Made by a program: the position numbers and the translations under genes. From Candidatus Tectomicrobia bacterium RIFCSPLOWO2_12_FULL_69_37 (GTDB lineage: Bacteria; UBA8248), in the NCBI GenBank assembly GCA_001790955.1, contig MGDP01000220.1, positions 1 through 45,288 on the forward strand: DNA of 45,288 nt, given 5' to 3'. Each line of letters opens with the position of its first letter. Positions within the stretch are counted from its first letter, which is position 1. Positions 1 through 45,288 of this stretch are shown here, piece by piece. The notes beneath the pieces are model-generated. The model was not told the DNA's origin and ran no database searches. It saw only the letters and a list, made by a program, of their open reading frames with translations.

Positions 1-33
1 TTTTTTTACTCATGCGCTCATGGGGGTAGGCGG

Positions 34-1371
34 ATGCGGGTCCGATTCTGGGGAACGCGCGGCTCCATCGCCAAGCCCGGCCCCTCCACCCTCCGCTACG
101 GCGGGAACACCTCGTGCGTGGAGGTCGAGAGCGCGGACGGCACCCTCCTCGTCCTCGACTGCGGGACGGGCGTCCACGGCCTGGGCCAGCAGCTGGTGAC
201 CACCCGCAAGCCCCCCTTCAAGGGCCACCTCCTGGTCAGCCACTACCACTGGGACCACATCCAGGGCTTCCCCTTCTTCACCCCGCTCTTCATCCCCGGC
301 AACGAATGGCACATCTACGGCCCCGGCGGGATGGACCAGCAGCTCAAGACCATCCTCGCGGGGCAGATGACCTACAGCTACTTCCCCATCACGCTCGAGG
401 AGTTCGGCTCCTCGGTCCACTACCACAACCTGGGCGAGGGCTCCTTCGACATCGGGAACGTCCGCCTCACCACCCAGTACACCAACCACCCGGCCCTCAC
501 CCTCGCCTTCCGGATCGAGGCGGGCGGCGCCGTCTTCGTCTACGTCCCCGACCACGAGCCGAACTCCCTCTTCCCGCTCGACAGCAAGCCCGGTTCGCTC
601 CCCCTCCACGTCCAGGACCGCCGCCACGTGGAGTTCCTGAAGGGGGCGGACTTCCTCGTCCACGACGCCCAGTACACCCTCGCGGAGTATCCCGCGAAGG
701 TGAGCTGGGGGCACTCCCCCTACGAGAAGAGCGTGGAGTACGCCCTCGCGGGCGGGGCGAAGCGGCTCGCCTTCTTCCACCACGATCCCCTGCGCACCGA
801 CGAGGACGTCGAGCGCATCGTCCTCTCGGCGCGGGAGAGCGTGCGGAAGACCGGCCGCAAGCTCGACGTCATCGCCGCGGAGGAAGGACTCGAGATCGAG
901 ATCCCCGAGGGCCGGGCGAAGAAGCGCGCCGCCATCAAGGCCTCCTCCTCGGCCTGGCTCGGGGACGACGAGACGAAACCCTCGGGAACCATCCTGGTCG
1001 TGGACGACGACCCCCTCATGGTGCGGCTCGTGGAGAAGTCCCTGGAGGCGGAGAACGCCATGCGCCTCGTGACCGTCCACGACGGGGAGGCGGCGCTCAA
1101 GGCGGCGATGAAGGAGCGGCCCGCCCTCATCATCCTGGACTGGGGGCTCCCGAAGCTGGACGGGATCGAGGTGTGCCGGACCCTCCGCAAGGACAAGGAC
1201 TCTCTCTTCCGGAAAATCCCCATCCTGATGGTCACGGGCAAGCGGCTGGACGAGAAGGACATCCAGAAGTGCTTCGACGCGGGCGCCTCCGACTACCTCA
1301 CCAAGAAATTCTCCCCCACCCAGCTCCGCTCCCGGGTGCGGAGCTGGCTCCTGCGAAGCGCGGCCGGCTGA
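34..1371 (+). CDS. MBL-fold metallo-hydrolase with C-terminal response-regulator receiver (REC) domain
   Basis: N-terminus FWGTRGSI...GGNTSC, LDCGTG, HxHxDH motif (HYHWDH), GHS and FHHDP. C-terminal REC: ILVVDDD, IILD (phospho-acceptor), VTG, AGASDYLTK. Confidence 0.9.
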   Translation: MRVRFWGTRGSIAKPGPSTLRYGGNTSCVEVESADGTLLVLDCGTGVHGLGQQLVTTRKPPFKGHLLVSHYHWDHIQGFPFFTPLFIPGNEWHIYGPGGMDQQLKTILAGQMTYSYFPITLEEFGSSVHYHNLGEGSFDIGNVRLTTQYTNHPALTLAFRIEAGGAVFVYVPDHEPNSLFPLDSKPGSLPLHVQDRRHVEFLKGADFLVHDAQYTLAEYPAKVSWGHSPYEKSVEYALAGGAKRLAFFHHDPLRTDEDVERIVLSARESVRKTGRKLDVIAAEEGLEIEIPEGRAKKRAAIKASSSAWLGDDETKPSGTILVVDDDPLMVRLVEKSLEAENAMRLVTVHDGEAALKAAMKERPALIILDWGLPKLDGIEVCRTLRKDKDSLFRKIPILMVTGKRLDEKDIQKCFDAGASDYLTKKFSPTQLRSRVRSWLLRSAAG

Positions 1372-1415
1372 TAATCAGGGAAGAAACCACGGGGAAATTT
1401 CACGTCCAGCCCATT

Positions 1416-1470
1416 CCGTGGGGCGAGGCATGACTTCGGCGAGCTCAGTTGAGCCGCCTCGCCCCTGCGG
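1416..1470. repeat. REP-like palindrome interrupted by a 24-bp insert (1433-1456)
   Basis: ggggcgaggcatg[acttcggcgagctcagttgagccg]cctcgcccc; removing the insert restores a perfect 22-bp palindrome. Confidence 0.8.
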
Positions 1471-1542
1471 ATCGGCCGCGCCATCCGATAATCCATGAGA
1501 GCGGATCTGAACCCTGCCCCTGTGCATTGGCCTTGGATATCA

Positions 1543-1569
1543 TAGGGGCGTATTGCAATACGCCCCTAC
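1543..1569 (-). repeat. GTAG-type REP palindrome (uninterrupted)
   Basis: Perfect 26-bp palindrome taggggcgtattgcaatacgccccta (1543-1568) followed by c; reads GTAGGGGCG... on the minus strand. Lies between convergent genes. Confidence 0.8.
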
Positions 1570-1580
1570 GGGATCGAAGG

Positions 1581-2366
1581 TCATCGGGCCGGGGAATTCA
1601 CCCCCCCCTCCTCCGCCCGCCGGCAGAGGCCCTCGACGGTCCCGGTCAGGCGCCGGATGTCGCCGGGCGAGGAGAGGCGGTGGTCGCCCCCCTTCACGAG
1701 GGTGAGCTCCACGTCCGCCCCCTCCAGGCAGCCGCACAGGCGCAGGGCCACCTCCCAGGGCACGTCCGCGTCCGCCATCCCGTGGATGAGCCGCACCGGG
1801 CACCGCACCCCGATGGGGCCCCGCAGGAGAAGGTGAGCCCGCCCCTCCTCGATGAGGCGGCAGGTGATGGGGCAGGGCTCCGCCCCGTAGGCCGAGGGGC
1901 GGAGCAAGGAACCCTCCTCCATGAGCCTGCGGCGGCTCTCCTCCGTGAGCCGCCCCCAGATGAGCTCCTCAGTGAAGTCCGGCGCCGCCGCCACCCCCAC
2001 CAGCCCCCGCACCCGCGCCGGCCGGGCCAGGGCCGCGAGGAGCATGATCCAGCCCCCCATGCTGGATCCCACCAGCACCTGGGGGCCCTCCGCGGCCTCG
2101 TCCAGCACGCGCAGGGCGTCGGCGAGCCAGCCCCCGATCGTCCCCTCCTCGAAGCGCCCCGAGGACTCCCCGTGCCCCGAGTAGTCGAAGCGCACGAAGG
2201 CGCGCCCCACAGCCCGGCAGTGGGCGTCCAGGGCGGTGGCCTTGGTGCCCGTCATGTCGGAGCGGAAGCCGCCGAGGAAGAGGACCCCCGGCTTCCTCCC
2301 CCCGAGGCGCCGGCAGGCGAGGCGGCCCCCGCCCGGGGCGGCGAGGAAGCGGAGGGCCTCGCTCAC
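1581..2366 (-). CDS. alpha/beta hydrolase (ABHD10-like esterase)
   Basis: GGFRSDMTGTKA, RFDYSGHGES, nucleophile GSSMGG, HGMADADVP and GDHRLS (Ser-Asp-His triad). Confidence 0.9.
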   Translation of the reverse strand: MSEALRFLAAPGGGRLACRRLGGRKPGVLFLGGFRSDMTGTKATALDAHCRAVGRAFVRFDYSGHGESSGRFEEGTIGGWLADALRVLDEAAEGPQVLVGSSMGGWIMLLAALARPARVRGLVGVAAAPDFTEELIWGRLTEESRRRLMEEGSLLRPSAYGAEPCPITCRLIEEGRAHLLLRGPIGVRCPVRLIHGMADADVPWEVALRLCGCLEGADVELTLVKGGDHRLSSPGDIRRLTGTVEGLCRRAEEGGVNSPAR

Positions 2367-2920
2367 GGCGCCGGGAGGGCCTGCCGCCCCTGGACGGCGG
2401 CCAGGAGCGCCCGGGCCACGCGGCGGATGCCCGCCTCGGCCTCGGGCTCGAGGCAGCGGCCGTCCTCGCCGAACTTCTTGTGGACGCTGCCGACCGAGGT
2501 CTCCTCGGGGATCACCTTGCCCCCGATGTGGGTGAGGATGTGGCGCAGGTGGCCCAGGGCGTTGTCCGCGCCGGGGCCCATGGCGACGCCCAGGATGGCG
2601 ATGGTCTTCCCTTCCAGCGTGGAGGGGAAGCCCAGGTTGTCGATGGCGAGCTTGAGGGTGCTGCTGATGCTGCCGTGGTACTCGGGGGTGGCGATGAGGA
2701 TGCCGTCCGCGCCGAGCACCTTGTGGCGGAAGCGTTCCGGATCGGGGGAGTCCGAGGGCTCGCCCGGGAGAGGGAGCCGCAGCTCCCCCAGATGGACCCA
2801 GTCCACCCGCCCTCCCCCGGCCTTCAACTCCTCGACGGCGAGGCGGAGCGCCTTATCCGTGTTGTTGCCGGGCCGCCGGCTCCCGCCGATGGCCAGGATG
2901 ACCGGCCCCCCGCCCGCCAT
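2363..2920 (-). CDS. NADPH-dependent FMN reductase (flavodoxin-like)
   Basis: GGSRRPGNNT phosphate loop and ADGILIATPEYHGSISSTLKLAID signature; 4-bp overlap with the downstream hydrolase. Confidence 0.9.
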   Translation of the reverse strand: MAGGGPVILAIGGSRRPGNNTDKALRLAVEELKAGGGRVDWVHLGELRLPLPGEPSDSPDPERFRHKVLGADGILIATPEYHGSISSTLKLAIDNLGFPSTLEGKTIAILGVAMGPGADNALGHLRHILTHIGGKVIPEETSVGSVHKKFGEDGRCLEPEAEAGIRRVARALLAAVQGRQALPAP

Positions 2921-2971
2921 GCGCGCCTCCGTTCAAGGGTCCGGCCCAGATGAGCGGCGGGGCGGCCGAGG

Positions 2972-3556
2972 CTATTTCTCCTTGGTCAGGTACAGGTAGT
3001 AGGAGTGCTCGACCTGCCGCTCCACGAGGATGTTCAGGCGCTCCTGGCGGTGGCCGTCCAGGCGGACCCAGAGGGAGTGCTCGCCGTAGGAGAGCCCGTT
3101 GACCGCGATCTGGGGCTCGGCCTTCCCGTGGTAGCGGCTGTCGACGAACACCTCGGCGCCCGGCGGGAAGGTGCGGGCGTTCAGGCGGCCGAAGCCGTCC
3201 GCCGAGAACGGGATGCGGATCTCGGCCTGGCCGCGCTCCAGGTTGAACTCGACCACGTGGGGAACCCGGCCGGGCAGGGCGGCCCGGATGGTGTGCCAGC
3301 CGTAGGGAACCCCCCGGATCTCGACCGGCTTGGCGTCGAACGTCTCCCCGCGCGGCGTGCCGTCGAAGTCGATGACGGCGCCCTGGGGCTCGGAGAGGAT
3401 CTTGACCGCTCCCATCTCCCGGACGGCCTCCGGCTCCGGCCCCCTCCGGGAGGAGCACCCCCCCGCGGCGAGGGCCGCGAGAAGCGCGAGCCATACCCAA
3501 GGGGACGGGCGGGCCCGCCCGCCGCCCGCCGCTGCAACCCTTCGTGTCACCGGCAC
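2972..3556 (-). CDS. PEGA-domain lipoprotein (two PEGA repeats)
   Basis: Hydrophobic signal with lipobox-like LAAGGC; SEPQGAVIDFDG...GWHTIRA and TFPPGAEVFVDS...GEHSLWVRLDG. Start codon uncertain. Confidence 0.75.
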   Translation of the reverse strand: MPVTRRVAAAGGGRARPSPWVWLALLAALAAGGCSSRRGPEPEAVREMGAVKILSEPQGAVIDFDGTPRGETFDAKPVEIRGVPYGWHTIRAALPGRVPHVVEFNLERGQAEIRIPFSADGFGRLNARTFPPGAEVFVDSRYHGKAEPQIAVNGLSYGEHSLWVRLDGHRQERLNILVERQVEHSYYLYLTKEK

Positions 3557-3746
3557 ACCCCTCTCGCCACGGCCGGGCGACGCGCCCGGCGTCCTCTACT
3601 CTATCCTGTCCCCCCGCCGGGGGAAACCCTTTCCCCCCCCGCCGGCCCCCCTTGCCCCGCCGCCCCCGCTGGGGAATGATGCGCAGGAGGGGGCCGAACC
3701 CGCGCCGCACGACCCGAAACGCCATCGCAGAGAGGGAACGGGCCTT

Positions 3747-5441
3747 ATGAAAGGCTACCGCAAGGGGCTCACGAATTACGGCGACCCCGCCTTCAGCGCC
3801 TTCATCCGGGGAGCCTACGCCCGGGGCTTCGGCCTCACGGGGGAGGACCTCGACCGCCCCATCGTCGGGATCGCCCAGACCTGGAGCGAGCTCAACCCCT
3901 GCCACCGGAACCTTCGCGAGGTGGCCGACGCCGTCAAACGCGGGGTGACCCAGGCGGGCGGCCTCCCGCTCGAGTTCCCCACCATCTCGCTCGGGGAGGT
4001 CTACCTCTCCCCCACCGCCATGCTCTACCGCAACCTCCTCGCCATGGACACCGAGGAGATGGTGAGGGGCCAGCCGCTGGACGGCGTCGTCCTCCTCGGT
4101 GGCTGCGACAAGACGCTGCCCGCCCAGCTTATGGGGGCGGCGAGCGCCGGGGTCCCCGCCATCGCGGTGAGCTCGGGGCCCATGATCGGGGGCCGCTTCG
4201 AGGGCAAGCGCCTGGGCGCCTGCTCCGACTGCCGGGGCCTCTGGGCCGAGCACCGCGCGGGGGAGATCTCCGAGGCCCGCCTGGAGGAGCTCCAGGGCGA
4301 GCTCTTCCCCTCGGCGGGCCACTGCATGGTGATGGGGACGGCGAGCACCATGGCCTGCCTGACCGAGGCGCTGGGGATGATGCTGCCGGGCCTGGCGGCG
4401 GTGCCCGCCGTGAACTCCCGCCGCCTGCGGCTGGCCGAGGAGAGCGGGCGGCGGATCGTCCGGATGGTGGAGGAGAGCCTCACCCCCGCGAAGGTGATGA
4501 CGCGCGGGGCGTTCGAGAACGCCATCCGGGTGCTCATGGCGGTGGGGGGCTCGACGAACGCCGTCGTCCACCTCGCCGCCATCGCGGGGCGGCTGGGGGT
4601 GGAGCTCCCCCTCGCGCTCTTCGACGAGATCTCGCGCACCACCCCCCTCATCGGGAACATCCGCCCCTCGGGGAAGACCTACCTCATGGACGACCTCGCC
4701 GAGGCGGGCGGCATCCCGGTCGTGATGAAGGAGCTGGAGGCCCTCCTCCGCCGGGACGCCCTGACCGTCACCGGGAAGACGGTGGGCGAGAACCTGGCCG
4801 GCGTGACCCGCGCCCCCGCCTGGCAGGACGTCGTCCTCCCCCGGGAGAGGCCCCTCCAGCCCGAGGGCGGCCTCGCGATCCTGTGGGGGAGCCTCGCGCC
4901 GGAGGGCGCCGTCCTCAAGACTTCGGCGGCGAGCCCCCGCCTGATGGTCCACACGGGCAAGGCGGTGGTCTTCGCCTCCCAGGAGGACATGGTACGGCGG
5001 GTGGACGACCCGGACCTCCCGGCCACGGCGGAGAGCGTCTTCGTCCTCCAGAACGCGGGGCCGGTGGGGGGGCCGGGCTTCCCGGAGGCGGGCTTCCTCC
5101 CCATCCCCAAGAAGCTCCTCTCCCAGGGGGTGAGGGACATCGTGCGCGTGTCGGACGCCCGGATGAGCGGCACCGCGGGGGGGACCACGGTGCTCCACGT
5201 CTCTCCCGAGGCGGCGGTCGGCGGGCCCCTCGCCCTGGTCAGGGAGGGGGACCTCATCCGCCTCGACGCGCCCGGGCGGCGGCTCGACCTCCTCGTGCCG
5301 GAGGAGGAGCTGGCCCGCCGCCGGGCCGCCTGGCGCCCGCAGGCGCCCGCCTACGACCGCGGCTACGGCCGCCTGTTCCTGGAGCACGTCTTGCAGGCGC
5401 CCCAGGGCTGTGATTTCGACTTCTTGCAGAAGGCCCGCTGA
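3747..5441 (+). CDS. IlvD/Edd family dehydratase (probably sugar-acid/dihydroxy-acid dehydratase, [2Fe-2S])
   Basis: NPCH, GGCDKT, GHCMVMGTASTM, GGSTNAVVHL and DARMSGT motifs. ATG at 3747 after a gaggga RBS. Confidence 0.9.
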   Translation: MKGYRKGLTNYGDPAFSAFIRGAYARGFGLTGEDLDRPIVGIAQTWSELNPCHRNLREVADAVKRGVTQAGGLPLEFPTISLGEVYLSPTAMLYRNLLAMDTEEMVRGQPLDGVVLLGGCDKTLPAQLMGAASAGVPAIAVSSGPMIGGRFEGKRLGACSDCRGLWAEHRAGEISEARLEELQGELFPSAGHCMVMGTASTMACLTEALGMMLPGLAAVPAVNSRRLRLAEESGRRIVRMVEESLTPAKVMTRGAFENAIRVLMAVGGSTNAVVHLAAIAGRLGVELPLALFDEISRTTPLIGNIRPSGKTYLMDDLAEAGGIPVVMKELEALLRRDALTVTGKTVGENLAGVTRAPAWQDVVLPRERPLQPEGGLAILWGSLAPEGAVLKTSAASPRLMVHTGKAVVFASQEDMVRRVDDPDLPATAESVFVLQNAGPVGGPGFPEAGFLPIPKKLLSQGVRDIVRVSDARMSGTAGGTTVLHVSPEAAVGGPLALVREGDLIRLDAPGRRLDLLVPEEELARRRAAWRPQAPAYDRGYGRLFLEHVLQAPQGCDFDFLQKAR

Positions 5442-5460
5442 ACCTCAGGAGGGAATTCAG

Positions 5461-5955
5461 ATGGGAATCGAGGAACGGCTGTCGCGGCTCGAGCGCGAGA
5501 ACCGGACGCTGAAGCGCGGCTTCCTGGCCTTGGCCCTGGGGGCCGTGGCCCTGGTGCTCATGGGCCAGGCGGCGCCCCGCGCGCCGCAGCAACCGGCGCT
5601 CATCCCCCCGTTTCTCCGGATCAAGCGCCTGGAGATCATCGGGGACAACGGCGTGCCCGTGGTAATCCTGGGACAGCACAAGAGCTTCGGCCACGTCGCC
5701 GTGGCGAACCCCCTCGGCCGCGCCCTGGTCTCGCTGGGCACGACCCGCTCCGGCAAGGGCTTCGTCAGCACCTACGACGGGGGGGACACCCGGCTGGCGT
5801 CCATCGGCGCCTCGGCCCAGGGGGCGGGGGTGGTCACCACCTACAACGCCAAGGGGAAAAGCCAGATCCGGATCGGCGACAGCCCCAAGCGCGAGGGGGC
5901 CATCACCCTCTATAACCAGGAGGGCCGCGTCAAGACCCGGTGGCCCCAGGACTGA
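5461..5955 (+). CDS. hypothetical membrane-anchored protein with short coiled coil, TM helix and ~23-aa beta repeats
   Basis: RBS aggaggg before ATG 5461; IEERLSRLERENRTLK, then a hydrophobic segment, then repeated Gx(V/I)xxY(D/N)xxG units. Confidence 0.75.
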   Translation: MGIEERLSRLERENRTLKRGFLALALGAVALVLMGQAAPRAPQQPALIPPFLRIKRLEIIGDNGVPVVILGQHKSFGHVAVANPLGRALVSLGTTRSGKGFVSTYDGGDTRLASIGASAQGAGVVTTYNAKGKSQIRIGDSPKREGAITLYNQEGRVKTRWPQD

Positions 5956-5995
5956 CCATGCCCGCCGGCGGCCCGGCGCCAGGGGAGGGAGGCCC

Positions 5996-6703
5996 GTGTG
6001 CGGCCGCTACGCCCTGATCGAGCCGGCCCCATGGCTGCACGAGCTCCTGGGCAAGGACCCGGGGCTTGAACTGCGCCCCCGCTACAACATCGCCCCCGGC
6101 CAGGAAGTGGCCGCCATCCGCCTCCCCTCCACCGAGGCAAGCGGAGGGCTCGCCCTCCTGCGGTGGGGGCTCGTCCCCCGCTGGGCGAAAGCTCCTACCA
6201 TCGGCGCGGGCCTGATCAACGCCCGCGCGGACTCGGCGGCCGAGAAGCCCGCCTTCCGCGACGCCTTCCGGGCGCGGCGCTGCCTCATCCCCGCCGACGG
6301 CTTCTACGAGTGGGCCGTTCGGGGGAGCGTCCGGCAGCCTTACTTCATCCACCTGGAAGAGAACCGGCCCTTCTGCTTCGCGGGGCTGTGGGAGCGGTGG
6401 GCCGGGCCGGACGGGAGCGAGATCGCGAGCTGCGCCATCCTGACCACCGAGGCGAACCGCTTTCTCCGGAACATCCACCCGCGGATGCCGGTCATCCTCC
6501 CCCGCCTGGCCTTCGCCAGCTGGCTGGCCCCGGGGGAGCGGAACCCGGGCCTCCTCAAGGCGCTGCTCAGGCCCTTCCCCGGGGATGAGATGATCGCCCG
6601 GGCGGTGGGCAACCGGGTGAACCACCCCAGGAACGACGACCCCTCCTGCCTCGAGGCCAGGCCCCCCGCCTTCCAGGAGCTGCCCTTCCCGCCGCAGGGC
6701 TGA
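5996..6703 (+). CDS. SOS response-associated peptidase (SRAP/YedK/HMCES-like abasic-site protection protein)
   Basis: MCGRY N-terminus (Cys2), PRYNIAPGQ, WGLVP, INAR, RCLIPADGFYEW, IHPRMPVIL. Confidence 0.93.
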   Translation: MCGRYALIEPAPWLHELLGKDPGLELRPRYNIAPGQEVAAIRLPSTEASGGLALLRWGLVPRWAKAPTIGAGLINARADSAAEKPAFRDAFRARRCLIPADGFYEWAVRGSVRQPYFIHLEENRPFCFAGLWERWAGPDGSEIASCAILTTEANRFLRNIHPRMPVILPRLAFASWLAPGERNPGLLKALLRPFPGDEMIARAVGNRVNHPRNDDPSCLEARPPAFQELPFPPQG

Positions 6704-6753
6704 GGCGCGCCTCCCGCCCCGGCGCCCGGCGGGGCCGGCCCGCCGGAGCCGGA

Positions 6754-7947
6754 TCAGGAAACCGACGAATCCTCCGCCTGCTTCTCCACGGGATCATCCA
6801 CCCGCACGCGCTTCTTGGCGGTGGGGGCGTAGCCTCCCGACTTCATCTCGGCCGCCGTCCGAAGGATGACGTTCATGGAGTCGGGGACGCCGCCGGGGTA
6901 GGCTTCGTCCGGGCAGCGGCTGTCGCGCATGTAGACGCACGGCTTGCACTCGATGCAGCGGAGGATCTCGGCCCCCCGGCCGGCGAGGGCCTTGGCGGCG
7001 TAGTGGGGATCGGTGAGCATCCCCCGGGCGACCGCCACGAAATCGGCCCCCATATCCAGGTAGGCCTGGACCCGCTCCGGCCCGAAGGCGGCGCCGTTGG
7101 CGGCGAGGGGCGCCTTGACCGCCCGCCGGAGCCGGGCGAAGGCCGGATTGTAGAGACCGGGCACGACCGGCACCCCGACGCGCGCGTTGCGCGAGCAGTG
7201 GAGGATGTCCACCCCCGCCTCCAGCAGGGCGGGGGCGAGCGCGAGGGTGTCCTCTATGGTGAAGCCGCCCTCCCAGGGCTCCAGGAGCCCCAGGCGGTAG
7301 GAGATCGCCATCTCCCCGCCCGCCCCGCGGCGGACGGCCTCGGCCACTTCGAGGGGAAACCGCATCCGGTTGCGGAGGGCGCCGCCGTACTCATCGGTCC
7401 GCCGGTTCGAGGCGGGGGAGAAAAACTGCTGGCAGAGATACCAAGTGGCGCCGTGGATCTCCAGCATCGGCAGCCCGGCCGCCCGGGCCCGGCGCGCGGC
7501 CTCTCCGAAGGCCCGGACGGTCTCCTTCACCTCGCGGGCGGAGAGCTCGCGGGGCACTTCCTCCTCCGTGGGATGGGGGATGGGCGAGGGCCCGGCGCAG
7601 GGCATGCCCGTGATGGCCCTGAGGGCGGTGCGCCCGGCGTGAAAGAGCTGGAGGGCGAACGGGGCCCCCGCCGCCCGCACCGCCTCCCCCAACCCCCGGA
7701 GGCCGGGGACGAGCGAGTCTTCGTGAGCCCCCAGCTGGTTGGGGAAGCCTTTGCCCTCTTGGCTGACGTAGGCCGCCTCGGAGAAGCAGACCGCCGCCCC
7801 CCCGCGCGCCCGTTCGGCGTAGTGGGCGAGGGTCCAGGCGGAGGGGTTTCCGCCCTCCTCCGCCCGCGAGGTGGTCATGGCGGACATGAGGATGCGGTGC
7901 TTCAGCCGCAGCCCCCGCACCTCGATGGGATCGGTGAACCTGGCCAT
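6754..7947 (-). CDS. NADH:flavin oxidoreductase / Old Yellow Enzyme family with C-terminal Cys cluster
   Basis: YAERARGG, QLFHAGR, EIHGATWYL, FSPASNRRTDEYGG.LRNRMRF, VAVARG; CIECKPC-x7-C. Confidence 0.9.
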   Translation of the reverse strand: MARFTDPIEVRGLRLKHRILMSAMTTSRAEEGGNPSAWTLAHYAERARGGAAVCFSEAAYVSQEGKGFPNQLGAHEDSLVPGLRGLGEAVRAAGAPFALQLFHAGRTALRAITGMPCAGPSPIPHPTEEEVPRELSAREVKETVRAFGEAARRARAAGLPMLEIHGATWYLCQQFFSPASNRRTDEYGGALRNRMRFPLEVAEAVRRGAGGEMAISYRLGLLEPWEGGFTIEDTLALAPALLEAGVDILHCSRNARVGVPVVPGLYNPAFARLRRAVKAPLAANGAAFGPERVQAYLDMGADFVAVARGMLTDPHYAAKALAGRGAEILRCIECKPCVYMRDSRCPDEAYPGGVPDSMNVILRTAAEMKSGGYAPTAKKRVRVDDPVEKQAEDSSVS

Positions 7948-7989
7948 TCGGTACCCTCCTTCCCGGCCGAAGCCGCGGGGCCAGCCTCC

Positions 7990-8784
7990 TCAGTGCTTCC
8001 GCAGGAATTCGAGGATGTCCCGGAGAGACTCCTCGTAGCACTGGATCAGGAAGAAGTGGCTGGCCTCCCCGTAGACCTTGAGCTCGCAGCCGGGGATCCG
8101 GCGGGCGATTTCGCGGGAGGCTTCCGTCGAGCAGAGGACGTCCTGACCTCCCGCCATGACCAGGGTGGGGCACCCGACCTGGTGCAGCTGGTCCAGGGCG
8201 TCATGGGTGAGGCAGGCGTGGGTGGAGTGCACGTAGCCGCGGATGGGGCGGTCGGTGTTGGCCAGGCCGGCCTCGAAGGCGTCGAGCTGCGCCTGGTTCG
8301 CGTTGAAGTAGGCGGGGGGGAAAAAGAACAGGGACTGGTGCTTGGCCGCGGCGGCGTAGCCCTGGGCCTTCACCACCTCGTTGATGTTGTGGAGGATCTG
8401 GTGGCCGTAGCGGTCGAGCTTGCCGAAGGAGGCGGTGATGATCATGCTGCGCACCCGGTCCGGGTAGCCGAGGGCGATCTCCTGCGCGATGGCGCCCCCC
8501 ATCGAGCGACCGATGACGTGGGCGGGCTCGCGGATGCCGACGGCGTCCATGAGGCCCACGGTGTCGTCGGCGAAGCGCCTGGAGGTGTAGGGGTAGTCCG
8601 GGGCCGAGCTCCTCCCCGCCCCCCGGTTGTCGAAGGCGAGGACGCGGAACTCCTTCTTCATCACTTCCACCTGGGCCTTCCAGGCGCCGCAGTCCCCCGC
8701 CAGGCCGTGGATGAGCACCACCGGGACCCCCCGCCCGTGCTCTTCGTAGTAGAGTTCCACATCCCCGACCCGCGCTTTCGGCAT
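7990..8784 (-). CDS. alpha/beta hydrolase (enol-lactonase/RutD-like)
   Basis: LIHGL, FDNRGAGRS, GRSMGG, GGQD, ASH. Likely start MPKARVG at 8784 after gaggga; the ORF-track N-terminal extension is not supported. Confidence 0.88.
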   Translation of the reverse strand: MPKARVGDVELYYEEHGRGVPVVLIHGLAGDCGAWKAQVEVMKKEFRVLAFDNRGAGRSSAPDYPYTSRRFADDTVGLMDAVGIREPAHVIGRSMGGAIAQEIALGYPDRVRSMIITASFGKLDRYGHQILHNINEVVKAQGYAAAAKHQSLFFFPPAYFNANQAQLDAFEAGLANTDRPIRGYVHSTHACLTHDALDQLHQVGCPTLVMAGGQDVLCSTEASREIARRIPGCELKVYGEASHFFLIQCYEESLRDILEFLRKH

Positions 8785-8998
8785 GGTGAGCCCTCCCTCG
8801 CGGAAGATCCCGGCCCGCCGCCGGAGACGGCTGGAGAGGCGGGTCCGCGCCTTCACCCTTCTTTTGCCTTCCCGGATACGAGCGATGCTCCGACCATGCA
8901 CCCGCCGCCGCGCCGCGTCAATCGAAGGGGCGCGCCGCCTCCCGCCCGCCGCGCGCCGCGGAGGCCGCGGCGCCTCCGCCCACCGGGGCCCGCTTGCG

Positions 8999-9027
8999 TT
9001 GACGGGATCGAGAATTCGCTTCAGAAT
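8999..9027 (+). promoter_or_regulatory. putative sigma-70 promoter of ABC module 1
   Basis: TTGACG-N17-CAGAAT about 95 bp upstream of the SBP gene; the same hexamers and spacing recur at 12559-12587. Confidence 0.65.
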
Positions 9028-9122
9028 GCGGGCAAGCTTCGCATTTCCCAGCGAGAGAAGCGCCTCCCCGCCCGGCGGGCGGGAGGGCGGCCTCTCCGAA
9101 CATTCAGGGGGGAGACGTCGCC

Positions 9123-10568
9123 ATGAAGAAAGCGCGCCTGTCACGCAGATCGTTCCTGAAGGGGGCCATGGCCACGGCCGTCACGGGACCGTGGGTGCTC
9201 CGGTTCCGCGGCGTGGCGGAGGCGGGCCCGCTGGAGGACCGGATCATCGCCGCGGCCAAGAAGGCCGGGCCGGCCGACTTGAACGGCATGATCTGGTCCC
9301 TCTACTACCGGAACATGAAGCGCCTCTCGGACGAGTTCAAGGAGAAGGCCGGGGTCGGGGTGAAGGACATCCAGGACCTCAGCATCTTCGTCATCCCCCA
9401 GCGCGCGATGGCGGAGGCCGTCTCACGCTCGCCCAAGATCGACTTCTTCCACATCGACTCGAACATGATCCCCTCGCTCGCCTCGGCGGGGCTCATCGAG
9501 CCCCTGGACGGCTACATGGCGGAGGTCGGCTACAAGCTGGAGATGCTGGCGAACTTCCCGAGCTTCATGAAGTACAAGGGGAAGACCTACGGCATCCCCA
9601 CGGACGGGAACGTCCACATCCAGTACGTCCGCAAGGACCTGGCCGAGAACCCCGAGGAGCAGAAGAAGTTCTCCGACAAGTACGGCAAGCCCCTCGCCTT
9701 CCCGAAGACCTGGGAGGACTCCCTCCAGATCGCCGAGCACTTCCACCGGCCGGACAAGAACCTCCTCGGCTACGCCGGCCTGCGCAACCGCGCGAATGGG
9801 GTGACGTGGTGGTACATGAACTTCTACAGCGCCGGCGGCTTCCCCTTCAACGACGACCTCGAGCCCACCATCAACACCCCGGCCGGCGAGTACGCCATGG
9901 ACATCTACCTCCGGCACAAGAAGGTCTCCCACCCCGAGGCCCCGAACTGGGGGACGCCCCAGATGATCCCCCAGTTCACCCAGGGCAACGCCGCCACGGG
10001 CCAATACTGGGACGGTACCGCCCGCCAGATAGAGAGCGACCCGAAGTCCAAGGTCAAGGGGAAGTTCCTCTACGGCATCGTCCCCGGCTCCACTTTCAGC
10101 GGCAAGCTCGTCCACCGCTCCATCTCCTCCCCCCTCGCGGCTGTGCTGGTGAACCGCTACAGCCCCCGGAAGCGCCAAGCCGCCCTCATGACGCTGTACT
10201 GGGGGACGCTCAGCAACAGCATCGAGATCGTCACCCATCCCACCTGGGTGTTCCATGATCCCTGGCACGCCGGCCACATGACGCACCCCAAGGTGATCGA
10301 GCGCTACTCGGCGCCGGCCATGGACGCGATCGCGAAGAGCATGCAGATCACCACTCCCCCCATCTACCTGACGGGGCACATCGAGTTCCAGGACGTCCTG
10401 GGCAAGCACATCGCCGAGGCTTACATCGGCCAGATCACGGCCAAGCAGGCGCTCACCCAGACCGAGGCAGCCTGGCGCAAGCTCATCGCCCAGATCGGCA
10501 AGGCCAGGCTCAAGGAAGACCTGGTCAGCTACAAGGCCGCCATGCCCACGGTGGACCTCCCGAGCTAA
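9123..10568 (+). CDS. ABC transporter substrate-binding protein (CUT1/SBP_bac_1-like), Tat-exported
   Basis: Twin-arginine signal SRRSFLK; GLIEPLD, YGIPTDG and PKTWED features; followed by two permeases. Confidence 0.88.
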   Translation: MKKARLSRRSFLKGAMATAVTGPWVLRFRGVAEAGPLEDRIIAAAKKAGPADLNGMIWSLYYRNMKRLSDEFKEKAGVGVKDIQDLSIFVIPQRAMAEAVSRSPKIDFFHIDSNMIPSLASAGLIEPLDGYMAEVGYKLEMLANFPSFMKYKGKTYGIPTDGNVHIQYVRKDLAENPEEQKKFSDKYGKPLAFPKTWEDSLQIAEHFHRPDKNLLGYAGLRNRANGVTWWYMNFYSAGGFPFNDDLEPTINTPAGEYAMDIYLRHKKVSHPEAPNWGTPQMIPQFTQGNAATGQYWDGTARQIESDPKSKVKGKFLYGIVPGSTFSGKLVHRSISSPLAAVLVNRYSPRKRQAALMTLYWGTLSNSIEIVTHPTWVFHDPWHAGHMTHPKVIERYSAPAMDAIAKSMQITTPPIYLTGHIEFQDVLGKHIAEAYIGQITAKQALTQTEAAWRKLIAQIGKARLKEDLVSYKAAMPTVDLPS

Positions 10569-10579
10569 GAACCCTCACC

Positions 10580-10605
10580 GGGGCGGGCCCTCCGGGGCCC
10601 GCCCC
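10580..10605 (+). other. intercistronic stem-loop after SBP gene 1
   Basis: ggggcgggccc-tccg-gggcccgcccc, perfect 11-bp stem, no U-tract. Confidence 0.7.
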
Positions 10606-10622
10606 GCCCGAGGTCCCCCCGG

Positions 10623-11567
10623 ATGGCGAACGCCCAGACGATCGCGAGGAAACCGGGAAGAGGGCTCCTCGTCTTCAAGTGGACCCTCCTGGGGCCCCTC
10701 TTCGGCCTTCTCCTCTTCATCCTGCCGGCCTTCCTCCTCCAGCTCTACTTCAGCTTCCACTCGTGGACGATCTACCTGGGCTCTTGGTGGGACGCCGAGT
10801 TCGCTGGCCTGGGCGTGTTCCGCGATGTGCTCACCGACTCCCGCTTCTGGTGGGCGGCCCTGCGCTCGCTCATCTTCGCCAGCCTGTCCACCCTGGGCTG
10901 CTTCGTGGCCGGCTTCGCGCTGGCAATGGCGATGCACCGCCCCTTCCGGGGCCACAGCTTGTTCTACGCGGTTTTCATCCTCCCCATGCTGACGGTCCCG
11001 GTCGTGATCGCCTACACCTTCGAGATGCTGCTCTTCCAGCGGGGCCCCATCAACGGCATCCTGAGCACGATCCTCATGACGAACGTGAACGTCACCTGGC
11101 TCGCCCAGCCGCCCATCGCCGTCTTCACGGTCATCATGCTGGAGATCTGGAACTGGACCCCCTTCGTCTTCATCATCATGCTGGCGGGCCTCTCCTCCCT
11201 GCCCCCGGAGCTGGACGAGGCCGCCCAGGTCCTGGGCGCGAGCCGCTGGCGCATCTTCAGCGAGGTCCAGCTGCCGCTCCTGCGGCCCGTCATCATGCTG
11301 GCCCTGATCCTGCGCTTCCTGGAGGCCATGGGAGAGTTCCCAAAGACGTGGGCCCTCCTCCAGGGCGGACCCGGCTCGGCCACCGAGACCGTCCCCGTCT
11401 ACCTCTTCCTCACCACCTGGCAGTACTTCCACATCTCCAGGGGCGCCGCGATGTCCTATCTGGTCCTGATCTTCATGATCCTGATCGTCCTGCTGGGGAT
11501 CCGCCTGCTGCGGAGGGAGAAGCAGACAATCGACGCGATACACGCCAAGCCGGGAGCGGGCGAATGA
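10623..11567 (+). CDS. carbohydrate ABC transporter permease (MalF/UgpA-like)
   Basis: Multiple TM helices, WNWTPF and EAA loop (ELDEAAQVLGAS). Confidence 0.92.
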   Translation: MANAQTIARKPGRGLLVFKWTLLGPLFGLLLFILPAFLLQLYFSFHSWTIYLGSWWDAEFAGLGVFRDVLTDSRFWWAALRSLIFASLSTLGCFVAGFALAMAMHRPFRGHSLFYAVFILPMLTVPVVIAYTFEMLLFQRGPINGILSTILMTNVNVTWLAQPPIAVFTVIMLEIWNWTPFVFIIMLAGLSSLPPELDEAAQVLGASRWRIFSEVQLPLLRPVIMLALILRFLEAMGEFPKTWALLQGGPGSATETVPVYLFLTTWQYFHISRGAAMSYLVLIFMILIVLLGIRLLRREKQTIDAIHAKPGAGE

Positions 11568-12439
11568 ACCGGAGGACGAAGCGCAGGATTGCCGCCGCGT
11601 TCCGGTTCGGCTTCCTGGGGGCGAGCCTGTTCGCCGTGGGCTTCCCCATCTACTGGATGATCATCACCTCCTTCAAGCCGGACAACGAATGGTTCACCTG
11701 GCCGCCCATCTATTGGTCCGAAAACTGGACCCTCGACAATTACCGCGTCGTCTGGCTGGGCATCCAGGCCAGGATCACCGCGCAGGAAGCTTTCACCATG
11801 CAGAAGCCGCTCCAGGCGCTCAAGCACAGCCTGGCGCTCGCCCTGATCTCCACCACCCTCTCGGTGGCGTTCGGCACCCTGATCGCCTACGGCGTCTCCC
11901 GCTACCGGATCCTTTCCGACCGGCGCATGTTCAACCTTCTCATGCTCCGCATGATCCCGCCCATCGTGGTGGCGGCGCCGCTGACCCTCTACTACTCGGC
12001 CTTGAACCTGCTCGACACCCTCACGGGGCTCGTCATCGTCTACGTGATCACCACTATCCCCTACACGGTCTGGATGACCAAGAGCTTCATCGACGAGATC
12101 CCCCACGAGATGGAGCAGGCCGCCGAGATCCTCGGGGCCAGCCGCTGGCAGACCATCTGGGAGGTCATCTTCCCCCTCATCCGCTCGGGCGTGGTGGCCA
12201 CCTTCCTCTTCATCCTGATCCTGACCTGGAGCGAGTACCTGCTGGCACTCATCCTCTCCAAGGTGGACGTGGTGACCCTCCCCGTCCAGCTCAGCAAGTA
12301 CGAGGGCACGACCGAGGGCCGCGTCTACGGCTACCAGGCGGCTCTCGCCGTGGGGGTCACCCTCCCGCTCATCGTCATCGGCTGCTTCATCCGCAAGCAC
12401 CTGGTCCGCGGGTTCACCTTCGGCATGGTGAAGAGGTAG
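11564..12439 (+). CDS. carbohydrate ABC transporter permease (MalG/UgpE-like)
   Basis: ATG overlaps the previous stop (ATGA); FPIYWMIITSFKP, EMEQAAEILGAS, WSEYL. Confidence 0.92.
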   Translation: MNRRTKRRIAAAFRFGFLGASLFAVGFPIYWMIITSFKPDNEWFTWPPIYWSENWTLDNYRVVWLGIQARITAQEAFTMQKPLQALKHSLALALISTTLSVAFGTLIAYGVSRYRILSDRRMFNLLMLRMIPPIVVAAPLTLYYSALNLLDTLTGLVIVYVITTIPYTVWMTKSFIDEIPHEMEQAAEILGASRWQTIWEVIFPLIRSGVVATFLFILILTWSEYLLALILSKVDVVTLPVQLSKYEGTTEGRVYGYQAALAVGVTLPLIVIGCFIRKHLVRGFTFGMVKR

Positions 12440-12558
12440 CTTGGGCGGCGTCCCGCCCCCCCCTGCTTCGCCCCCGGGCCAGACCGGCCGCCCGCCCCGG
12501 CGGAGCCTCCCCGTGCCGCCCCCTCGGGCCCACCGCAGGCCCGTGCAAAAATGACATA

Positions 12559-12587
12559 TTGACGAGCGGAACGTTCTGTTTCAGAAT
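12559..12587 (+). promoter_or_regulatory. putative sigma-70 promoter of ABC module 2 with overlapping palindrome
   Basis: TTGACG-N17-CAGAAT in an AT-rich patch; TTCTG-ttt-CAGAA dyad overlaps the -10 element. Confidence 0.7.
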
Positions 12588-12680
12588 ATCCCACATCACT
12601 TATCGAGCTCGGCACGCGCGGGGTGGTCTTTCGTCGCCGGCGTGCGTATGCGCTTTTCCTTCCAAGGGGGGAACACCGCC

Positions 12681-14123
12681 ATGAAGAAAGCGCACGTGTC
12701 CCGCAGAAAGTTCCTCAAGGGAGCCCTGGCCACGGCCGTCGCGGCACCGGCCCTGCTCCGAGCCGGGGGGGCCAAGGCAGGGCCGGAGGAGGACCGCATC
12801 GTCAAGGCATCCAAGAAGTACGGCAAGGCCTCCCTGAACGGGATGATGTGGGCGCTCTACTGGCGCAACTACCCGCGCCTCAACACCGAGTTCAAGGGCC
12901 TCACCGGCATCTCGATGGACCAGGTGAACGACGTCCCCAACCTGCTGATCCCCCAGCGGGCGATGGCCGAGGCCATCAGCCGCTCCGGCAAGTTCGACAT
13001 CTTCCACGTCGAGTCGATGATGATCCCCTCCCTCGTGGCGGCCGGGCTGGTGGAGCCGCTCGACGGCTACATGAAGGAGGCGGGCTTCAAGCTCGAGATG
13101 GTCGGCAACTTCGCGAGCTTCATGAAGTACCAGGACGTGACCTACGCCCTGCCCACGGACGGGAACGTCTGCCCGCAGTTCATCCGGAAGGACCTGTTCG
13201 AGAACCCGGACGAGCAGAAGAATTTCGCCGACAAGCACGGCAAGCCCCTCAAGTGGCCGGAGACCTGGGAGGATGAGCTGGAGATAATGAAGTTCTTCCA
13301 CCGGCCGGACAAGGAGCTCTTCGGCTTCGGCGGGCTGCGCGACAAGGAGAACAGCAGCTTCTGGTACTGGATGTACCTCTACAGCGCGGGCGGGTTCCCC
13401 TTCAGCGACGACGCCGAGCCCACCCTGACCACCCCCGCGGCCGAGTACGCCGCCGACACTTTCCTCGCCCGCAAGCAGGTTTCCCATCCCGAGGCCGCGG
13501 CGTGGGGCTCCCCGCAGATGATCCCCCGGATCGTCGAGGGGAAGATCTTCTCCGCCCAGTACTGGGACGGGATCATCGCGCGCATCGAGGGCTCCCCGAC
13601 GCCCACCACGGGCAAGTGGCTCTACGGGGTCCCGCCGGGCTCGAAGTTCTCCGGCCGGCTCATCAAGCGCGCCTTCTCCGCGCCGGTCATGGGGCTCATC
13701 GTCAACAAGCTCAGCCCGCGGAAGAAGCAGGCCGCCATGTGGTCGCTCTACATGACCACCGCCAAGAACAGCACCGAGGTCGTGGCCCATCCGACCATGA
13801 CCTTCCACGACCCCTGGCACCCCGTGCACATGACGGCCCCCGAGGTGGAGAAGGTCTACGGCGGGAAAGCGGGCATGGAGTCCATCCGCAAGAGCCTCCT
13901 CGTCACCACCCCGCCGCCCTACGTGACCGGCTACCAGGAGTTCAAGGAGGCCGTGGACAAGAACCTCTCGGAGGCCTACGCCGGCCGCAAGAGCGGCAAG
14001 CAGGCGATCAAGGACGCCCAGGAGGAGTGGGGGAAGATCGTCAAGAAGATCGGCAAGGCGCGGATCAAGAAGGAGATCCCCTACTACAAGGCCATGATGC
14101 CCAAGATGGACGTCCCCACCTAG
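12681..14123 (+). CDS. ABC transporter substrate-binding protein, Tat-exported (paralogue of 9123-10568)
   Basis: SRRKFLK signal; colinear similarity to SBP1 (IPQRAMAEA, MIPSL, PTDGNV, FHDPWH). Confidence 0.9.
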   Translation: MKKAHVSRRKFLKGALATAVAAPALLRAGGAKAGPEEDRIVKASKKYGKASLNGMMWALYWRNYPRLNTEFKGLTGISMDQVNDVPNLLIPQRAMAEAISRSGKFDIFHVESMMIPSLVAAGLVEPLDGYMKEAGFKLEMVGNFASFMKYQDVTYALPTDGNVCPQFIRKDLFENPDEQKNFADKHGKPLKWPETWEDELEIMKFFHRPDKELFGFGGLRDKENSSFWYWMYLYSAGGFPFSDDAEPTLTTPAAEYAADTFLARKQVSHPEAAAWGSPQMIPRIVEGKIFSAQYWDGIIARIEGSPTPTTGKWLYGVPPGSKFSGRLIKRAFSAPVMGLIVNKLSPRKKQAAMWSLYMTTAKNSTEVVAHPTMTFHDPWHPVHMTAPEVEKVYGGKAGMESIRKSLLVTTPPPYVTGYQEFKEAVDKNLSEAYAGRKSGKQAIKDAQEEWGKIVKKIGKARIKKEIPYYKAMMPKMDVPT

Positions 14124-14150
14124 GGCGCGGACGGCTTTTCCGCCCGGCGC

Positions 14151-14181
14151 GCCGGAGCGGGCCCTCGGGGCCCGCTCCGGC
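14151..14181 (+). other. intercistronic stem-loop after SBP gene 2
   Basis: gccggagcgggccc-tcg-gggcccgctccggc, perfect 14-bp stem. Confidence 0.7.
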
Positions 14182-14238
14182 CCCGAGGCGGCATTTTTCT
14201 TCGGCATAGGTTCGAATCAGGGCGGGAACGAGGACGAC

Positions 14239-15219
14239 ATGACGGCCAGCGCGACCGAGACCGCGGCGGGCACGGGGGCGGCGCCCGCGCGGGGCAGCCG
14301 GAGCCGGGGGATCCGGATATTCAAGTGGACCCTCCTGACACCCCTGTTCTCGCTTTTTTTCTTCCTGATGCCCGTCTTCCTGCTCCAGCTGTATTTTTCG
14401 CTCCATTCGTGGACGATCTACCTCTCCAGCTGGTGGGACGCGGATTACGCGGGCTTCGACCTGTTCAGGGAAGTCCTGACGGAGAGCCGCTTCTACTGGG
14501 CCTTCGCGCGCTCGTTCCTCTTCGCGGGGCTTTCCACGGTCGGCTGCTTCATCATCGGGTTCGGCCTGGCCCTCCTGATGTACCGCCCCTTCCGGGGGCA
14601 TTCCGTCTTTTACGTCCTTTTCATCCTGCCCATGCTCACCGTCCCCATCGTCATCTCCTACACCGCCGACATGCTCCTGTTCCGCTCGGGCCCGATCAAC
14701 GACATCATGAGCTTCCTGGCCGGCACGGAGATCCGCTTCACCTGGCTCGCGAACCCGAACTTCGCCATCTTCACCATCATCATGCTCGAAATCTGGAACT
14801 GGACGCCCTTCGCCTTCATCATCATGCTGGCGGGCCTCTCCTCCCTGCCGGCCGAGCCCGTCGAGGCGGCGCGGATCCTCGGCGCGAGCCGCCTGCGGAT
14901 CTTCTGGGAGATCCAGATCCCCCTGCTCCGGCCCGTCATCTTCCTCGCCCTTATTCTGCGGTTCCTCGAGGCCATGGCGGAGTTTCCCAAGACCTGGGGC
15001 CTGCTCCAGGGGGGGCCGGGCACCTCCACCGAAACCATCCCCGTCTACCTCTACATCGTGACCTGGCGGGCGTTCAACGTCTCCAAGGGCGCGGCGGCCT
15101 CCTACCTCGTCATGCTGCTCATGATCGTCATCATCCTCTCGGCGATCTACGTCCTGCGGCGCGAGAAGAAAGCCCTCGACGCCTTGTATGAAAAGCCGGC
15201 GGGGGGAGGCGAGGCATGA
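14239..15219 (+). CDS. carbohydrate ABC transporter permease (paralogue of 10623-11567)
   Basis: WNWTPF, EPVEAARILGAS, TM pattern. Confidence 0.92.
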   Translation: MTASATETAAGTGAAPARGSRSRGIRIFKWTLLTPLFSLFFFLMPVFLLQLYFSLHSWTIYLSSWWDADYAGFDLFREVLTESRFYWAFARSFLFAGLSTVGCFIIGFGLALLMYRPFRGHSVFYVLFILPMLTVPIVISYTADMLLFRSGPINDIMSFLAGTEIRFTWLANPNFAIFTIIMLEIWNWTPFAFIIMLAGLSSLPAEPVEAARILGASRLRIFWEIQIPLLRPVIFLALILRFLEAMAEFPKTWGLLQGGPGTSTETIPVYLYIVTWRAFNVSKGAAASYLVMLLMIVIILSAIYVLRREKKALDALYEKPAGGGEA

Positions 15220-16124
15220 AGCGCTTCGTGAAAAAGTGGCGGTACCCGCTTTTCCGGACCCTCATGCTGACCGCCTGGGCACTGCTTGCCGGCTTCCCGA
15301 TCTTCTGGATCACCTCGACCTCGTTCAAGCCCGATAACGAATGGCACAAGTGGCCGCCCGTCTACGTCTCCAAGAACGCCACCCTGGACAACTACCGGAT
15401 GGTCTGGCCCATCCATCAGACCGGCTCGATCTTCGTCACCCCGGACCAGAAGGGCCACGGGGTGGCCCACGAGTCGGTCACCGCCAACAAGCCCTGGCAC
15501 GCCCTGAAGAACAGTTTGCTCATCGCCCTCTCCTCGACGGCCATCGCGGTCGCCTTCGGCACCCTGCTGGCCTACGGCGTCTCCCGCTACCGCATTCTCT
15601 CCGACACCCGGATGTTCCAGCTCCTCGTCCTGCGGATGATCCCCCCCATCGTCGTCGCGGCTCCGCTGACGCTCTACTACTCGGTCCTGCAGCTGATGGA
15701 CACCGCGTCCGGCCTCATCGTCGTCTACTTCATCACCTCCCTGCCCTACGCCGTGTGGATGACGAAGAGCTTCATCGACGAGGTGCCGCGGGAGATGGAG
15801 CAGGCCGCCGAGATCCTCGGGGCCTCCCGCTGGCAGACCATCTGGGAGATCATCTTCCCGCTCATCCGCTCGGGCGTGGTGGCCACCTTCCTCTTCATCC
15901 TGATCCTGACCTGGAGCGAGTACCTGCTCTCCTTCATCCTCTCCAAGGTGGACGTGGTGACCCTCCCCGTCCAGCTCAGCAAGTACGAGGGCTCGACCGA
16001 GGGCCGCGTCTACGGCCACCAGGCGGCCCTCGCCGTGGGGATCACCTTCCCCCTCATCATCATCGGGATTTTCATCCGGAAGCACCTGGTCCGCGGGTTC
16101 ACCTTCGGCATGGTGAAGAGGTAG
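15216..16124 (+). CDS. carbohydrate ABC transporter permease (paralogue of 11564-12439)
   Basis: TSFKPDNEW, EMEQAAEILGAS; C-terminus RKHLVRGFTFGMVKR identical to the paralogue. Confidence 0.92.
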   Translation: MKRFVKKWRYPLFRTLMLTAWALLAGFPIFWITSTSFKPDNEWHKWPPVYVSKNATLDNYRMVWPIHQTGSIFVTPDQKGHGVAHESVTANKPWHALKNSLLIALSSTAIAVAFGTLLAYGVSRYRILSDTRMFQLLVLRMIPPIVVAAPLTLYYSVLQLMDTASGLIVVYFITSLPYAVWMTKSFIDEVPREMEQAAEILGASRWQTIWEIIFPLIRSGVVATFLFILILTWSEYLLSFILSKVDVVTLPVQLSKYEGSTEGRVYGHQAALAVGITFPLIIIGIFIRKHLVRGFTFGMVKR

Positions 16125-16129
16125 GCAAG

Positions 16130-17236
16130 ATGACGCTCATCGAAATGAAAGGCCTCCGCAAGGTGTTCGGCCGCAACATCGAGGCGGTCAAGAATCTGGA
16201 CCTGTCCGTCGAGGAGGGCGAGTTCCTCGTCCTCGTCGGGCCCTCGGGCTGCGGCAAGACGACGACCCTCCGCATGATCGCCGGCTTCGAGGAACCCACC
16301 GCCGGCGAGATCTACATCCAAGGCAGGCTCGTCAACGACATCGAGCCCGGCCAGCGCAACCTCGGCATGGTGTTCCAGAACCTCGCGCTTTTCCCTCATA
16401 AGACGGTGGCCGAGAACATCGAGTTCGGCCCCCGCATGAAGAAGGTCGACCCCGAGACCCGCCTCAGGCGCGTGCGCGAGGCCGCCGAGATGGTGAAGAT
16501 CACCCACCTCCTCGACAAGCTGCCCGGCCAGTGCTCGGGCGGCGAGGCCCAGCGCGTGGCCCTCGCCCGCACCCTCGTGACCGACCCCTCGGTCTTCCTC
16601 CTCGACGAGCCCCTCTCGAGCCTGGACGCCAAGCTGCGCCGCGAGATGCGGGCCGAGATCGACCGCCTCCACCAGCGGCTGGGCAAGACCTTCGTCTTCG
16701 TCACCCACGACCAGGAGGAGGCCATGACCCTGGCCGACCGCATCGTCGTCATGAGGGACGGGGTCATCGAGCAGGTGGGCTCGCCCCTCGAAATCTACGG
16801 CGACCCGGTGAGCCACTTCGTGGCCGACTTCTTCGGGAGCCCCTCGATGAACCTCATCCCCGGGACCCTCTCCCAGGAATCGGGCAAGGCGCGGTTCCGG
16901 GCCCCGGGCCTCACGGTGGAGCTCCCCCCTTCCTTCTCCCAGGCCCCCGCGGGGGAAGCGACGCTGGGCTTCCGGCCCGAGCACCTCGCGGTCTCCCAGA
17001 ACGGGGGGATCTTCCGGGGCGAGGTGCGCCTCGTCGAGCCCCTGGGGAAGGACACCCTCCTCTACTTCGACCGCGGGGGCGAGCGGCCCCTCATCGCCGT
17101 CGTCGAGGGCACGCGGACCTTCCGGGAAGGGGACACCCTCGGCGTCTCCGTGAATCCCGACCTCCTCTACCTCTTCGGCGGAGACGGCAAGCGCATCCGC
17201 AGGGGCTCCAAAGGAACCGGCATCCGCCCCGCCTGA
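16130..17236 (+). CDS. ABC transporter ATP-binding protein (MalK/UgpC-like)
   Basis: Walker A GPSGCGKTT, Q-loop MVFQ, signature variant CSGGE, Walker [16 protein letters not shown]-terminal TOBE-like region. Confidence 0.95.
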   Translation: MTLIEMKGLRKVFGRNIEAVKNLDLSVEEGEFLVLVGPSGCGKTTTLRMIAGFEEPTAGEIYIQGRLVNDIEPGQRNLGMVFQNLALFPHKTVAENIEFGPRMKKVDPETRLRRVREAAEMVKITHLLDKLPGQCSGGEAQRVALARTLVTDPSVFLLDEPLSSLDAKLRREMRAEIDRLHQRLGKTFVFVTHDQEEAMTLADRIVVMRDGVIEQVGSPLEIYGDPVSHFVADFFGSPSMNLIPGTLSQESGKARFRAPGLTVELPPSFSQAPAGEATLGFRPEHLAVSQNGGIFRGEVRLVEPLGKDTLLYFDRGGERPLIAVVEGTRTFREGDTLGVSVNPDLLYLFGGDGKRIRRGSKGTGIRPA

Positions 17237-17296
17237 CTTGATCGCCGCCCCAGCGGACGCCATGATCGCGCTCGCCTCCTCCGAGGGACGGACGCG

Positions 17297-18232
17297 ATGC
17301 CAGGCCCCCTGGATCCGATCGAGCGCGAGCTGGCCGCCATCCAGGCCGACCGCGAGAGCGGCTCGGCCCAGCTCGCCGGGCGCGCCCTGGAGCTCCTGGG
17401 CCGGGCCTGCGGCGCGGCCGGCGGCCAGAGCCCGGAGGCCCTCCTCTCCGGGATGGCCGCCCTCGCCCGGCGCATCCGCGCCCTGCGCCCCTCGATGGCA
17501 GCGCCCGGCAACTGGGCCGCCGCCTTCGTGCTCGACCTGCGCGAGCGGCTGGCCTCCTCCCCTCCCTCCCCGCGGGAGGCGGGCCGGGCGGCCGCCGAGG
17601 CCCTCCTGGCCAGGCTGCGCGGCCTCCCCGGGCGGCTGGCCCAGGCGGCGAGGCCCATCCTGGAGGGCAGGCGCGCCCTCCTCACCCTCAGCCGCTCCTC
17701 CAGCGTCGAGGCCGTCCTCCTGCAAGCCGCCCCGGCGGACTGCCTCCTCATCGTCGCCGAGTCCCGCCCCCTGTACGAGGGGCGCACGCTCCTCCGCCGC
17801 CTCATGGAGGCGGGGAGGCCCGTCCGCTGCATCACCGACGCCCAGATCGCCCTCGCCATGGGGGAGGCCGACCTCCTCCTCCTCGGGGCCGACACCGTCT
17901 GCCGCGACGCCGCCGCCGTGAACAAGGCGGGCAGCCGCCTCGCCGCCCTCGCCGCGCGCTCCCTCGGGAAGCCCTGCGCCGTCCTGGCCGACACCTTCAA
18001 GGTGAGCGGGGAGCTCTCCGCCGCCGGCGTCGTCCTGGAAGAAGGGGAGGGCCGGGAGGTCTGGGCGGAAGCGCCCGGGATCTGCCGGAACGTCTACTTC
18101 GAGCCCGTGCCGGCCGATCTCATCACCTTCTTCGTCACCGAAAAGGGCTCCCTCTCCCCGCGGGAGGTGCGCGCGGAGGCCGAGCGCTGGAGGCGCCTGG
18201 CCGGGGAGGCGGACGAGATCGGCTCGCTCTAA
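17297..18232 (+). CDS. eIF-2B alpha/beta/delta family protein (MtnA/ribose-1,5-bisphosphate isomerase-like fold)
   Basis: DRESGS, RPSMAA, TLSRSSSV, VAESRPLYEG, ITDAQ, LGADTV, VNKAGS, ADTFK, NVYFEPVP. Confidence 0.85.
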   Translation: MPGPLDPIERELAAIQADRESGSAQLAGRALELLGRACGAAGGQSPEALLSGMAALARRIRALRPSMAAPGNWAAAFVLDLRERLASSPPSPREAGRAAAEALLARLRGLPGRLAQAARPILEGRRALLTLSRSSSVEAVLLQAAPADCLLIVAESRPLYEGRTLLRRLMEAGRPVRCITDAQIALAMGEADLLLLGADTVCRDAAAVNKAGSRLAALAARSLGKPCAVLADTFKVSGELSAAGVVLEEGEGREVWAEAPGICRNVYFEPVPADLITFFVTEKGSLSPREVRAEAERWRRLAGEADEIGSL

Positions 18233-18255
18233 CGTTGCCCGGATGGTGAATGCCT

Positions 18256-18351
18256 GTAGGGGCGAACCTTGTGTTCGCCCTGGGTGGGCGTCAGCCCGGA
18301 GAGGGCGATGACGGCTCGGCTGAGCTCGCCGAAGTCAAGCATCGCCCCTAC
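18256..18351. repeat. REP/inverted-REP pair (BIME-like); second REP carries the 24-bp insert (18312-18335)
   Basis: gtaggggcgaaccttgtgttcgccc ... gggcgatga[cggctcggctgagctcgccgaagt]caagcatcgcccctac. Confidence 0.8.
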
Positions 18352-18436
18352 GGAATTCCGCTCCTCCCTCGCGTTTCCATCCCCGCGCGCTTCCCTTAAA
18401 GTGATAGGGCGTAGTCAAGCCCTCTACAGGGAGTAC

Positions 18437-21400
18437 ATGCGCCGCATGCCCCCCCAAGGCTCGCTCAGGGTCGGCCTGGACCACGGCCAAGGATTCGTCC
18501 ACGCCCTCGCGCTCCGCACGGGCGACGGCGCCCTGTTCTCCGCCCTGGCCCCCATCGGCGCCGGGGACCCGGCCCGCGCCTCCGCCCTGGCCATCCAGCG
18601 TCTGCTGGAGCAGGCCGGGGCCGTCCCCGGGGACATCTCCACCCTCATCCACTCCTCCTCCGCCGCGGCGGGCGCCTTCGCGGAGAGAGAGCCGCTCCCC
18701 CTCGGCCTCATCGTGACGGCGGGCTTCCCCCTCCTCCCCCAGTGGGACGGCCGGGCGCCCGGCGAGGGAAGCGGCCTCCCCTTCCACCTGGCCCCCCCCG
18801 GCCGGGCGGTAGAAGTGGGCGGGCGCATGGACCCCGAGGGGAAGGAAATCGCCCCCCTGGACGAGGAGGACGTCCGCGCGGCGGCCGGCCAGTTCCAGGA
18901 GAGGGGGGTGGAGGCGGCGGGGGTATGCCTCCTTCACTCCCCCGCCAACCCCGCCCACGAGGAGAAGGTGCGGGACATCTTCCGCGAGGCCTATCCCGCC
19001 TGCCGCCTCACCCTCTCCTGGGGGATGCCCGGCCGCGAGCAGGCGCGGGCCCGCGCCGCCCTGCTGGACGCCGCCTGCGGCCTCCTCCTCCGCCGGGCGC
19101 TTGGAGAGGCCGCCGTGCGGGCGGCCGAATCCCCCCGGCCGGACACCGCCATCCTTCTCCTCCGCTCGGACGGGAGCGCCATCCCCGCCAGGAAAGGCCT
19201 GGGCCAGCCTCTCGCCTCGGCCCTCTCCGGCCCGGCGGGGGGGCTCTTCGCCGCGGCATCGCTTGCCCGCGCGGCCCGCATCCGGCGGGCCGTCGCCCTC
19301 GACGCCGGGAGCGCCTCCGCCAAGATCTCCCTGATCGAGGACGGCGTCCTCCTCCTCGTCTCCGAGGAGGGGGTGGACGGAGGGACGAAGCTGCCCGGCG
19401 TGGAAGTCGCCTGCCTGCCCGCCGGGGGCTTCACCGCCGCCTGGGGCGCGAAAGGGGCCGCCGGCCTGCGGCCGCGCCGCGTCCCCGGGGAGACGGGGCC
19501 GCTCTGCTACGGGCGGGGCGGAAAGGAGGCCTCCCTCCTCGACGCCCTCTGCGTCCTGGGCTGGCTGCCCGGCGCCCTGGCCGGCGGGACCCTCGCCCTC
19601 GACCGCGCCCTCGCGGAGGAGGGCCTGCGGGCCCTCGGCGCGGGCCCGCCCGAGGCCGCCGCCTGGGAGATTCTCCAGGCCGCCCAGCGGGCCATCGCCG
19701 GGGCCATCCGGGAGGCGACGGCGGGCGCCGGGAAGAATCCGGGCGACTACGCCCTCGTGGCCTACGGCGGGGCGGGCCCCCTCCTGGGGCCGGGCGCGGC
19801 CGCCGAGCTGGGGATGACCGAGGTGGTCGTCCCCCCCCTTCCCGCCTGGTTCGGGGCGGCGGGGCTCCTCGACCCGGACCGCCGGAACGAGTACGCCCGG
19901 CCCCTCGGCCTCACCCTCCGGGAGGAGAGCGCCGGGGAGTTGGACCGGCGCTTCCGGGAGCTGGAGCGGGAGGCGGAAGAGGATCTGGAGACGGCGGGCA
20001 TCCCCCGCGACTCCTGGCTCTTCCTGCGGGCGGCGGACATGCATTACCGAGGCGACCCCTGGCGGATGAGGATCGACTTCCCCCCCGCCGCTTCCTTCTC
20101 CTCTTCCATGGAAGCGGCGATCACGGCCTTCCACGAGGTCTTCCGCTACCAGTACGGCTCCGACCGGAGGGACCGGCTCCCCGTCGAGATCTCGCGGCTG
20201 CGCCTGACCGCGCTGGGCAAGGTGGAGGGCGGCGCCCGCCCCTCGCCTCCCCTGAAGAAGGGCCCCGGGGCCGGGCCCGCTGGGGATCGGGAGGCCTTCG
20301 CCGCGCGGGGAGAGAAGCGCTCCTACGCCATCTACCAGCGCCAGGAGCTCGCGCCGGGGGATCGGATCGAGGGCCCCGCCTTCATCGAGGACGCGGGTTC
20401 GACGGCCTTGCTCCCCCCCCTCTCCTCCGCCGAGGTGGACGCCGCGGGCAACCTGCGCATCCAGCTCCCCTCCCGGGAGGAGGACCCCCGGCTCCTCGAA
20501 GACCTCGTGGCGGGCGCCCTGGCGGGCGCCGAGCGGGAGACGGAAAGCCTCCTGCGGCGCTCGTCGCGGTCGCGCTATGCCGGGGGGATGGGATTGTGCG
20601 GCGCCGCCTTCTTCGACCGCCGGGGGCGGAAGCTGACCGGCCGCCCGGTGGCCGCCTCCGTCCTCCCCCTGATCGAGAGCGGTGCCGCGAAGGACCTCGC
20701 CGCCGACAACCTCCTCTTCTGGAACGACGCCTACCTGGGGGGCTCCCTGGGCCGCCCCGCCGAGGTGTGCTGCTGCGCGGCGGTGCGCCATCGGGGGGAA
20801 CTGGCGGGCTTCTTCCTCCTCTCGGCCCACCACGAGGACTTGGGAGGTGTCTCGGCGGGCAGCTTCTCCGCCACCGCCAGCCAGGCGTTCCAGGAGGGGG
20901 TTATCATCCCCCCCCTCAAGCTCTGGGAGGAGGGAAGGTGGAACGAGACGGCCTTGGGGCTCCTCCTCCGCAACAGCCGCAAGCGGGAGGACCTGGCGGC
21001 CGACCTCGAGGCCCAGGCCGCCGCCGCCCGCCGCGGGGCGGCGAGGATGGCCGAGGCGATGGAGCGCCTGGGGGCCGAATCCTTCCTGGGAGCGATCGAG
21101 GGTCTCCTGGAGCGCTCCCGCCGCTCGGCGGAGGAGGCGCTCGCCGCGCTCCCCGACGGCGCCTGGAGCATGGAGGACCACGTCGAGAGCGACGGCGTGG
21201 ACCCGGGCCGGGTCCACACCTTGCGGCTCAAGCTCTCGAAGGGGAACGGGAGGCTTCGGCTCGACCTGCGGGGCACGGCCTCGCAGGCGCGGGGGCCTAT
21301 CAACTGGCCCGCCCAGCGGGACGGGGGGGCCTTCCTGCGGATGTGGCTCGCTCCCGTCCTCCAGCGCCTCGCCAAGAGCGAAGACGCTTGGAACGAGGGC

Positions 21401-22267
21401 TTCGCCCCGGCCCTCGAAATTCTCTTCCCGGATGCCGGGACCCTCATCACCCCGGCCTTCCCCGCCGCCACCAACATGGGCCTCCTCACCCTCCAGCGGC
21501 TGCGGAGCCTCCTCCTGGGCGCCCTGGGCCTCGCGGCGCGCGGCCGGGCGCCCGCCGACCAGGAGGGCGCCCCGTGGTGGGGGCTCAGGGGGCGGGACCG
21601 GCGGGGCCGGTTCTTCCTCTTCCGCGAGCCCCTGGGCGGCGGCACGGGGGCGGGGACGGAGGGGGACGGGGCGGACGGGGTGCTCCTCTTCCCCGCCGGC
21701 GCGGCCCTCTGGACGGAGGAGACGGAGGAGGAGTTCCCGCTGCGGGTGGAGCGCTTCGCCCTGGCGGAGGACTCGGGCGGCGCGGGGAGGTGGAGGGGCG
21801 GGCTCGGCCTGGTGAAGGACGTCCGCGTGCTCTGCGACTGCGAGGTGTTCGCCCTGGCCGACCGGGCCTTTCTCCCCCCCTGGGGGGTGAACGGGGGCCG
21901 GCCGGGAGGGCGCTTCAGCATCACCTCCAACCCGGGCACCCCGGTGGCGCGCGAGGCGCCCGCCTTCGGCGCCGGGCTCCTCCTCCGGGAGGGGGACCTC
22001 CTCCGCGTCGCGGCCGCGGGCGGGGGCGGCTGGGGCGACCCCGCCGAGCGCGAGCCCGAGCGGGTGCGGGAGGACGTGCTCGCGGGCAAGGTGAGCGCGG
22101 ACCAGGCCCTGCGCCACTACGGCGTGGTGCTGAACCCGGTCACCCAGCGGGTGGACCCCCCGGGCACCTCCGCCTTCCGGCAGTTCATGCGCGCGCGGCG
22201 GGGGCGGCTCCCCTTCTTCGACCGGGGGCCCAACTACACCTCGATCCAGGGCCAGGGCGGGGGTTGA
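18437..22267 (+). CDS. fused hydantoinase A/B (5-oxoprolinase-like) protein with degenerate motifs
   Basis: HyuA-like CLLHS.ANPAHE, SGPAGG, GPLCYGRGG, LVAYGGAGPL, IEGPA; HyuB-like HHEDLGG, FQEG..IPP, DSGGAGRWRGG, GGGGWGDPAER. ATG 18437 follows an agggag RBS. Confidence 0.85.
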   Translation: MRRMPPQGSLRVGLDHGQGFVHALALRTGDGALFSALAPIGAGDPARASALAIQRLLEQAGAVPGDISTLIHSSSAAAGAFAEREPLPLGLIVTAGFPLLPQWDGRAPGEGSGLPFHLAPPGRAVEVGGRMDPEGKEIAPLDEEDVRAAAGQFQERGVEAAGVCLLHSPANPAHEEKVRDIFREAYPACRLTLSWGMPGREQARARAALLDAACGLLLRRALGEAAVRAAESPRPDTAILLLRSDGSAIPARKGLGQPLASALSGPAGGLFAAASLARAARIRRAVALDAGSASAKISLIEDGVLLLVSEEGVDGGTKLPGVEVACLPAGGFTAAWGAKGAAGLRPRRVPGETGPLCYGRGGKEASLLDALCVLGWLPGALAGGTLALDRALAEEGLRALGAGPPEAAAWEILQAAQRAIAGAIREATAGAGKNPGDYALVAYGGAGPLLGPGAAAELGMTEVVVPPLPAWFGAAGLLDPDRRNEYARPLGLTLREESAGELDRRFRELEREAEEDLETAGIPRDSWLFLRAADMHYRGDPWRMRIDFPPAASFSSSMEAAITAFHEVFRYQYGSDRRDRLPVEISRLRLTALGKVEGGARPSPPLKKGPGAGPAGDREAFAARGEKRSYAIYQRQELAPGDRIEGPAFIEDAGSTALLPPLSSAEVDAAGNLRIQLPSREEDPRLLEDLVAGALAGAERETESLLRRSSRSRYAGGMGLCGAAFFDRRGRKLTGRPVAASVLPLIESGAAKDLAADNLLFWNDAYLGGSLGRPAEVCCCAAVRHRGELAGFFLLSAHHEDLGGVSAGSFSATASQAFQEGVIIPPLKLWEEGRWNETALGLLLRNSRKREDLAADLEAQAAAARRGAARMAEAMERLGAESFLGAIEGLLERSRRSAEEALAALPDGAWSMEDHVESDGVDPGRVHTLRLKLSKGNGRLRLDLRGTASQARGPINWPAQRDGGAFLRMWLAPVLQRLAKSEDAWNEGFAPALEILFPDAGTLITPAFPAATNMGLLTLQRLRSLLLGALGLAARGRAPADQEGAPWWGLRGRDRRGRFFLFREPLGGGTGAGTEGDGADGVLLFPAGAALWTEETEEEFPLRVERFALAEDSGGAGRWRGGLGLVKDVRVLCDCEVFALADRAFLPPWGVNGGRPGGRFSITSNPGTPVAREAPAFGAGLLLREGDLLRVAAAGGGGWGDPAEREPERVREDVLAGKVSADQALRHYGVVLNPVTQRVDPPGTSAFRQFMRARRGRLPFFDRGPNYTSIQGQGGG

Positions 22268-22432
22268 GCCAAACGGTCCCGGCTGAGTCATTCTGCCTAC
22301 AGGTCCGGAATCCCTCCTGCCAGTTCGCCACGGGACGGCAATAGCGGCAAAACCTCTCTGGTTTTCCGGTATTCAGTCTCTTATTTTTCAGTAACTTATG
22401 GATCTCTCCCTGAGAAATTTTCTCCTCGCCAT

Positions 22433-22448
22433 CGGCACATGCTTTGCT
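22433..22448 (+). promoter_or_regulatory. putative sigma-54 (-24/-12) promoter of the DASS transporter
   Basis: cGGCACatgctTTGCt matches TGGCAC-N5-TTGCW with exact GG-N10-GC spacing, 53 bp upstream of the ATG; IHF-like site at 22386-22398. Confidence 0.7.
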
Positions 22449-22501
22449 GTCTCTCCCCTTGTCGGCCGAGGTCTGCTCTCGCCGCAGGAAGGAGAACAAC
22501 C

Positions 22502-23992
22502 ATGGCGACTTTCATGGAAAAGGAACCCAAGGTCACCCGGAGGGAACCCTCTCCCCCCGCTCCCTCGATCCCAGAGGAGAAGCCCAGGGACTACCTTTGG
22601 CTCCGCTACTTGATCCCCATCGCGGTCGGGCTGGCGATCTGGTTCTCGCCCGCCCCGGCGGGCGTCAGCGCGAAGGGCTGGCACCTGGTGGCGATCTTCG
22701 TGGCGACCATCGTGGGGATCATCTCCCAGCCCCTGCCCATGGGCGCGGTGGCCATCATCGGCATCGCCCTCTGCGCCCTGACGCGCACCCTCTCCATCGG
22801 CGAATCGCTGAGCGGCTTCGCCGACACCACCATCTGGCTGATCGTGGCGGCCTTCATGTTCGCCCGCGGCTTCATCAAGACTGGCCTGGGGAGCCGGATC
22901 GCCTACCTCTTCATCGCGGCCTTCGGCAAGAAGAGCCTGGGCCTCGGCTACAGCCTCGCGGCCACGGACTTGGTGCTGGCCCCCGCCATGCCGAGCAACA
23001 CCGCCCGCGCGGGGGGCGTGGTCTACCCGGTGCTGCGCTCCATCGCGCGCGCCTACGGGAGCGAGCCCGACAACGGAACGGCCCGCAAGCTCGGCGCCTT
23101 CCTGGTCAAGAACTCCTTCCAGGCCACGATCATCACCAGCGCCATGTTCATGACCGCGATGGCCGCGAACCCGCTCGTGGTCAAGCTGGCGGGGCAGCAG
23201 GGCCTAAAGCTGGACTGGGTGAGCTGGGCCCTGGCGGGGATCGTACCGGGCCTGGCGAGCCTCGCGCTGGTGCCCTGGCTCCTCTACAAGGTCTACCCGC
23301 CTGAGATCAAGGAAACGCCCGGCGCCGTCACGTTCGCGAAGGACAGGCTGCGGGAGATGGGCCCGGTGAAGCCGGGCGAGTGGACGATGATGGGCGTCTT
23401 CACCCTCATCCTGGCGATGTGGATATTCGCTCCGCTGCTGGGCAACCTGAACGCCACCACGACCGCTCTGGCAGGCGTGGCCCTCCTGCTCATCGCGGGG
23501 GTGCTGACCTGGGGCGACGTCGAGATGGAGCGGAAGGCGTGGGACACCCTGATCTGGTTCGCCGCCCTGGTGATGATGGCCAGCTTCCTGGGCAAGCTCG
23601 GGGTCGTCGCCTGGTTCAGCAAGCAGATGGCCAGCAGCGTCAAGGGGCTCGACTGGGTCACCGCGCACATGGTGCTGGTGCTGGTCTACTTCTACGCCCA
23701 CTACATGTTCGCGAGCATGACCGCCCACATCGCGGCCATGTACGCGCCCTTCCTGATGGTCTCCATCGCGGCGGGCACGCCGCCGATGTTCGCGGCCCTG
23801 ACCCTCGCCTTCGCGAGCAGCCTCCACTCCAGCATGACCCACTACGGGACCGGCCCCGCGCCCATGTACTTCGGCTCGGGCTACGTGACGCTGGCCACCT
23901 GGTGGCGGCTGGGGCTGCTGGTCAGCGTGGTCAACATCATCGTCTGGCTGGTGGTCGGCGGCCTATGGTGGAAGGTGCTGGGCTACTGGTAG
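22502..23992 (+). CDS. DASS family dicarboxylate transporter (2-oxoglutarate/malate translocator, CitT/YflS-like)
   Basis: KTGLGSRIAY, PSNTARAGG, TSAMFMTAMAANP, HYMFASMTAH, THYGTGPAP, WWKVLG; aggaga RBS. Confidence 0.93.
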   Translation: MATFMEKEPKVTRREPSPPAPSIPEEKPRDYLWLRYLIPIAVGLAIWFSPAPAGVSAKGWHLVAIFVATIVGIISQPLPMGAVAIIGIALCALTRTLSIGESLSGFADTTIWLIVAAFMFARGFIKTGLGSRIAYLFIAAFGKKSLGLGYSLAATDLVLAPAMPSNTARAGGVVYPVLRSIARAYGSEPDNGTARKLGAFLVKNSFQATIITSAMFMTAMAANPLVVKLAGQQGLKLDWVSWALAGIVPGLASLALVPWLLYKVYPPEIKETPGAVTFAKDRLREMGPVKPGEWTMMGVFTLILAMWIFAPLLGNLNATTTALAGVALLLIAGVLTWGDVEMERKAWDTLIWFAALVMMASFLGKLGVVAWFSKQMASSVKGLDWVTAHMVLVLVYFYAHYMFASMTAHIAAMYAPFLMVSIAAGTPPMFAALTLAFASSLHSSMTHYGTGPAPMYFGSGYVTLATWWRLGLLVSVVNIIVWLVVGGLWWKVLGYW

Positions 23993-24012
23993 GCCGGGCG
24001 GCCTGAGAGAAG

Positions 24013-24048
24013 AACGGCCGGGGGCGCGGGCCCCCGGCCGTTTCATTT
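24013..24048 (+). terminator. intrinsic terminator between the convergent DASS and sdhB genes
   Basis: aacggccgggggc-gcgg-gcccccggccgtt followed by tcattt. Confidence 0.7.
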
Positions 24049-24066
24049 CGCGGCGGCGCGGTTCCG

Positions 24067-24813
24067 CTAGGCCTCCAGCACCGAGGCGCGGATGAACTCG
24101 CGGTTCATCTTCGCGATGTGGCTGATGCTGACCTCCTTGGGGCAGACGGCCTCGCACTCGGTGTGGTTGGTGCAGTTGCCGAAGCCCTCGAGGTCCATCT
24201 GGTGCACCATGCCGAGGACGCGCTGGGCCCGCTCGGGATGGCCCTGGGGCAGGTGGGCCAGGTGGGAGACCTTGGCCGCCACGAAGAGCATGGCCGAGCC
24301 GTTCGGGCAGGAGGCCACGCAGGCGCCGCAGCCGATGCAGGCGGCGGCGTCCATGGCCTTCTCCGCGTCGTCCCGGGGGACGGGGAGGGCGTTGGCGTCG
24401 GGGGCGCCACCCGCGTTGGAGGAGACGAAACCGCCCGCGTGGATGACGCGGTCGAAGGCGGTCCGGTCCACCACCAGGTCGCGGACGACGGGGAAGGCCC
24501 TCGATCGCCAGGGCTCGACCGTGATGACGTCGCCGTCCTTGAAGTGGCGCATGTGGAGCTGGCAGGTGGTGGTGGCGCGGCGGCCGCCGTGGGCCAGGCC
24601 GTTGATGACGAGCGAGCACATGCCGCAGATGCCCTCGCGGCAGTCGTGGTCGAAGGCGACGGGCTCCTCGCCCTTGGCGATCAAGCGCTCGTTCACGACG
24701 TCGAGCATCTCGAGGAAGGACATGTCGGGGCTGATGTCCTTCGCCTCGTAGCTGACGAGGCTCCCCCTCTCCTGGGCGTTCCGCTGCCGCCAGATGCGCA
24801 GGGTCAGGTTCAT
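24067..24813 (-). CDS. sdhB: succinate dehydrogenase/fumarate reductase iron-sulfur subunit
   Basis: [10 protein letters not shown]...TTC [2Fe-2S]; [11 protein letters not shown]; [12 protein letters not shown]. Start [10 protein letters not shown] overlaps the sdhA stop. Confidence 0.95.
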
Positions 24814-26726
24814 CACTTGTAGCTCCTCTCGGCAAGATGAACCGTCTCGAACTCGAGAGGCTCCTTCTGGAGGACGGGCTTCTGGCCGGGGCCCTTGTGC
24901 TCCCAGGCGCTCACGAAGCAATAGTCCTTGTCGTTGCGCTTGGCCTCGCCCTCCTCGGTCTGGTACTCGGCCCGGAGGTGGCAGCCGCAGGACTCCTCGC
25001 GGGCGAGGGCGTCGTGGCATATGAGCTCGGCCAGGTCGAGGAAGTCGGCCACCCGGCCGGCCTTTTCGAGCTCGGGGTTGAGCTCCTTGGCGCCGCCCGT
25101 AACCTTGACGTTCTCCCAGAACTCCTCGCGGATGGCCGGGACGATCTCGAGGGCCTTGGTCAGGCCCCCGCGGCTGCGCTCCATGCCGCAGTGCTCCCAC
25201 AAGACCTTGCCCAGCTCGCGGTGGAAGGAGGTCACCGAGCGCTTTCCCTTGACGGAGAGAAGTTTGCGGATGCGCTCCTGGGCCTCCTCCCCGGCCTGCC
25301 GGAACTCGGGGCGGCTCGCGGCGACGGCGCCGTACTTCTGCCCGGCGAGGTAGTTGCTCAGGGTGTAGGGGATGACGAAGTAGCCGTCCGCCAGCCCCTG
25401 CATGAGGGCGCTCGCCCCGAGGCGGTTGGCCCCGTGGTCGGAGAAGTTGGCCTCCCCCAGCACGAACAGGCCGGGGACGTTGCTCATCAGGTCGTAGTCC
25501 ACCCACAGCCCGCCCATGGCGTAGTGGACGGCCGGGTAGATGCGCATGGGCACCTGGTAGGCGTCCTCGCCGGTGATGCGCTCGTACATGTCGAAGAGGT
25601 TGCCGTAGCGCTCGCGGATGACGCCCTCGCCGAGGCGCTTGATGGCGTCCGAGAAGTCGAGATAGACGCCCAGGCCTCCCGGGCCCACTCCCTTCCCCTC
25701 GTCGCACATGCGCTTGGCGGCGCGCGAGGAGACGTCGCGGGCGGCCAGGTTGCCGTAGGCGGGGTAGATCCGCTCGAGGTAGTAGTCGCGGTCCTCCTCG
25801 GGGACCTGCCGGGGGTCCCGCTTGTCCCCCGCCCTCTTGGGCACCCAGATGCGCCCGTCGTTCCGCAGCGACTCGGACATGAGGGTGAGCTTCGACTGGT
25901 GCTCGCCCGTGACGGGGATGCAGGTGGGATGGATCTGGGTGAAGCAGGGGTTGGCGAAGAGCGCCCCCTTGCGGTAGGCGCGGTAGATGGCGGTGACGTT
26001 GTTGCCCATCGCGTTCGTGGAAAGGTAGAACACGGGCGCGTAGCCGCCGGTGGCGAGGACCACGGCGTCGGCGGCGAAGGTCTCGATCGCCCCCGTCACC
26101 AGATCCCGGGTCACGATGCCCTTGGCGTGGCCGTCCACGACGACGAGCTCCTGCATCTCGGTGCGCGGGTGCATCGTGACGGTCTTGGCCGCGATCTGGC
26201 GGCACAACTCCGCGTACACGCCGAGGAGGAGCTGCTGGCCGGTCTGGCCCCGGGCGTAGAAGGTGCGCGACACCTGGGCGCCGCCGAAGGAGCGGTTGGC
26301 GAGCTGGCCGCCGTACTCGCGGGCGAAGGGCACGCCCATGGCGACGCACTGGTCGATGATGGCCGCGCTCAGCTGGGCGAGGCGGTAGACGTTCCCCTCG
26401 CGGGAGCGGAAGTCGCCCCCCTTCATGGTGTCGTAGAAAAGGCGGTAGACGCTGTCGCCGTCGTTCTGGTAGTTCTTCGCGGCGTTGATGCCGCCCTGGG
26501 CCGCGATGCTATGGGCGCGGCGGGGGCTGTCCTGGAAGCAGAAGCAGTCCACCCGGTAGCCCATCTCGCCCAGGGTGGCCGCGGCGGCCCCGCCGGCCAG
26601 GCCCGAACCCACCACGATGACCCGGTAGCGCCGCTTGTTGGCGGGGTTGACCAGCCGCATCTCGTTGCGGCGCTTGTCCCACTTCGACTCGATGGGCCCG
26701 GAGGGGACTTTGGATTCGAGCTTCAT
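24813..26726 (-). CDS. sdhA: succinate dehydrogenase/fumarate reductase flavoprotein subunit
   Basis: [19 protein letters not shown] (covalent FAD His), [33 protein letters not shown]. Confidence 0.96.
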
Positions 26727-26738
26727 GTCAGCCTCCTC

Positions 26739-27416
26739 CTATTTCACGAGCCCGGCCAGGACCGCCAGGGGGATGGAGATGTAGCCGATCGCGATGACGA
26801 CGCCGGCCACGGGCCCCACCCTCTTGAAGCAGGGGTTGTAGGCCGGATGGTTGAGGCCCACCGTCTGGAAGAAGCTCGTGAGGCCGTGGCTGAGGTGGAA
26901 CCCGAGGAGAATCATCGCCACGATGTAGACGCCCGAGACCGCCGCGTTCGAGAAGCCGAGGACCATCATCCGGTACACGTCCGGCAGGCCCTTCGGATCC
27001 ATCAGCTTGAGGTACTCGGGGTTCGTCGCCCCGAGGGTGAAGTGCATGAGGTGGTAGACGACGTAGGCGAGGATCAGGAGGCCGCTCATGACGATGGTGC
27101 GGCCGGCGTAGGTGGTCACGAGATGGGCCTCGACGGCGTAGGGCTCGGGCCGGGCGGCCCGGTTCAGCCGCCAGAGCCGGAGCGCCGAGCCCACGTGGGC
27201 CAGGAAGACGACCAGGAGCACGACGCGGACCACCCACAGGAGGGCGCCCAGGTCGCGGAGCTTGTGGGCGTAGCCGTTGAGGGAGTCCCGGCCGGCGAAC
27301 ACGAGGAGGTTCCCCAGCAAGTGGCCGATCACGAAGCCGAACAGGAGGAGGCCGGTGACGGCCATCACCTGCTTGGCCCCGATGGAGGTCTGGCACAACC
27401 GCGCGAACCGGCTCAT
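26739..27416 (-). CDS. sdhC: succinate dehydrogenase cytochrome b subunit (single large anchor, b558 type)
   Basis: SIGAKQVMAVTG, HLLGNL, YHLMHF, HLSHG; about five TM helices; first gene of the CAB operon with RBS before MSRF. Confidence 0.9.
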   Translation of the reverse strand: MSRFARLCQTSIGAKQVMAVTGLLLFGFVIGHLLGNLLVFAGRDSLNGYAHKLRDLGALLWVVRVVLLVVFLAHVGSALRLWRLNRAARPEPYAVEAHLVTTYAGRTIVMSGLLILAYVVYHLMHFTLGATNPEYLKLMDPKGLPDVYRMMVLGFSNAAVSGVYIVAMILLGFHLSHGLTSFFQTVGLNHPAYNPCFKRVGPVAGVVIAIGYISIPLAVLAGLVK

Positions 27417-27680
27417 CCCCTCCCTCCCTCGGCCGAGAAGAATCCAGCGAAGGCGCCCACAGAGCCCACGGCGGGCCAATGTAATCCCAGCCACCCGAGC
27501 GGTCAACCGCGGGAGCCCTCTCCGGCCCGTGTCCACGATGGGCCGTCATGCACCCGCGAGAAACGGGTTGCCCTCTCCAACCCAGGGTAGTACTATCTTT
27601 TTAGTTGGCTCTCCCGTTTTGATACCAAGGAAAGGCTCGGTCTTCCGGCCTCACCGGCAGCCAAGGGGGATTTCTGCGCC

Positions 27681-28505
27681 CTAGGGCGCCTCGTTCAAGT
27701 CCCAGTCGTACCCGTGGTCCGCGATGCGGGAGAACTTCGCGAGCCGAGCGGCCAGATGAGGCGAGGCATAGCGGCGCAGGTGGGCGAGGACCCCAGCGTC
27801 GCTCCCGCCGAAGTCCTCCGCGTACCAGTGGTAGATGCTGGAGACGACGGGGCCGTACTCCGTCAGGCGGACGCCCCGGGGATGATTCACGTAGGCCCGC
27901 GCCCCCTCGGTGAGCATGGCGTCCGCCGTCCCGGCCGTGAAGGGCGCGGGGGCGAGGTTGGGGCAGCCGACCGAGGCGCAGTTCACGGCATAGTGGATGC
28001 GCGGGTCCCGCCAGATGGGCCGCAGGATGCGGTGCTCGATGTCGTCCAGGCTCAGCGCCTCCCCCTCCACCCGGACGAGCTTCTTCCCCCAGGGCCCCAC
28101 CGCGAACCAGCCGGGCGAGATGTTGATCCGCAGGATGGTGTTCACGGGGTGGTGGCCGAGGATCACCTGGACGGTCAGGGCGTTGTAGAGGTTGATCCAG
28201 TAGGCGAGCTGCTCGGGACGGCTCAGGAGGCTCACGGCCATCCCGCTCAGGCGCTGGACGTAGCCCGAGAGCGCCTGCCTGTCCCCGGGCGCGACGCCGC
28301 CGTAGCGCACCCGGTTCACTCCGTCTCCGCCGCGCACGAGGTACTTGGAGAGGAACCTTCCCCACTCGGCGTGGTCCACCCGGACGGCCGAGGCAGGGTC
28401 ATGGGCCAGCCAGCGCTCCCAGAGCTCCGCCTTGGGCACGGCCCAGGCGGGCGGGGCCAGTGCAAGGCAGAAAGCCAGAATCCCCAAGGCCGGCCGACGT
28501 CGCAT
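27681..28505 (-). CDS. secreted DUF547 domain protein
   Basis: Signal peptide; LAYWINLYNA, SLDDIEHRILR, DPRIHYAVNCASVGCP, YDWDLNE. Confidence 0.88.
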   Translation of the reverse strand: MRRRPALGILAFCLALAPPAWAVPKAELWERWLAHDPASAVRVDHAEWGRFLSKYLVRGGDGVNRVRYGGVAPGDRQALSGYVQRLSGMAVSLLSRPEQLAYWINLYNALTVQVILGHHPVNTILRINISPGWFAVGPWGKKLVRVEGEALSLDDIEHRILRPIWRDPRIHYAVNCASVGCPNLAPAPFTAGTADAMLTEGARAYVNHPRGVRLTEYGPVVSSIYHWYAEDFGGSDAGVLAHLRRYASPHLAARLAKFSRIADHGYDWDLNEAP

Positions 28506-28570
28506 CTCACCTCCCTCCGCGGCGAGTCCCTTCTTGCGGGAACACCCGGAGGGGGAATTTATTCGCCCCG

Positions 28571-28607
28571 AAACGAAGCGGCCGCGGCCCCGGAGGGCCG
28601 CGGCCGC
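28571..28607 (-). terminator. probable terminator downstream of the methyltransferase-ligase gene
   Basis: 13-bp perfect stem gcggccgcggccc/gggccgcggccgc with 4-nt loop; minus strand continues ttcgttt. Confidence 0.6.
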
Positions 28608-28628
28608 GGGCCGTTTGTCTTCCGGCGG

Positions 28629-30626
28629 TTACCGCCCGCTGCCGTTCATCGGCACCAGCTCCCCGGCCGCCTCCTCCTTGCGCTCGGCCGGCAGGGCGTC
28701 GAGGCCCAGGCGCTGCTCGGCCGCCCGGAGGATGGCCTCGAGCATCCCGGCGTAGGGGACGCCGGCGAACTTGGCCATCTTGGCCAGGTGGCCGTCCCAG
28801 CACCAGCCGGGGTTGGGGTTCACCTCGAGGAGCTTGGGGTTCCCCTCGCCGTCCAGGCGCCAGTCGAAGCGGGCGTAGTCCCGGCAGCCCAGCCGCTCGA
28901 AGAGCTTGAGGCAGGCGTCCACCATCCGCTTCTCGGTGACGTCGGGGAGGCTGGCGGGGATGGAGCGCAGCCGGGCGTAGGGTGAGTCCGGGTCCCACTT
29001 GGCCTCGTAGCCGCAGATGCGGGGCAGGTCCTCGGGCAGCTCCGAGTAGTCTTCCTCGCTGACGGGGAAGACGGTGTAGGAGACGCCCGGGTTGCCGATG
29101 ACGCCCACCGTCAGGTCCGAGCCGGCCAGGAACTCCTCCGCCAGGATGGGCTTCTCGTAGCCGTACTTGCGGTGGAGCTCGGTGACCACGTTGAGGAGCT
29201 CCTCGTGGTCGTGCACCACACTCCGCTGGGTGATGCCGAAGCTGGAGTCGCCGAAGTTGGGCTTTACGATGGCCGGGAAGGCGAAGGGCATCTCGTAGGT
29301 GGACTCGCCCGGCCTGATGAAGAAGGCCTCCGGAACGGGGATGCCCATCTCCTGCGCGATGCCGCGCACCAGCGACTTGTCGTAGCAGTAGGCGAGGCAC
29401 TGCGGGCCCGCCCCCGTGAAGGGGATGCCCAGCGCCTCGAGCAGGGCCGGGACGTGCAGCTCCTTCAGGGGGTCGTTCCCCAGCCCCTCGTCGCAGAGGT
29501 TCAGCACGAAGTCGGCCTTCCCCTTCAGCTTGCCGAGCTCGCCGATGAGGGAGTCGTGGTTGGAGAGGTAGAGGAAGTGGTACTCCTTCAGCTCCCGGAG
29601 GGCCGCCTTCATCTGGTCGATGGTGTAGAGGTCGTCCTCGTCGAAGACGGCGGCCGGCTTGACGATGTCCTGCTTGGCCGGGTCGCCCATCACCACCGCC
29701 ACGGTGCGGACGGCCTCCTTGGGGCGCTTGCGGACGGGGGTCCACTCCTTGCGGGCCACCGCGGCGAGGATGATGCGCCGCTCCATCATCCCCAGGTCCT
29801 GGTTGCGCTGGGAGCCGGTGGCGATCTCCCCGTGGACGACGGCGTCGTGGAACCCGGCCGCCTTGAGCAGCTCGGCCAGCTCCGCCCGGCTGTAGAGCCG
29901 CTCGGCGTAGAACTGGTCCACCAGCACCCCCTTCTCGACGTGGGTCACCACCTCGCGGGAGATGAGCCGGTGGCCGTCCGCCGAGAGGGCGCGCTCGCGG
30001 CAGACGAAGTACTTGTCGTCCAGCCACTCCCAGGAGCGGGGCTGGAAGTGCTCCCGGAGGTACTCCCCGTCCGAGACGTCGATGAGGAGCTTGCCCCAGG
30101 GCTTGAGCACCCTGCACACCCCCTGGAGGACCTTCAGGTCCTCGTTGGCGGTCTCGAAGTAGCCGAAGCTGTTGCCCAGGATGAGGGCCGCGTCGAAGGT
30201 GTCCGGCGGGTAGGAGAACTTGCGGGCGTCCCCCTCGCGGAACTTGACCGGGAGGCCCTCCTTCTTGGCGATGCTCTTGGCCTTCTGGATGAGGAAGTGG
30301 GAGCGGTCAAGCCCCTCCACCCCCCGGAAGCCCCGGCGGGCCAGCTCCAAGGCGTGGCGGCCCTGGCCGCAGCAGAGGTCGAGGATCCTGTCTTCGGGGG
30401 AAATCCGGAGAACTTGGGCGAAATGCTCGACTTCCTGGCGGGTGATGCCCGGGTCGGCGACGACGTCGGAGTCGGTCTTGAGATAGAAGGAGTTGAAGAT
30501 CCCCCGCCACCATTCGGGCGGGACGTGCTCCTCCAGGTTGGCGACGGGGCCGAGCGCGCGCTTGCGGTGCTTGCCGTTCTTGGCGGGAGCGGCGGACTTT
30601 CCTGGTGCCGGCGGTTTGTCGCTCAT
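28629..30626 (-). CDS. class I SAM-dependent methyltransferase fused to D-Ala-D-Ala-ligase-like ATP-grasp domain
   Basis: ILDLCCGQGRH, GNSFGYF; ATP-grasp IPFTGA, YDKS, IVKPNFGDSSFGI, EEFL, YARFDWR, LEVNPNPG. Start MSDKPP at 30626. Confidence 0.88.
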   Translation of the reverse strand: MSDKPPAPGKSAAPAKNGKHRKRALGPVANLEEHVPPEWWRGIFNSFYLKTDSDVVADPGITRQEVEHFAQVLRISPEDRILDLCCGQGRHALELARRGFRGVEGLDRSHFLIQKAKSIAKKEGLPVKFREGDARKFSYPPDTFDAALILGNSFGYFETANEDLKVLQGVCRVLKPWGKLLIDVSDGEYLREHFQPRSWEWLDDKYFVCRERALSADGHRLISREVVTHVEKGVLVDQFYAERLYSRAELAELLKAAGFHDAVVHGEIATGSQRNQDLGMMERRIILAAVARKEWTPVRKRPKEAVRTVAVVMGDPAKQDIVKPAAVFDEDDLYTIDQMKAALRELKEYHFLYLSNHDSLIGELGKLKGKADFVLNLCDEGLGNDPLKELHVPALLEALGIPFTGAGPQCLAYCYDKSLVRGIAQEMGIPVPEAFFIRPGESTYEMPFAFPAIVKPNFGDSSFGITQRSVVHDHEELLNVVTELHRKYGYEKPILAEEFLAGSDLTVGVIGNPGVSYTVFPVSEEDYSELPEDLPRICGYEAKWDPDSPYARLRSIPASLPDVTEKRMVDACLKLFERLGCRDYARFDWRLDGEGNPKLLEVNPNPGWCWDGHLAKMAKFAGVPYAGMLEAILRAAEQRLGLDALPAERKEEAAGELVPMNGSGR

Positions 30627-30838
30627 CCTTTCCTTTCCCCCCCTCCGTGCTTCATATGGATACGGGCGGAAACGAGCTTGGGGGGCGTCTCCCCCCGCGC
30701 CCCGCGCACCGTCCGACCCCCACGGCGGACGGCCTTCCGGGGCCGATGGCGCAAATGTAGCCCAAACCACGGATTTTGCACTAAGTTTTTTGCCCCGCCC
30801 GCAAAAAACTTGGGGCCGGGGAAAGGCGGGGCGGGGGG

Positions 30839-31816
30839 CTACTTCTCCTCCCCCCTCCCGAACCGCTCGAGGCCCCGGCGGAACTTGACGCAGGGGTCCT
30901 CGCGGGGATGGGGGGCGGTGAACCAAAGGGCGTCGTAGGCCCCCGGGCGGGGCAGGTAGGCTTCGGGCCGGCGCTTCTCCGGGCGGACCTCGGCGAAGGC
31001 CAGGGCGAACTGCCCGGCCTCGGGCATGAGAGAGGCGAGATCGGGCGGGATGCCCGCGGCCCGGTCGGCGTGGCCCGCCCCCGTGATGAGCACCGCCCCA
31101 TCCGCCTTTCCCCGCGGGGCCCGCAGGGCGCGGGCGAGGGAGAGGGCTATCATCCGGTTCCGGGCCCGCCAGGCCTCGTAGAGCCCCCCCAGCCTCTCCT
31201 TCGGGATGACCCGGCAGTGGGACTCGTAGAACTCCTCCAGCATGGCCGCCCGCCGCGCCGGGTCGGGGGGCCCGAGGGCCAGCTCCTTGGCGAGGGGGGC
31301 CGGAAGCTCCCCCAGCCCCCGCCGGGCCACCTTCGCCGCCAGCTCGCGCGGGAGGTCGGTCGCCAGGACGGGGAGCCCGGCCCGGTGGGCGGCCTCGACG
31401 AGCGGGGCGTAGAGGGACCAGTCCGGCCACCCCCGGCGCCGCCAGCCCGTCACCTCGGGGATTTTGGAGAGGTCGGCCCGGGGATCGGCCAGGAGCTTGG
31501 CGAGGGCGGGGGCCGCGTCGGTGGTGAACATCTCGAAGCCCAGCGCGGGCCTCCGCCCGCGATCCAGGAGGGCGATGTAGGTCCTGGCCTGGAGCTGGTG
31601 GTGGACCGGGTTGTCGTGGACCTCCCCCAGGTAGACGACCCGGGCCTGGACCATCCACTTCCAGAGGGCCTCCTCGGCCAGGAACCCTCCCCTCCACCAG
31701 ATGCGGCCGAGGAGGGGGTGCTTCTCCTCCCCGGCCCCCAGGGCGGCGGCCGCCCCGCTCAAGGCGAAGACGGCCAGAAGCGCACAGGCCAGAAGGAGGG
31801 GAGGACGTTTCTCCAT
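30839..31816 (-). CDS. ChaN family (haem/iron-uptake associated, DUF399-like) exported protein
   Basis: Signal peptide; VYLGEVHDNPVHHQLQ, LGFEMF, WPDWSLYAPL, SHC, ITGAGHA. Confidence 0.82.
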   Translation of the reverse strand: MEKRPPLLLACALLAVFALSGAAAALGAGEEKHPLLGRIWWRGGFLAEEALWKWMVQARVVYLGEVHDNPVHHQLQARTYIALLDRGRRPALGFEMFTTDAAPALAKLLADPRADLSKIPEVTGWRRRGWPDWSLYAPLVEAAHRAGLPVLATDLPRELAAKVARRGLGELPAPLAKELALGPPDPARRAAMLEEFYESHCRVIPKERLGGLYEAWRARNRMIALSLARALRAPRGKADGAVLITGAGHADRAAGIPPDLASLMPEAGQFALAFAEVRPEKRRPEAYLPRPGAYDALWFTAPHPREDPCVKFRRGLERFGRGEEK

Positions 31817-31898
31817 CAGGGGCAAGGCGTCACCTCGGAGAAGGCGGGCTCGGCAGGGCGGCCGGGAGGGAGTATATTCCGCCCCGAGGAGGAAAGGG

Positions 31899-32411
31899 AT
31901 GCTCCGGATCGACCCCATGACGAGCGGCGCGGACCTCGAAACCGCCCGGGAGCTTCTCGGCGAGTATGCCCGGCTGCGCGACGTCTTCACCTGCTTCGAC
32001 CGGGCCGGGCGCCACCACAAGGAGATGACCGAGCTGCGGGAGCTCTACAGCCCCCCCTCGGGCGCCTTCTTCCTCGCCCGGGAGGAGGGCCGGCCCGCCG
32101 GCTGCATCGGCCTCCGGGACCTGGGCGGCGGCGTCTGCGAGATGAAGCGCCTCTACGTGCGGGACGCCTTCCGGGGCCGGGGCATCGGCCGCAGGCTCGC
32201 CGAGCGCCTCGTCGGGGAGGCCCGGCGGATGGGCTTCCGCCTCATGCGGCTCGACTCCCTCGCCTGGATGAGGGAGGCCCACGCCCTCTACCGCTCCATG
32301 GGCTTCCGCGAGATCCCGGCCTACCACGACCGGGGCCAGCCGGGGGAGATCTTCATGGAGCTGGACCTCGGGGTCCCGGCGCCCCGGCCCGCGTCCGCCC
32401 CCTTGGCCTAG
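31899..32411 (+). CDS. GNAT family N-acetyltransferase
   Basis: GCIGLR, CEMKRLYV, RGRGIGRRL (acetyl-CoA motif A), LYRSMGF; RBS gaggagg. Confidence 0.92.
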   Translation: MLRIDPMTSGADLETARELLGEYARLRDVFTCFDRAGRHHKEMTELRELYSPPSGAFFLAREEGRPAGCIGLRDLGGGVCEMKRLYVRDAFRGRGIGRRLAERLVGEARRMGFRLMRLDSLAWMREAHALYRSMGFREIPAYHDRGQPGEIFMELDLGVPAPRPASAPLA

Positions 32412-32827
32412 CCCCTCGCCCCCAGGGCCCGGGCCGCCGCCCGCTGGTCCTTGGGCTTCACCCAGAAGATGAGGGCGAAGCGCTGCTTCCCGGCGCAGAG
32501 ACCCGTCACGGCCGTCACGTTGATCTTGGCCGCGCCCAGCTTGGCCATGACCCCCGCCAGCGCCCCCGCCCGGTCGCTCCCCTGGACCAGGAAGGCCTTC
32601 TTCTTCGCGCTGACCCGCAGCCGGGCCCCGCGCGCCGCCCGCAGGAAGGCCGAGTTCTTGGCCGGCACGAAGTCCACCTGCACCCGGTTCTTCCCTGCCG
32701 GGAAGGCGTGGACGGCGAGGAAGCTCACCCCCGCCTTGCGGAAGGGGTCGAGCATCTTCGCCCCGGCCCCGGGCTTGTCGGTCGAGGTGATGTAGAAGTA
32801 GTCCACCGTCTTGATCAGGTCGGCCAT
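32408..32827 (-). CDS. small protein with tandem ACT-like domains
   Basis: TDKPGAGAKML...GVS and SDRAGALAGVMAKLGAAKINV, typical ACT patterns; RBS aggaga. Confidence 0.75.
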   Translation of the reverse strand: MADLIKTVDYFYITSTDKPGAGAKMLDPFRKAGVSFLAVHAFPAGKNRVQVDFVPAKNSAFLRAARGARLRVSAKKKAFLVQGSDRAGALAGVMAKLGAAKINVTAVTGLCAGKQRFALIFWVKPKDQRAAARALGARG

Positions 32828-33120
32828 GATCGGTCTCCTTCTCGCTCAGGGCGGGCGCACGGCAGGTCTTTCCGCCAATATACGCCCTCGCGTCCCATCG
32901 CGCAGGAAAGCCTCGCCAGGGAAAGCGCGGCCCCCCCCTTCCCGGCCCGTGCCCCGCGGCCCTGGCGCCGCCCTCCCGGGCGCCGCCTTTTTCCTGCCGG
33001 AATATCCCGGAAATTCCCGGAAAGCCCCAGACGCCCGGGCCTTTTCGCCGGCGCGGCCTTTTCTCGCGCGAACGCCCGCTCAAACGGTGGACATCCCCTC
33101 AAGGACCTCGATCCAGGGAT

Positions 33121-33242
33121 GTCGGGGGCGAACCTCGCGTCCGCCCGGTCCAGCCGCTGGCGGGAGGGAGCGAATACGGCTCGGCTGAGCCTTCGGCCCG
33201 GGCTCAGGCCGAGGGCTCGCCGAAGTCGAGGTTCGCCCCTAC
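33121..33242. repeat. REP/inverted-REP pair with doubly nested mini-insertions
   Basis: gggggcgaacctcgcgtccgccc ... gcgaata[cggctcggctgag{ccttcggcccgggctcaggccgaggg}ctcgccgaagt]cgaggttcgcccctac. Confidence 0.8.
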
Positions 33243-33422
33243 AGGCGAGGCGAGCCGCCACCCCGCCGCCGGAGAGGATACCCCCCGCCTCCCGAGAGCT
33301 CCTACCTCAATTTCGCGCAGGTTCCGGGAAATCGAAACGAATCCCGGGAAAAAAAGCATGTGCTAAAATGACGCCAACCATTGCCTTCGGAAGCCGGCAT
33401 GGCCCCTGCAGGGGAACCCGAG

Positions 33423-34895
33423 ATGGAGCATCGTCCCGTTGAGCGCAGACTGGCCGCCATCCTCTCTGCCGACGTCTCCGGTTACAGCCGCCTCATGGGA
33501 GAGGACGACGAGGCGACGCTGCGCACCCTGAGCGAATACCGGGAGCTTCAATTCTACCTGATCGGCCATTACCGGGGCCGGGTGGTCAACGCCCCGGGGG
33601 ACGCCCTCCTGGCCGAATTCTCCAGCGTGATCGATGCGGTGACCTGCGCCGTGGAGATCCAAAAGGCCCTCGCCGAGCGCAACGACCGGCTGCCCGAGAA
33701 CCGCCGCATGGAGTTCCGCATCGGGGTCCACCTGGGCGACGTGCTGGTCAAGGAGGGGGCCCTCTACGGAGACGGCGTCAACATCGCGGCCCGGCTGGAG
33801 GGCCTGGCCGACGGGAGGGGGATCTGCATCTCCCGGGCGGTTTACGAACAGGTCGGGAAGAAGCTCGACTGCGAGCTGGAATACCTGGGCGAGTACCTGG
33901 TCAAGAACATCGCCGAGCCGGTCGAGGTGTACGGCGTCCGGGTGTTCCCGGAGGATCGCGCCCCGCGCCGCAGGCGCCGCGCACTTACGGTGTGGCAGGG
34001 AGCGGTCCTCGGAACAGCCGCAGTCCTCCTGATCCAGGGCGCGGCGTGGTGGTTTTGGAAGGACGACCTGGCCTTCCATCTGCGCGAGTCGCCCGCCAAG
34101 CCCGGCCTGACCGGGGAGCTCCGGGCGCGCCTCGCCGTGAAGCCCCTCCCCGGCGATCTTTCCTCCGGCAAGACGTTCCGGCATTGCGGGGACTGCCCCG
34201 AGATGGCTGTGATCCCGCCGGGGAGCTTCACCATGGGCTCCGCGCCGGACGAGAAGGAACACCGCCCCGAGGAAGGCCCTGCGAGGCTCGTGGCCATCCC
34301 CAAGGCGTTCGCGATGGCGCGATTCGAGACGACTTTCGCCCAATGGGACGCGTGCGTGGCCGACAGCGGCTGCGCCCACGTGCCCCAGGACAGGGGCTGG
34401 GGCCGGGGCAACATGCCCGCCATCTACGTCCATTGGCAGGACGCGCAGGACTACGTCAAATGGCTGACCCGCCGCACCGGGCGGACCTACCGCCTTCCCT
34501 CCGAGGCGGAGTGGGAGTACGCGGCGCGCGCGGGTTCGCAGGCCTCATTTTGGTGGGGGAAGGAACTGAAGCCCGACCAAGCGAACTGCGACCGGTGCGG
34601 CAGGAATCCCTCCCGGCAGACCGCCCCCGTGGGCTCGTTCCCGCCCAACCCCTTCGGCCTGTTCGACATGCACGGCAACGTCTGGGAGTGGACCGCCGAT
34701 TGCTGGAACGGCACCCTCGCCGGGGCCCCCTCCGGCGGCGAGGCCTGGACCTCCGGGCAATGCGATCTCCGCGTCCTGCGCGGGGGCGCCTGGGGGCTCG
34801 CGCAGGAGAGCATCCGCGCCGCCCGCCGCATTCCGGGCAAGCTGGATGCCCGCAGCGGAAAGCAAGGCTTCCGCGTGGCGATGACCTTGCCCTGA
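33423..34895 (+). CDS. class III adenylate/guanylate cyclase - TM - FGE-sulfatase (SUMF1/EgtB-like) domain protein
   Basis: RRLAAILSADVSGYSRLM, GDA, RIGVHLGDV, GDGVNIAARLE; one TM; CPEM..IPPGSFTMGS, RLPSEAEWEYAARAG, NPFGLFDMHGNVWEW, RGG, GFRV. Confidence 0.9.
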   Translation: MEHRPVERRLAAILSADVSGYSRLMGEDDEATLRTLSEYRELQFYLIGHYRGRVVNAPGDALLAEFSSVIDAVTCAVEIQKALAERNDRLPENRRMEFRIGVHLGDVLVKEGALYGDGVNIAARLEGLADGRGICISRAVYEQVGKKLDCELEYLGEYLVKNIAEPVEVYGVRVFPEDRAPRRRRRALTVWQGAVLGTAAVLLIQGAAWWFWKDDLAFHLRESPAKPGLTGELRARLAVKPLPGDLSSGKTFRHCGDCPEMAVIPPGSFTMGSAPDEKEHRPEEGPARLVAIPKAFAMARFETTFAQWDACVADSGCAHVPQDRGWGRGNMPAIYVHWQDAQDYVKWLTRRTGRTYRLPSEAEWEYAARAGSQASFWWGKELKPDQANCDRCGRNPSRQTAPVGSFPPNPFGLFDMHGNVWEWTADCWNGTLAGAPSGGEAWTSGQCDLRVLRGGAWGLAQESIRAARRIPGKLDARSGKQGFRVAMTLP

Positions 34896-35040
34896 AGACC
34901 CCGCCGCCGGTCCGGGGAGAGGCATTTTTATCCGGACTGGGCAGGCCGATCCCCCGATTTTCTCCGGCTTGACCCCCTCCCCCCCGCTGGGGGAACATGG
35001 CCGCTGTATGACCTGGTCATCCCTTCTCGGAGAGCGGCCC

Positions 35041-36174
35041 ATGCACCTTCCTTATGACGGCGCCAAGCTGGACCGCCTGATGGAGGAGGCGGGGGTGGAC
35101 CTCGTGCTGGCCTTCACCCGGCACAACATCCGCTACCTCTGCGGCGGCTACTACTACCACTTCCACGAGCGCTTCCAGGCCATCGCGGAGGCCCAGTACA
35201 CCCCCCTGCTCGGGATCCCCCGGGGGAAGCCCGGGGAAGCCTTCCTCGTCGGGGGGAGCGGGGAGTTCGGCCAAGCCAAGGCCGAGAAGCTCTGGGTGCC
35301 CGAGATCATCCCCACCGAGCGCCACCCGGCCGCCGCCGCCCGGGAAGCCGCCCAGGCCATCCGCAAGCGGGACCTGGGGAGGAGCACCATCGCCGTCGAG
35401 CGCGACTTCCTGCCCGTGAGCGCCATGGACGTGCTCCAGAAGGAGCTCCCCGGGGCTCGCTTCGCCGAGGCGCTCGGGCTCCTCGAGGAGCTGCGGGCCA
35501 TCAAGCGGCCGGACGAGATCGACATCTTCCGGCGCATCACCCAGACGGACTCCCTGGCCATCCAGACCGCCTTCAAGACCGCCAATCCCGGGGCCACCAC
35601 CCGCCAGATCGCGGCCCGGCTCGAGCAGGAGATGACTGGCCAGGGCGTGCACTTCCTCTGGGCCTTCACGGCGGCGGGGCCCGGGATGCTCCGGGCGCCC
35701 TCGGAGAAGGTGTGGGCCGAGGGCGAGGTGCTCCACCTCGACGCGGGCGGGGAGCAGGCGGGCTACCTGACCGATGTCTGCCGCATGGGCTGCCGGGGGG
35801 AGCCCTCCCCCCTCGCCCAGGAGCTTTTCCAGGCCTGCCTCGCCACCCAGGACAAGGTGCGCGCCGCCATCCGGCCCGGGGCCCCCGCCGGGGCGATCTA
35901 CGGCCTCGGCTGCAAGACCATCCAGGAGACGGGCCACGGGAAGCACGGCCAGTTCCTCATCCACGGCATGGGCCTGGTCTCCCACGAGCAGCCCCGCTTC
36001 GGGGCCGGCGCCCCGCGCAGGCTCGAGGCCGGGATGGTCATCTCGATCGAGACCGACATCCGCCACCCTGAGGTGGGCTACATGAAGATCGAGGACACGG
36101 TGGCCGTCACCCCCGCGGGCTGCGAGGGGCTCGGCGACCTGGGGCGGGACCAATGGGCCGTCGTGGCCGCCTGA
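35041..36174 (+). CDS. M24 family (Xaa-Pro peptidase/creatinase-like) metallopeptidase
   Basis: LRAIKRPDEI; metal ligands LDAG...YLTDVCR, HGMGLVSHEQP, SIETD, KIEDTV. Confidence 0.9.
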   Translation: MHLPYDGAKLDRLMEEAGVDLVLAFTRHNIRYLCGGYYYHFHERFQAIAEAQYTPLLGIPRGKPGEAFLVGGSGEFGQAKAEKLWVPEIIPTERHPAAAAREAAQAIRKRDLGRSTIAVERDFLPVSAMDVLQKELPGARFAEALGLLEELRAIKRPDEIDIFRRITQTDSLAIQTAFKTANPGATTRQIAARLEQEMTGQGVHFLWAFTAAGPGMLRAPSEKVWAEGEVLHLDAGGEQAGYLTDVCRMGCRGEPSPLAQELFQACLATQDKVRAAIRPGAPAGAIYGLGCKTIQETGHGKHGQFLIHGMGLVSHEQPRFGAGAPRRLEAGMVISIETDIRHPEVGYMKIEDTVAVTPAGCEGLGDLGRDQWAVVAA

Positions 36175-36200
36175 CCGCCCGGCGCCGGCAAAAGGAACTC

Positions 36201-37163
36201 ATGGAAGAGAAGCCGCCCGCACGCACGCGCCCCCCCCGGAAGCCGCGCTACCGCCTGCTCACCCGGGGCGACTTCGACGGGCTGGCGAGCGCGGTGCTCC
36301 TGAAGGAGCGGGACCTGATCGGCGAGATCGCCTTCGTCCACCCCCAGGACATGCAGGCGGGCAAGGTCCGGGTCACGAAGCACGACATCACCGTCAACCT
36401 CCCTTTCGTGAAGGGCGCCCACCTCGCCGTGGACCACCACATCAGCGAGGCCCGGCGCGTCCCGAGGAGCCCCCGCTACATCAACGAGCCGGGCGCCCCC
36501 TCCGCCTCCCGGGTGCTCTACAAGCACCTGGGCGGCCCGGCGCGCTTCCCGGCCTACACCCAGGCCATGATGGCCGCCGTGGACAAGGCCGACGCGGGCC
36601 GCTTCACCCTGAGGGACGTCCTCTACCCCAAGGGCTGGACCCTGCTGCACTTCCTCCTCGACCCGAGGACGGGCCTGGAGCGCTTCCGCAACTTCCGGCT
36701 CTCCATCGGGGAGACGCTGACCGGGCTCTCCGACCTGTGCCGCACCCAGCCCATCGGGCGGGTGATGAAGGACCCCGACATCACCGAGCGCTCGGACCGC
36801 TACTTCGTCCTCGAGGAGAAGTTCCGCGAGCAGCTCCGCCGGTGCGCCGCCGTCGGCGACCGCATCGTGACCCTGGACCTCCGGAAGGAGGAGCCCATCT
36901 GGCCGGGCAACCGCTTCATGATCTACGCCCTCTTCCCCGAGTGCCGGGTCTCCATCGTGCTCCAGCCCGGCCGCCGGCGGGGCAGCACCGAGATCTCGGT
37001 GGGGAAGTCCATCTTCAACCGGGGCGCCAAGTGCAACATCGGCCAGCTCCTGCTCGGCTACGGCGGCGGGGGGCACGCCGCGGCCGGCGCCTGCCGGGTG
37101 CCGGACGGACGGGCCGAGCGCGCGGCGAGGAAGATCGCCGAGGCCGTCCTCTGGGCCGGCTGA
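36201..37163 (+). CDS. DHH/DHHA1 family phosphoesterase ('exopolyphosphatase-like')
   Basis: RLLTRGDFDGL, DHH, PSASRV, GNRFMIYALFPE, GGGGHAAAG. Confidence 0.88.
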   Translation: MEEKPPARTRPPRKPRYRLLTRGDFDGLASAVLLKERDLIGEIAFVHPQDMQAGKVRVTKHDITVNLPFVKGAHLAVDHHISEARRVPRSPRYINEPGAPSASRVLYKHLGGPARFPAYTQAMMAAVDKADAGRFTLRDVLYPKGWTLLHFLLDPRTGLERFRNFRLSIGETLTGLSDLCRTQPIGRVMKDPDITERSDRYFVLEEKFREQLRRCAAVGDRIVTLDLRKEEPIWPGNRFMIYALFPECRVSIVLQPGRRRGSTEISVGKSIFNRGAKCNIGQLLLGYGGGGHAAAGACRVPDGRAERAARKIAEAVLWAG

Positions 37164-37346
37164 GAGCCTCCTCTCCGGCTCCGGGGCCGCCCCGCCCGGC
37201 GGGGCCGGGCGGCCGTCCCAGCGCCACCGGCCCGTCATGAAGCGCCAGTCCGGCTGCACCCGCCTTCGCGGGAACCCAGGCGCGGGGCGCTTCGGCCCGC
37301 GCCCGCCGGAGAGAGAGGAATGCACCTTCGAGGGAGGATAACCGCC

Positions 37347-38687
37347 ATGCGTCCCCTGCGCCTGATGCTCCGCGCCGCCGCCCTGGCCGCCGCTCTGGCC
37401 TTGGCCTCCGCGCCCGCCCGGGCCGCGGAGCTGGAGCCCAAGCTCGTCATCGTCACCTCCTTCCCCAAGGACCTCTACAACGTCTACGCCAAGGCCTTCG
37501 AGACGAAATACCCGGGCACCAAGGTGGAGGTGCTGAACAAGGGCACCTCGGCGGGCATCGCCTACGTGCGCGAGACGGCCGCCAGCCCCGCCGACCTCTT
37601 CTGGGCCTCGGCGCCGGACGCCTTCGAGGTGCTGAAGGGCGCCGGGCTCCTCCAGAAGTACCAGGAGAAGGCCAGGGGCATCCCGGCCAAGATCGGGGCC
37701 TACCCCATCAACGACCCGGACGGCTTCTACAAGGGCTTCGCGGCCTCGGGCTACGGCATCATGTGGAACACCCGCTACCTCAAGGCCAAGAACCTCCCCG
37801 ACCCCCGGGAGTGGGACGACCTGAAGAAGCCCGTCTACCACGGCCACGTCTCCATCTCCGCCCCCTCGCGCTCGGGCACCACCCACCTCACCATCGAGAC
37901 CATCCTCCAGGGCGAGGGCTGGGAGAAGGGCTGGCGGACCATCCTCGAGATGGCGGGCAACTTCGCCACCGTGACCGAGCGCAGCTTCGGAGTGCCCGAG
38001 GGGGTGAACAACGGCCAGTTCGGGATCGGCATCGTCATCGACTTCTTCGGCTTCTCCTCCAAGGCGAGCGGCTTTCCGGTCGAGTTCGCCTACCCGAAGG
38101 TGACCACCCTCGTGCCCGCCAACATCGGCATGATCAAGAACGCCAAGAACCCCAGGGCGGCGGCGGCCTTCATCGAGCTCCTCCTCTCGCCCCAGGGCCA
38201 GGCGCTGCTCCTGGACAAGAAGATCCAGCGCCTCCCCGTCCTCCCCTCGGCCTACGAGAAGGCGAAGGGCCTTCCCAACCCCTTCAAGGACCTCTCCATG
38301 GGCGCGGCCGTGAAGTTCGACACCGGCGTCTCCAAGTCGCGCTACCTCGTGGTGAACACCATGTTCGACCAGATCATCACCTTCCGCCTGAAGGAGCTGA
38401 CGGCGGCCTGGAAGACCATTCAGGCGGCCGAGGCCAAGCTCAAGGGCAAGCCCAGCGCCCAGGCCGCCGGGATCCTTGAGCAGGCCAAGAAGCTCGCCGG
38501 CACCCCGCCCGTGAGCGCCCGGCAGGCGGGGGACAAGCAGTTCCTCGGCATCTTCCGGCCCAAGAAGAAGGGCCAGGAGGTGCCCAAGCGCCAGGCCGAG
38601 GTGGAGAAGGAGTGGGACGCCTTCGCCAAGCGGAACTACGCCGAGGCCCAGAAGCTGGCCGCCCAGGCGGCCTCGATGATCAAGTAG
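37347..38687 (+). CDS. ABC transporter substrate-binding protein (PgtC/FbpA/AfuA-like)
   Basis: Signal peptide; LVIVTSFP, DLFWASAPDAF, PSRSGTTH, RSFGVP, GIVIDFF. Confidence 0.85.
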   Translation: MRPLRLMLRAAALAAALALASAPARAAELEPKLVIVTSFPKDLYNVYAKAFETKYPGTKVEVLNKGTSAGIAYVRETAASPADLFWASAPDAFEVLKGAGLLQKYQEKARGIPAKIGAYPINDPDGFYKGFAASGYGIMWNTRYLKAKNLPDPREWDDLKKPVYHGHVSISAPSRSGTTHLTIETILQGEGWEKGWRTILEMAGNFATVTERSFGVPEGVNNGQFGIGIVIDFFGFSSKASGFPVEFAYPKVTTLVPANIGMIKNAKNPRAAAAFIELLLSPQGQALLLDKKIQRLPVLPSAYEKAKGLPNPFKDLSMGAAVKFDTGVSKSRYLVVNTMFDQIITFRLKELTAAWKTIQAAEAKLKGKPSAQAAGILEQAKKLAGTPPVSARQAGDKQFLGIFRPKKKGQEVPKRQAEVEKEWDAFAKRNYAEAQKLAAQAASMIK

Positions 38688-38696
38688 GCTCCCCGG

Positions 38697-38722
38697 GCCG
38701 GGCCCGCCGCGGCGGGCCCGGC
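38697..38722 (+). other. intercistronic palindrome after SBP gene 3
   Basis: Perfect 26-bp palindrome gccgggcccgccgcggcgggcccggc. Confidence 0.7.
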
Positions 38723-38760
38723 GCCGCGCCTTCCGGCGGAGGAGGAGGAAGGAGGGCTCC

Positions 38761-40449
38761 ATGCGCCGGAACACGGGCAGCGCGCTCGCCGCCCTGGGGA
38801 TCGCGGCCTTCCTCCTCCTCTTCCTCGCGGTCCCGGTGCTCCAGGTCGTCCGCGTCGCCTTCTCGGACGGCCGGGGCGGCTTCACCCTGGTGAACTTCCA
38901 GGACTTCTTCCGCACCGCCCTCTTCGCCGAGTCCTTCTGGAACTCCCTCTACGTGGCCCTGATGTCCATGCTCCTGGCCACGGCGATCTCGGTGCCGCTG
39001 GCCTACTTCACCACCCGGCTGGAGCTGGGCGGGGCGATCCTCATCCAGAGCCTGGGGGTGATCCCCCTCATCATCCCCCCCTTCGTGGGGGCAGTGGCCA
39101 TGCAGCTCGTCTTCGGGCGCAGCGGGAGCGTGAACCTGCTGCTGGAGAGCTGGCTCGGCGTCACCGTCCCCTTCATGGAGGGGCTGAACGGGGTCATCTT
39201 CGTCGAGACCCTGCACTACTTCCCCTTCCTGCTGATGAACCTCTCGGCCAGCCTCGCCAACATCGACAGCTCGATGGAGGAGTCCGCCCAGAACCTCGGG
39301 GCGAGCGGCCTGCGCCTCTTCCGGCGCATCGTCTTCCCCCTCGCCATGCCGGGCTACGTGGCGGGGGCGCTCCTCGTCTTCACCAAGGTGTTCGACGAGC
39401 TGGGCACCCCGCTGCTGCTCAACGTGACGAAGATGATGGGCCCCCAGGCCTACCTGCGCATCACCACCATCGGGGTGGAGGACCCCATGGGCTACGTGCT
39501 CTCGGTCATCATGGTGGCCTTCTCCCTCCTCGCGATGGGCCTGGCCGGGCTGGCCCTCCGGGGCAAGGAGTACGCCACCGTCCAGAAGGGGGCGGGCGGA
39601 CTCGCCAAGCGCGCGCTCCGGCCCTGGGAGAAGGCGGGCTGCTACGCCGTCGTCGCCCTCCTCCTCGCCCTGGTGCTCTCTCCCCACCTCGGGATTCTCC
39701 TGCTCTCGTTCGGGCGGGTGTGGTCCTTCAGCGTCCTGCCCGAGGGGGCGACCCTCGCCCACTACGCCGAGGTCTTCCGCGAGACCCCCCAGTTCATGAC
39801 CAACACCCTGCTCTACAGCACCCTCGCCGCGGGCATCGACGTGGCCGTGGGGACCGCCATCGCCTACCTCATCCTGCGCACCCGGCTCCCGGGGCGGCAC
39901 CTGCTGGACTACGTCGCCATGTCCTCCCTGGCCATCCCGGGGGTGGTGCTGGGGATCGGCTACCTTCGCACCTTCCACGGTTTGACCCTCCCCTGGACCG
40001 GCCAGCCCCTCGCCACCTTCTGGCCCGTGCTGGTGGTGGCCCTCTCGGTGCGGCGCCTGCCCTACGCGCTGCGGGCCTGCGTGGCCGCCCTCCAGCAGGT
40101 GCACCCCTCCTTCGAGGAGGCCGCCGAGAACCTGGGGGCGCACAAGCTGCGGACGGTGGCGCGCATCACCGTGCCCCTCATGTCGGGGGGCATCCTCGCG
40201 GGCTTCGTGGCCAGCTTCGTGACGGCGGCGGTGGAGCTCTCGACCACCCTCATGCTCGTCTCGACCGACGCGAACGCGCCCCTCTCCTACGGCATCTACG
40301 TCTACATGCAGAGCGCGGCGGGGCGGGGCCCCGGCGCGGCGCTCGGCATCGTGGCCGTCGCCCTCATGGCGGCGGGGGCCTACTTCTCGAACCGCTTCAT
40401 CGGCCAGGGCAAGCTCGGGGTGGGCGCGGCGGGGGGGGCCGCGGCGTGA
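38761..40449 (+). CDS. FbpB/AfuB-like ABC permease (two fused TM domains)
   Basis: Two EAA loops (MEESAQNLGAS, FEEAAENLGA), PPFVGA, IPGVVLGIG. Confidence 0.92.
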   Translation: MRRNTGSALAALGIAAFLLLFLAVPVLQVVRVAFSDGRGGFTLVNFQDFFRTALFAESFWNSLYVALMSMLLATAISVPLAYFTTRLELGGAILIQSLGVIPLIIPPFVGAVAMQLVFGRSGSVNLLLESWLGVTVPFMEGLNGVIFVETLHYFPFLLMNLSASLANIDSSMEESAQNLGASGLRLFRRIVFPLAMPGYVAGALLVFTKVFDELGTPLLLNVTKMMGPQAYLRITTIGVEDPMGYVLSVIMVAFSLLAMGLAGLALRGKEYATVQKGAGGLAKRALRPWEKAGCYAVVALLLALVLSPHLGILLLSFGRVWSFSVLPEGATLAHYAEVFRETPQFMTNTLLYSTLAAGIDVAVGTAIAYLILRTRLPGRHLLDYVAMSSLAIPGVVLGIGYLRTFHGLTLPWTGQPLATFWPVLVVALSVRRLPYALRACVAALQQVHPSFEEAAENLGAHKLRTVARITVPLMSGGILAGFVASFVTAAVELSTTLMLVSTDANAPLSYGIYVYMQSAAGRGPGAALGIVAVALMAAGAYFSNRFIGQGKLGVGAAGGAAA

Positions 40450-41501
40450 GCGCGGGCGTCGCCATCCAGGGGGTGGACCTCGCCTACGGCCCAGTGCGCG
40501 TCCTCAAGGACGTGAGCCTGGAGGTCCGGCCCGGGGAGTTCTTCGCCTTCCTGGGCCCCTCGGGCTCGGGCAAGACGACGCTCCTGCGCCTCATCGCGGG
40601 CTTCGGACGCGCCCAGGCGGGCCGCGTCCTCATCGGGGGGAGGGACGTGACCCAGGTGCCCCCCTGGCGGCGGAACGTCGGGATGGTCTTCCAGAACTAC
40701 GCCCTCTGGCCCCACATGAGCGTGCGGCGCAACGTCGCCTTCGGCCTCGAGGAGCGCAGGCTCCCGCGCGCCGAGGTCGCCCGCCGGGTGGAGGCCGCCC
40801 TCGCCCTCGTGGGCCTGGCGGACTACGGCGGCCGGCGGCCCTCCCAGCTCTCGGGGGGCCAGCAGCAGCGGGTGGCCCTCGCGCGCACCATCGTCGTCGA
40901 GCCCGAGGTGCTCCTCCTCGACGAGCCGCTCTCCAACCTCGACGCCAAGCTCCGGGTCCAGATGCGCGGGGAGCTGCGCGACCTCCAGCGCAAGCTCGGC
41001 ACGACCGCCATCTACGTCACCCACGACCAGGAGGAGGCCAACACCATCGCCGACCGCATCGCCGTCCTCGACCAGGGCGTCATCCAGCAGGTGGGCACCC
41101 CCATCGAGCTCTACGACCGGCCCGCGAACCGCTTCGTCGCCCACTTCCTCGGGACGGCGAACCTGATCGAGGGCGAGGTCAGGGGCGGGGCGTTCCAGGG
41201 AGGGGGGATCCGCCTCCCCCTCCCCTCGCCGCCCCGGGAAGGCCCGGCGAGCCTCGTCCTGCGGCCCCAGCACCTTGCCGTCCTCCCCCGGGAGGCCCCC
41301 GTCCCCCCCGGGGCGGTGCGCCTGGAGGGGACGGTGCGGGGACGCGAGTTCCTGGGGAGCGCGGTCCGCTACAGCGTCGAGGCGGGAGGCCAGCTTCTCC
41401 TCGCGGACGGCCCCCACCGCCGGGGCGAGACGCCGGCCGGGCCGGGGGAGGCCGTGGCGCTCTGCCTCCAGCCCGATCAAGCTGTCCTCCTCGCCGGCTG
41501 A
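40446..41501 (+). CDS. ABC transporter ATP-binding protein (FbpC/PotA-like)
   Basis: GTG overlapping the previous stop; [31 protein letters not shown]. Confidence 0.95.
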
Positions 41502-41700
41502 GCGGCCCGAAACCAGGTCGCCCTCCGCGGAAGGCCGTTGCATCCCCGCCCCGCCTGGACTACACTTTCGCCAACCATTCAACCCTTTGGAGCAGGCTCT
41601 TTTTTTCTGGATCGGCCCGCCGCTGCCGCGGGGAGCGGGACAGGCTCTCTCCTCTCCGGCGGAAGCGGGAGGTTCCCCACACGCGGAGGAGGGCGCGGGC

Positions 41701-42657
41701 ATGAGGATGACGATTCGGATGGGGCTAGCCGCCCTGGCGGCCGGTCTGCTGGGCCTGGGAGCCGCCGCCCAGGCGGCCGAGCTCAAGATGATGACGGGGC
41801 CCCAGGGAGGCTCCTGGTACCCGCTCGGCGGGGCGGTCGCCGAGATCGCCAAGCGCGAGCTCAAGGGCGTGAACATCACCGTCCAGCTCGGGGCCGGCAT
41901 CAGCAACGTCAAGGGCGTCGAGGCGGGCAAGGCCGACCTGGGCCTGGGGAACTCGGTCTCCACGGCGGACGCCGTCGTGGGCCGCAAGCCCTTCGACAAG
42001 AAGACCCAGAACGTCCGCCACGTGGCGACGCTCTACCTCCAGTACTTCCAGCCGATCGTGCTCGACAAGGGAGCGGACACCATCCGCACCCCCGCCCAGC
42101 TCAAGGGCAAGCGCATGACCACCCAGGCGGTGGGCAACACGGGCGAGCAGATGGCCCGCCACTTCCTCGCCACCGCGGGCCTCGCCTACAAGGACCTCGC
42201 CAAGGTGAGCCACGGCTCCTACAACGACTCGGTGGCCCTCATGCGGGACGGGCACGCGGACGCCTTCATGCTCGTGAGCACCGTCCCCGCTCCCGCCGTC
42301 ATGGACCTGGCCACGGGCCGCAAGGTCGTCCTGATGAGCCTGGACGACGCCACCTACCAGAAGCTCCTCAAGCTCAACGCCGGTTACGCCCGGCGCAACA
42401 TCCCGGCCGGGACCTACAAGGGCCAGGACAAGGACGTCTCCGCCTTCGGCACCTACACCCACCTGATCGCGAGCGGGAAGCTCTCGAACGACCTCGTCTA
42501 CCAGCTCACCAAGGCCATCGCCAAGAACCTGGCCTCCATCAACGCCGTGGTGCCCGCGACCAAGGGCCTTACCCCCAAGGAGATGGGCTCGGACGTGGGC
42601 GTGCCCCTGCACGCGGGCGCGGCGCGCTTCTACAAGGAGATAGGGGCCAAGAACTAG
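41701..42657 (+). CDS. TAXI family TRAP transporter solute-binding subunit
   Basis: TGPQGGSWYPLGG, GAGISNV, MRDGHADA, IPAGTY, VPLHAGAARFYKE; RBS ggagg. Confidence 0.92.
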   Translation: MRMTIRMGLAALAAGLLGLGAAAQAAELKMMTGPQGGSWYPLGGAVAEIAKRELKGVNITVQLGAGISNVKGVEAGKADLGLGNSVSTADAVVGRKPFDKKTQNVRHVATLYLQYFQPIVLDKGADTIRTPAQLKGKRMTTQAVGNTGEQMARHFLATAGLAYKDLAKVSHGSYNDSVALMRDGHADAFMLVSTVPAPAVMDLATGRKVVLMSLDDATYQKLLKLNAGYARRNIPAGTYKGQDKDVSAFGTYTHLIASGKLSNDLVYQLTKAIAKNLASINAVVPATKGLTPKEMGSDVGVPLHAGAARFYKEIGAKN

Positions 42658-42672
42658 GGGGAGGGCCGTTCC

Positions 42673-44637
42673 TTGGAAAACGGAGGAGGACGCCCGGCGG
42701 GAACATTGGTCGGCATCGCCGCCGCCGGGATGTCGCTCTTCCACCTCTACATCGCCATGGCGGGCGCCCCGGAGGCCCTCGTCCTCCGGGGCACCCACCT
42801 GGCGCTGGTCTTCTGCATCATCTTCCTCTCGGCCCCGAAGGAAGGCGGCGGGCTCGGGCGCCTGCTGGAGCTCACCTTCCTCTCGGGAGGGAAGCTGGCG
42901 GCGAGGCTCCCCCGCCTGTGGGACCTCCTCCTTCTCGCCGCGGCGATCGCCCCCCTCCTCTACATCTTCTGGAACCTCGACCACCTCAACCAGCGCATGG
43001 TCTACGTGGACTCCCTCGCGCCGGCCGAGATGGTCATGGGCGTCCTCCTCGTCCTCATGGTGATCGAGGCCTCGCGCCGCACCCTGGGGCCCACGCTCCC
43101 CCTGACCGTCCTGACCTTCATCCTCTACGCCCTGGCCGGGCCCTGGCTGCCCGGCCCCATGCGCCACGCCGGGCTGAGCCTGGAGACCCTGCTGGACATC
43201 GCCTACCTCTCGCCGGACGGGATCTTCGGCATCCCCCTCGGGGTCTCGGCCACCTACGTCGTCCTCTTCATCATCTTCGGCGCCTTCCTCGAGCGGACGA
43301 ACACGGGGGCCCTGTTCATGGACCTGGCCTCCGCCCTCGCCGGCCGCTCCCCGGGCGGCCCCGGCAAGATCGCCTGCATCTCGAGCGGGCTCTTCGGAAC
43401 CATCTCGGGGAGCGCGGTCGCGAACGTGATGGTGGACGGCTGGCTCACCATCCCCCTCATGAAGCGCACCGGCTTCAAGGGCCACGTCGCGGCGGCGGTC
43501 GAGGCGGTGGCCTCGACCGGGGGCCAGATCATGCCCCCCGTCATGGGGGCGGCGGCCTTCGTCCTGGCCGAGCTGGCGGGCCTCCCCTACGCCCAGGTGG
43601 CCCTCCACGCCGCCATCCCCGCGCTCCTCTACTACGTGGCGCTCTTCATGGCCATCCACTTCGAGGCGCGCCGCACGGGCCTGCGGGGCCTGCGGCCCGA
43701 CGAGACGCCCCCGCTCGGGGGGGTGCTCCTCGCGCGCGGCCACATGCTGCTGCCCATCGCCGCCCTCATCTGGCTGATGTGGGAGGGCTACACCGCCTTC
43801 CTCGCCGCCTTCTGGGCCACCCTCCTGGTGGTGGGGATCGCCGCCCTGCGGGCCGGGACCCGCCTGGACCTCCGGGGGATGTACGAGGCCCTCCAGAGCG
43901 GGGCCCAGAACTCGGTCGGCGTGGCCGCCGCCTGCGCCTCGGCCGGCATCGTCATCGGCGTCATCGCCCACACCGGCCTGGGGATCAAGTTCACGAGCTT
44001 CATCCTCTCCCTCTCCTCGGACACCCTCATCCCGGCCCTCGTCCTCACCATGGTGGCGGGCATCATCCTCGGCATGGGGATGCCCACCACGGCGGCCTAC
44101 GTGATGCAGGCCGCCCTCCTCGTCCCGGCCCTGATCAAGCTGGGCATCGTGCCCATCGCCGCCCACCTGTTCGTCTTCTACTTCGCCATCATCTCGGCCA
44201 TCACGCCCCCCGTGGCCCTTGCCGTCTACGCCGCGGCCGGCATCGGCAAGACGCCCCTCTGGGCGACCGGCATCGCCGCCTTGCGGATGGGGGCGACGGG
44301 CTTCATCGTGCCCTTCTTCTTCGTGTACGGCCCGGCCCTGCTCCTGGTGGGGGAGTGGGGCCAGGTCATCCTCGCGGTGCTGAGCGCCTGCGCCGGAGTC
44401 GTCCTCCTCGCGGCGAGCCTGCACGGCTTCCTGCTGAGCCCGCTCCGCCCCTGGGAGCGCCTGGCCGCCGGCGCCGCCTCGCTGCTGCTCATCCACTCGG
44501 GGTGGAAGACGGACCTCATCGGCCTGGCGCTGGCGGGCGGCGTGATCCTCTCCCAGCGCATCGCCCCGCTCCCCGAGGTCCCCCCCGCCGTGCCGGCCGA
44601 GCCCGAGGCCGCGCCCTCCGCCCCGGCAAGACCCTAG
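42673..44637 (+). CDS. TRAP transporter fused 4TM/12TM permease
   Basis: GIFGIPLGVS, GGPGK, GTISGSAVANV, STGGQIMPPVMGAAAF, GMGMPTTAAY, ITPPVA. Confidence 0.94.
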   Translation: MENGGGRPAGTLVGIAAAGMSLFHLYIAMAGAPEALVLRGTHLALVFCIIFLSAPKEGGGLGRLLELTFLSGGKLAARLPRLWDLLLLAAAIAPLLYIFWNLDHLNQRMVYVDSLAPAEMVMGVLLVLMVIEASRRTLGPTLPLTVLTFILYALAGPWLPGPMRHAGLSLETLLDIAYLSPDGIFGIPLGVSATYVVLFIIFGAFLERTNTGALFMDLASALAGRSPGGPGKIACISSGLFGTISGSAVANVMVDGWLTIPLMKRTGFKGHVAAAVEAVASTGGQIMPPVMGAAAFVLAELAGLPYAQVALHAAIPALLYYVALFMAIHFEARRTGLRGLRPDETPPLGGVLLARGHMLLPIAALIWLMWEGYTAFLAAFWATLLVVGIAALRAGTRLDLRGMYEALQSGAQNSVGVAAACASAGIVIGVIAHTGLGIKFTSFILSLSSDTLIPALVLTMVAGIILGMGMPTTAAYVMQAALLVPALIKLGIVPIAAHLFVFYFAIISAITPPVALAVYAAAGIGKTPLWATGIAALRMGATGFIVPFFFVYGPALLLVGEWGQVILAVLSACAGVVLLAASLHGFLLSPLRPWERLAAGAASLLLIHSGWKTDLIGLALAGGVILSQRIAPLPEVPPAVPAEPEAAPSAPARP

Positions 44638-44683
44638 CCATGAAGCCTTGCCACGTACTTCATCCCGAGAGGAGTGAGCTTTT

Positions 44684-44768
44684 CCCCCTCCCTCCGGGAG
44701 GGGGTTGGGGGAGGGAACCCTCGTGACCGGGCCTCCCCCCACCCCTACCCTCCCCCGGAGGGGGAGGG
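44684..44768. repeat. inverted pair of C-rich/G-rich REP-like hairpin repeats
   Basis: ccccctccc-tcc-gggaggggg-ttgggggaggg and its inverted relative ccccccacccct-a-ccctccccc-gga-gggggaggg. Confidence 0.65.
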
Positions 44769-44817
44769 AGAAAACCCCCACGAGCCCCTGACCTTCTTCG
44801 TCCCGGAGGATTTCCCC

Positions 44818-45288
44818 ATGCCCCAGCCCCCGTCCCCCTTCCTGGGCTTCCAGCACATCGGCCTCAAGGTCCACGACATCGAGGCCGCCCTCGACTTCTA
44901 CGTCGGGAAGCTCGGCTTCACCGTCACCGAGATCCACCCGCCCGGCCGGGTGCCCGGCGTCCCTCTCGGCCTGGCCTTCCTCCGCTGCACCGCCCTCCAC
45001 CACGACCTGAGCCTCTTCTTCTGGCCCGAGGGGGAATGCCCCGCGCCCAAGGAGCGCACCATGTTCCGCTGGGAGCCCGGCATGCACCACATCGCCCTCC
45101 AGGTGGGCTCCCGGCGGGAGCTCGAGGCCTGGGAGGCCTATCTGAAGGCCCAGGGCGTCGAGATCGTCTGGCAGCGCGCCATCCACAGCCCCACCCACCC
45201 CGAGGGCGACGGCCTCTGGGGCGAGAACCACGCCATCTACATCTCCGACCCCTCGGGCAACTGCATCGAGATCTTCTGCGACATGGGG
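44818..45288 (+). CDS. VOC family protein (glyoxalase/extradiol dioxygenase-like), truncated by window end
   Basis: Not in the ORF track. Own translation: MPQPPSPFLGFQHIGLKVHDIEAALDFY..LGF..HHDL..MHHIALQV..AIYISDPSGNCIEIFCD; RBS ggagg. Confidence 0.88.
   Translation, partial: MPQPPSPFLGFQHIGLKVHDIEAALDFYVGKLGFTVTEIHPPGRVPGVPLGLAFLRCTALHHDLSLFFWPEGECPAPKERTMFRWEPGMHHIALQVGSRRELEAWEAYLKAQGVEIVWQRAIHSPTHPEGDGLWGENHAIYISDPSGNCIEIFCDMG

Follow-up and report, generated by a model that had tools for sequence, protein, structure and literature searches.

The loops of three different REP palindromes in one stretch of Candidatus Tectomicrobia DNA carry copies of the same 24-nt sequence, which raises the question of whether this sequence is a unit that enters hairpins on its own or part of a longer repeat that was copied together with its surroundings. 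The stretch, called the window here, is the whole 45,288-nt contig C220 of a metagenome-assembled genome (MAG) of 3.30 Mb in 228 contigs, 69.4% G+C and 91.6% completeness, designated G000. Our joint reading of the evidence, to which we assign a probability of roughly 0.7, is that the 24-mer is a discrete micro-insertion module without genes of its own, which enters mostly at purine^C (R^C) steps by nick-and-join on single-stranded DNA, with the necessary factor supplied in trans. It would appear to rank among the smallest mobile DNA elements to date.

The module, CGGCTCGRCTGAGCTCGCCGAAGT, was located in the window together with its host REPs as follows.

1420 to 1468, minus strand: host REP 1, GCAGGGGCG-AGG...CATGCCT-CGCCCC on the minus strand, between convergent genes
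1433 to 1456, minus strand: 24-nt module copy 1, two mismatches to copy 2
18256 to 18280, plus strand: empty partner REP GTAGGGGCGAAC-CTTGT-GTTCGCCC, forming an inverted doublet with host REP 2
18303 to 18351, minus strand: host REP 2, GGGCGATGA / CAAGCATCGCCCCTAC; the orthologous REP in the congener G001 lacks exactly 24 nt
18312 to 18335, plus strand: 24-nt module copy 2, the form with G at position 8, also found on independent contigs from runs X3/X4 and X5
33124 to 33146, plus strand: degenerate partner REP of site 3
33166 to 33242, minus strand: host REP 3, GGGAGCGAATA / CGAGGTTCGCCCCTAC
33177 to 33189, plus strand: left arm (13 nt) of split module copy 3
33190 to 33215, minus strand: sister module B (26 nt), nested at CTGAG^CTCG of copy 3, in a composite that recurs in three other REP stems and once truncated
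33216 to 33226, plus strand: right arm (11 nt) of split module copy 3

A preliminary description of this DNA had noted the same 24-bp element in the loops of three different REPs, and all three sites, when re-read, bear this out, copies 1 and 2 matching at 22 of 24 positions. No match to the module appeared in 100 dinucleotide-preserving shuffles of the window. Copy 3 is broken after base 13 by module B, a related 26-nt palindrome in inverted orientation. The three host hairpins have in common a GGGGCG...CGCCCC(TAC/TGC) frame and differ in their inner stems: GGGGCG-AGG/CATGCCT-CGCCCC, GGGCG-ATGA/CAAGCAT-CGCCCC and GAGCG-AATA/CGAGGTT-CGCCCC at sites 1, 2 and 3, respectively. Removal of the 24 nt at site 1 leaves a perfect 22-nt palindrome, as had also been claimed, and the empty core, AGGCATGCCT, is present 19 times in the genome. 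Site 1 is flanked by convergent genes, a response-regulator/metallo-beta-lactamase gene (34 to 1371, plus strand) and an alpha/beta hydrolase gene (1581 to 2366, minus strand). Site 2 is bordered by an IF-2B-family gene and a hydantoinase/oxoprolinase gene, and site 3 lies upstream of a cyclase/FGE-sulfatase gene.

The module itself is an imperfect palindrome built of two inverted arms, each about 12 nt long, that meet at a GAGCTC center; by reading of the sequence, the arms match as inverted repeats at about 10 of 12 positions once two 1-nt indels are allowed for. Sister module B has the same design and is the better palindrome. Folded alone, the 24-mer reaches -2.7 to -4.8 kcal/mol, with z-scores of -0.3 to -1.0 against shuffles; it is weakly structured and folds no more stably than shuffled sequence. 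It contains no GTAG tag, the tag belonging to the host REPs, and no Rfam family reached its gathering score in the window.

A scan of G000 allowing up to four mismatches found 30 copies, and a second census, allowing up to three mismatches and including split copies, gave 33 hits. Twenty-three of the 33 lie in loops of GGGGCG...CGCCCC REPs of at least nine inner-stem classes. An unrelated hairpin family, CCCTCCC...GGGAGGG, houses four, most of them a variant whose right end differs; five are elsewhere and one, on C4, is a chance match, and hairpin loops in all hold 27 of the 32 credible copies. A flanking stem of at least 5 bp accompanies 25 of the 33 hits, compared with 13.5% of 3000 random positions. 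As read from the flanks, the insert in each host is located 5' to the loop's first C when the strand that gives the module as CGGCTC is followed. Short REP hairpins number 185 in G000. Besides AGGCATGCCT, the empty cores include GGTTTCAAACC (14 occurrences), TTCCATGGAA (11), TATTGCAATA (10), ACCGGCCGGT and AACACGAGGTT (8 each), and ATGACAAGCAT and CACGGCCGTG (4 each). Three copies of the module in REPs with a GGTTT stem have three substitutions in common, from which it follows that REPs can be amplified after they have taken up the insert. Partial 8-nt duplications were seen on C40 and C205.

The REP population of G000 shows further variety. The approximately 185 hairpins, GTAG/GCAG-tagged and represented in the window at 1545 to 1565, 18259 to 18280 and 33124 to 33142, keep a constant GGGGCG/CGCCCC frame around inner stems of more than ten compensated classes. 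A second loop insert, 42 nt long and rich in CTTCGG/CCGAAG, occurs in ten REPs of the ACCGG/CCGGT class (C5:5392, C22:483, C30:18456, C51:1027 and 6995, C75:4983, C151:26125, C155:21920, C209:6806 and C210:18930), with a 41-nt variant at C103:22494. Loop inserts of other families, 33 nt and about 40 nt long, occupy AGGCA/TGCCT and AAC/GTT REPs (C10:3039, C47:16141, C8:5840 and C179:24325; C131:16864, C26:10613 and C151:36091), and some of their copies have grown to 124 to 125 nt through nested palindromes. The variant of the 24-nt module with the right end CTCGTCGCAGG is always in a single CCCCCTCCC...GGGAGGGGG hairpin family, on C46, C51, C60, C74, C86, C126 and C201, and C216 has this hairpin in empty form. 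The variant may represent a composite repeat in its own right.

The 16-mer core of the module, with at most one mismatch, was searched in 41 related genomes. It has 21 hits in G000, 33 in G003, 24 in G005 (another genus), 28 in G025 (another family) and 5 each in G002 and G008, while the remaining relatives have 0 to 1, and a reversed control pattern likewise gives 0 to 1. Five G000 sites were compared with congeners. The REP doublet of window site 2 is present in G001 between the same genes, and its right-hand REP there is missing exactly the 24 nt (gatga/caagc); no REP was found at this position in G002, G003 or G008. The G001 counterpart of G000 C3:5280 is an intact empty AGGCATGCCT REP. 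The G002 counterpart of C1:25515 is an empty REP as well, the C1 spacer being rearranged in G001. All three presence/absence sites differ by exactly 24 nt, each joined at N^C with no target duplication. The spacer of window site 1 holds other REPs in G001 and none in G003 or G008, and that of site 3 holds no REP in G001 or G002. At a coding locus, C209:2128, G000 has one copy and G003 has the same copy plus a second nested after its base 8; G001, G005 and G008 have no copy there.

These comparisons, with at least nine classes of host stem that also exist empty, agree with the earlier proposal that the insert entered different REPs independently. The module is a discrete insertion, not a co-duplicated composite. 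Since the core has 1 hit in G001 and 21 in G000, and a precise loss would have a single repeat base at its disposal, gain in the G000 lineage is the parsimonious reading. We infer insertion rather than precise loss at the three sites, with polarity taken from parsimony and copy numbers rather than from a rooted tree.

Exact copies in other genomes define the junctions. C precedes GGCTCG in 128 of 130 such copies and C follows GAAGT in 128 of 130; the position before the first C (-2) is a purine in 112 of 130. The flank logo is weak, roughly C-R^C-C-G, and does not contain a conserved target of 4 to 5 nt of the IS200/IS605 kind. More than 150 copies have identical 24-nt boundaries, with 1 nt of microhomology. 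Direct repeats of at least 6 nt flank 5 of 128 copies, compared with 1.4% of control positions, an enrichment insufficient to indicate a target duplication. The preliminary description had allowed at most 1 bp of junction ambiguity and no target duplication, and both features hold in this larger sample.

Outside the lineage, a flanking stem of at least 6 bp was found for 17.7% of the 130 copies and 2.6% of controls; hairpins are therefore favored about 7-fold and are not required, and about 82% of these copies are not in a clear hairpin. Targeting to hairpin loops, as first proposed, stands as a strong preference in G000 but not as a rule elsewhere. Several copies lie in short tandem repeats, and the module is found inside related modules and inside itself. 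Window site 3 is an A[B]A composite (A being the 24-mer), and the same arrangement occurs in REP stems on C64, C150 and C205, making four different stems, with the truncated composite on C40. In other genomes, A-in-A insertions fall between bases 8 and 9, 13 and 14, or 17 and 18, all purine^C steps. At least 14 of the 117 loci listed are nested, and one locus, L019, is a three-level nest. Position 8 of the module is A in 98 and G in 19 of the 117 copies listed, both forms coexisting within genomes and across phyla. With G at this position, the weak internal stem regains a base pair, a sign that correction templated by the hairpin may have recurred.

The module is equal to eight codons and is open in five of six frames, and the preliminary description had supposed that it could be tolerated in frame within genes. 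Eighty-five fully open frames from 62 loci were examined and 17 had a Pfam hit. In nine cases the alignment to a single Pfam domain crosses the eight extra residues: penicillin amidase (twice), pyruvate kinase, MR_MLE_N, PurH, Lar_N, MacB_PCD, DHHA1 and DnaX. Coding copies use both orientations and several frames; the stop-containing frame is absent among the nine cases, which is not significant at n=9. G000 has one such copy within the linker of a DnaJ-like protein and another where a YacP NYN domain ends. With these and the coding copy shared by G000 and G003, the supposition is borne out.

An exact 23-mer scan, restricted to one genome per species, found at least 117 loci in MAGs of about 15 phyla, as assigned by record titles; small bins may be mis-binned, which affects the phylum labels of such loci. 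By our estimate, the number of chance 23-mer matches expected in about 6x10^11 bases is well under one. The carriers are MAGs of Planctomycetota, Chloroflexota, Nitrospirota, 'Nitrospinota', Verrucomicrobiota, Acidobacteriota, Latescibacterota, Bdellovibrionota, Desulfobacterota, Ignavibacteriales, Omnitrophota, Sumerlaeota, WOR-3 and Methylomirabilis, together with one CPR Komeilibacteria genome and one Promethearchaeota bin. Closed chromosomes or contigs of more than 1 Mb hold several of the copies, and 14 viral contigs carry the element. A consensus that is identical letter for letter across phyla would imply horizontal spread or a conserved enzyme that recognizes it. Searches of the literature by sequence strings, peptide words and keywords found no description of the module, the keywords leading to work on REPs and MITEs and the strings and peptide words to unrelated papers, although sequences given only in figures or supplements would escape such searches.

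Several individual loci deserve mention. L032 and L060, from MAGs labeled Bryobacteraceae and Tepidisphaeraceae, have identical DNA for an IS4/IS5-type transposase gene (DDE_Tnp_1) with the 24-mer in frame; this identity reflects either horizontal transfer of the IS or mis-binning. L121 (a WOR-3 MAG), L030/L079/L126 and L103, from MAGs labeled as other phyla, carry whole REP-plus-insert composites with G000 stems, such as the TATTG/CAATA class; one of these composites has AT-rich flanks.

The sequence itself is not an artefact of assembly. Independent contigs span site 2 without a gap (X3/X4, 2581 nt, and X5, 1092 nt, where X3 and X4 are possibly one data set), and these contigs from other runs, the long-read chromosomes, the diverged copies and the shared orthologous copies together rule this explanation out. 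No variant lacking the insert was seen among the contig matches listed from other runs, contigs being prone to drop rare variants. In four runs, the summed contig depth over 16001 to 17334 and 24005 to 26672 of the window is 10 to 50 times that of neighboring bins; these are probably conserved gene parts common to other organisms, such as the ABC-transporter ATPase at 15341 to 17236.

What might move the module was sought among genes of the genomes that carry it. No PF01797 (Y1_Tnp/RAYT) protein was found in G000, G001, G002, G005, G008 or G025, and G003 has a weak partial hit. G001, at 96% completeness, is also rich in REPs, and PF01797 was found neither there nor in G000. Among Y1_Tnp, TnpB, TopIB, RVT_1, IS110 DEDD and resolvase, no family correlates with copy number in the element-rich genomes, which are 87 to 92% complete MAGs of a kind in which repeats and IS copies are often left unassembled, and no IS110-type gene was found in G000, G003 or G005. 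Scans of G000 for a larger parent element by half-sites gave chance pairs only, with no left-arm...right-arm pair enclosing a gene. At C141:5200-6100 of G000 (L138, 800-1760), both a tRNA-Ser gene and a tRNA-Leu gene precede a palindromic module about 90 nt long and a small GIY-YIG gene, which is intact (80 aa) in one case and truncated in the other; the module flanking these genes is a different palindrome, not the 24-mer. The intact minigene has an 88%-identical copy in G008 only and is missing from the element-rich G003 and G025. It was rejected as a mobilizer, as its presence (G000 and G008) does not track copy number.

The suggested link to RAYT or another Y1 HUH (IS200/IS605-type) transposase, moving the element on single-stranded DNA, does not survive these searches well. 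It has in its favor the lack of a target duplication, the preference for unpaired loop positions and the fact that the hosts are GTAG REPs, RAYT cleavage of REP single strands being reported in the accessible text of PMC3733652. Beyond the results for PF01797, however, TnpB is also absent, the element has neither the GTAG tag nor subterminal hairpins (24 nt being too short for two), and the target is a single C in place of a conserved tetra- or pentanucleotide. We give this mechanism little credence. Enzyme-free copying errors, in which template switching or fold-back at hairpin tips and slipped repeats copy the loop between structured sites, are also unlikely, if less so. Such errors would explain the association of the element with hairpins, tandem repeats and its own copies, the partial 8-nt duplications on C40 and C205, and the A/G difference at position 8, which lies opposite C in the weak internal stem and is what quasi-palindrome correction would yield; no mobilizer gene having been found is in keeping with them too. 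They do not readily produce identical 24-nt boundaries in more than 150 copies with 1 nt of microhomology, clean in-frame insertions into non-repetitive coding DNA in nine Pfam domains, or an identical sequence across phyla.

Two further explanations were weighed. The module could be the footprint, or solo end pair, left after a larger IS with these termini excised or collapsed, as its arms are imperfect inverted repeats and other modules nest exactly between them, at the center. Nesting also occurs off-center, between bases 8 and 9 and between 17 and 18, however, G000 contains no long left-arm...right-arm element, and copies lie in essential genes (dnaX, pyk, purH) where a large insertion would be lethal; this history is very improbable. 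The other is a single ancestral long-loop REP whose stem diversified by compensatory changes, with no independent insertions. Several loop formats do occur in REP families, according to the accessible text of PMC3733652, and the composite does amplify, as the substitutions shared by GGTTT-stem copies indicate. This explanation is nevertheless contradicted by the three orthologous empty sites and by copies of the module within unrelated hairpins, inside coding sequence and across other phyla, and we consider it hardly tenable.

As the copies show, the module is added as an exact 24-nt unit directly 5' to a C, in most cases at a purine^C step, without target duplication. The preferred landing site is an unpaired C, as in the loops of REPs and other palindromes, at R^C steps in the module's own copies and in tandem repeats, with nesting arising where it lands at the dyad or at other R^C steps of those copies. 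The module also persists in frame within protein genes, and a REP that carries it can then be amplified as a REP. Three features, namely that C is needed on one particular strand, that unpaired positions are preferred and that nothing is duplicated, point to nick-and-join on single-stranded DNA; the target would presumably be single-stranded at the time, and the factor would probably be supplied in trans, not encoded by the element. We also put forward, as a tentative and somewhat doubtful extension, that this is the smallest mobile DNA unit so far, that it represents a cross-phylum class of micro-insertions spreading with no transposase encoded by the element or peculiar to a lineage, and that a ubiquitous host enzyme inserts them by nicking single-stranded DNA where an R^C step is unpaired and rejoining it. 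If true, a micro-insertion process would remodel REPs and add eight-residue loops to essential proteins. A letter-identical 24-mer in about 15 phyla, found also in pyruvate kinase, DnaX and PurH, points to a selfish sequence that crosses phyla and edits protein loops.

How REPs, Rickettsia palindromic elements (RPEs) and other palindromic repeats of such small size are mobilized is an old problem. The material here is clean, comprising an exact unit, empty and filled sites, a one-base junction rule, self-nesting and 20-fold differences in copy number within a genus, and the search for the enzyme is therefore directly testable by phylogenetic profiling. For annotation, the module explains recurrent eight-residue inserts and odd long-loop REPs in MAGs.

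Among known systems, REP families with several loop formats, and REPs within genes, are described by Di Nocera et al. (PMC3733652), whose accessible text describes no loop module common to different stems and phyla. Like REP/REPIN elements, which depend on RAYT, the module is small, GC-rich, palindromic, gene-less and multi-copy, and makes no target duplication. Unlike them, it has no GTAG, folds weakly alone, uses REPs as targets and is letter-identical across about 15 phyla, and the element-rich genomes show no Y1 transposase beyond the weak partial hit in G003. Another case of widespread short structured repeats recognized as single strands is that of the NTS/SRM hairpin repeats of Ssn (GIY-YIG) nucleases, where, in the accessible text of the source, Ssn is shown to cut and not to insert (PMC11893778). 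G000 resembles that system in having GIY-YIG minigenes, but the 24-mer does not flank them, and the minigene, found only in G000 and G008, is missing from the element-rich G003 and G025.

Certain insertion sequences also choose REPs. IS1397/ISKpn1 and IS110-family elements target REP loops as full insertion sequences with transposase genes, and the IS3-type elements among REP-targeting sequences make short target duplications. The module has the same preference for REP hairpins, with no gene and no duplication. It resembles MITEs in being non-autonomous, with imperfectly inverted ends and nested insertions, and differs from them in being only 24 nt long, with nothing between its arms, no target duplication and no parent IS in G000, the genome scanned. 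Membership in REP/REPIN, MITEs or IS200/IS605-type PATEs was rejected on their defining features: the tag, RAYT (in the incomplete MAGs searched), the target duplication, the parent IS (in G000), the subterminal hairpins and the 4- to 5-nt target.

The fungal mitochondrial GC clusters, double-hairpin elements and byp elements are tiny, GC-rich palindromes that nest and enter genes, with no known transposase; they are organellar, lineage-specific and longer than 24 nt, and some are bypassed in translation. The module is likewise tiny and palindromic, nests and enters genes, and the frame statistics of its coding copies, as predicted from open frames, would fit ordinary translation. RPEs, about 100 to 150 bp long and confined to one genus, lie in frame within intact protein genes and, like the module, have no known mobilizer. 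The module is similarly palindromic and in frame inside conserved genes, across nine Pfam domains, and unlike RPEs it is 24 nt long, occurs in many phyla and, in G000, resides mainly in hairpin loops. It behaves like a cross between a REP or MITE and an in-frame palindromic element of the Rickettsia type.

Follow-up and report, generated by a model that had tools for sequence, protein, structure and literature searches.

The closest known systems to the elements described here are the cyanobacterial SDRs and the REPs. SDRs reportedly range in size from 21 to 27 nt, and REPs and REPINs are said to be mobilised by RAYT (TnpA-REP), a HUH enzyme of the Y1 type. The hairpins of REPs and BIMEs are themselves reported to be targets of insertion sequences such as IS1397, and the bridge-RNA elements IS110/IS621 insert into REPs. 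SDR5 inserts precisely into the palindrome HIP1, between its nucleotides 3 and 4, and in the sections of the reports that deal with their distribution SDRs are recorded from Nostocaceae only (PMC4390886; PMC5861425). For GTAG-3 and GTAG-14, short- and long-loop variants are described as coexisting, with self-complementary loops of up to 27 bp (Di Nocera, De Gregorio and Rocco, 2013; PMC3733652); the corresponding section of the same article treats Rickettsia palindromic elements (RPE) and intragenic REPs as palindromic repeats lying in frame in genes. SRM/NTS are hairpin repeats of about 30 nt with a near-identical consensus in distant bacteria, and the part of the report devoted to them explains this conservation by a cognate, co-occurring gene of the Ssn GIY-YIG single-strand DNA nuclease, which is flanked by the repeats (Chenal et al., 2025; PMC11893778).

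The window analysed here is the whole 45,288-nt stretch of DNA, and the genome to which it belongs is referred to as G000. The original prediction placed a 26-nt hairpin inside a 24-nt element, itself inside the loop of a REP, and the layers separate cleanly at the focal site (Table 1). The outer halves (33177-33189 and 33216-33226) equal the intact 24-mer at 18312-18335 base for base; we call this 24-mer alpha and the 26-mer that splits it gamma. When the 50-nt insert is taken out, 33166-33176 joins 33227-33242 and a type-B GTAG REP is restored, reading GTAGGGGCGAACCTCG|TATTCGCTCCC on the minus strand and facing its degenerate partner at 33121-33146, just as had been proposed. The genome holds 47 type-B REPs within 4 substitutions of the consensus, and an inverted-repeat search of the window pairs 33125-33137 with 33227-33239, two 13-nt arms with 100% complementarity.

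Alpha and gamma are both members of one superfamily, made up of imperfect palindromes without genes and centred on GAG|CTC. The resemblance of the inner piece to the reverse complement of the outer one is borne out, as both share this centre and CTTCGGC / GCCGAG arms. In DNA folding, gamma alone reaches -7.3 kcal/mol and the alpha+gamma 50-mer -19.2 kcal/mol (z -3.3), and the hairpin of alpha by itself is weak (z -0.3 to -1.0). An Rfam search of 33000-33400 (E up to 10) returned chance-level microRNA/lncRNA rows only. A hammerhead-like reading of CUGAG..GAAG..UC was dropped by eye, its core GA being missing.

Table 1. Coordinates in the window of the repeats and inserts at the focal site, at the second doublet and at the third alpha copy.
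Feature	Position	Strand	Remark
Focal doublet, left REP	33121..33146	+	Type B, degenerate head GTCGGGGGCGAACCTCGCGTCCGCCC
Focal doublet, right REP, distal half	33166..33176	-	TATTCGCTCCC on the minus strand
Alpha 24-mer, left 13 nt	33177..33189	+	CGGCTCGGCTGAG
Gamma 26-mer	33190..33215	+	ccttcggcccgggctcaggccgaggg; hairpin with a 9-bp stem at GAG|CTC of alpha
Alpha 24-mer, right 11 nt	33216..33226	+	CTCGCCGAAGT; the next base is the invariant C (33227)
Focal doublet, right REP, head half	33227..33242	-	GTAGGGGCGAACCTCG on the minus strand
Second doublet, left REP	18256..18280	+	Kept at the orthologous site in G001
Second doublet, right REP, distal half	18303..18311	-	From sequence and comparison with G001
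Intact alpha 24-mer	18312..18335	+	In the loop of the right REP
Second doublet, right REP, head half	18336..18351	-	GTAGGGGCGATGCTTG on the minus strand
Third alpha copy, 1 mismatch	1433..1456	-	Host is a palindromic REP at about 1420-1468, type A, AGGCATGCCT subfamily

We consider it probable that the focal structure arose by successive insertions (the REP pair, alpha, gamma), and that elements of one superfamily owe their mobility to an enzyme acting in trans. An inverted pair of GTAG-type REPs would have been in place first; alpha (CGGCTCGRCTGAGCTCGCCGAAGT, 24 nt) would then have entered the loop of the right REP, and gamma (CCTTCGGCCCGAGCTCAGGCCGAGGG, 26 nt) would have entered alpha in its turn, at the central GAG|CTC.

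Alpha is a discrete, precisely bounded insertion. At up to 2 mismatches it occurs twice in the window against 0.00 expected, a number reached by none of 100 shuffles; the whole G000 genome contains 22 copies at this threshold and none of the reversed control pattern. Among type-A REPs of G000 with an exact head, 137 are empty, 12 carry alpha and one carries alpha with gamma, and the filled REPs of at least five stem subfamilies equal the empty form plus exactly 24 nt. All 28 uninterrupted copies of G000 are followed by C. Insertion adds exactly the length of the element; as C is both the first base of alpha and the base just after it, target duplication comes down to an ambiguity of at most 1 nt. 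In asymmetric hosts the orientation of alpha is constant, as in the three type-B REPs that carry it in G000 (3/3) and in the GTAGCGCC REPs of G019.

Relatives do hold precise empty alleles, as the original prediction implied. For the intact copy at 18312-18335, the same-genus genome G001 has the same doublet and the same flanking genes, with the uninterrupted sequence GGGGATGA|CAAGCATCGCCCCTAC (GATGA|CAAGCATCGCCCCTAC) where G000 has alpha. The copy at 1433-1456 was uninformative in this respect: G001 has the neighbouring REP without the filled one, and G003 is without both. Comparison of the focal insert (33177-33226) with G001, G002 and G003 found no precise orthologous empty allele, because in G002 the entire REP doublet is missing from an orthologous spacer that is shorter by about 250 nt, and in G001 and G003 collinearity is absent at this spacer.

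The inner core of gamma recurs in G000, with five copies in all (control, 0), every one of them within an alpha-like element at GAG|CTC. Gamma is preceded by G in 100 of 102 cases and followed by C in 85 of 102, giving the consensus TGAG|CTCA; the target rules are purine|C for alpha and TGAG|CTCA for gamma. Since the latter is the centre of gamma's own family, the preference explains the nesting. At locus L106 alpha lies within a gamma-like element, the reverse order; nesting in either order follows from a preferred target at each element's own centre or loop. The idea of mobile hairpins of about 25 bp that target loops, including those of their own kind, therefore survives in part: entry into loops and self-entry both occur, whereas the target of gamma is a motif and not merely a loop.

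A pre-formed alpha+gamma 50-mer could also have entered the focal REP loop in one event. All five G000 composites have the same orientation (gamma '+' to the outer element) and the same junction, so the 50-mer may move as a unit in this genome, and in G005 ten out of ten copies share one different, fixed junction, CTG|..|AGCTC, which suggests that composites can multiply as units. However, the outer halves of the G000 composites mix A8 and G8 variants of alpha, and relatives show both relative orientations: gamma is '-' in 4/4 copies of G019, and in G003 at least two copies have one orientation and three the other. Exact gamma lies within alpha at just 3 of 119 metagenome loci, which argues for independent movement of gamma. 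We therefore regard entry in one step as unlikely, while giving it some weight.

The exact alpha 24-mer was found at 117 loci at least, and the records among the matches listed are labelled with about 13 phyla. Five genomes, from source records labelled Planctomycetota, Ca. Amarolinea, Phycisphaerales, Nitrospira and Latescibacterota, were counted at up to 2 mismatches; the counts, from highest to lowest, are 117, 70, 55, 45 and 3, with 0 for the reversed control. The junction rule holds across phyla, with C at +1 in 112 and A or G at -1 in 98 of the 113 matches listed. Hairpin loops are enriched as targets, not required; flush palindromes of at least 6 bp house only 17% of the 113 cross-phylum sites listed, and alpha also stands in AT-rich flanks, for example at L109. 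In the Nitrospira-labelled genome G034, a repeat of about 250 nt contains three slots, which vary between filled and precisely empty from copy to copy. In IMG/VR, alpha was present at 14 loci in 13 contigs, too few to suggest a phage as the vector. Plasmids gave no strong matches to alpha and one weak match (E 0.2), which is a nested copy, diverged in sequence, on the Picosynechococcus sp. PCC 7002 plasmid pAQ6.

Alpha is exactly eight codons long and, judging by its sequence, open in five of the six frames. In-frame copies are present in a DnaJ-like protein, a conserved hypothetical protein and a protein that, judged by eye, resembles NYN/YacP. According to tblastn comparison, the orthologues of the DnaJ-like gene in G001 and G003 lack its copy (FGELSRAG), with the left junction conserved. 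A 472-aa ORF provides an orthologous series, in which the element is absent in G008 and G005, amounts to 24 nt (TSASSAEP) in G000 and to 48 nt in G003, where the insert is alpha inside alpha. Empty, filled and doubly filled sites, which the prediction had suggested counting, thus all exist, both as paralogues and as orthologues.

Letter-perfect conservation across phyla is unusual in selfish DNA. It could be taken to mean that alpha and gamma are functional sites, either for a host protein or as RNA-level motifs, spread by selection and not by selfish mobility; a linked variant, T10C+A22G, which would preserve the 10-22 base pair and is represented by 13 copies in three genomes (four in G003, one in G019, eight in G033), points the same way. 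We consider this improbable, as copies are found in frame in unrelated proteins, in one another and in other repeats, and a match to an Rfam family is absent. Moreover, a function would still require a mechanism of insertion and is thus an addition to mobility, not an alternative.

That the nested palindromes grew on the spot, through slipped replication or template switching at hairpins and with no mobile element involved, seems very improbable to us, since local templating cannot put an identical 24-mer into unrelated flanks of many phyla. Moreover, the nest of G003 is not a fresh duplication, because several positions distinguish its inner copy from the outer one. What such a process might account for are the partial duplications (CGGCTCGA doubled at C205:3975 and C40:12345, a 16-nt part doubled at C155:13785) and the B'B'A'A' forms present in G019.

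It is even harder to believe that the long forms are REP loop-length variants which spread only with their REP. Short and long loops, self-complementary over up to 27 bp, do coexist in GTAG-3 and GTAG-14, at least as that account presents them (PMC3733652), and the CGGTTCGG..CACCGAAGC variant occurs three times, always in the GGGTTT REP subfamily, which implies that some filled REPs multiply as units. However, the same 24-mer is hosted in G000 by at least five REP stem subfamilies, type-B REPs, C-run/G-run palindromes and ORFs, the orthologous REP of G001 is short by exactly 24 nt, and alpha is found across phyla and in genomes without these REPs. G019 and G005 contain 24 and 23 copies of alpha, respectively, and no 28-nt REPs, whereas G001 has 192 such REPs and two copies of alpha. 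To call the elements parasites of REPs, as was originally done, is consequently too narrow.

The nested structure is real: the original prediction had named an assembly artefact as a risk, and this is excluded by a gap-free independent contig of run X5 (not marked as a possible source), 624 nt long, which spans the focal site (32959-33582) with 0 gaps and 2 other letters. The comparison of runs was made at the level of Logan contigs, which drop rare variants, and none of the 15 joints listed (of 70) falls at the focal site. The structure is rich in repeats, and run X1 has contig breaks at 33136/33138. However, given this spanning contig, the agreement of presence and absence with orthology, and the occurrence of alpha on contigs of Mb size as well as in two records (6.2 and 6.6 Mb) with the title 'chromosome: 1', an assembly or sequencing artefact has a negligible chance of being the explanation.

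Returning to successive insertions, a trans-acting enzyme that reads nearly all of the 24-26 nt would make or move the copies, and such near-full-length reading would account for the element being letter-perfect in different phyla. Single-stranded DNA is the probable substrate of the enzyme, which would act like HUH proteins (IS200/IS605, RAYT, Helitron-like); these insert DNA without duplication beside a short motif. Since alpha is a weak hairpin and most of its cross-phylum sites lie outside clear palindromes, the targeting of single-stranded loops is a part of this scheme that we infer.

The expected RAYT/IS200-like gene flanked by the motifs did not turn up. The Y1_Tnp/RAYT profile (PF01797) had no matches in G000, which is 91.6% complete, and control genomes responded. 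Matches were obtained in 9 of about 31 relatives searched; within the window's own family they were confined to three of 18 other genomes (G003, G015 and G018) and were weak and partial (22-25 bits), the strong ones belonging to more distant genomes only. In five alpha carriers of other phyla (37 matches), alpha/beta/gamma-like sequences were present within about 1.5 kb of none of the 12 Y1 loci examined. Small GIY-YIG genes (PF01541) are present in G000, G001, G003, G005 and G019, with alpha, beta or gamma in the fetched flanks of 0 of 6 loci. PF04986 (Y2) gave no matches, but as the control genomes were equally silent this result carries no information. Among the ORFs between close pairs of alpha in G000, and in the ORF listing for G033 and G035, no enzyme candidate was seen.

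On a wider reading, which we offer tentatively and with slightly more doubt than confidence, alpha, gamma and their kin would constitute a pan-bacterial class of self-nesting elements of 24-27 nt, the smallest known, kept letter-perfect in more than 10 phyla by an undescribed single-strand DNA enzyme that reads the whole element. This enzyme might be horizontally spread or might be a conserved housekeeping protein. Insertion, without duplication, would take place at R|C or TGAG|CTCA, preferably in REP loops, in tRNA-like loops and at the centres of the elements themselves.

Few mobile DNAs are as small as alpha and gamma, whose range takes in many bacterial phyla. If they are mobile as proposed, the lower size limit of mobile DNA outside cyanobacteria is 24 nt, and one exact sequence populates genomes from Planctomycetota to Nitrospirota with tens to more than a hundred copies in each. 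Their mobility would also point to a sequence-specific DNA-processing activity, probably on single strands; sequence-specific enzymes of this kind are wanted as tools, the Ssn family being a recent example. Hairpins, REPs included, serve in termination and mRNA stability and are remodelled by the elements, which also add eight-residue patches to proteins, on the pan-bacterial reading across uncultured bacteria. They break metagenome assemblies at repeats and at the same time provide clean presence/absence markers of strain and species history. Their self-targeting centre, GAG|CTC, offers a simple rule for the origin of nested repeats.

In the papers searched, neither the 24-mer nor its 17-nt cores occur, and nothing specific on nested or loop insertions in REPs or palindromic elements came up. 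Several known classes can be set apart readily. MITEs are 70-300 bp long, have the same terminal inverted repeats as an IS and duplicate their target site, whereas alpha and gamma have 24 and 26 nt and an ambiguity of at most 1 nt, so they were rightly predicted to be far smaller. The REP-targeting insertion sequences (IS1397, IS110/IS621) share the REP loop or centre as a target but are kilobase-sized and have their own transposase, while alpha and gamma code for nothing. RPEs resemble alpha in their in-frame insertion and, as presented in the section that covers them, are far longer than its eight codons and lineage-restricted. Compared with SRM/NTS as the relevant part of their description defines them, alpha and gamma are without a CGTC-type consensus, and none of the six GIY-YIG loci has an element beside it. 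The long loops of GTAG-3 and GTAG-14 are described, in the text that concerns them, as loop variants, whereas alpha is also an element independent of REPs, present within genes and in further phyla.

With REPs and REPINs, alpha and gamma have in common that they are short GC-rich hairpin repeats, non-autonomous and present in high copy number. The focal hosts are REPs proper, GTAG-tagged and arranged as inverted doublets, whereas alpha and gamma have neither a GTAG or CGTC tag nor the doublet arrangement, and insert into REPs. The REP/REPIN-RAYT system is characterised by hairpins of 20-40 nt with an unpaired tag at one end and by a RAYT gene, as a rule flanked by the repeats; the tag is missing from alpha and gamma, and the search for the gene found none in a genome that is 91.6% complete. 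As to the way they work, the elements share with the single-strand 'peel and paste' of IS200/IS605 the oriented insertion beside a short fixed motif and the lack of a target duplication. The likeness to SDRs, as far as the portions of the SDR literature concerned describe them, extends to gene-less mobile repeats of about 20-27 nt and precise insertion into palindromes. With lengths of 24 and 26 nt and with empty alleles, alpha and gamma agree with the size of about 21-27 nt and the precise presence/absence by which SDRs are recognised. The comparison was made by description, and on that footing the difference is one of range: SDRs are restricted to Nostocaceae in those accounts, whereas alpha and gamma are found in many phyla.

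Alpha, the 24-mer CGGCTCGGCTGAGCTCGCCGAAGT, stands uninterrupted in the second inverted REP doublet of the window, whose architecture is the same as that of the focal site, where the same 24-mer is split between GAG and CTC by the 26-mer gamma, ccttcggcccgggctcaggccgaggg. Direct reading of 18181-18480 and 32941-33420 bore out every letter of the nested repeat described in the original prediction. Taking out both inserts does restore a REP, as it had claimed: the right REP then reads GTAGGGGCGAACCTCG^TATTCGCTCCC on the minus strand (^ marks a junction) and is GTAG-tagged. The nest is not an assembly artefact, a doubt raised with that prediction, because an independent 624-nt contig from run X5, a run that carries no possible-source flag, spans 32959-33582 without a gap. 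Alpha occurs in two copies in the window versus 0.00 expected (0 of 100 shuffles). Folding as ssDNA is weak for alpha on its own (z -0.3 to -1.0); gamma has a 9-bp stem, and hairpin formation is strong in the 50-nt nest of both (-19.2 kcal/mol, with z -3.3 on one strand and -4.5 on the other).

Coordinates of the elements and neighbouring features
Feature	Location	Remark
Focal inverted REP doublet	window 33121-33242	right REP holds alpha split by gamma
Partner of the focal REP	window 33121-33146	degenerate; facing arms 13 nt, 100% complementary
Halves of the focal alpha	window 33177-33189, 33216-33226	
Second inverted REP doublet	window 18256-18351	alpha in loop of right REP
Uninterrupted alpha	window 18312-18335	
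Third alpha	window 1433-1456	1 mismatch; within palindromic REP
TTCCCGGAA-type palindromic motifs	window 33002-33023, 33311-33332, 33341-33350	on both sides of focal doublet
Alpha in 472-aa conserved hypothetical	G000:C209:2128-2151 (L048:1669-3087)	in frame, TSASSAEP
Alpha in DnaJ-like gene	G000:C224:13878-13901 (L047:637-1758)	FGELSRAG, after J domain
Alpha in 180-aa protein gene	G000:C210:17180-17203	in frame, ASASSAEP, near C-terminus
Beta	G000 C60:4118, C74, C86:8055, C126, C201:5714, C51, C46:5081	
Partial alphas	G000 C205:3975, C40:12345, C155:13785	
REP with loop insert	L003 (G001:C27), ~3170-3210 of locus	
Triple nest, plasmid pAQ6	L387, NC_010480.1, 65098-65150	diverged

One pair of the TTCCCGGAA-type motifs is kept in the orthologous spacer of the relative G002, and they may serve as the binding site of a regulator. 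Elsewhere in the window, the summed contig depth of four runs at 24000-27000 is 10-50x that of the remainder of 17000-34500 and variant letters are numerous; this part is conserved or multi-copy and common to other organisms in the samples.

GTAG REPs abound in the whole genome (G000; 3.30 Mb, 69% G+C, 228 contigs, the window being C220). Palindromic 28-mers GTAGGGGCG-N10-CGCCCCTAC (up to one mismatch) number 104 and split into discrete subfamilies by stem core: AGGCATGCCT (26), GGTTT[G/C]AAACC (13), ACCGGCCGGT (11), TTCCATGGAA (10), TATTGCAATA (10) and CACGGCCGTG (8). Type-B REPs number 47 (up to four substitutions from the consensus). Uninterrupted alpha-like 24-mers (up to three substitutions) number 28, each followed by C at +1; 18 are located in type-A REP loops, three in C-run/G-run palindromes and six elsewhere, while type-B loops hold at least one by the classifier and three by eye, including the focal interrupted copy. 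In several subfamilies the filled REP equals the empty one plus exactly 24 nt, e.g., GTATTG^alpha^CAATAC. Among REPs with exact heads, 137 are empty, 12 carry alpha and one carries alpha with gamma. Further copies of the inner 26-mer, for which the original prediction had proposed a search, do exist: gamma is present five times (C64, C115, C150, C205 and the window), always within an alpha-like element at GAG^CTC and never standing alone.

Beta, a sister form of alpha (...CTGAGCTCGTCGCAGG), occupies the loop of C-run/G-run palindromes (CCCTCCC...GGGAGGG), seemingly within a larger repeat holding CCCCACCCT...CCCTCCCCCGG. Partial alphas have the first 8 nt doubled (a 32-nt form) or the last 16 nt doubled, and may have arisen by self-nesting with subsequent deletion, or else by slippage.

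Comparison of alleles indicates that alpha is a discrete insertion; empty, filled and doubly filled sites, which the original prediction had proposed to count, were all found. In G001, a member of the same genus about 80% identical at the second doublet, the orthologous doublet lies between the same genes and its right REP, ...GGGGATGA^CAAGCATCGCCCCTAC, corresponds to the window sequence with exactly the 24 nt of alpha missing. The C209 gene carries alpha in G000 and 48 nt at the same place in G003, i.e., a second alpha of a different sequence subtype inside the first (16+[24]+8, same orientation); its orthologues in G008 and G005 are without insert, and that in G001 has an unrelated linker sequence. 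Orthologues of the DnaJ-like gene in G001 and G003 are without alpha, with the left junction GGGGACGG conserved. The third in-frame copy lies in a protein that looks NYN/YacP-like by eye. Alpha has stop codons in only one of its six reading frames. A ~250-nt multi-hairpin repeat in G034 (L201-L210; record label Nitrospira) has three slots for alpha, and every slot is occupied in some copies of the repeat but precisely empty in the rest; in L201, for instance, the slot GGCA^CCGG is filled, whereas L202 and L204 have it empty. The alphas lie 69-92 nt from one another and share one orientation. Two long ORFs of G033 (reached from a Ca. Amarolinea record), of 810 and 958 aa (L213, L214), contain two alphas each.

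Copies of alpha (up to two mismatches) and of 28-nt REPs were counted in G000 and 30 relatives. They amount, respectively, to 22 and 104 in G000, 2 and 192 in G001, 6 and 41 in G002, 32 and 134 in G003, 4 and 16 in G008, 23 and 0 in G005, and 24 (22 perfect) and 0 in G019; the other 24 genomes of the 31 have no alpha, and a reversed-pattern control gave no match in any of the 31. The original prediction saw these hairpins as parasites of REPs. Entry into REP loops stands, but restriction to REPs does not, given the many alphas of G005 and G019, and alpha is thus not a REP feature. In G019 a different REP has alpha in its loop (GTAGCGCCGCCGTC^alpha^CGGCGGC), and alpha is also seen at non-palindromic, probably coding sites and within itself: a second CGGCTCGA precedes alpha in 6 of 21 rows, and a second CTGAGCTCGCCGAAGT follows it in three rows and in one more at a contig end.

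The gamma core (up to three mismatches) has 5 copies in G000, 8 in G003, 10 in G005 and 4 in G019; G004, G015 and G020 have one chance-like row each, with three mismatches. Relative to the outer element, gamma reads CGGCTCGRCTGAG^gamma^CTCGCCGAAGT in all five G000 copies and ACTTCGGCGAG^gamma^CTCAGTCGAGCCG in all four of G019, and G003 has both orientations (at least two of the G000 form, three of the G019 form). The G005 variant is two bases off (CTG^..^AGCTC); in this genome the arm of the outer element also holds additional alphas (L038-L040), and there is one multi-level nest (L029). The exact 26-mer was found at no fewer than 119 loci in public metagenome contigs. Only 3 of 119 are inside alpha among the matches listed; in most of these matches gamma occupies either some other mini-palindrome centred on GAG^CTC or a GTCAACCCT... 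element, so gamma is mobile independently of alpha. Its flanks are TGAG^CTCA, with G at -1 in 100 and C at +1 in 85 of the 102 unique sites among the matches listed. Since gamma lies inside alpha and, at L106, alpha lies within a gamma-like element, the nesting order is reversible. The rule of nesting is that the centre of every member holds the favoured target of the family; the core of the original prediction, hairpins entering loops and their own kind, was right. The L003 REP reads GTAGGGACGACCGG-CCTTCAGCCGG-CCGGCCGCCCCTAC, and its 11-nt loop insert, similar to the start of gamma, may be an internally deleted gamma seated directly in a REP.

The wider and main result is that one exact 24-mer occurs in many phyla, at tens to over 100 copies per genome. 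At least 117 loci carry exact alpha in a one-genome-per-species collection. The 80 listed rows are labelled Planctomycetota (several orders), Chloroflexota, Nitrospirota, Nitrospinota, Verrucomicrobiota, Acidobacteriota, Latescibacterota, Bdellovibrionota, Desulfobacterota, Ignavibacteriales, Sumerlaeota, Omnitrophota and one Promethearchaeota MAG, the last a 4-kb contig that could be mis-binned. Contigs of Mb scale are among the matches listed, as are two records with the title 'chromosome: 1' (6.2 and 6.6 Mb). Five genomes reached from these loci, labelled as the corresponding records, have 117 (G031, Planctomycetota), 70 (G033), 55 (G035, Phycisphaerales), 45 (G034) and 3 (G032, Latescibacterota) alphas with up to two mismatches. 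The flanks across phyla are unrelated, some being AT-rich (L109). Among the 113 unique sites of the matches listed, 112 have C at +1 and 98 have A or G at -1; flush palindromes of at least 6 bp hold 17% of the sites versus 3.7% with re-paired flanks, and therefore loops are favoured ~4.6-fold, yet not required. Alphas with A or G at position 8 are both common to several phyla, as is a linked T10C+A22G form, present 13 times in G003, G019 and G033 taken together, in which a 10-22 pair would be retained. Phylum counts call for caution in view of L095 and L123, short contigs binned as Bryobacteraceae and Tepidisphaeraceae: their 55-nt flanks are identical on either side of alpha, and they probably come from a single organism that was binned twice. 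The triple nest on pAQ6 of the cultured, transformable cyanobacterium Picosynechococcus sp. PCC 7002 consists of an outer CGTTCGACTGAG...CTCATGTCGAAGCC, then alpha-like and gamma-like levels, and is flanked by a WYL-domain gene and a pentapeptide-repeat gene.

Insertion adds exactly one element length, with no duplication beyond one ambiguous C, in a fixed orientation in asymmetric hosts and at short targets, R^C being that of alpha and TGAG^CTCA that of gamma; the elements are enriched in loops and target themselves. A trans-acting enzyme would read almost the whole element, most plausibly an ssDNA-acting, HUH-like one inserting beside a short motif without duplication. HUH enzymes (IS200/IS605, RAYT, Helitrons) insert in this manner. 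The single-strand route is described in PMC6006769. The RAYT/IS200-like enzyme of the original prediction is unproven: the Y1_Tnp profile has no match in G000, and none of 12 Y1 loci in carriers from other phyla has the element nearby. Y1_Tnp matches occur in 9 of the 31 genomes searched, strong ones only in the more distant genomes, and the family of the window has weak partial matches in three. A Y2 profile search was silent, as was its control, and none of six loci of small GIY-YIG genes has the element nearby.

The literature searched, with most subscription journals outside its coverage, describes neither the 24-mer nor such nesting, so a description may exist elsewhere. The host hairpins are ordinary GTAG REPs, whereas alpha and gamma qualify neither as REPs by tag, nor as REP-RAYT elements, nor as MITEs. 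Di Nocera et al. (2013) described long self-complementary loops in some GTAG REPs and did not give them the status of separate elements. According to work on the SRM/Ssn system, a co-travelling enzyme can account for hairpin repeats that are near-identical in distant bacteria. Among described kinds, the SDRs of Nostocaceae, titled 'very small mobile repeated elements', come closest; they are reported from no other lineage, and SDR5 is inserted precisely within the HIP1 palindrome (PMC4390886, PMC5861425).
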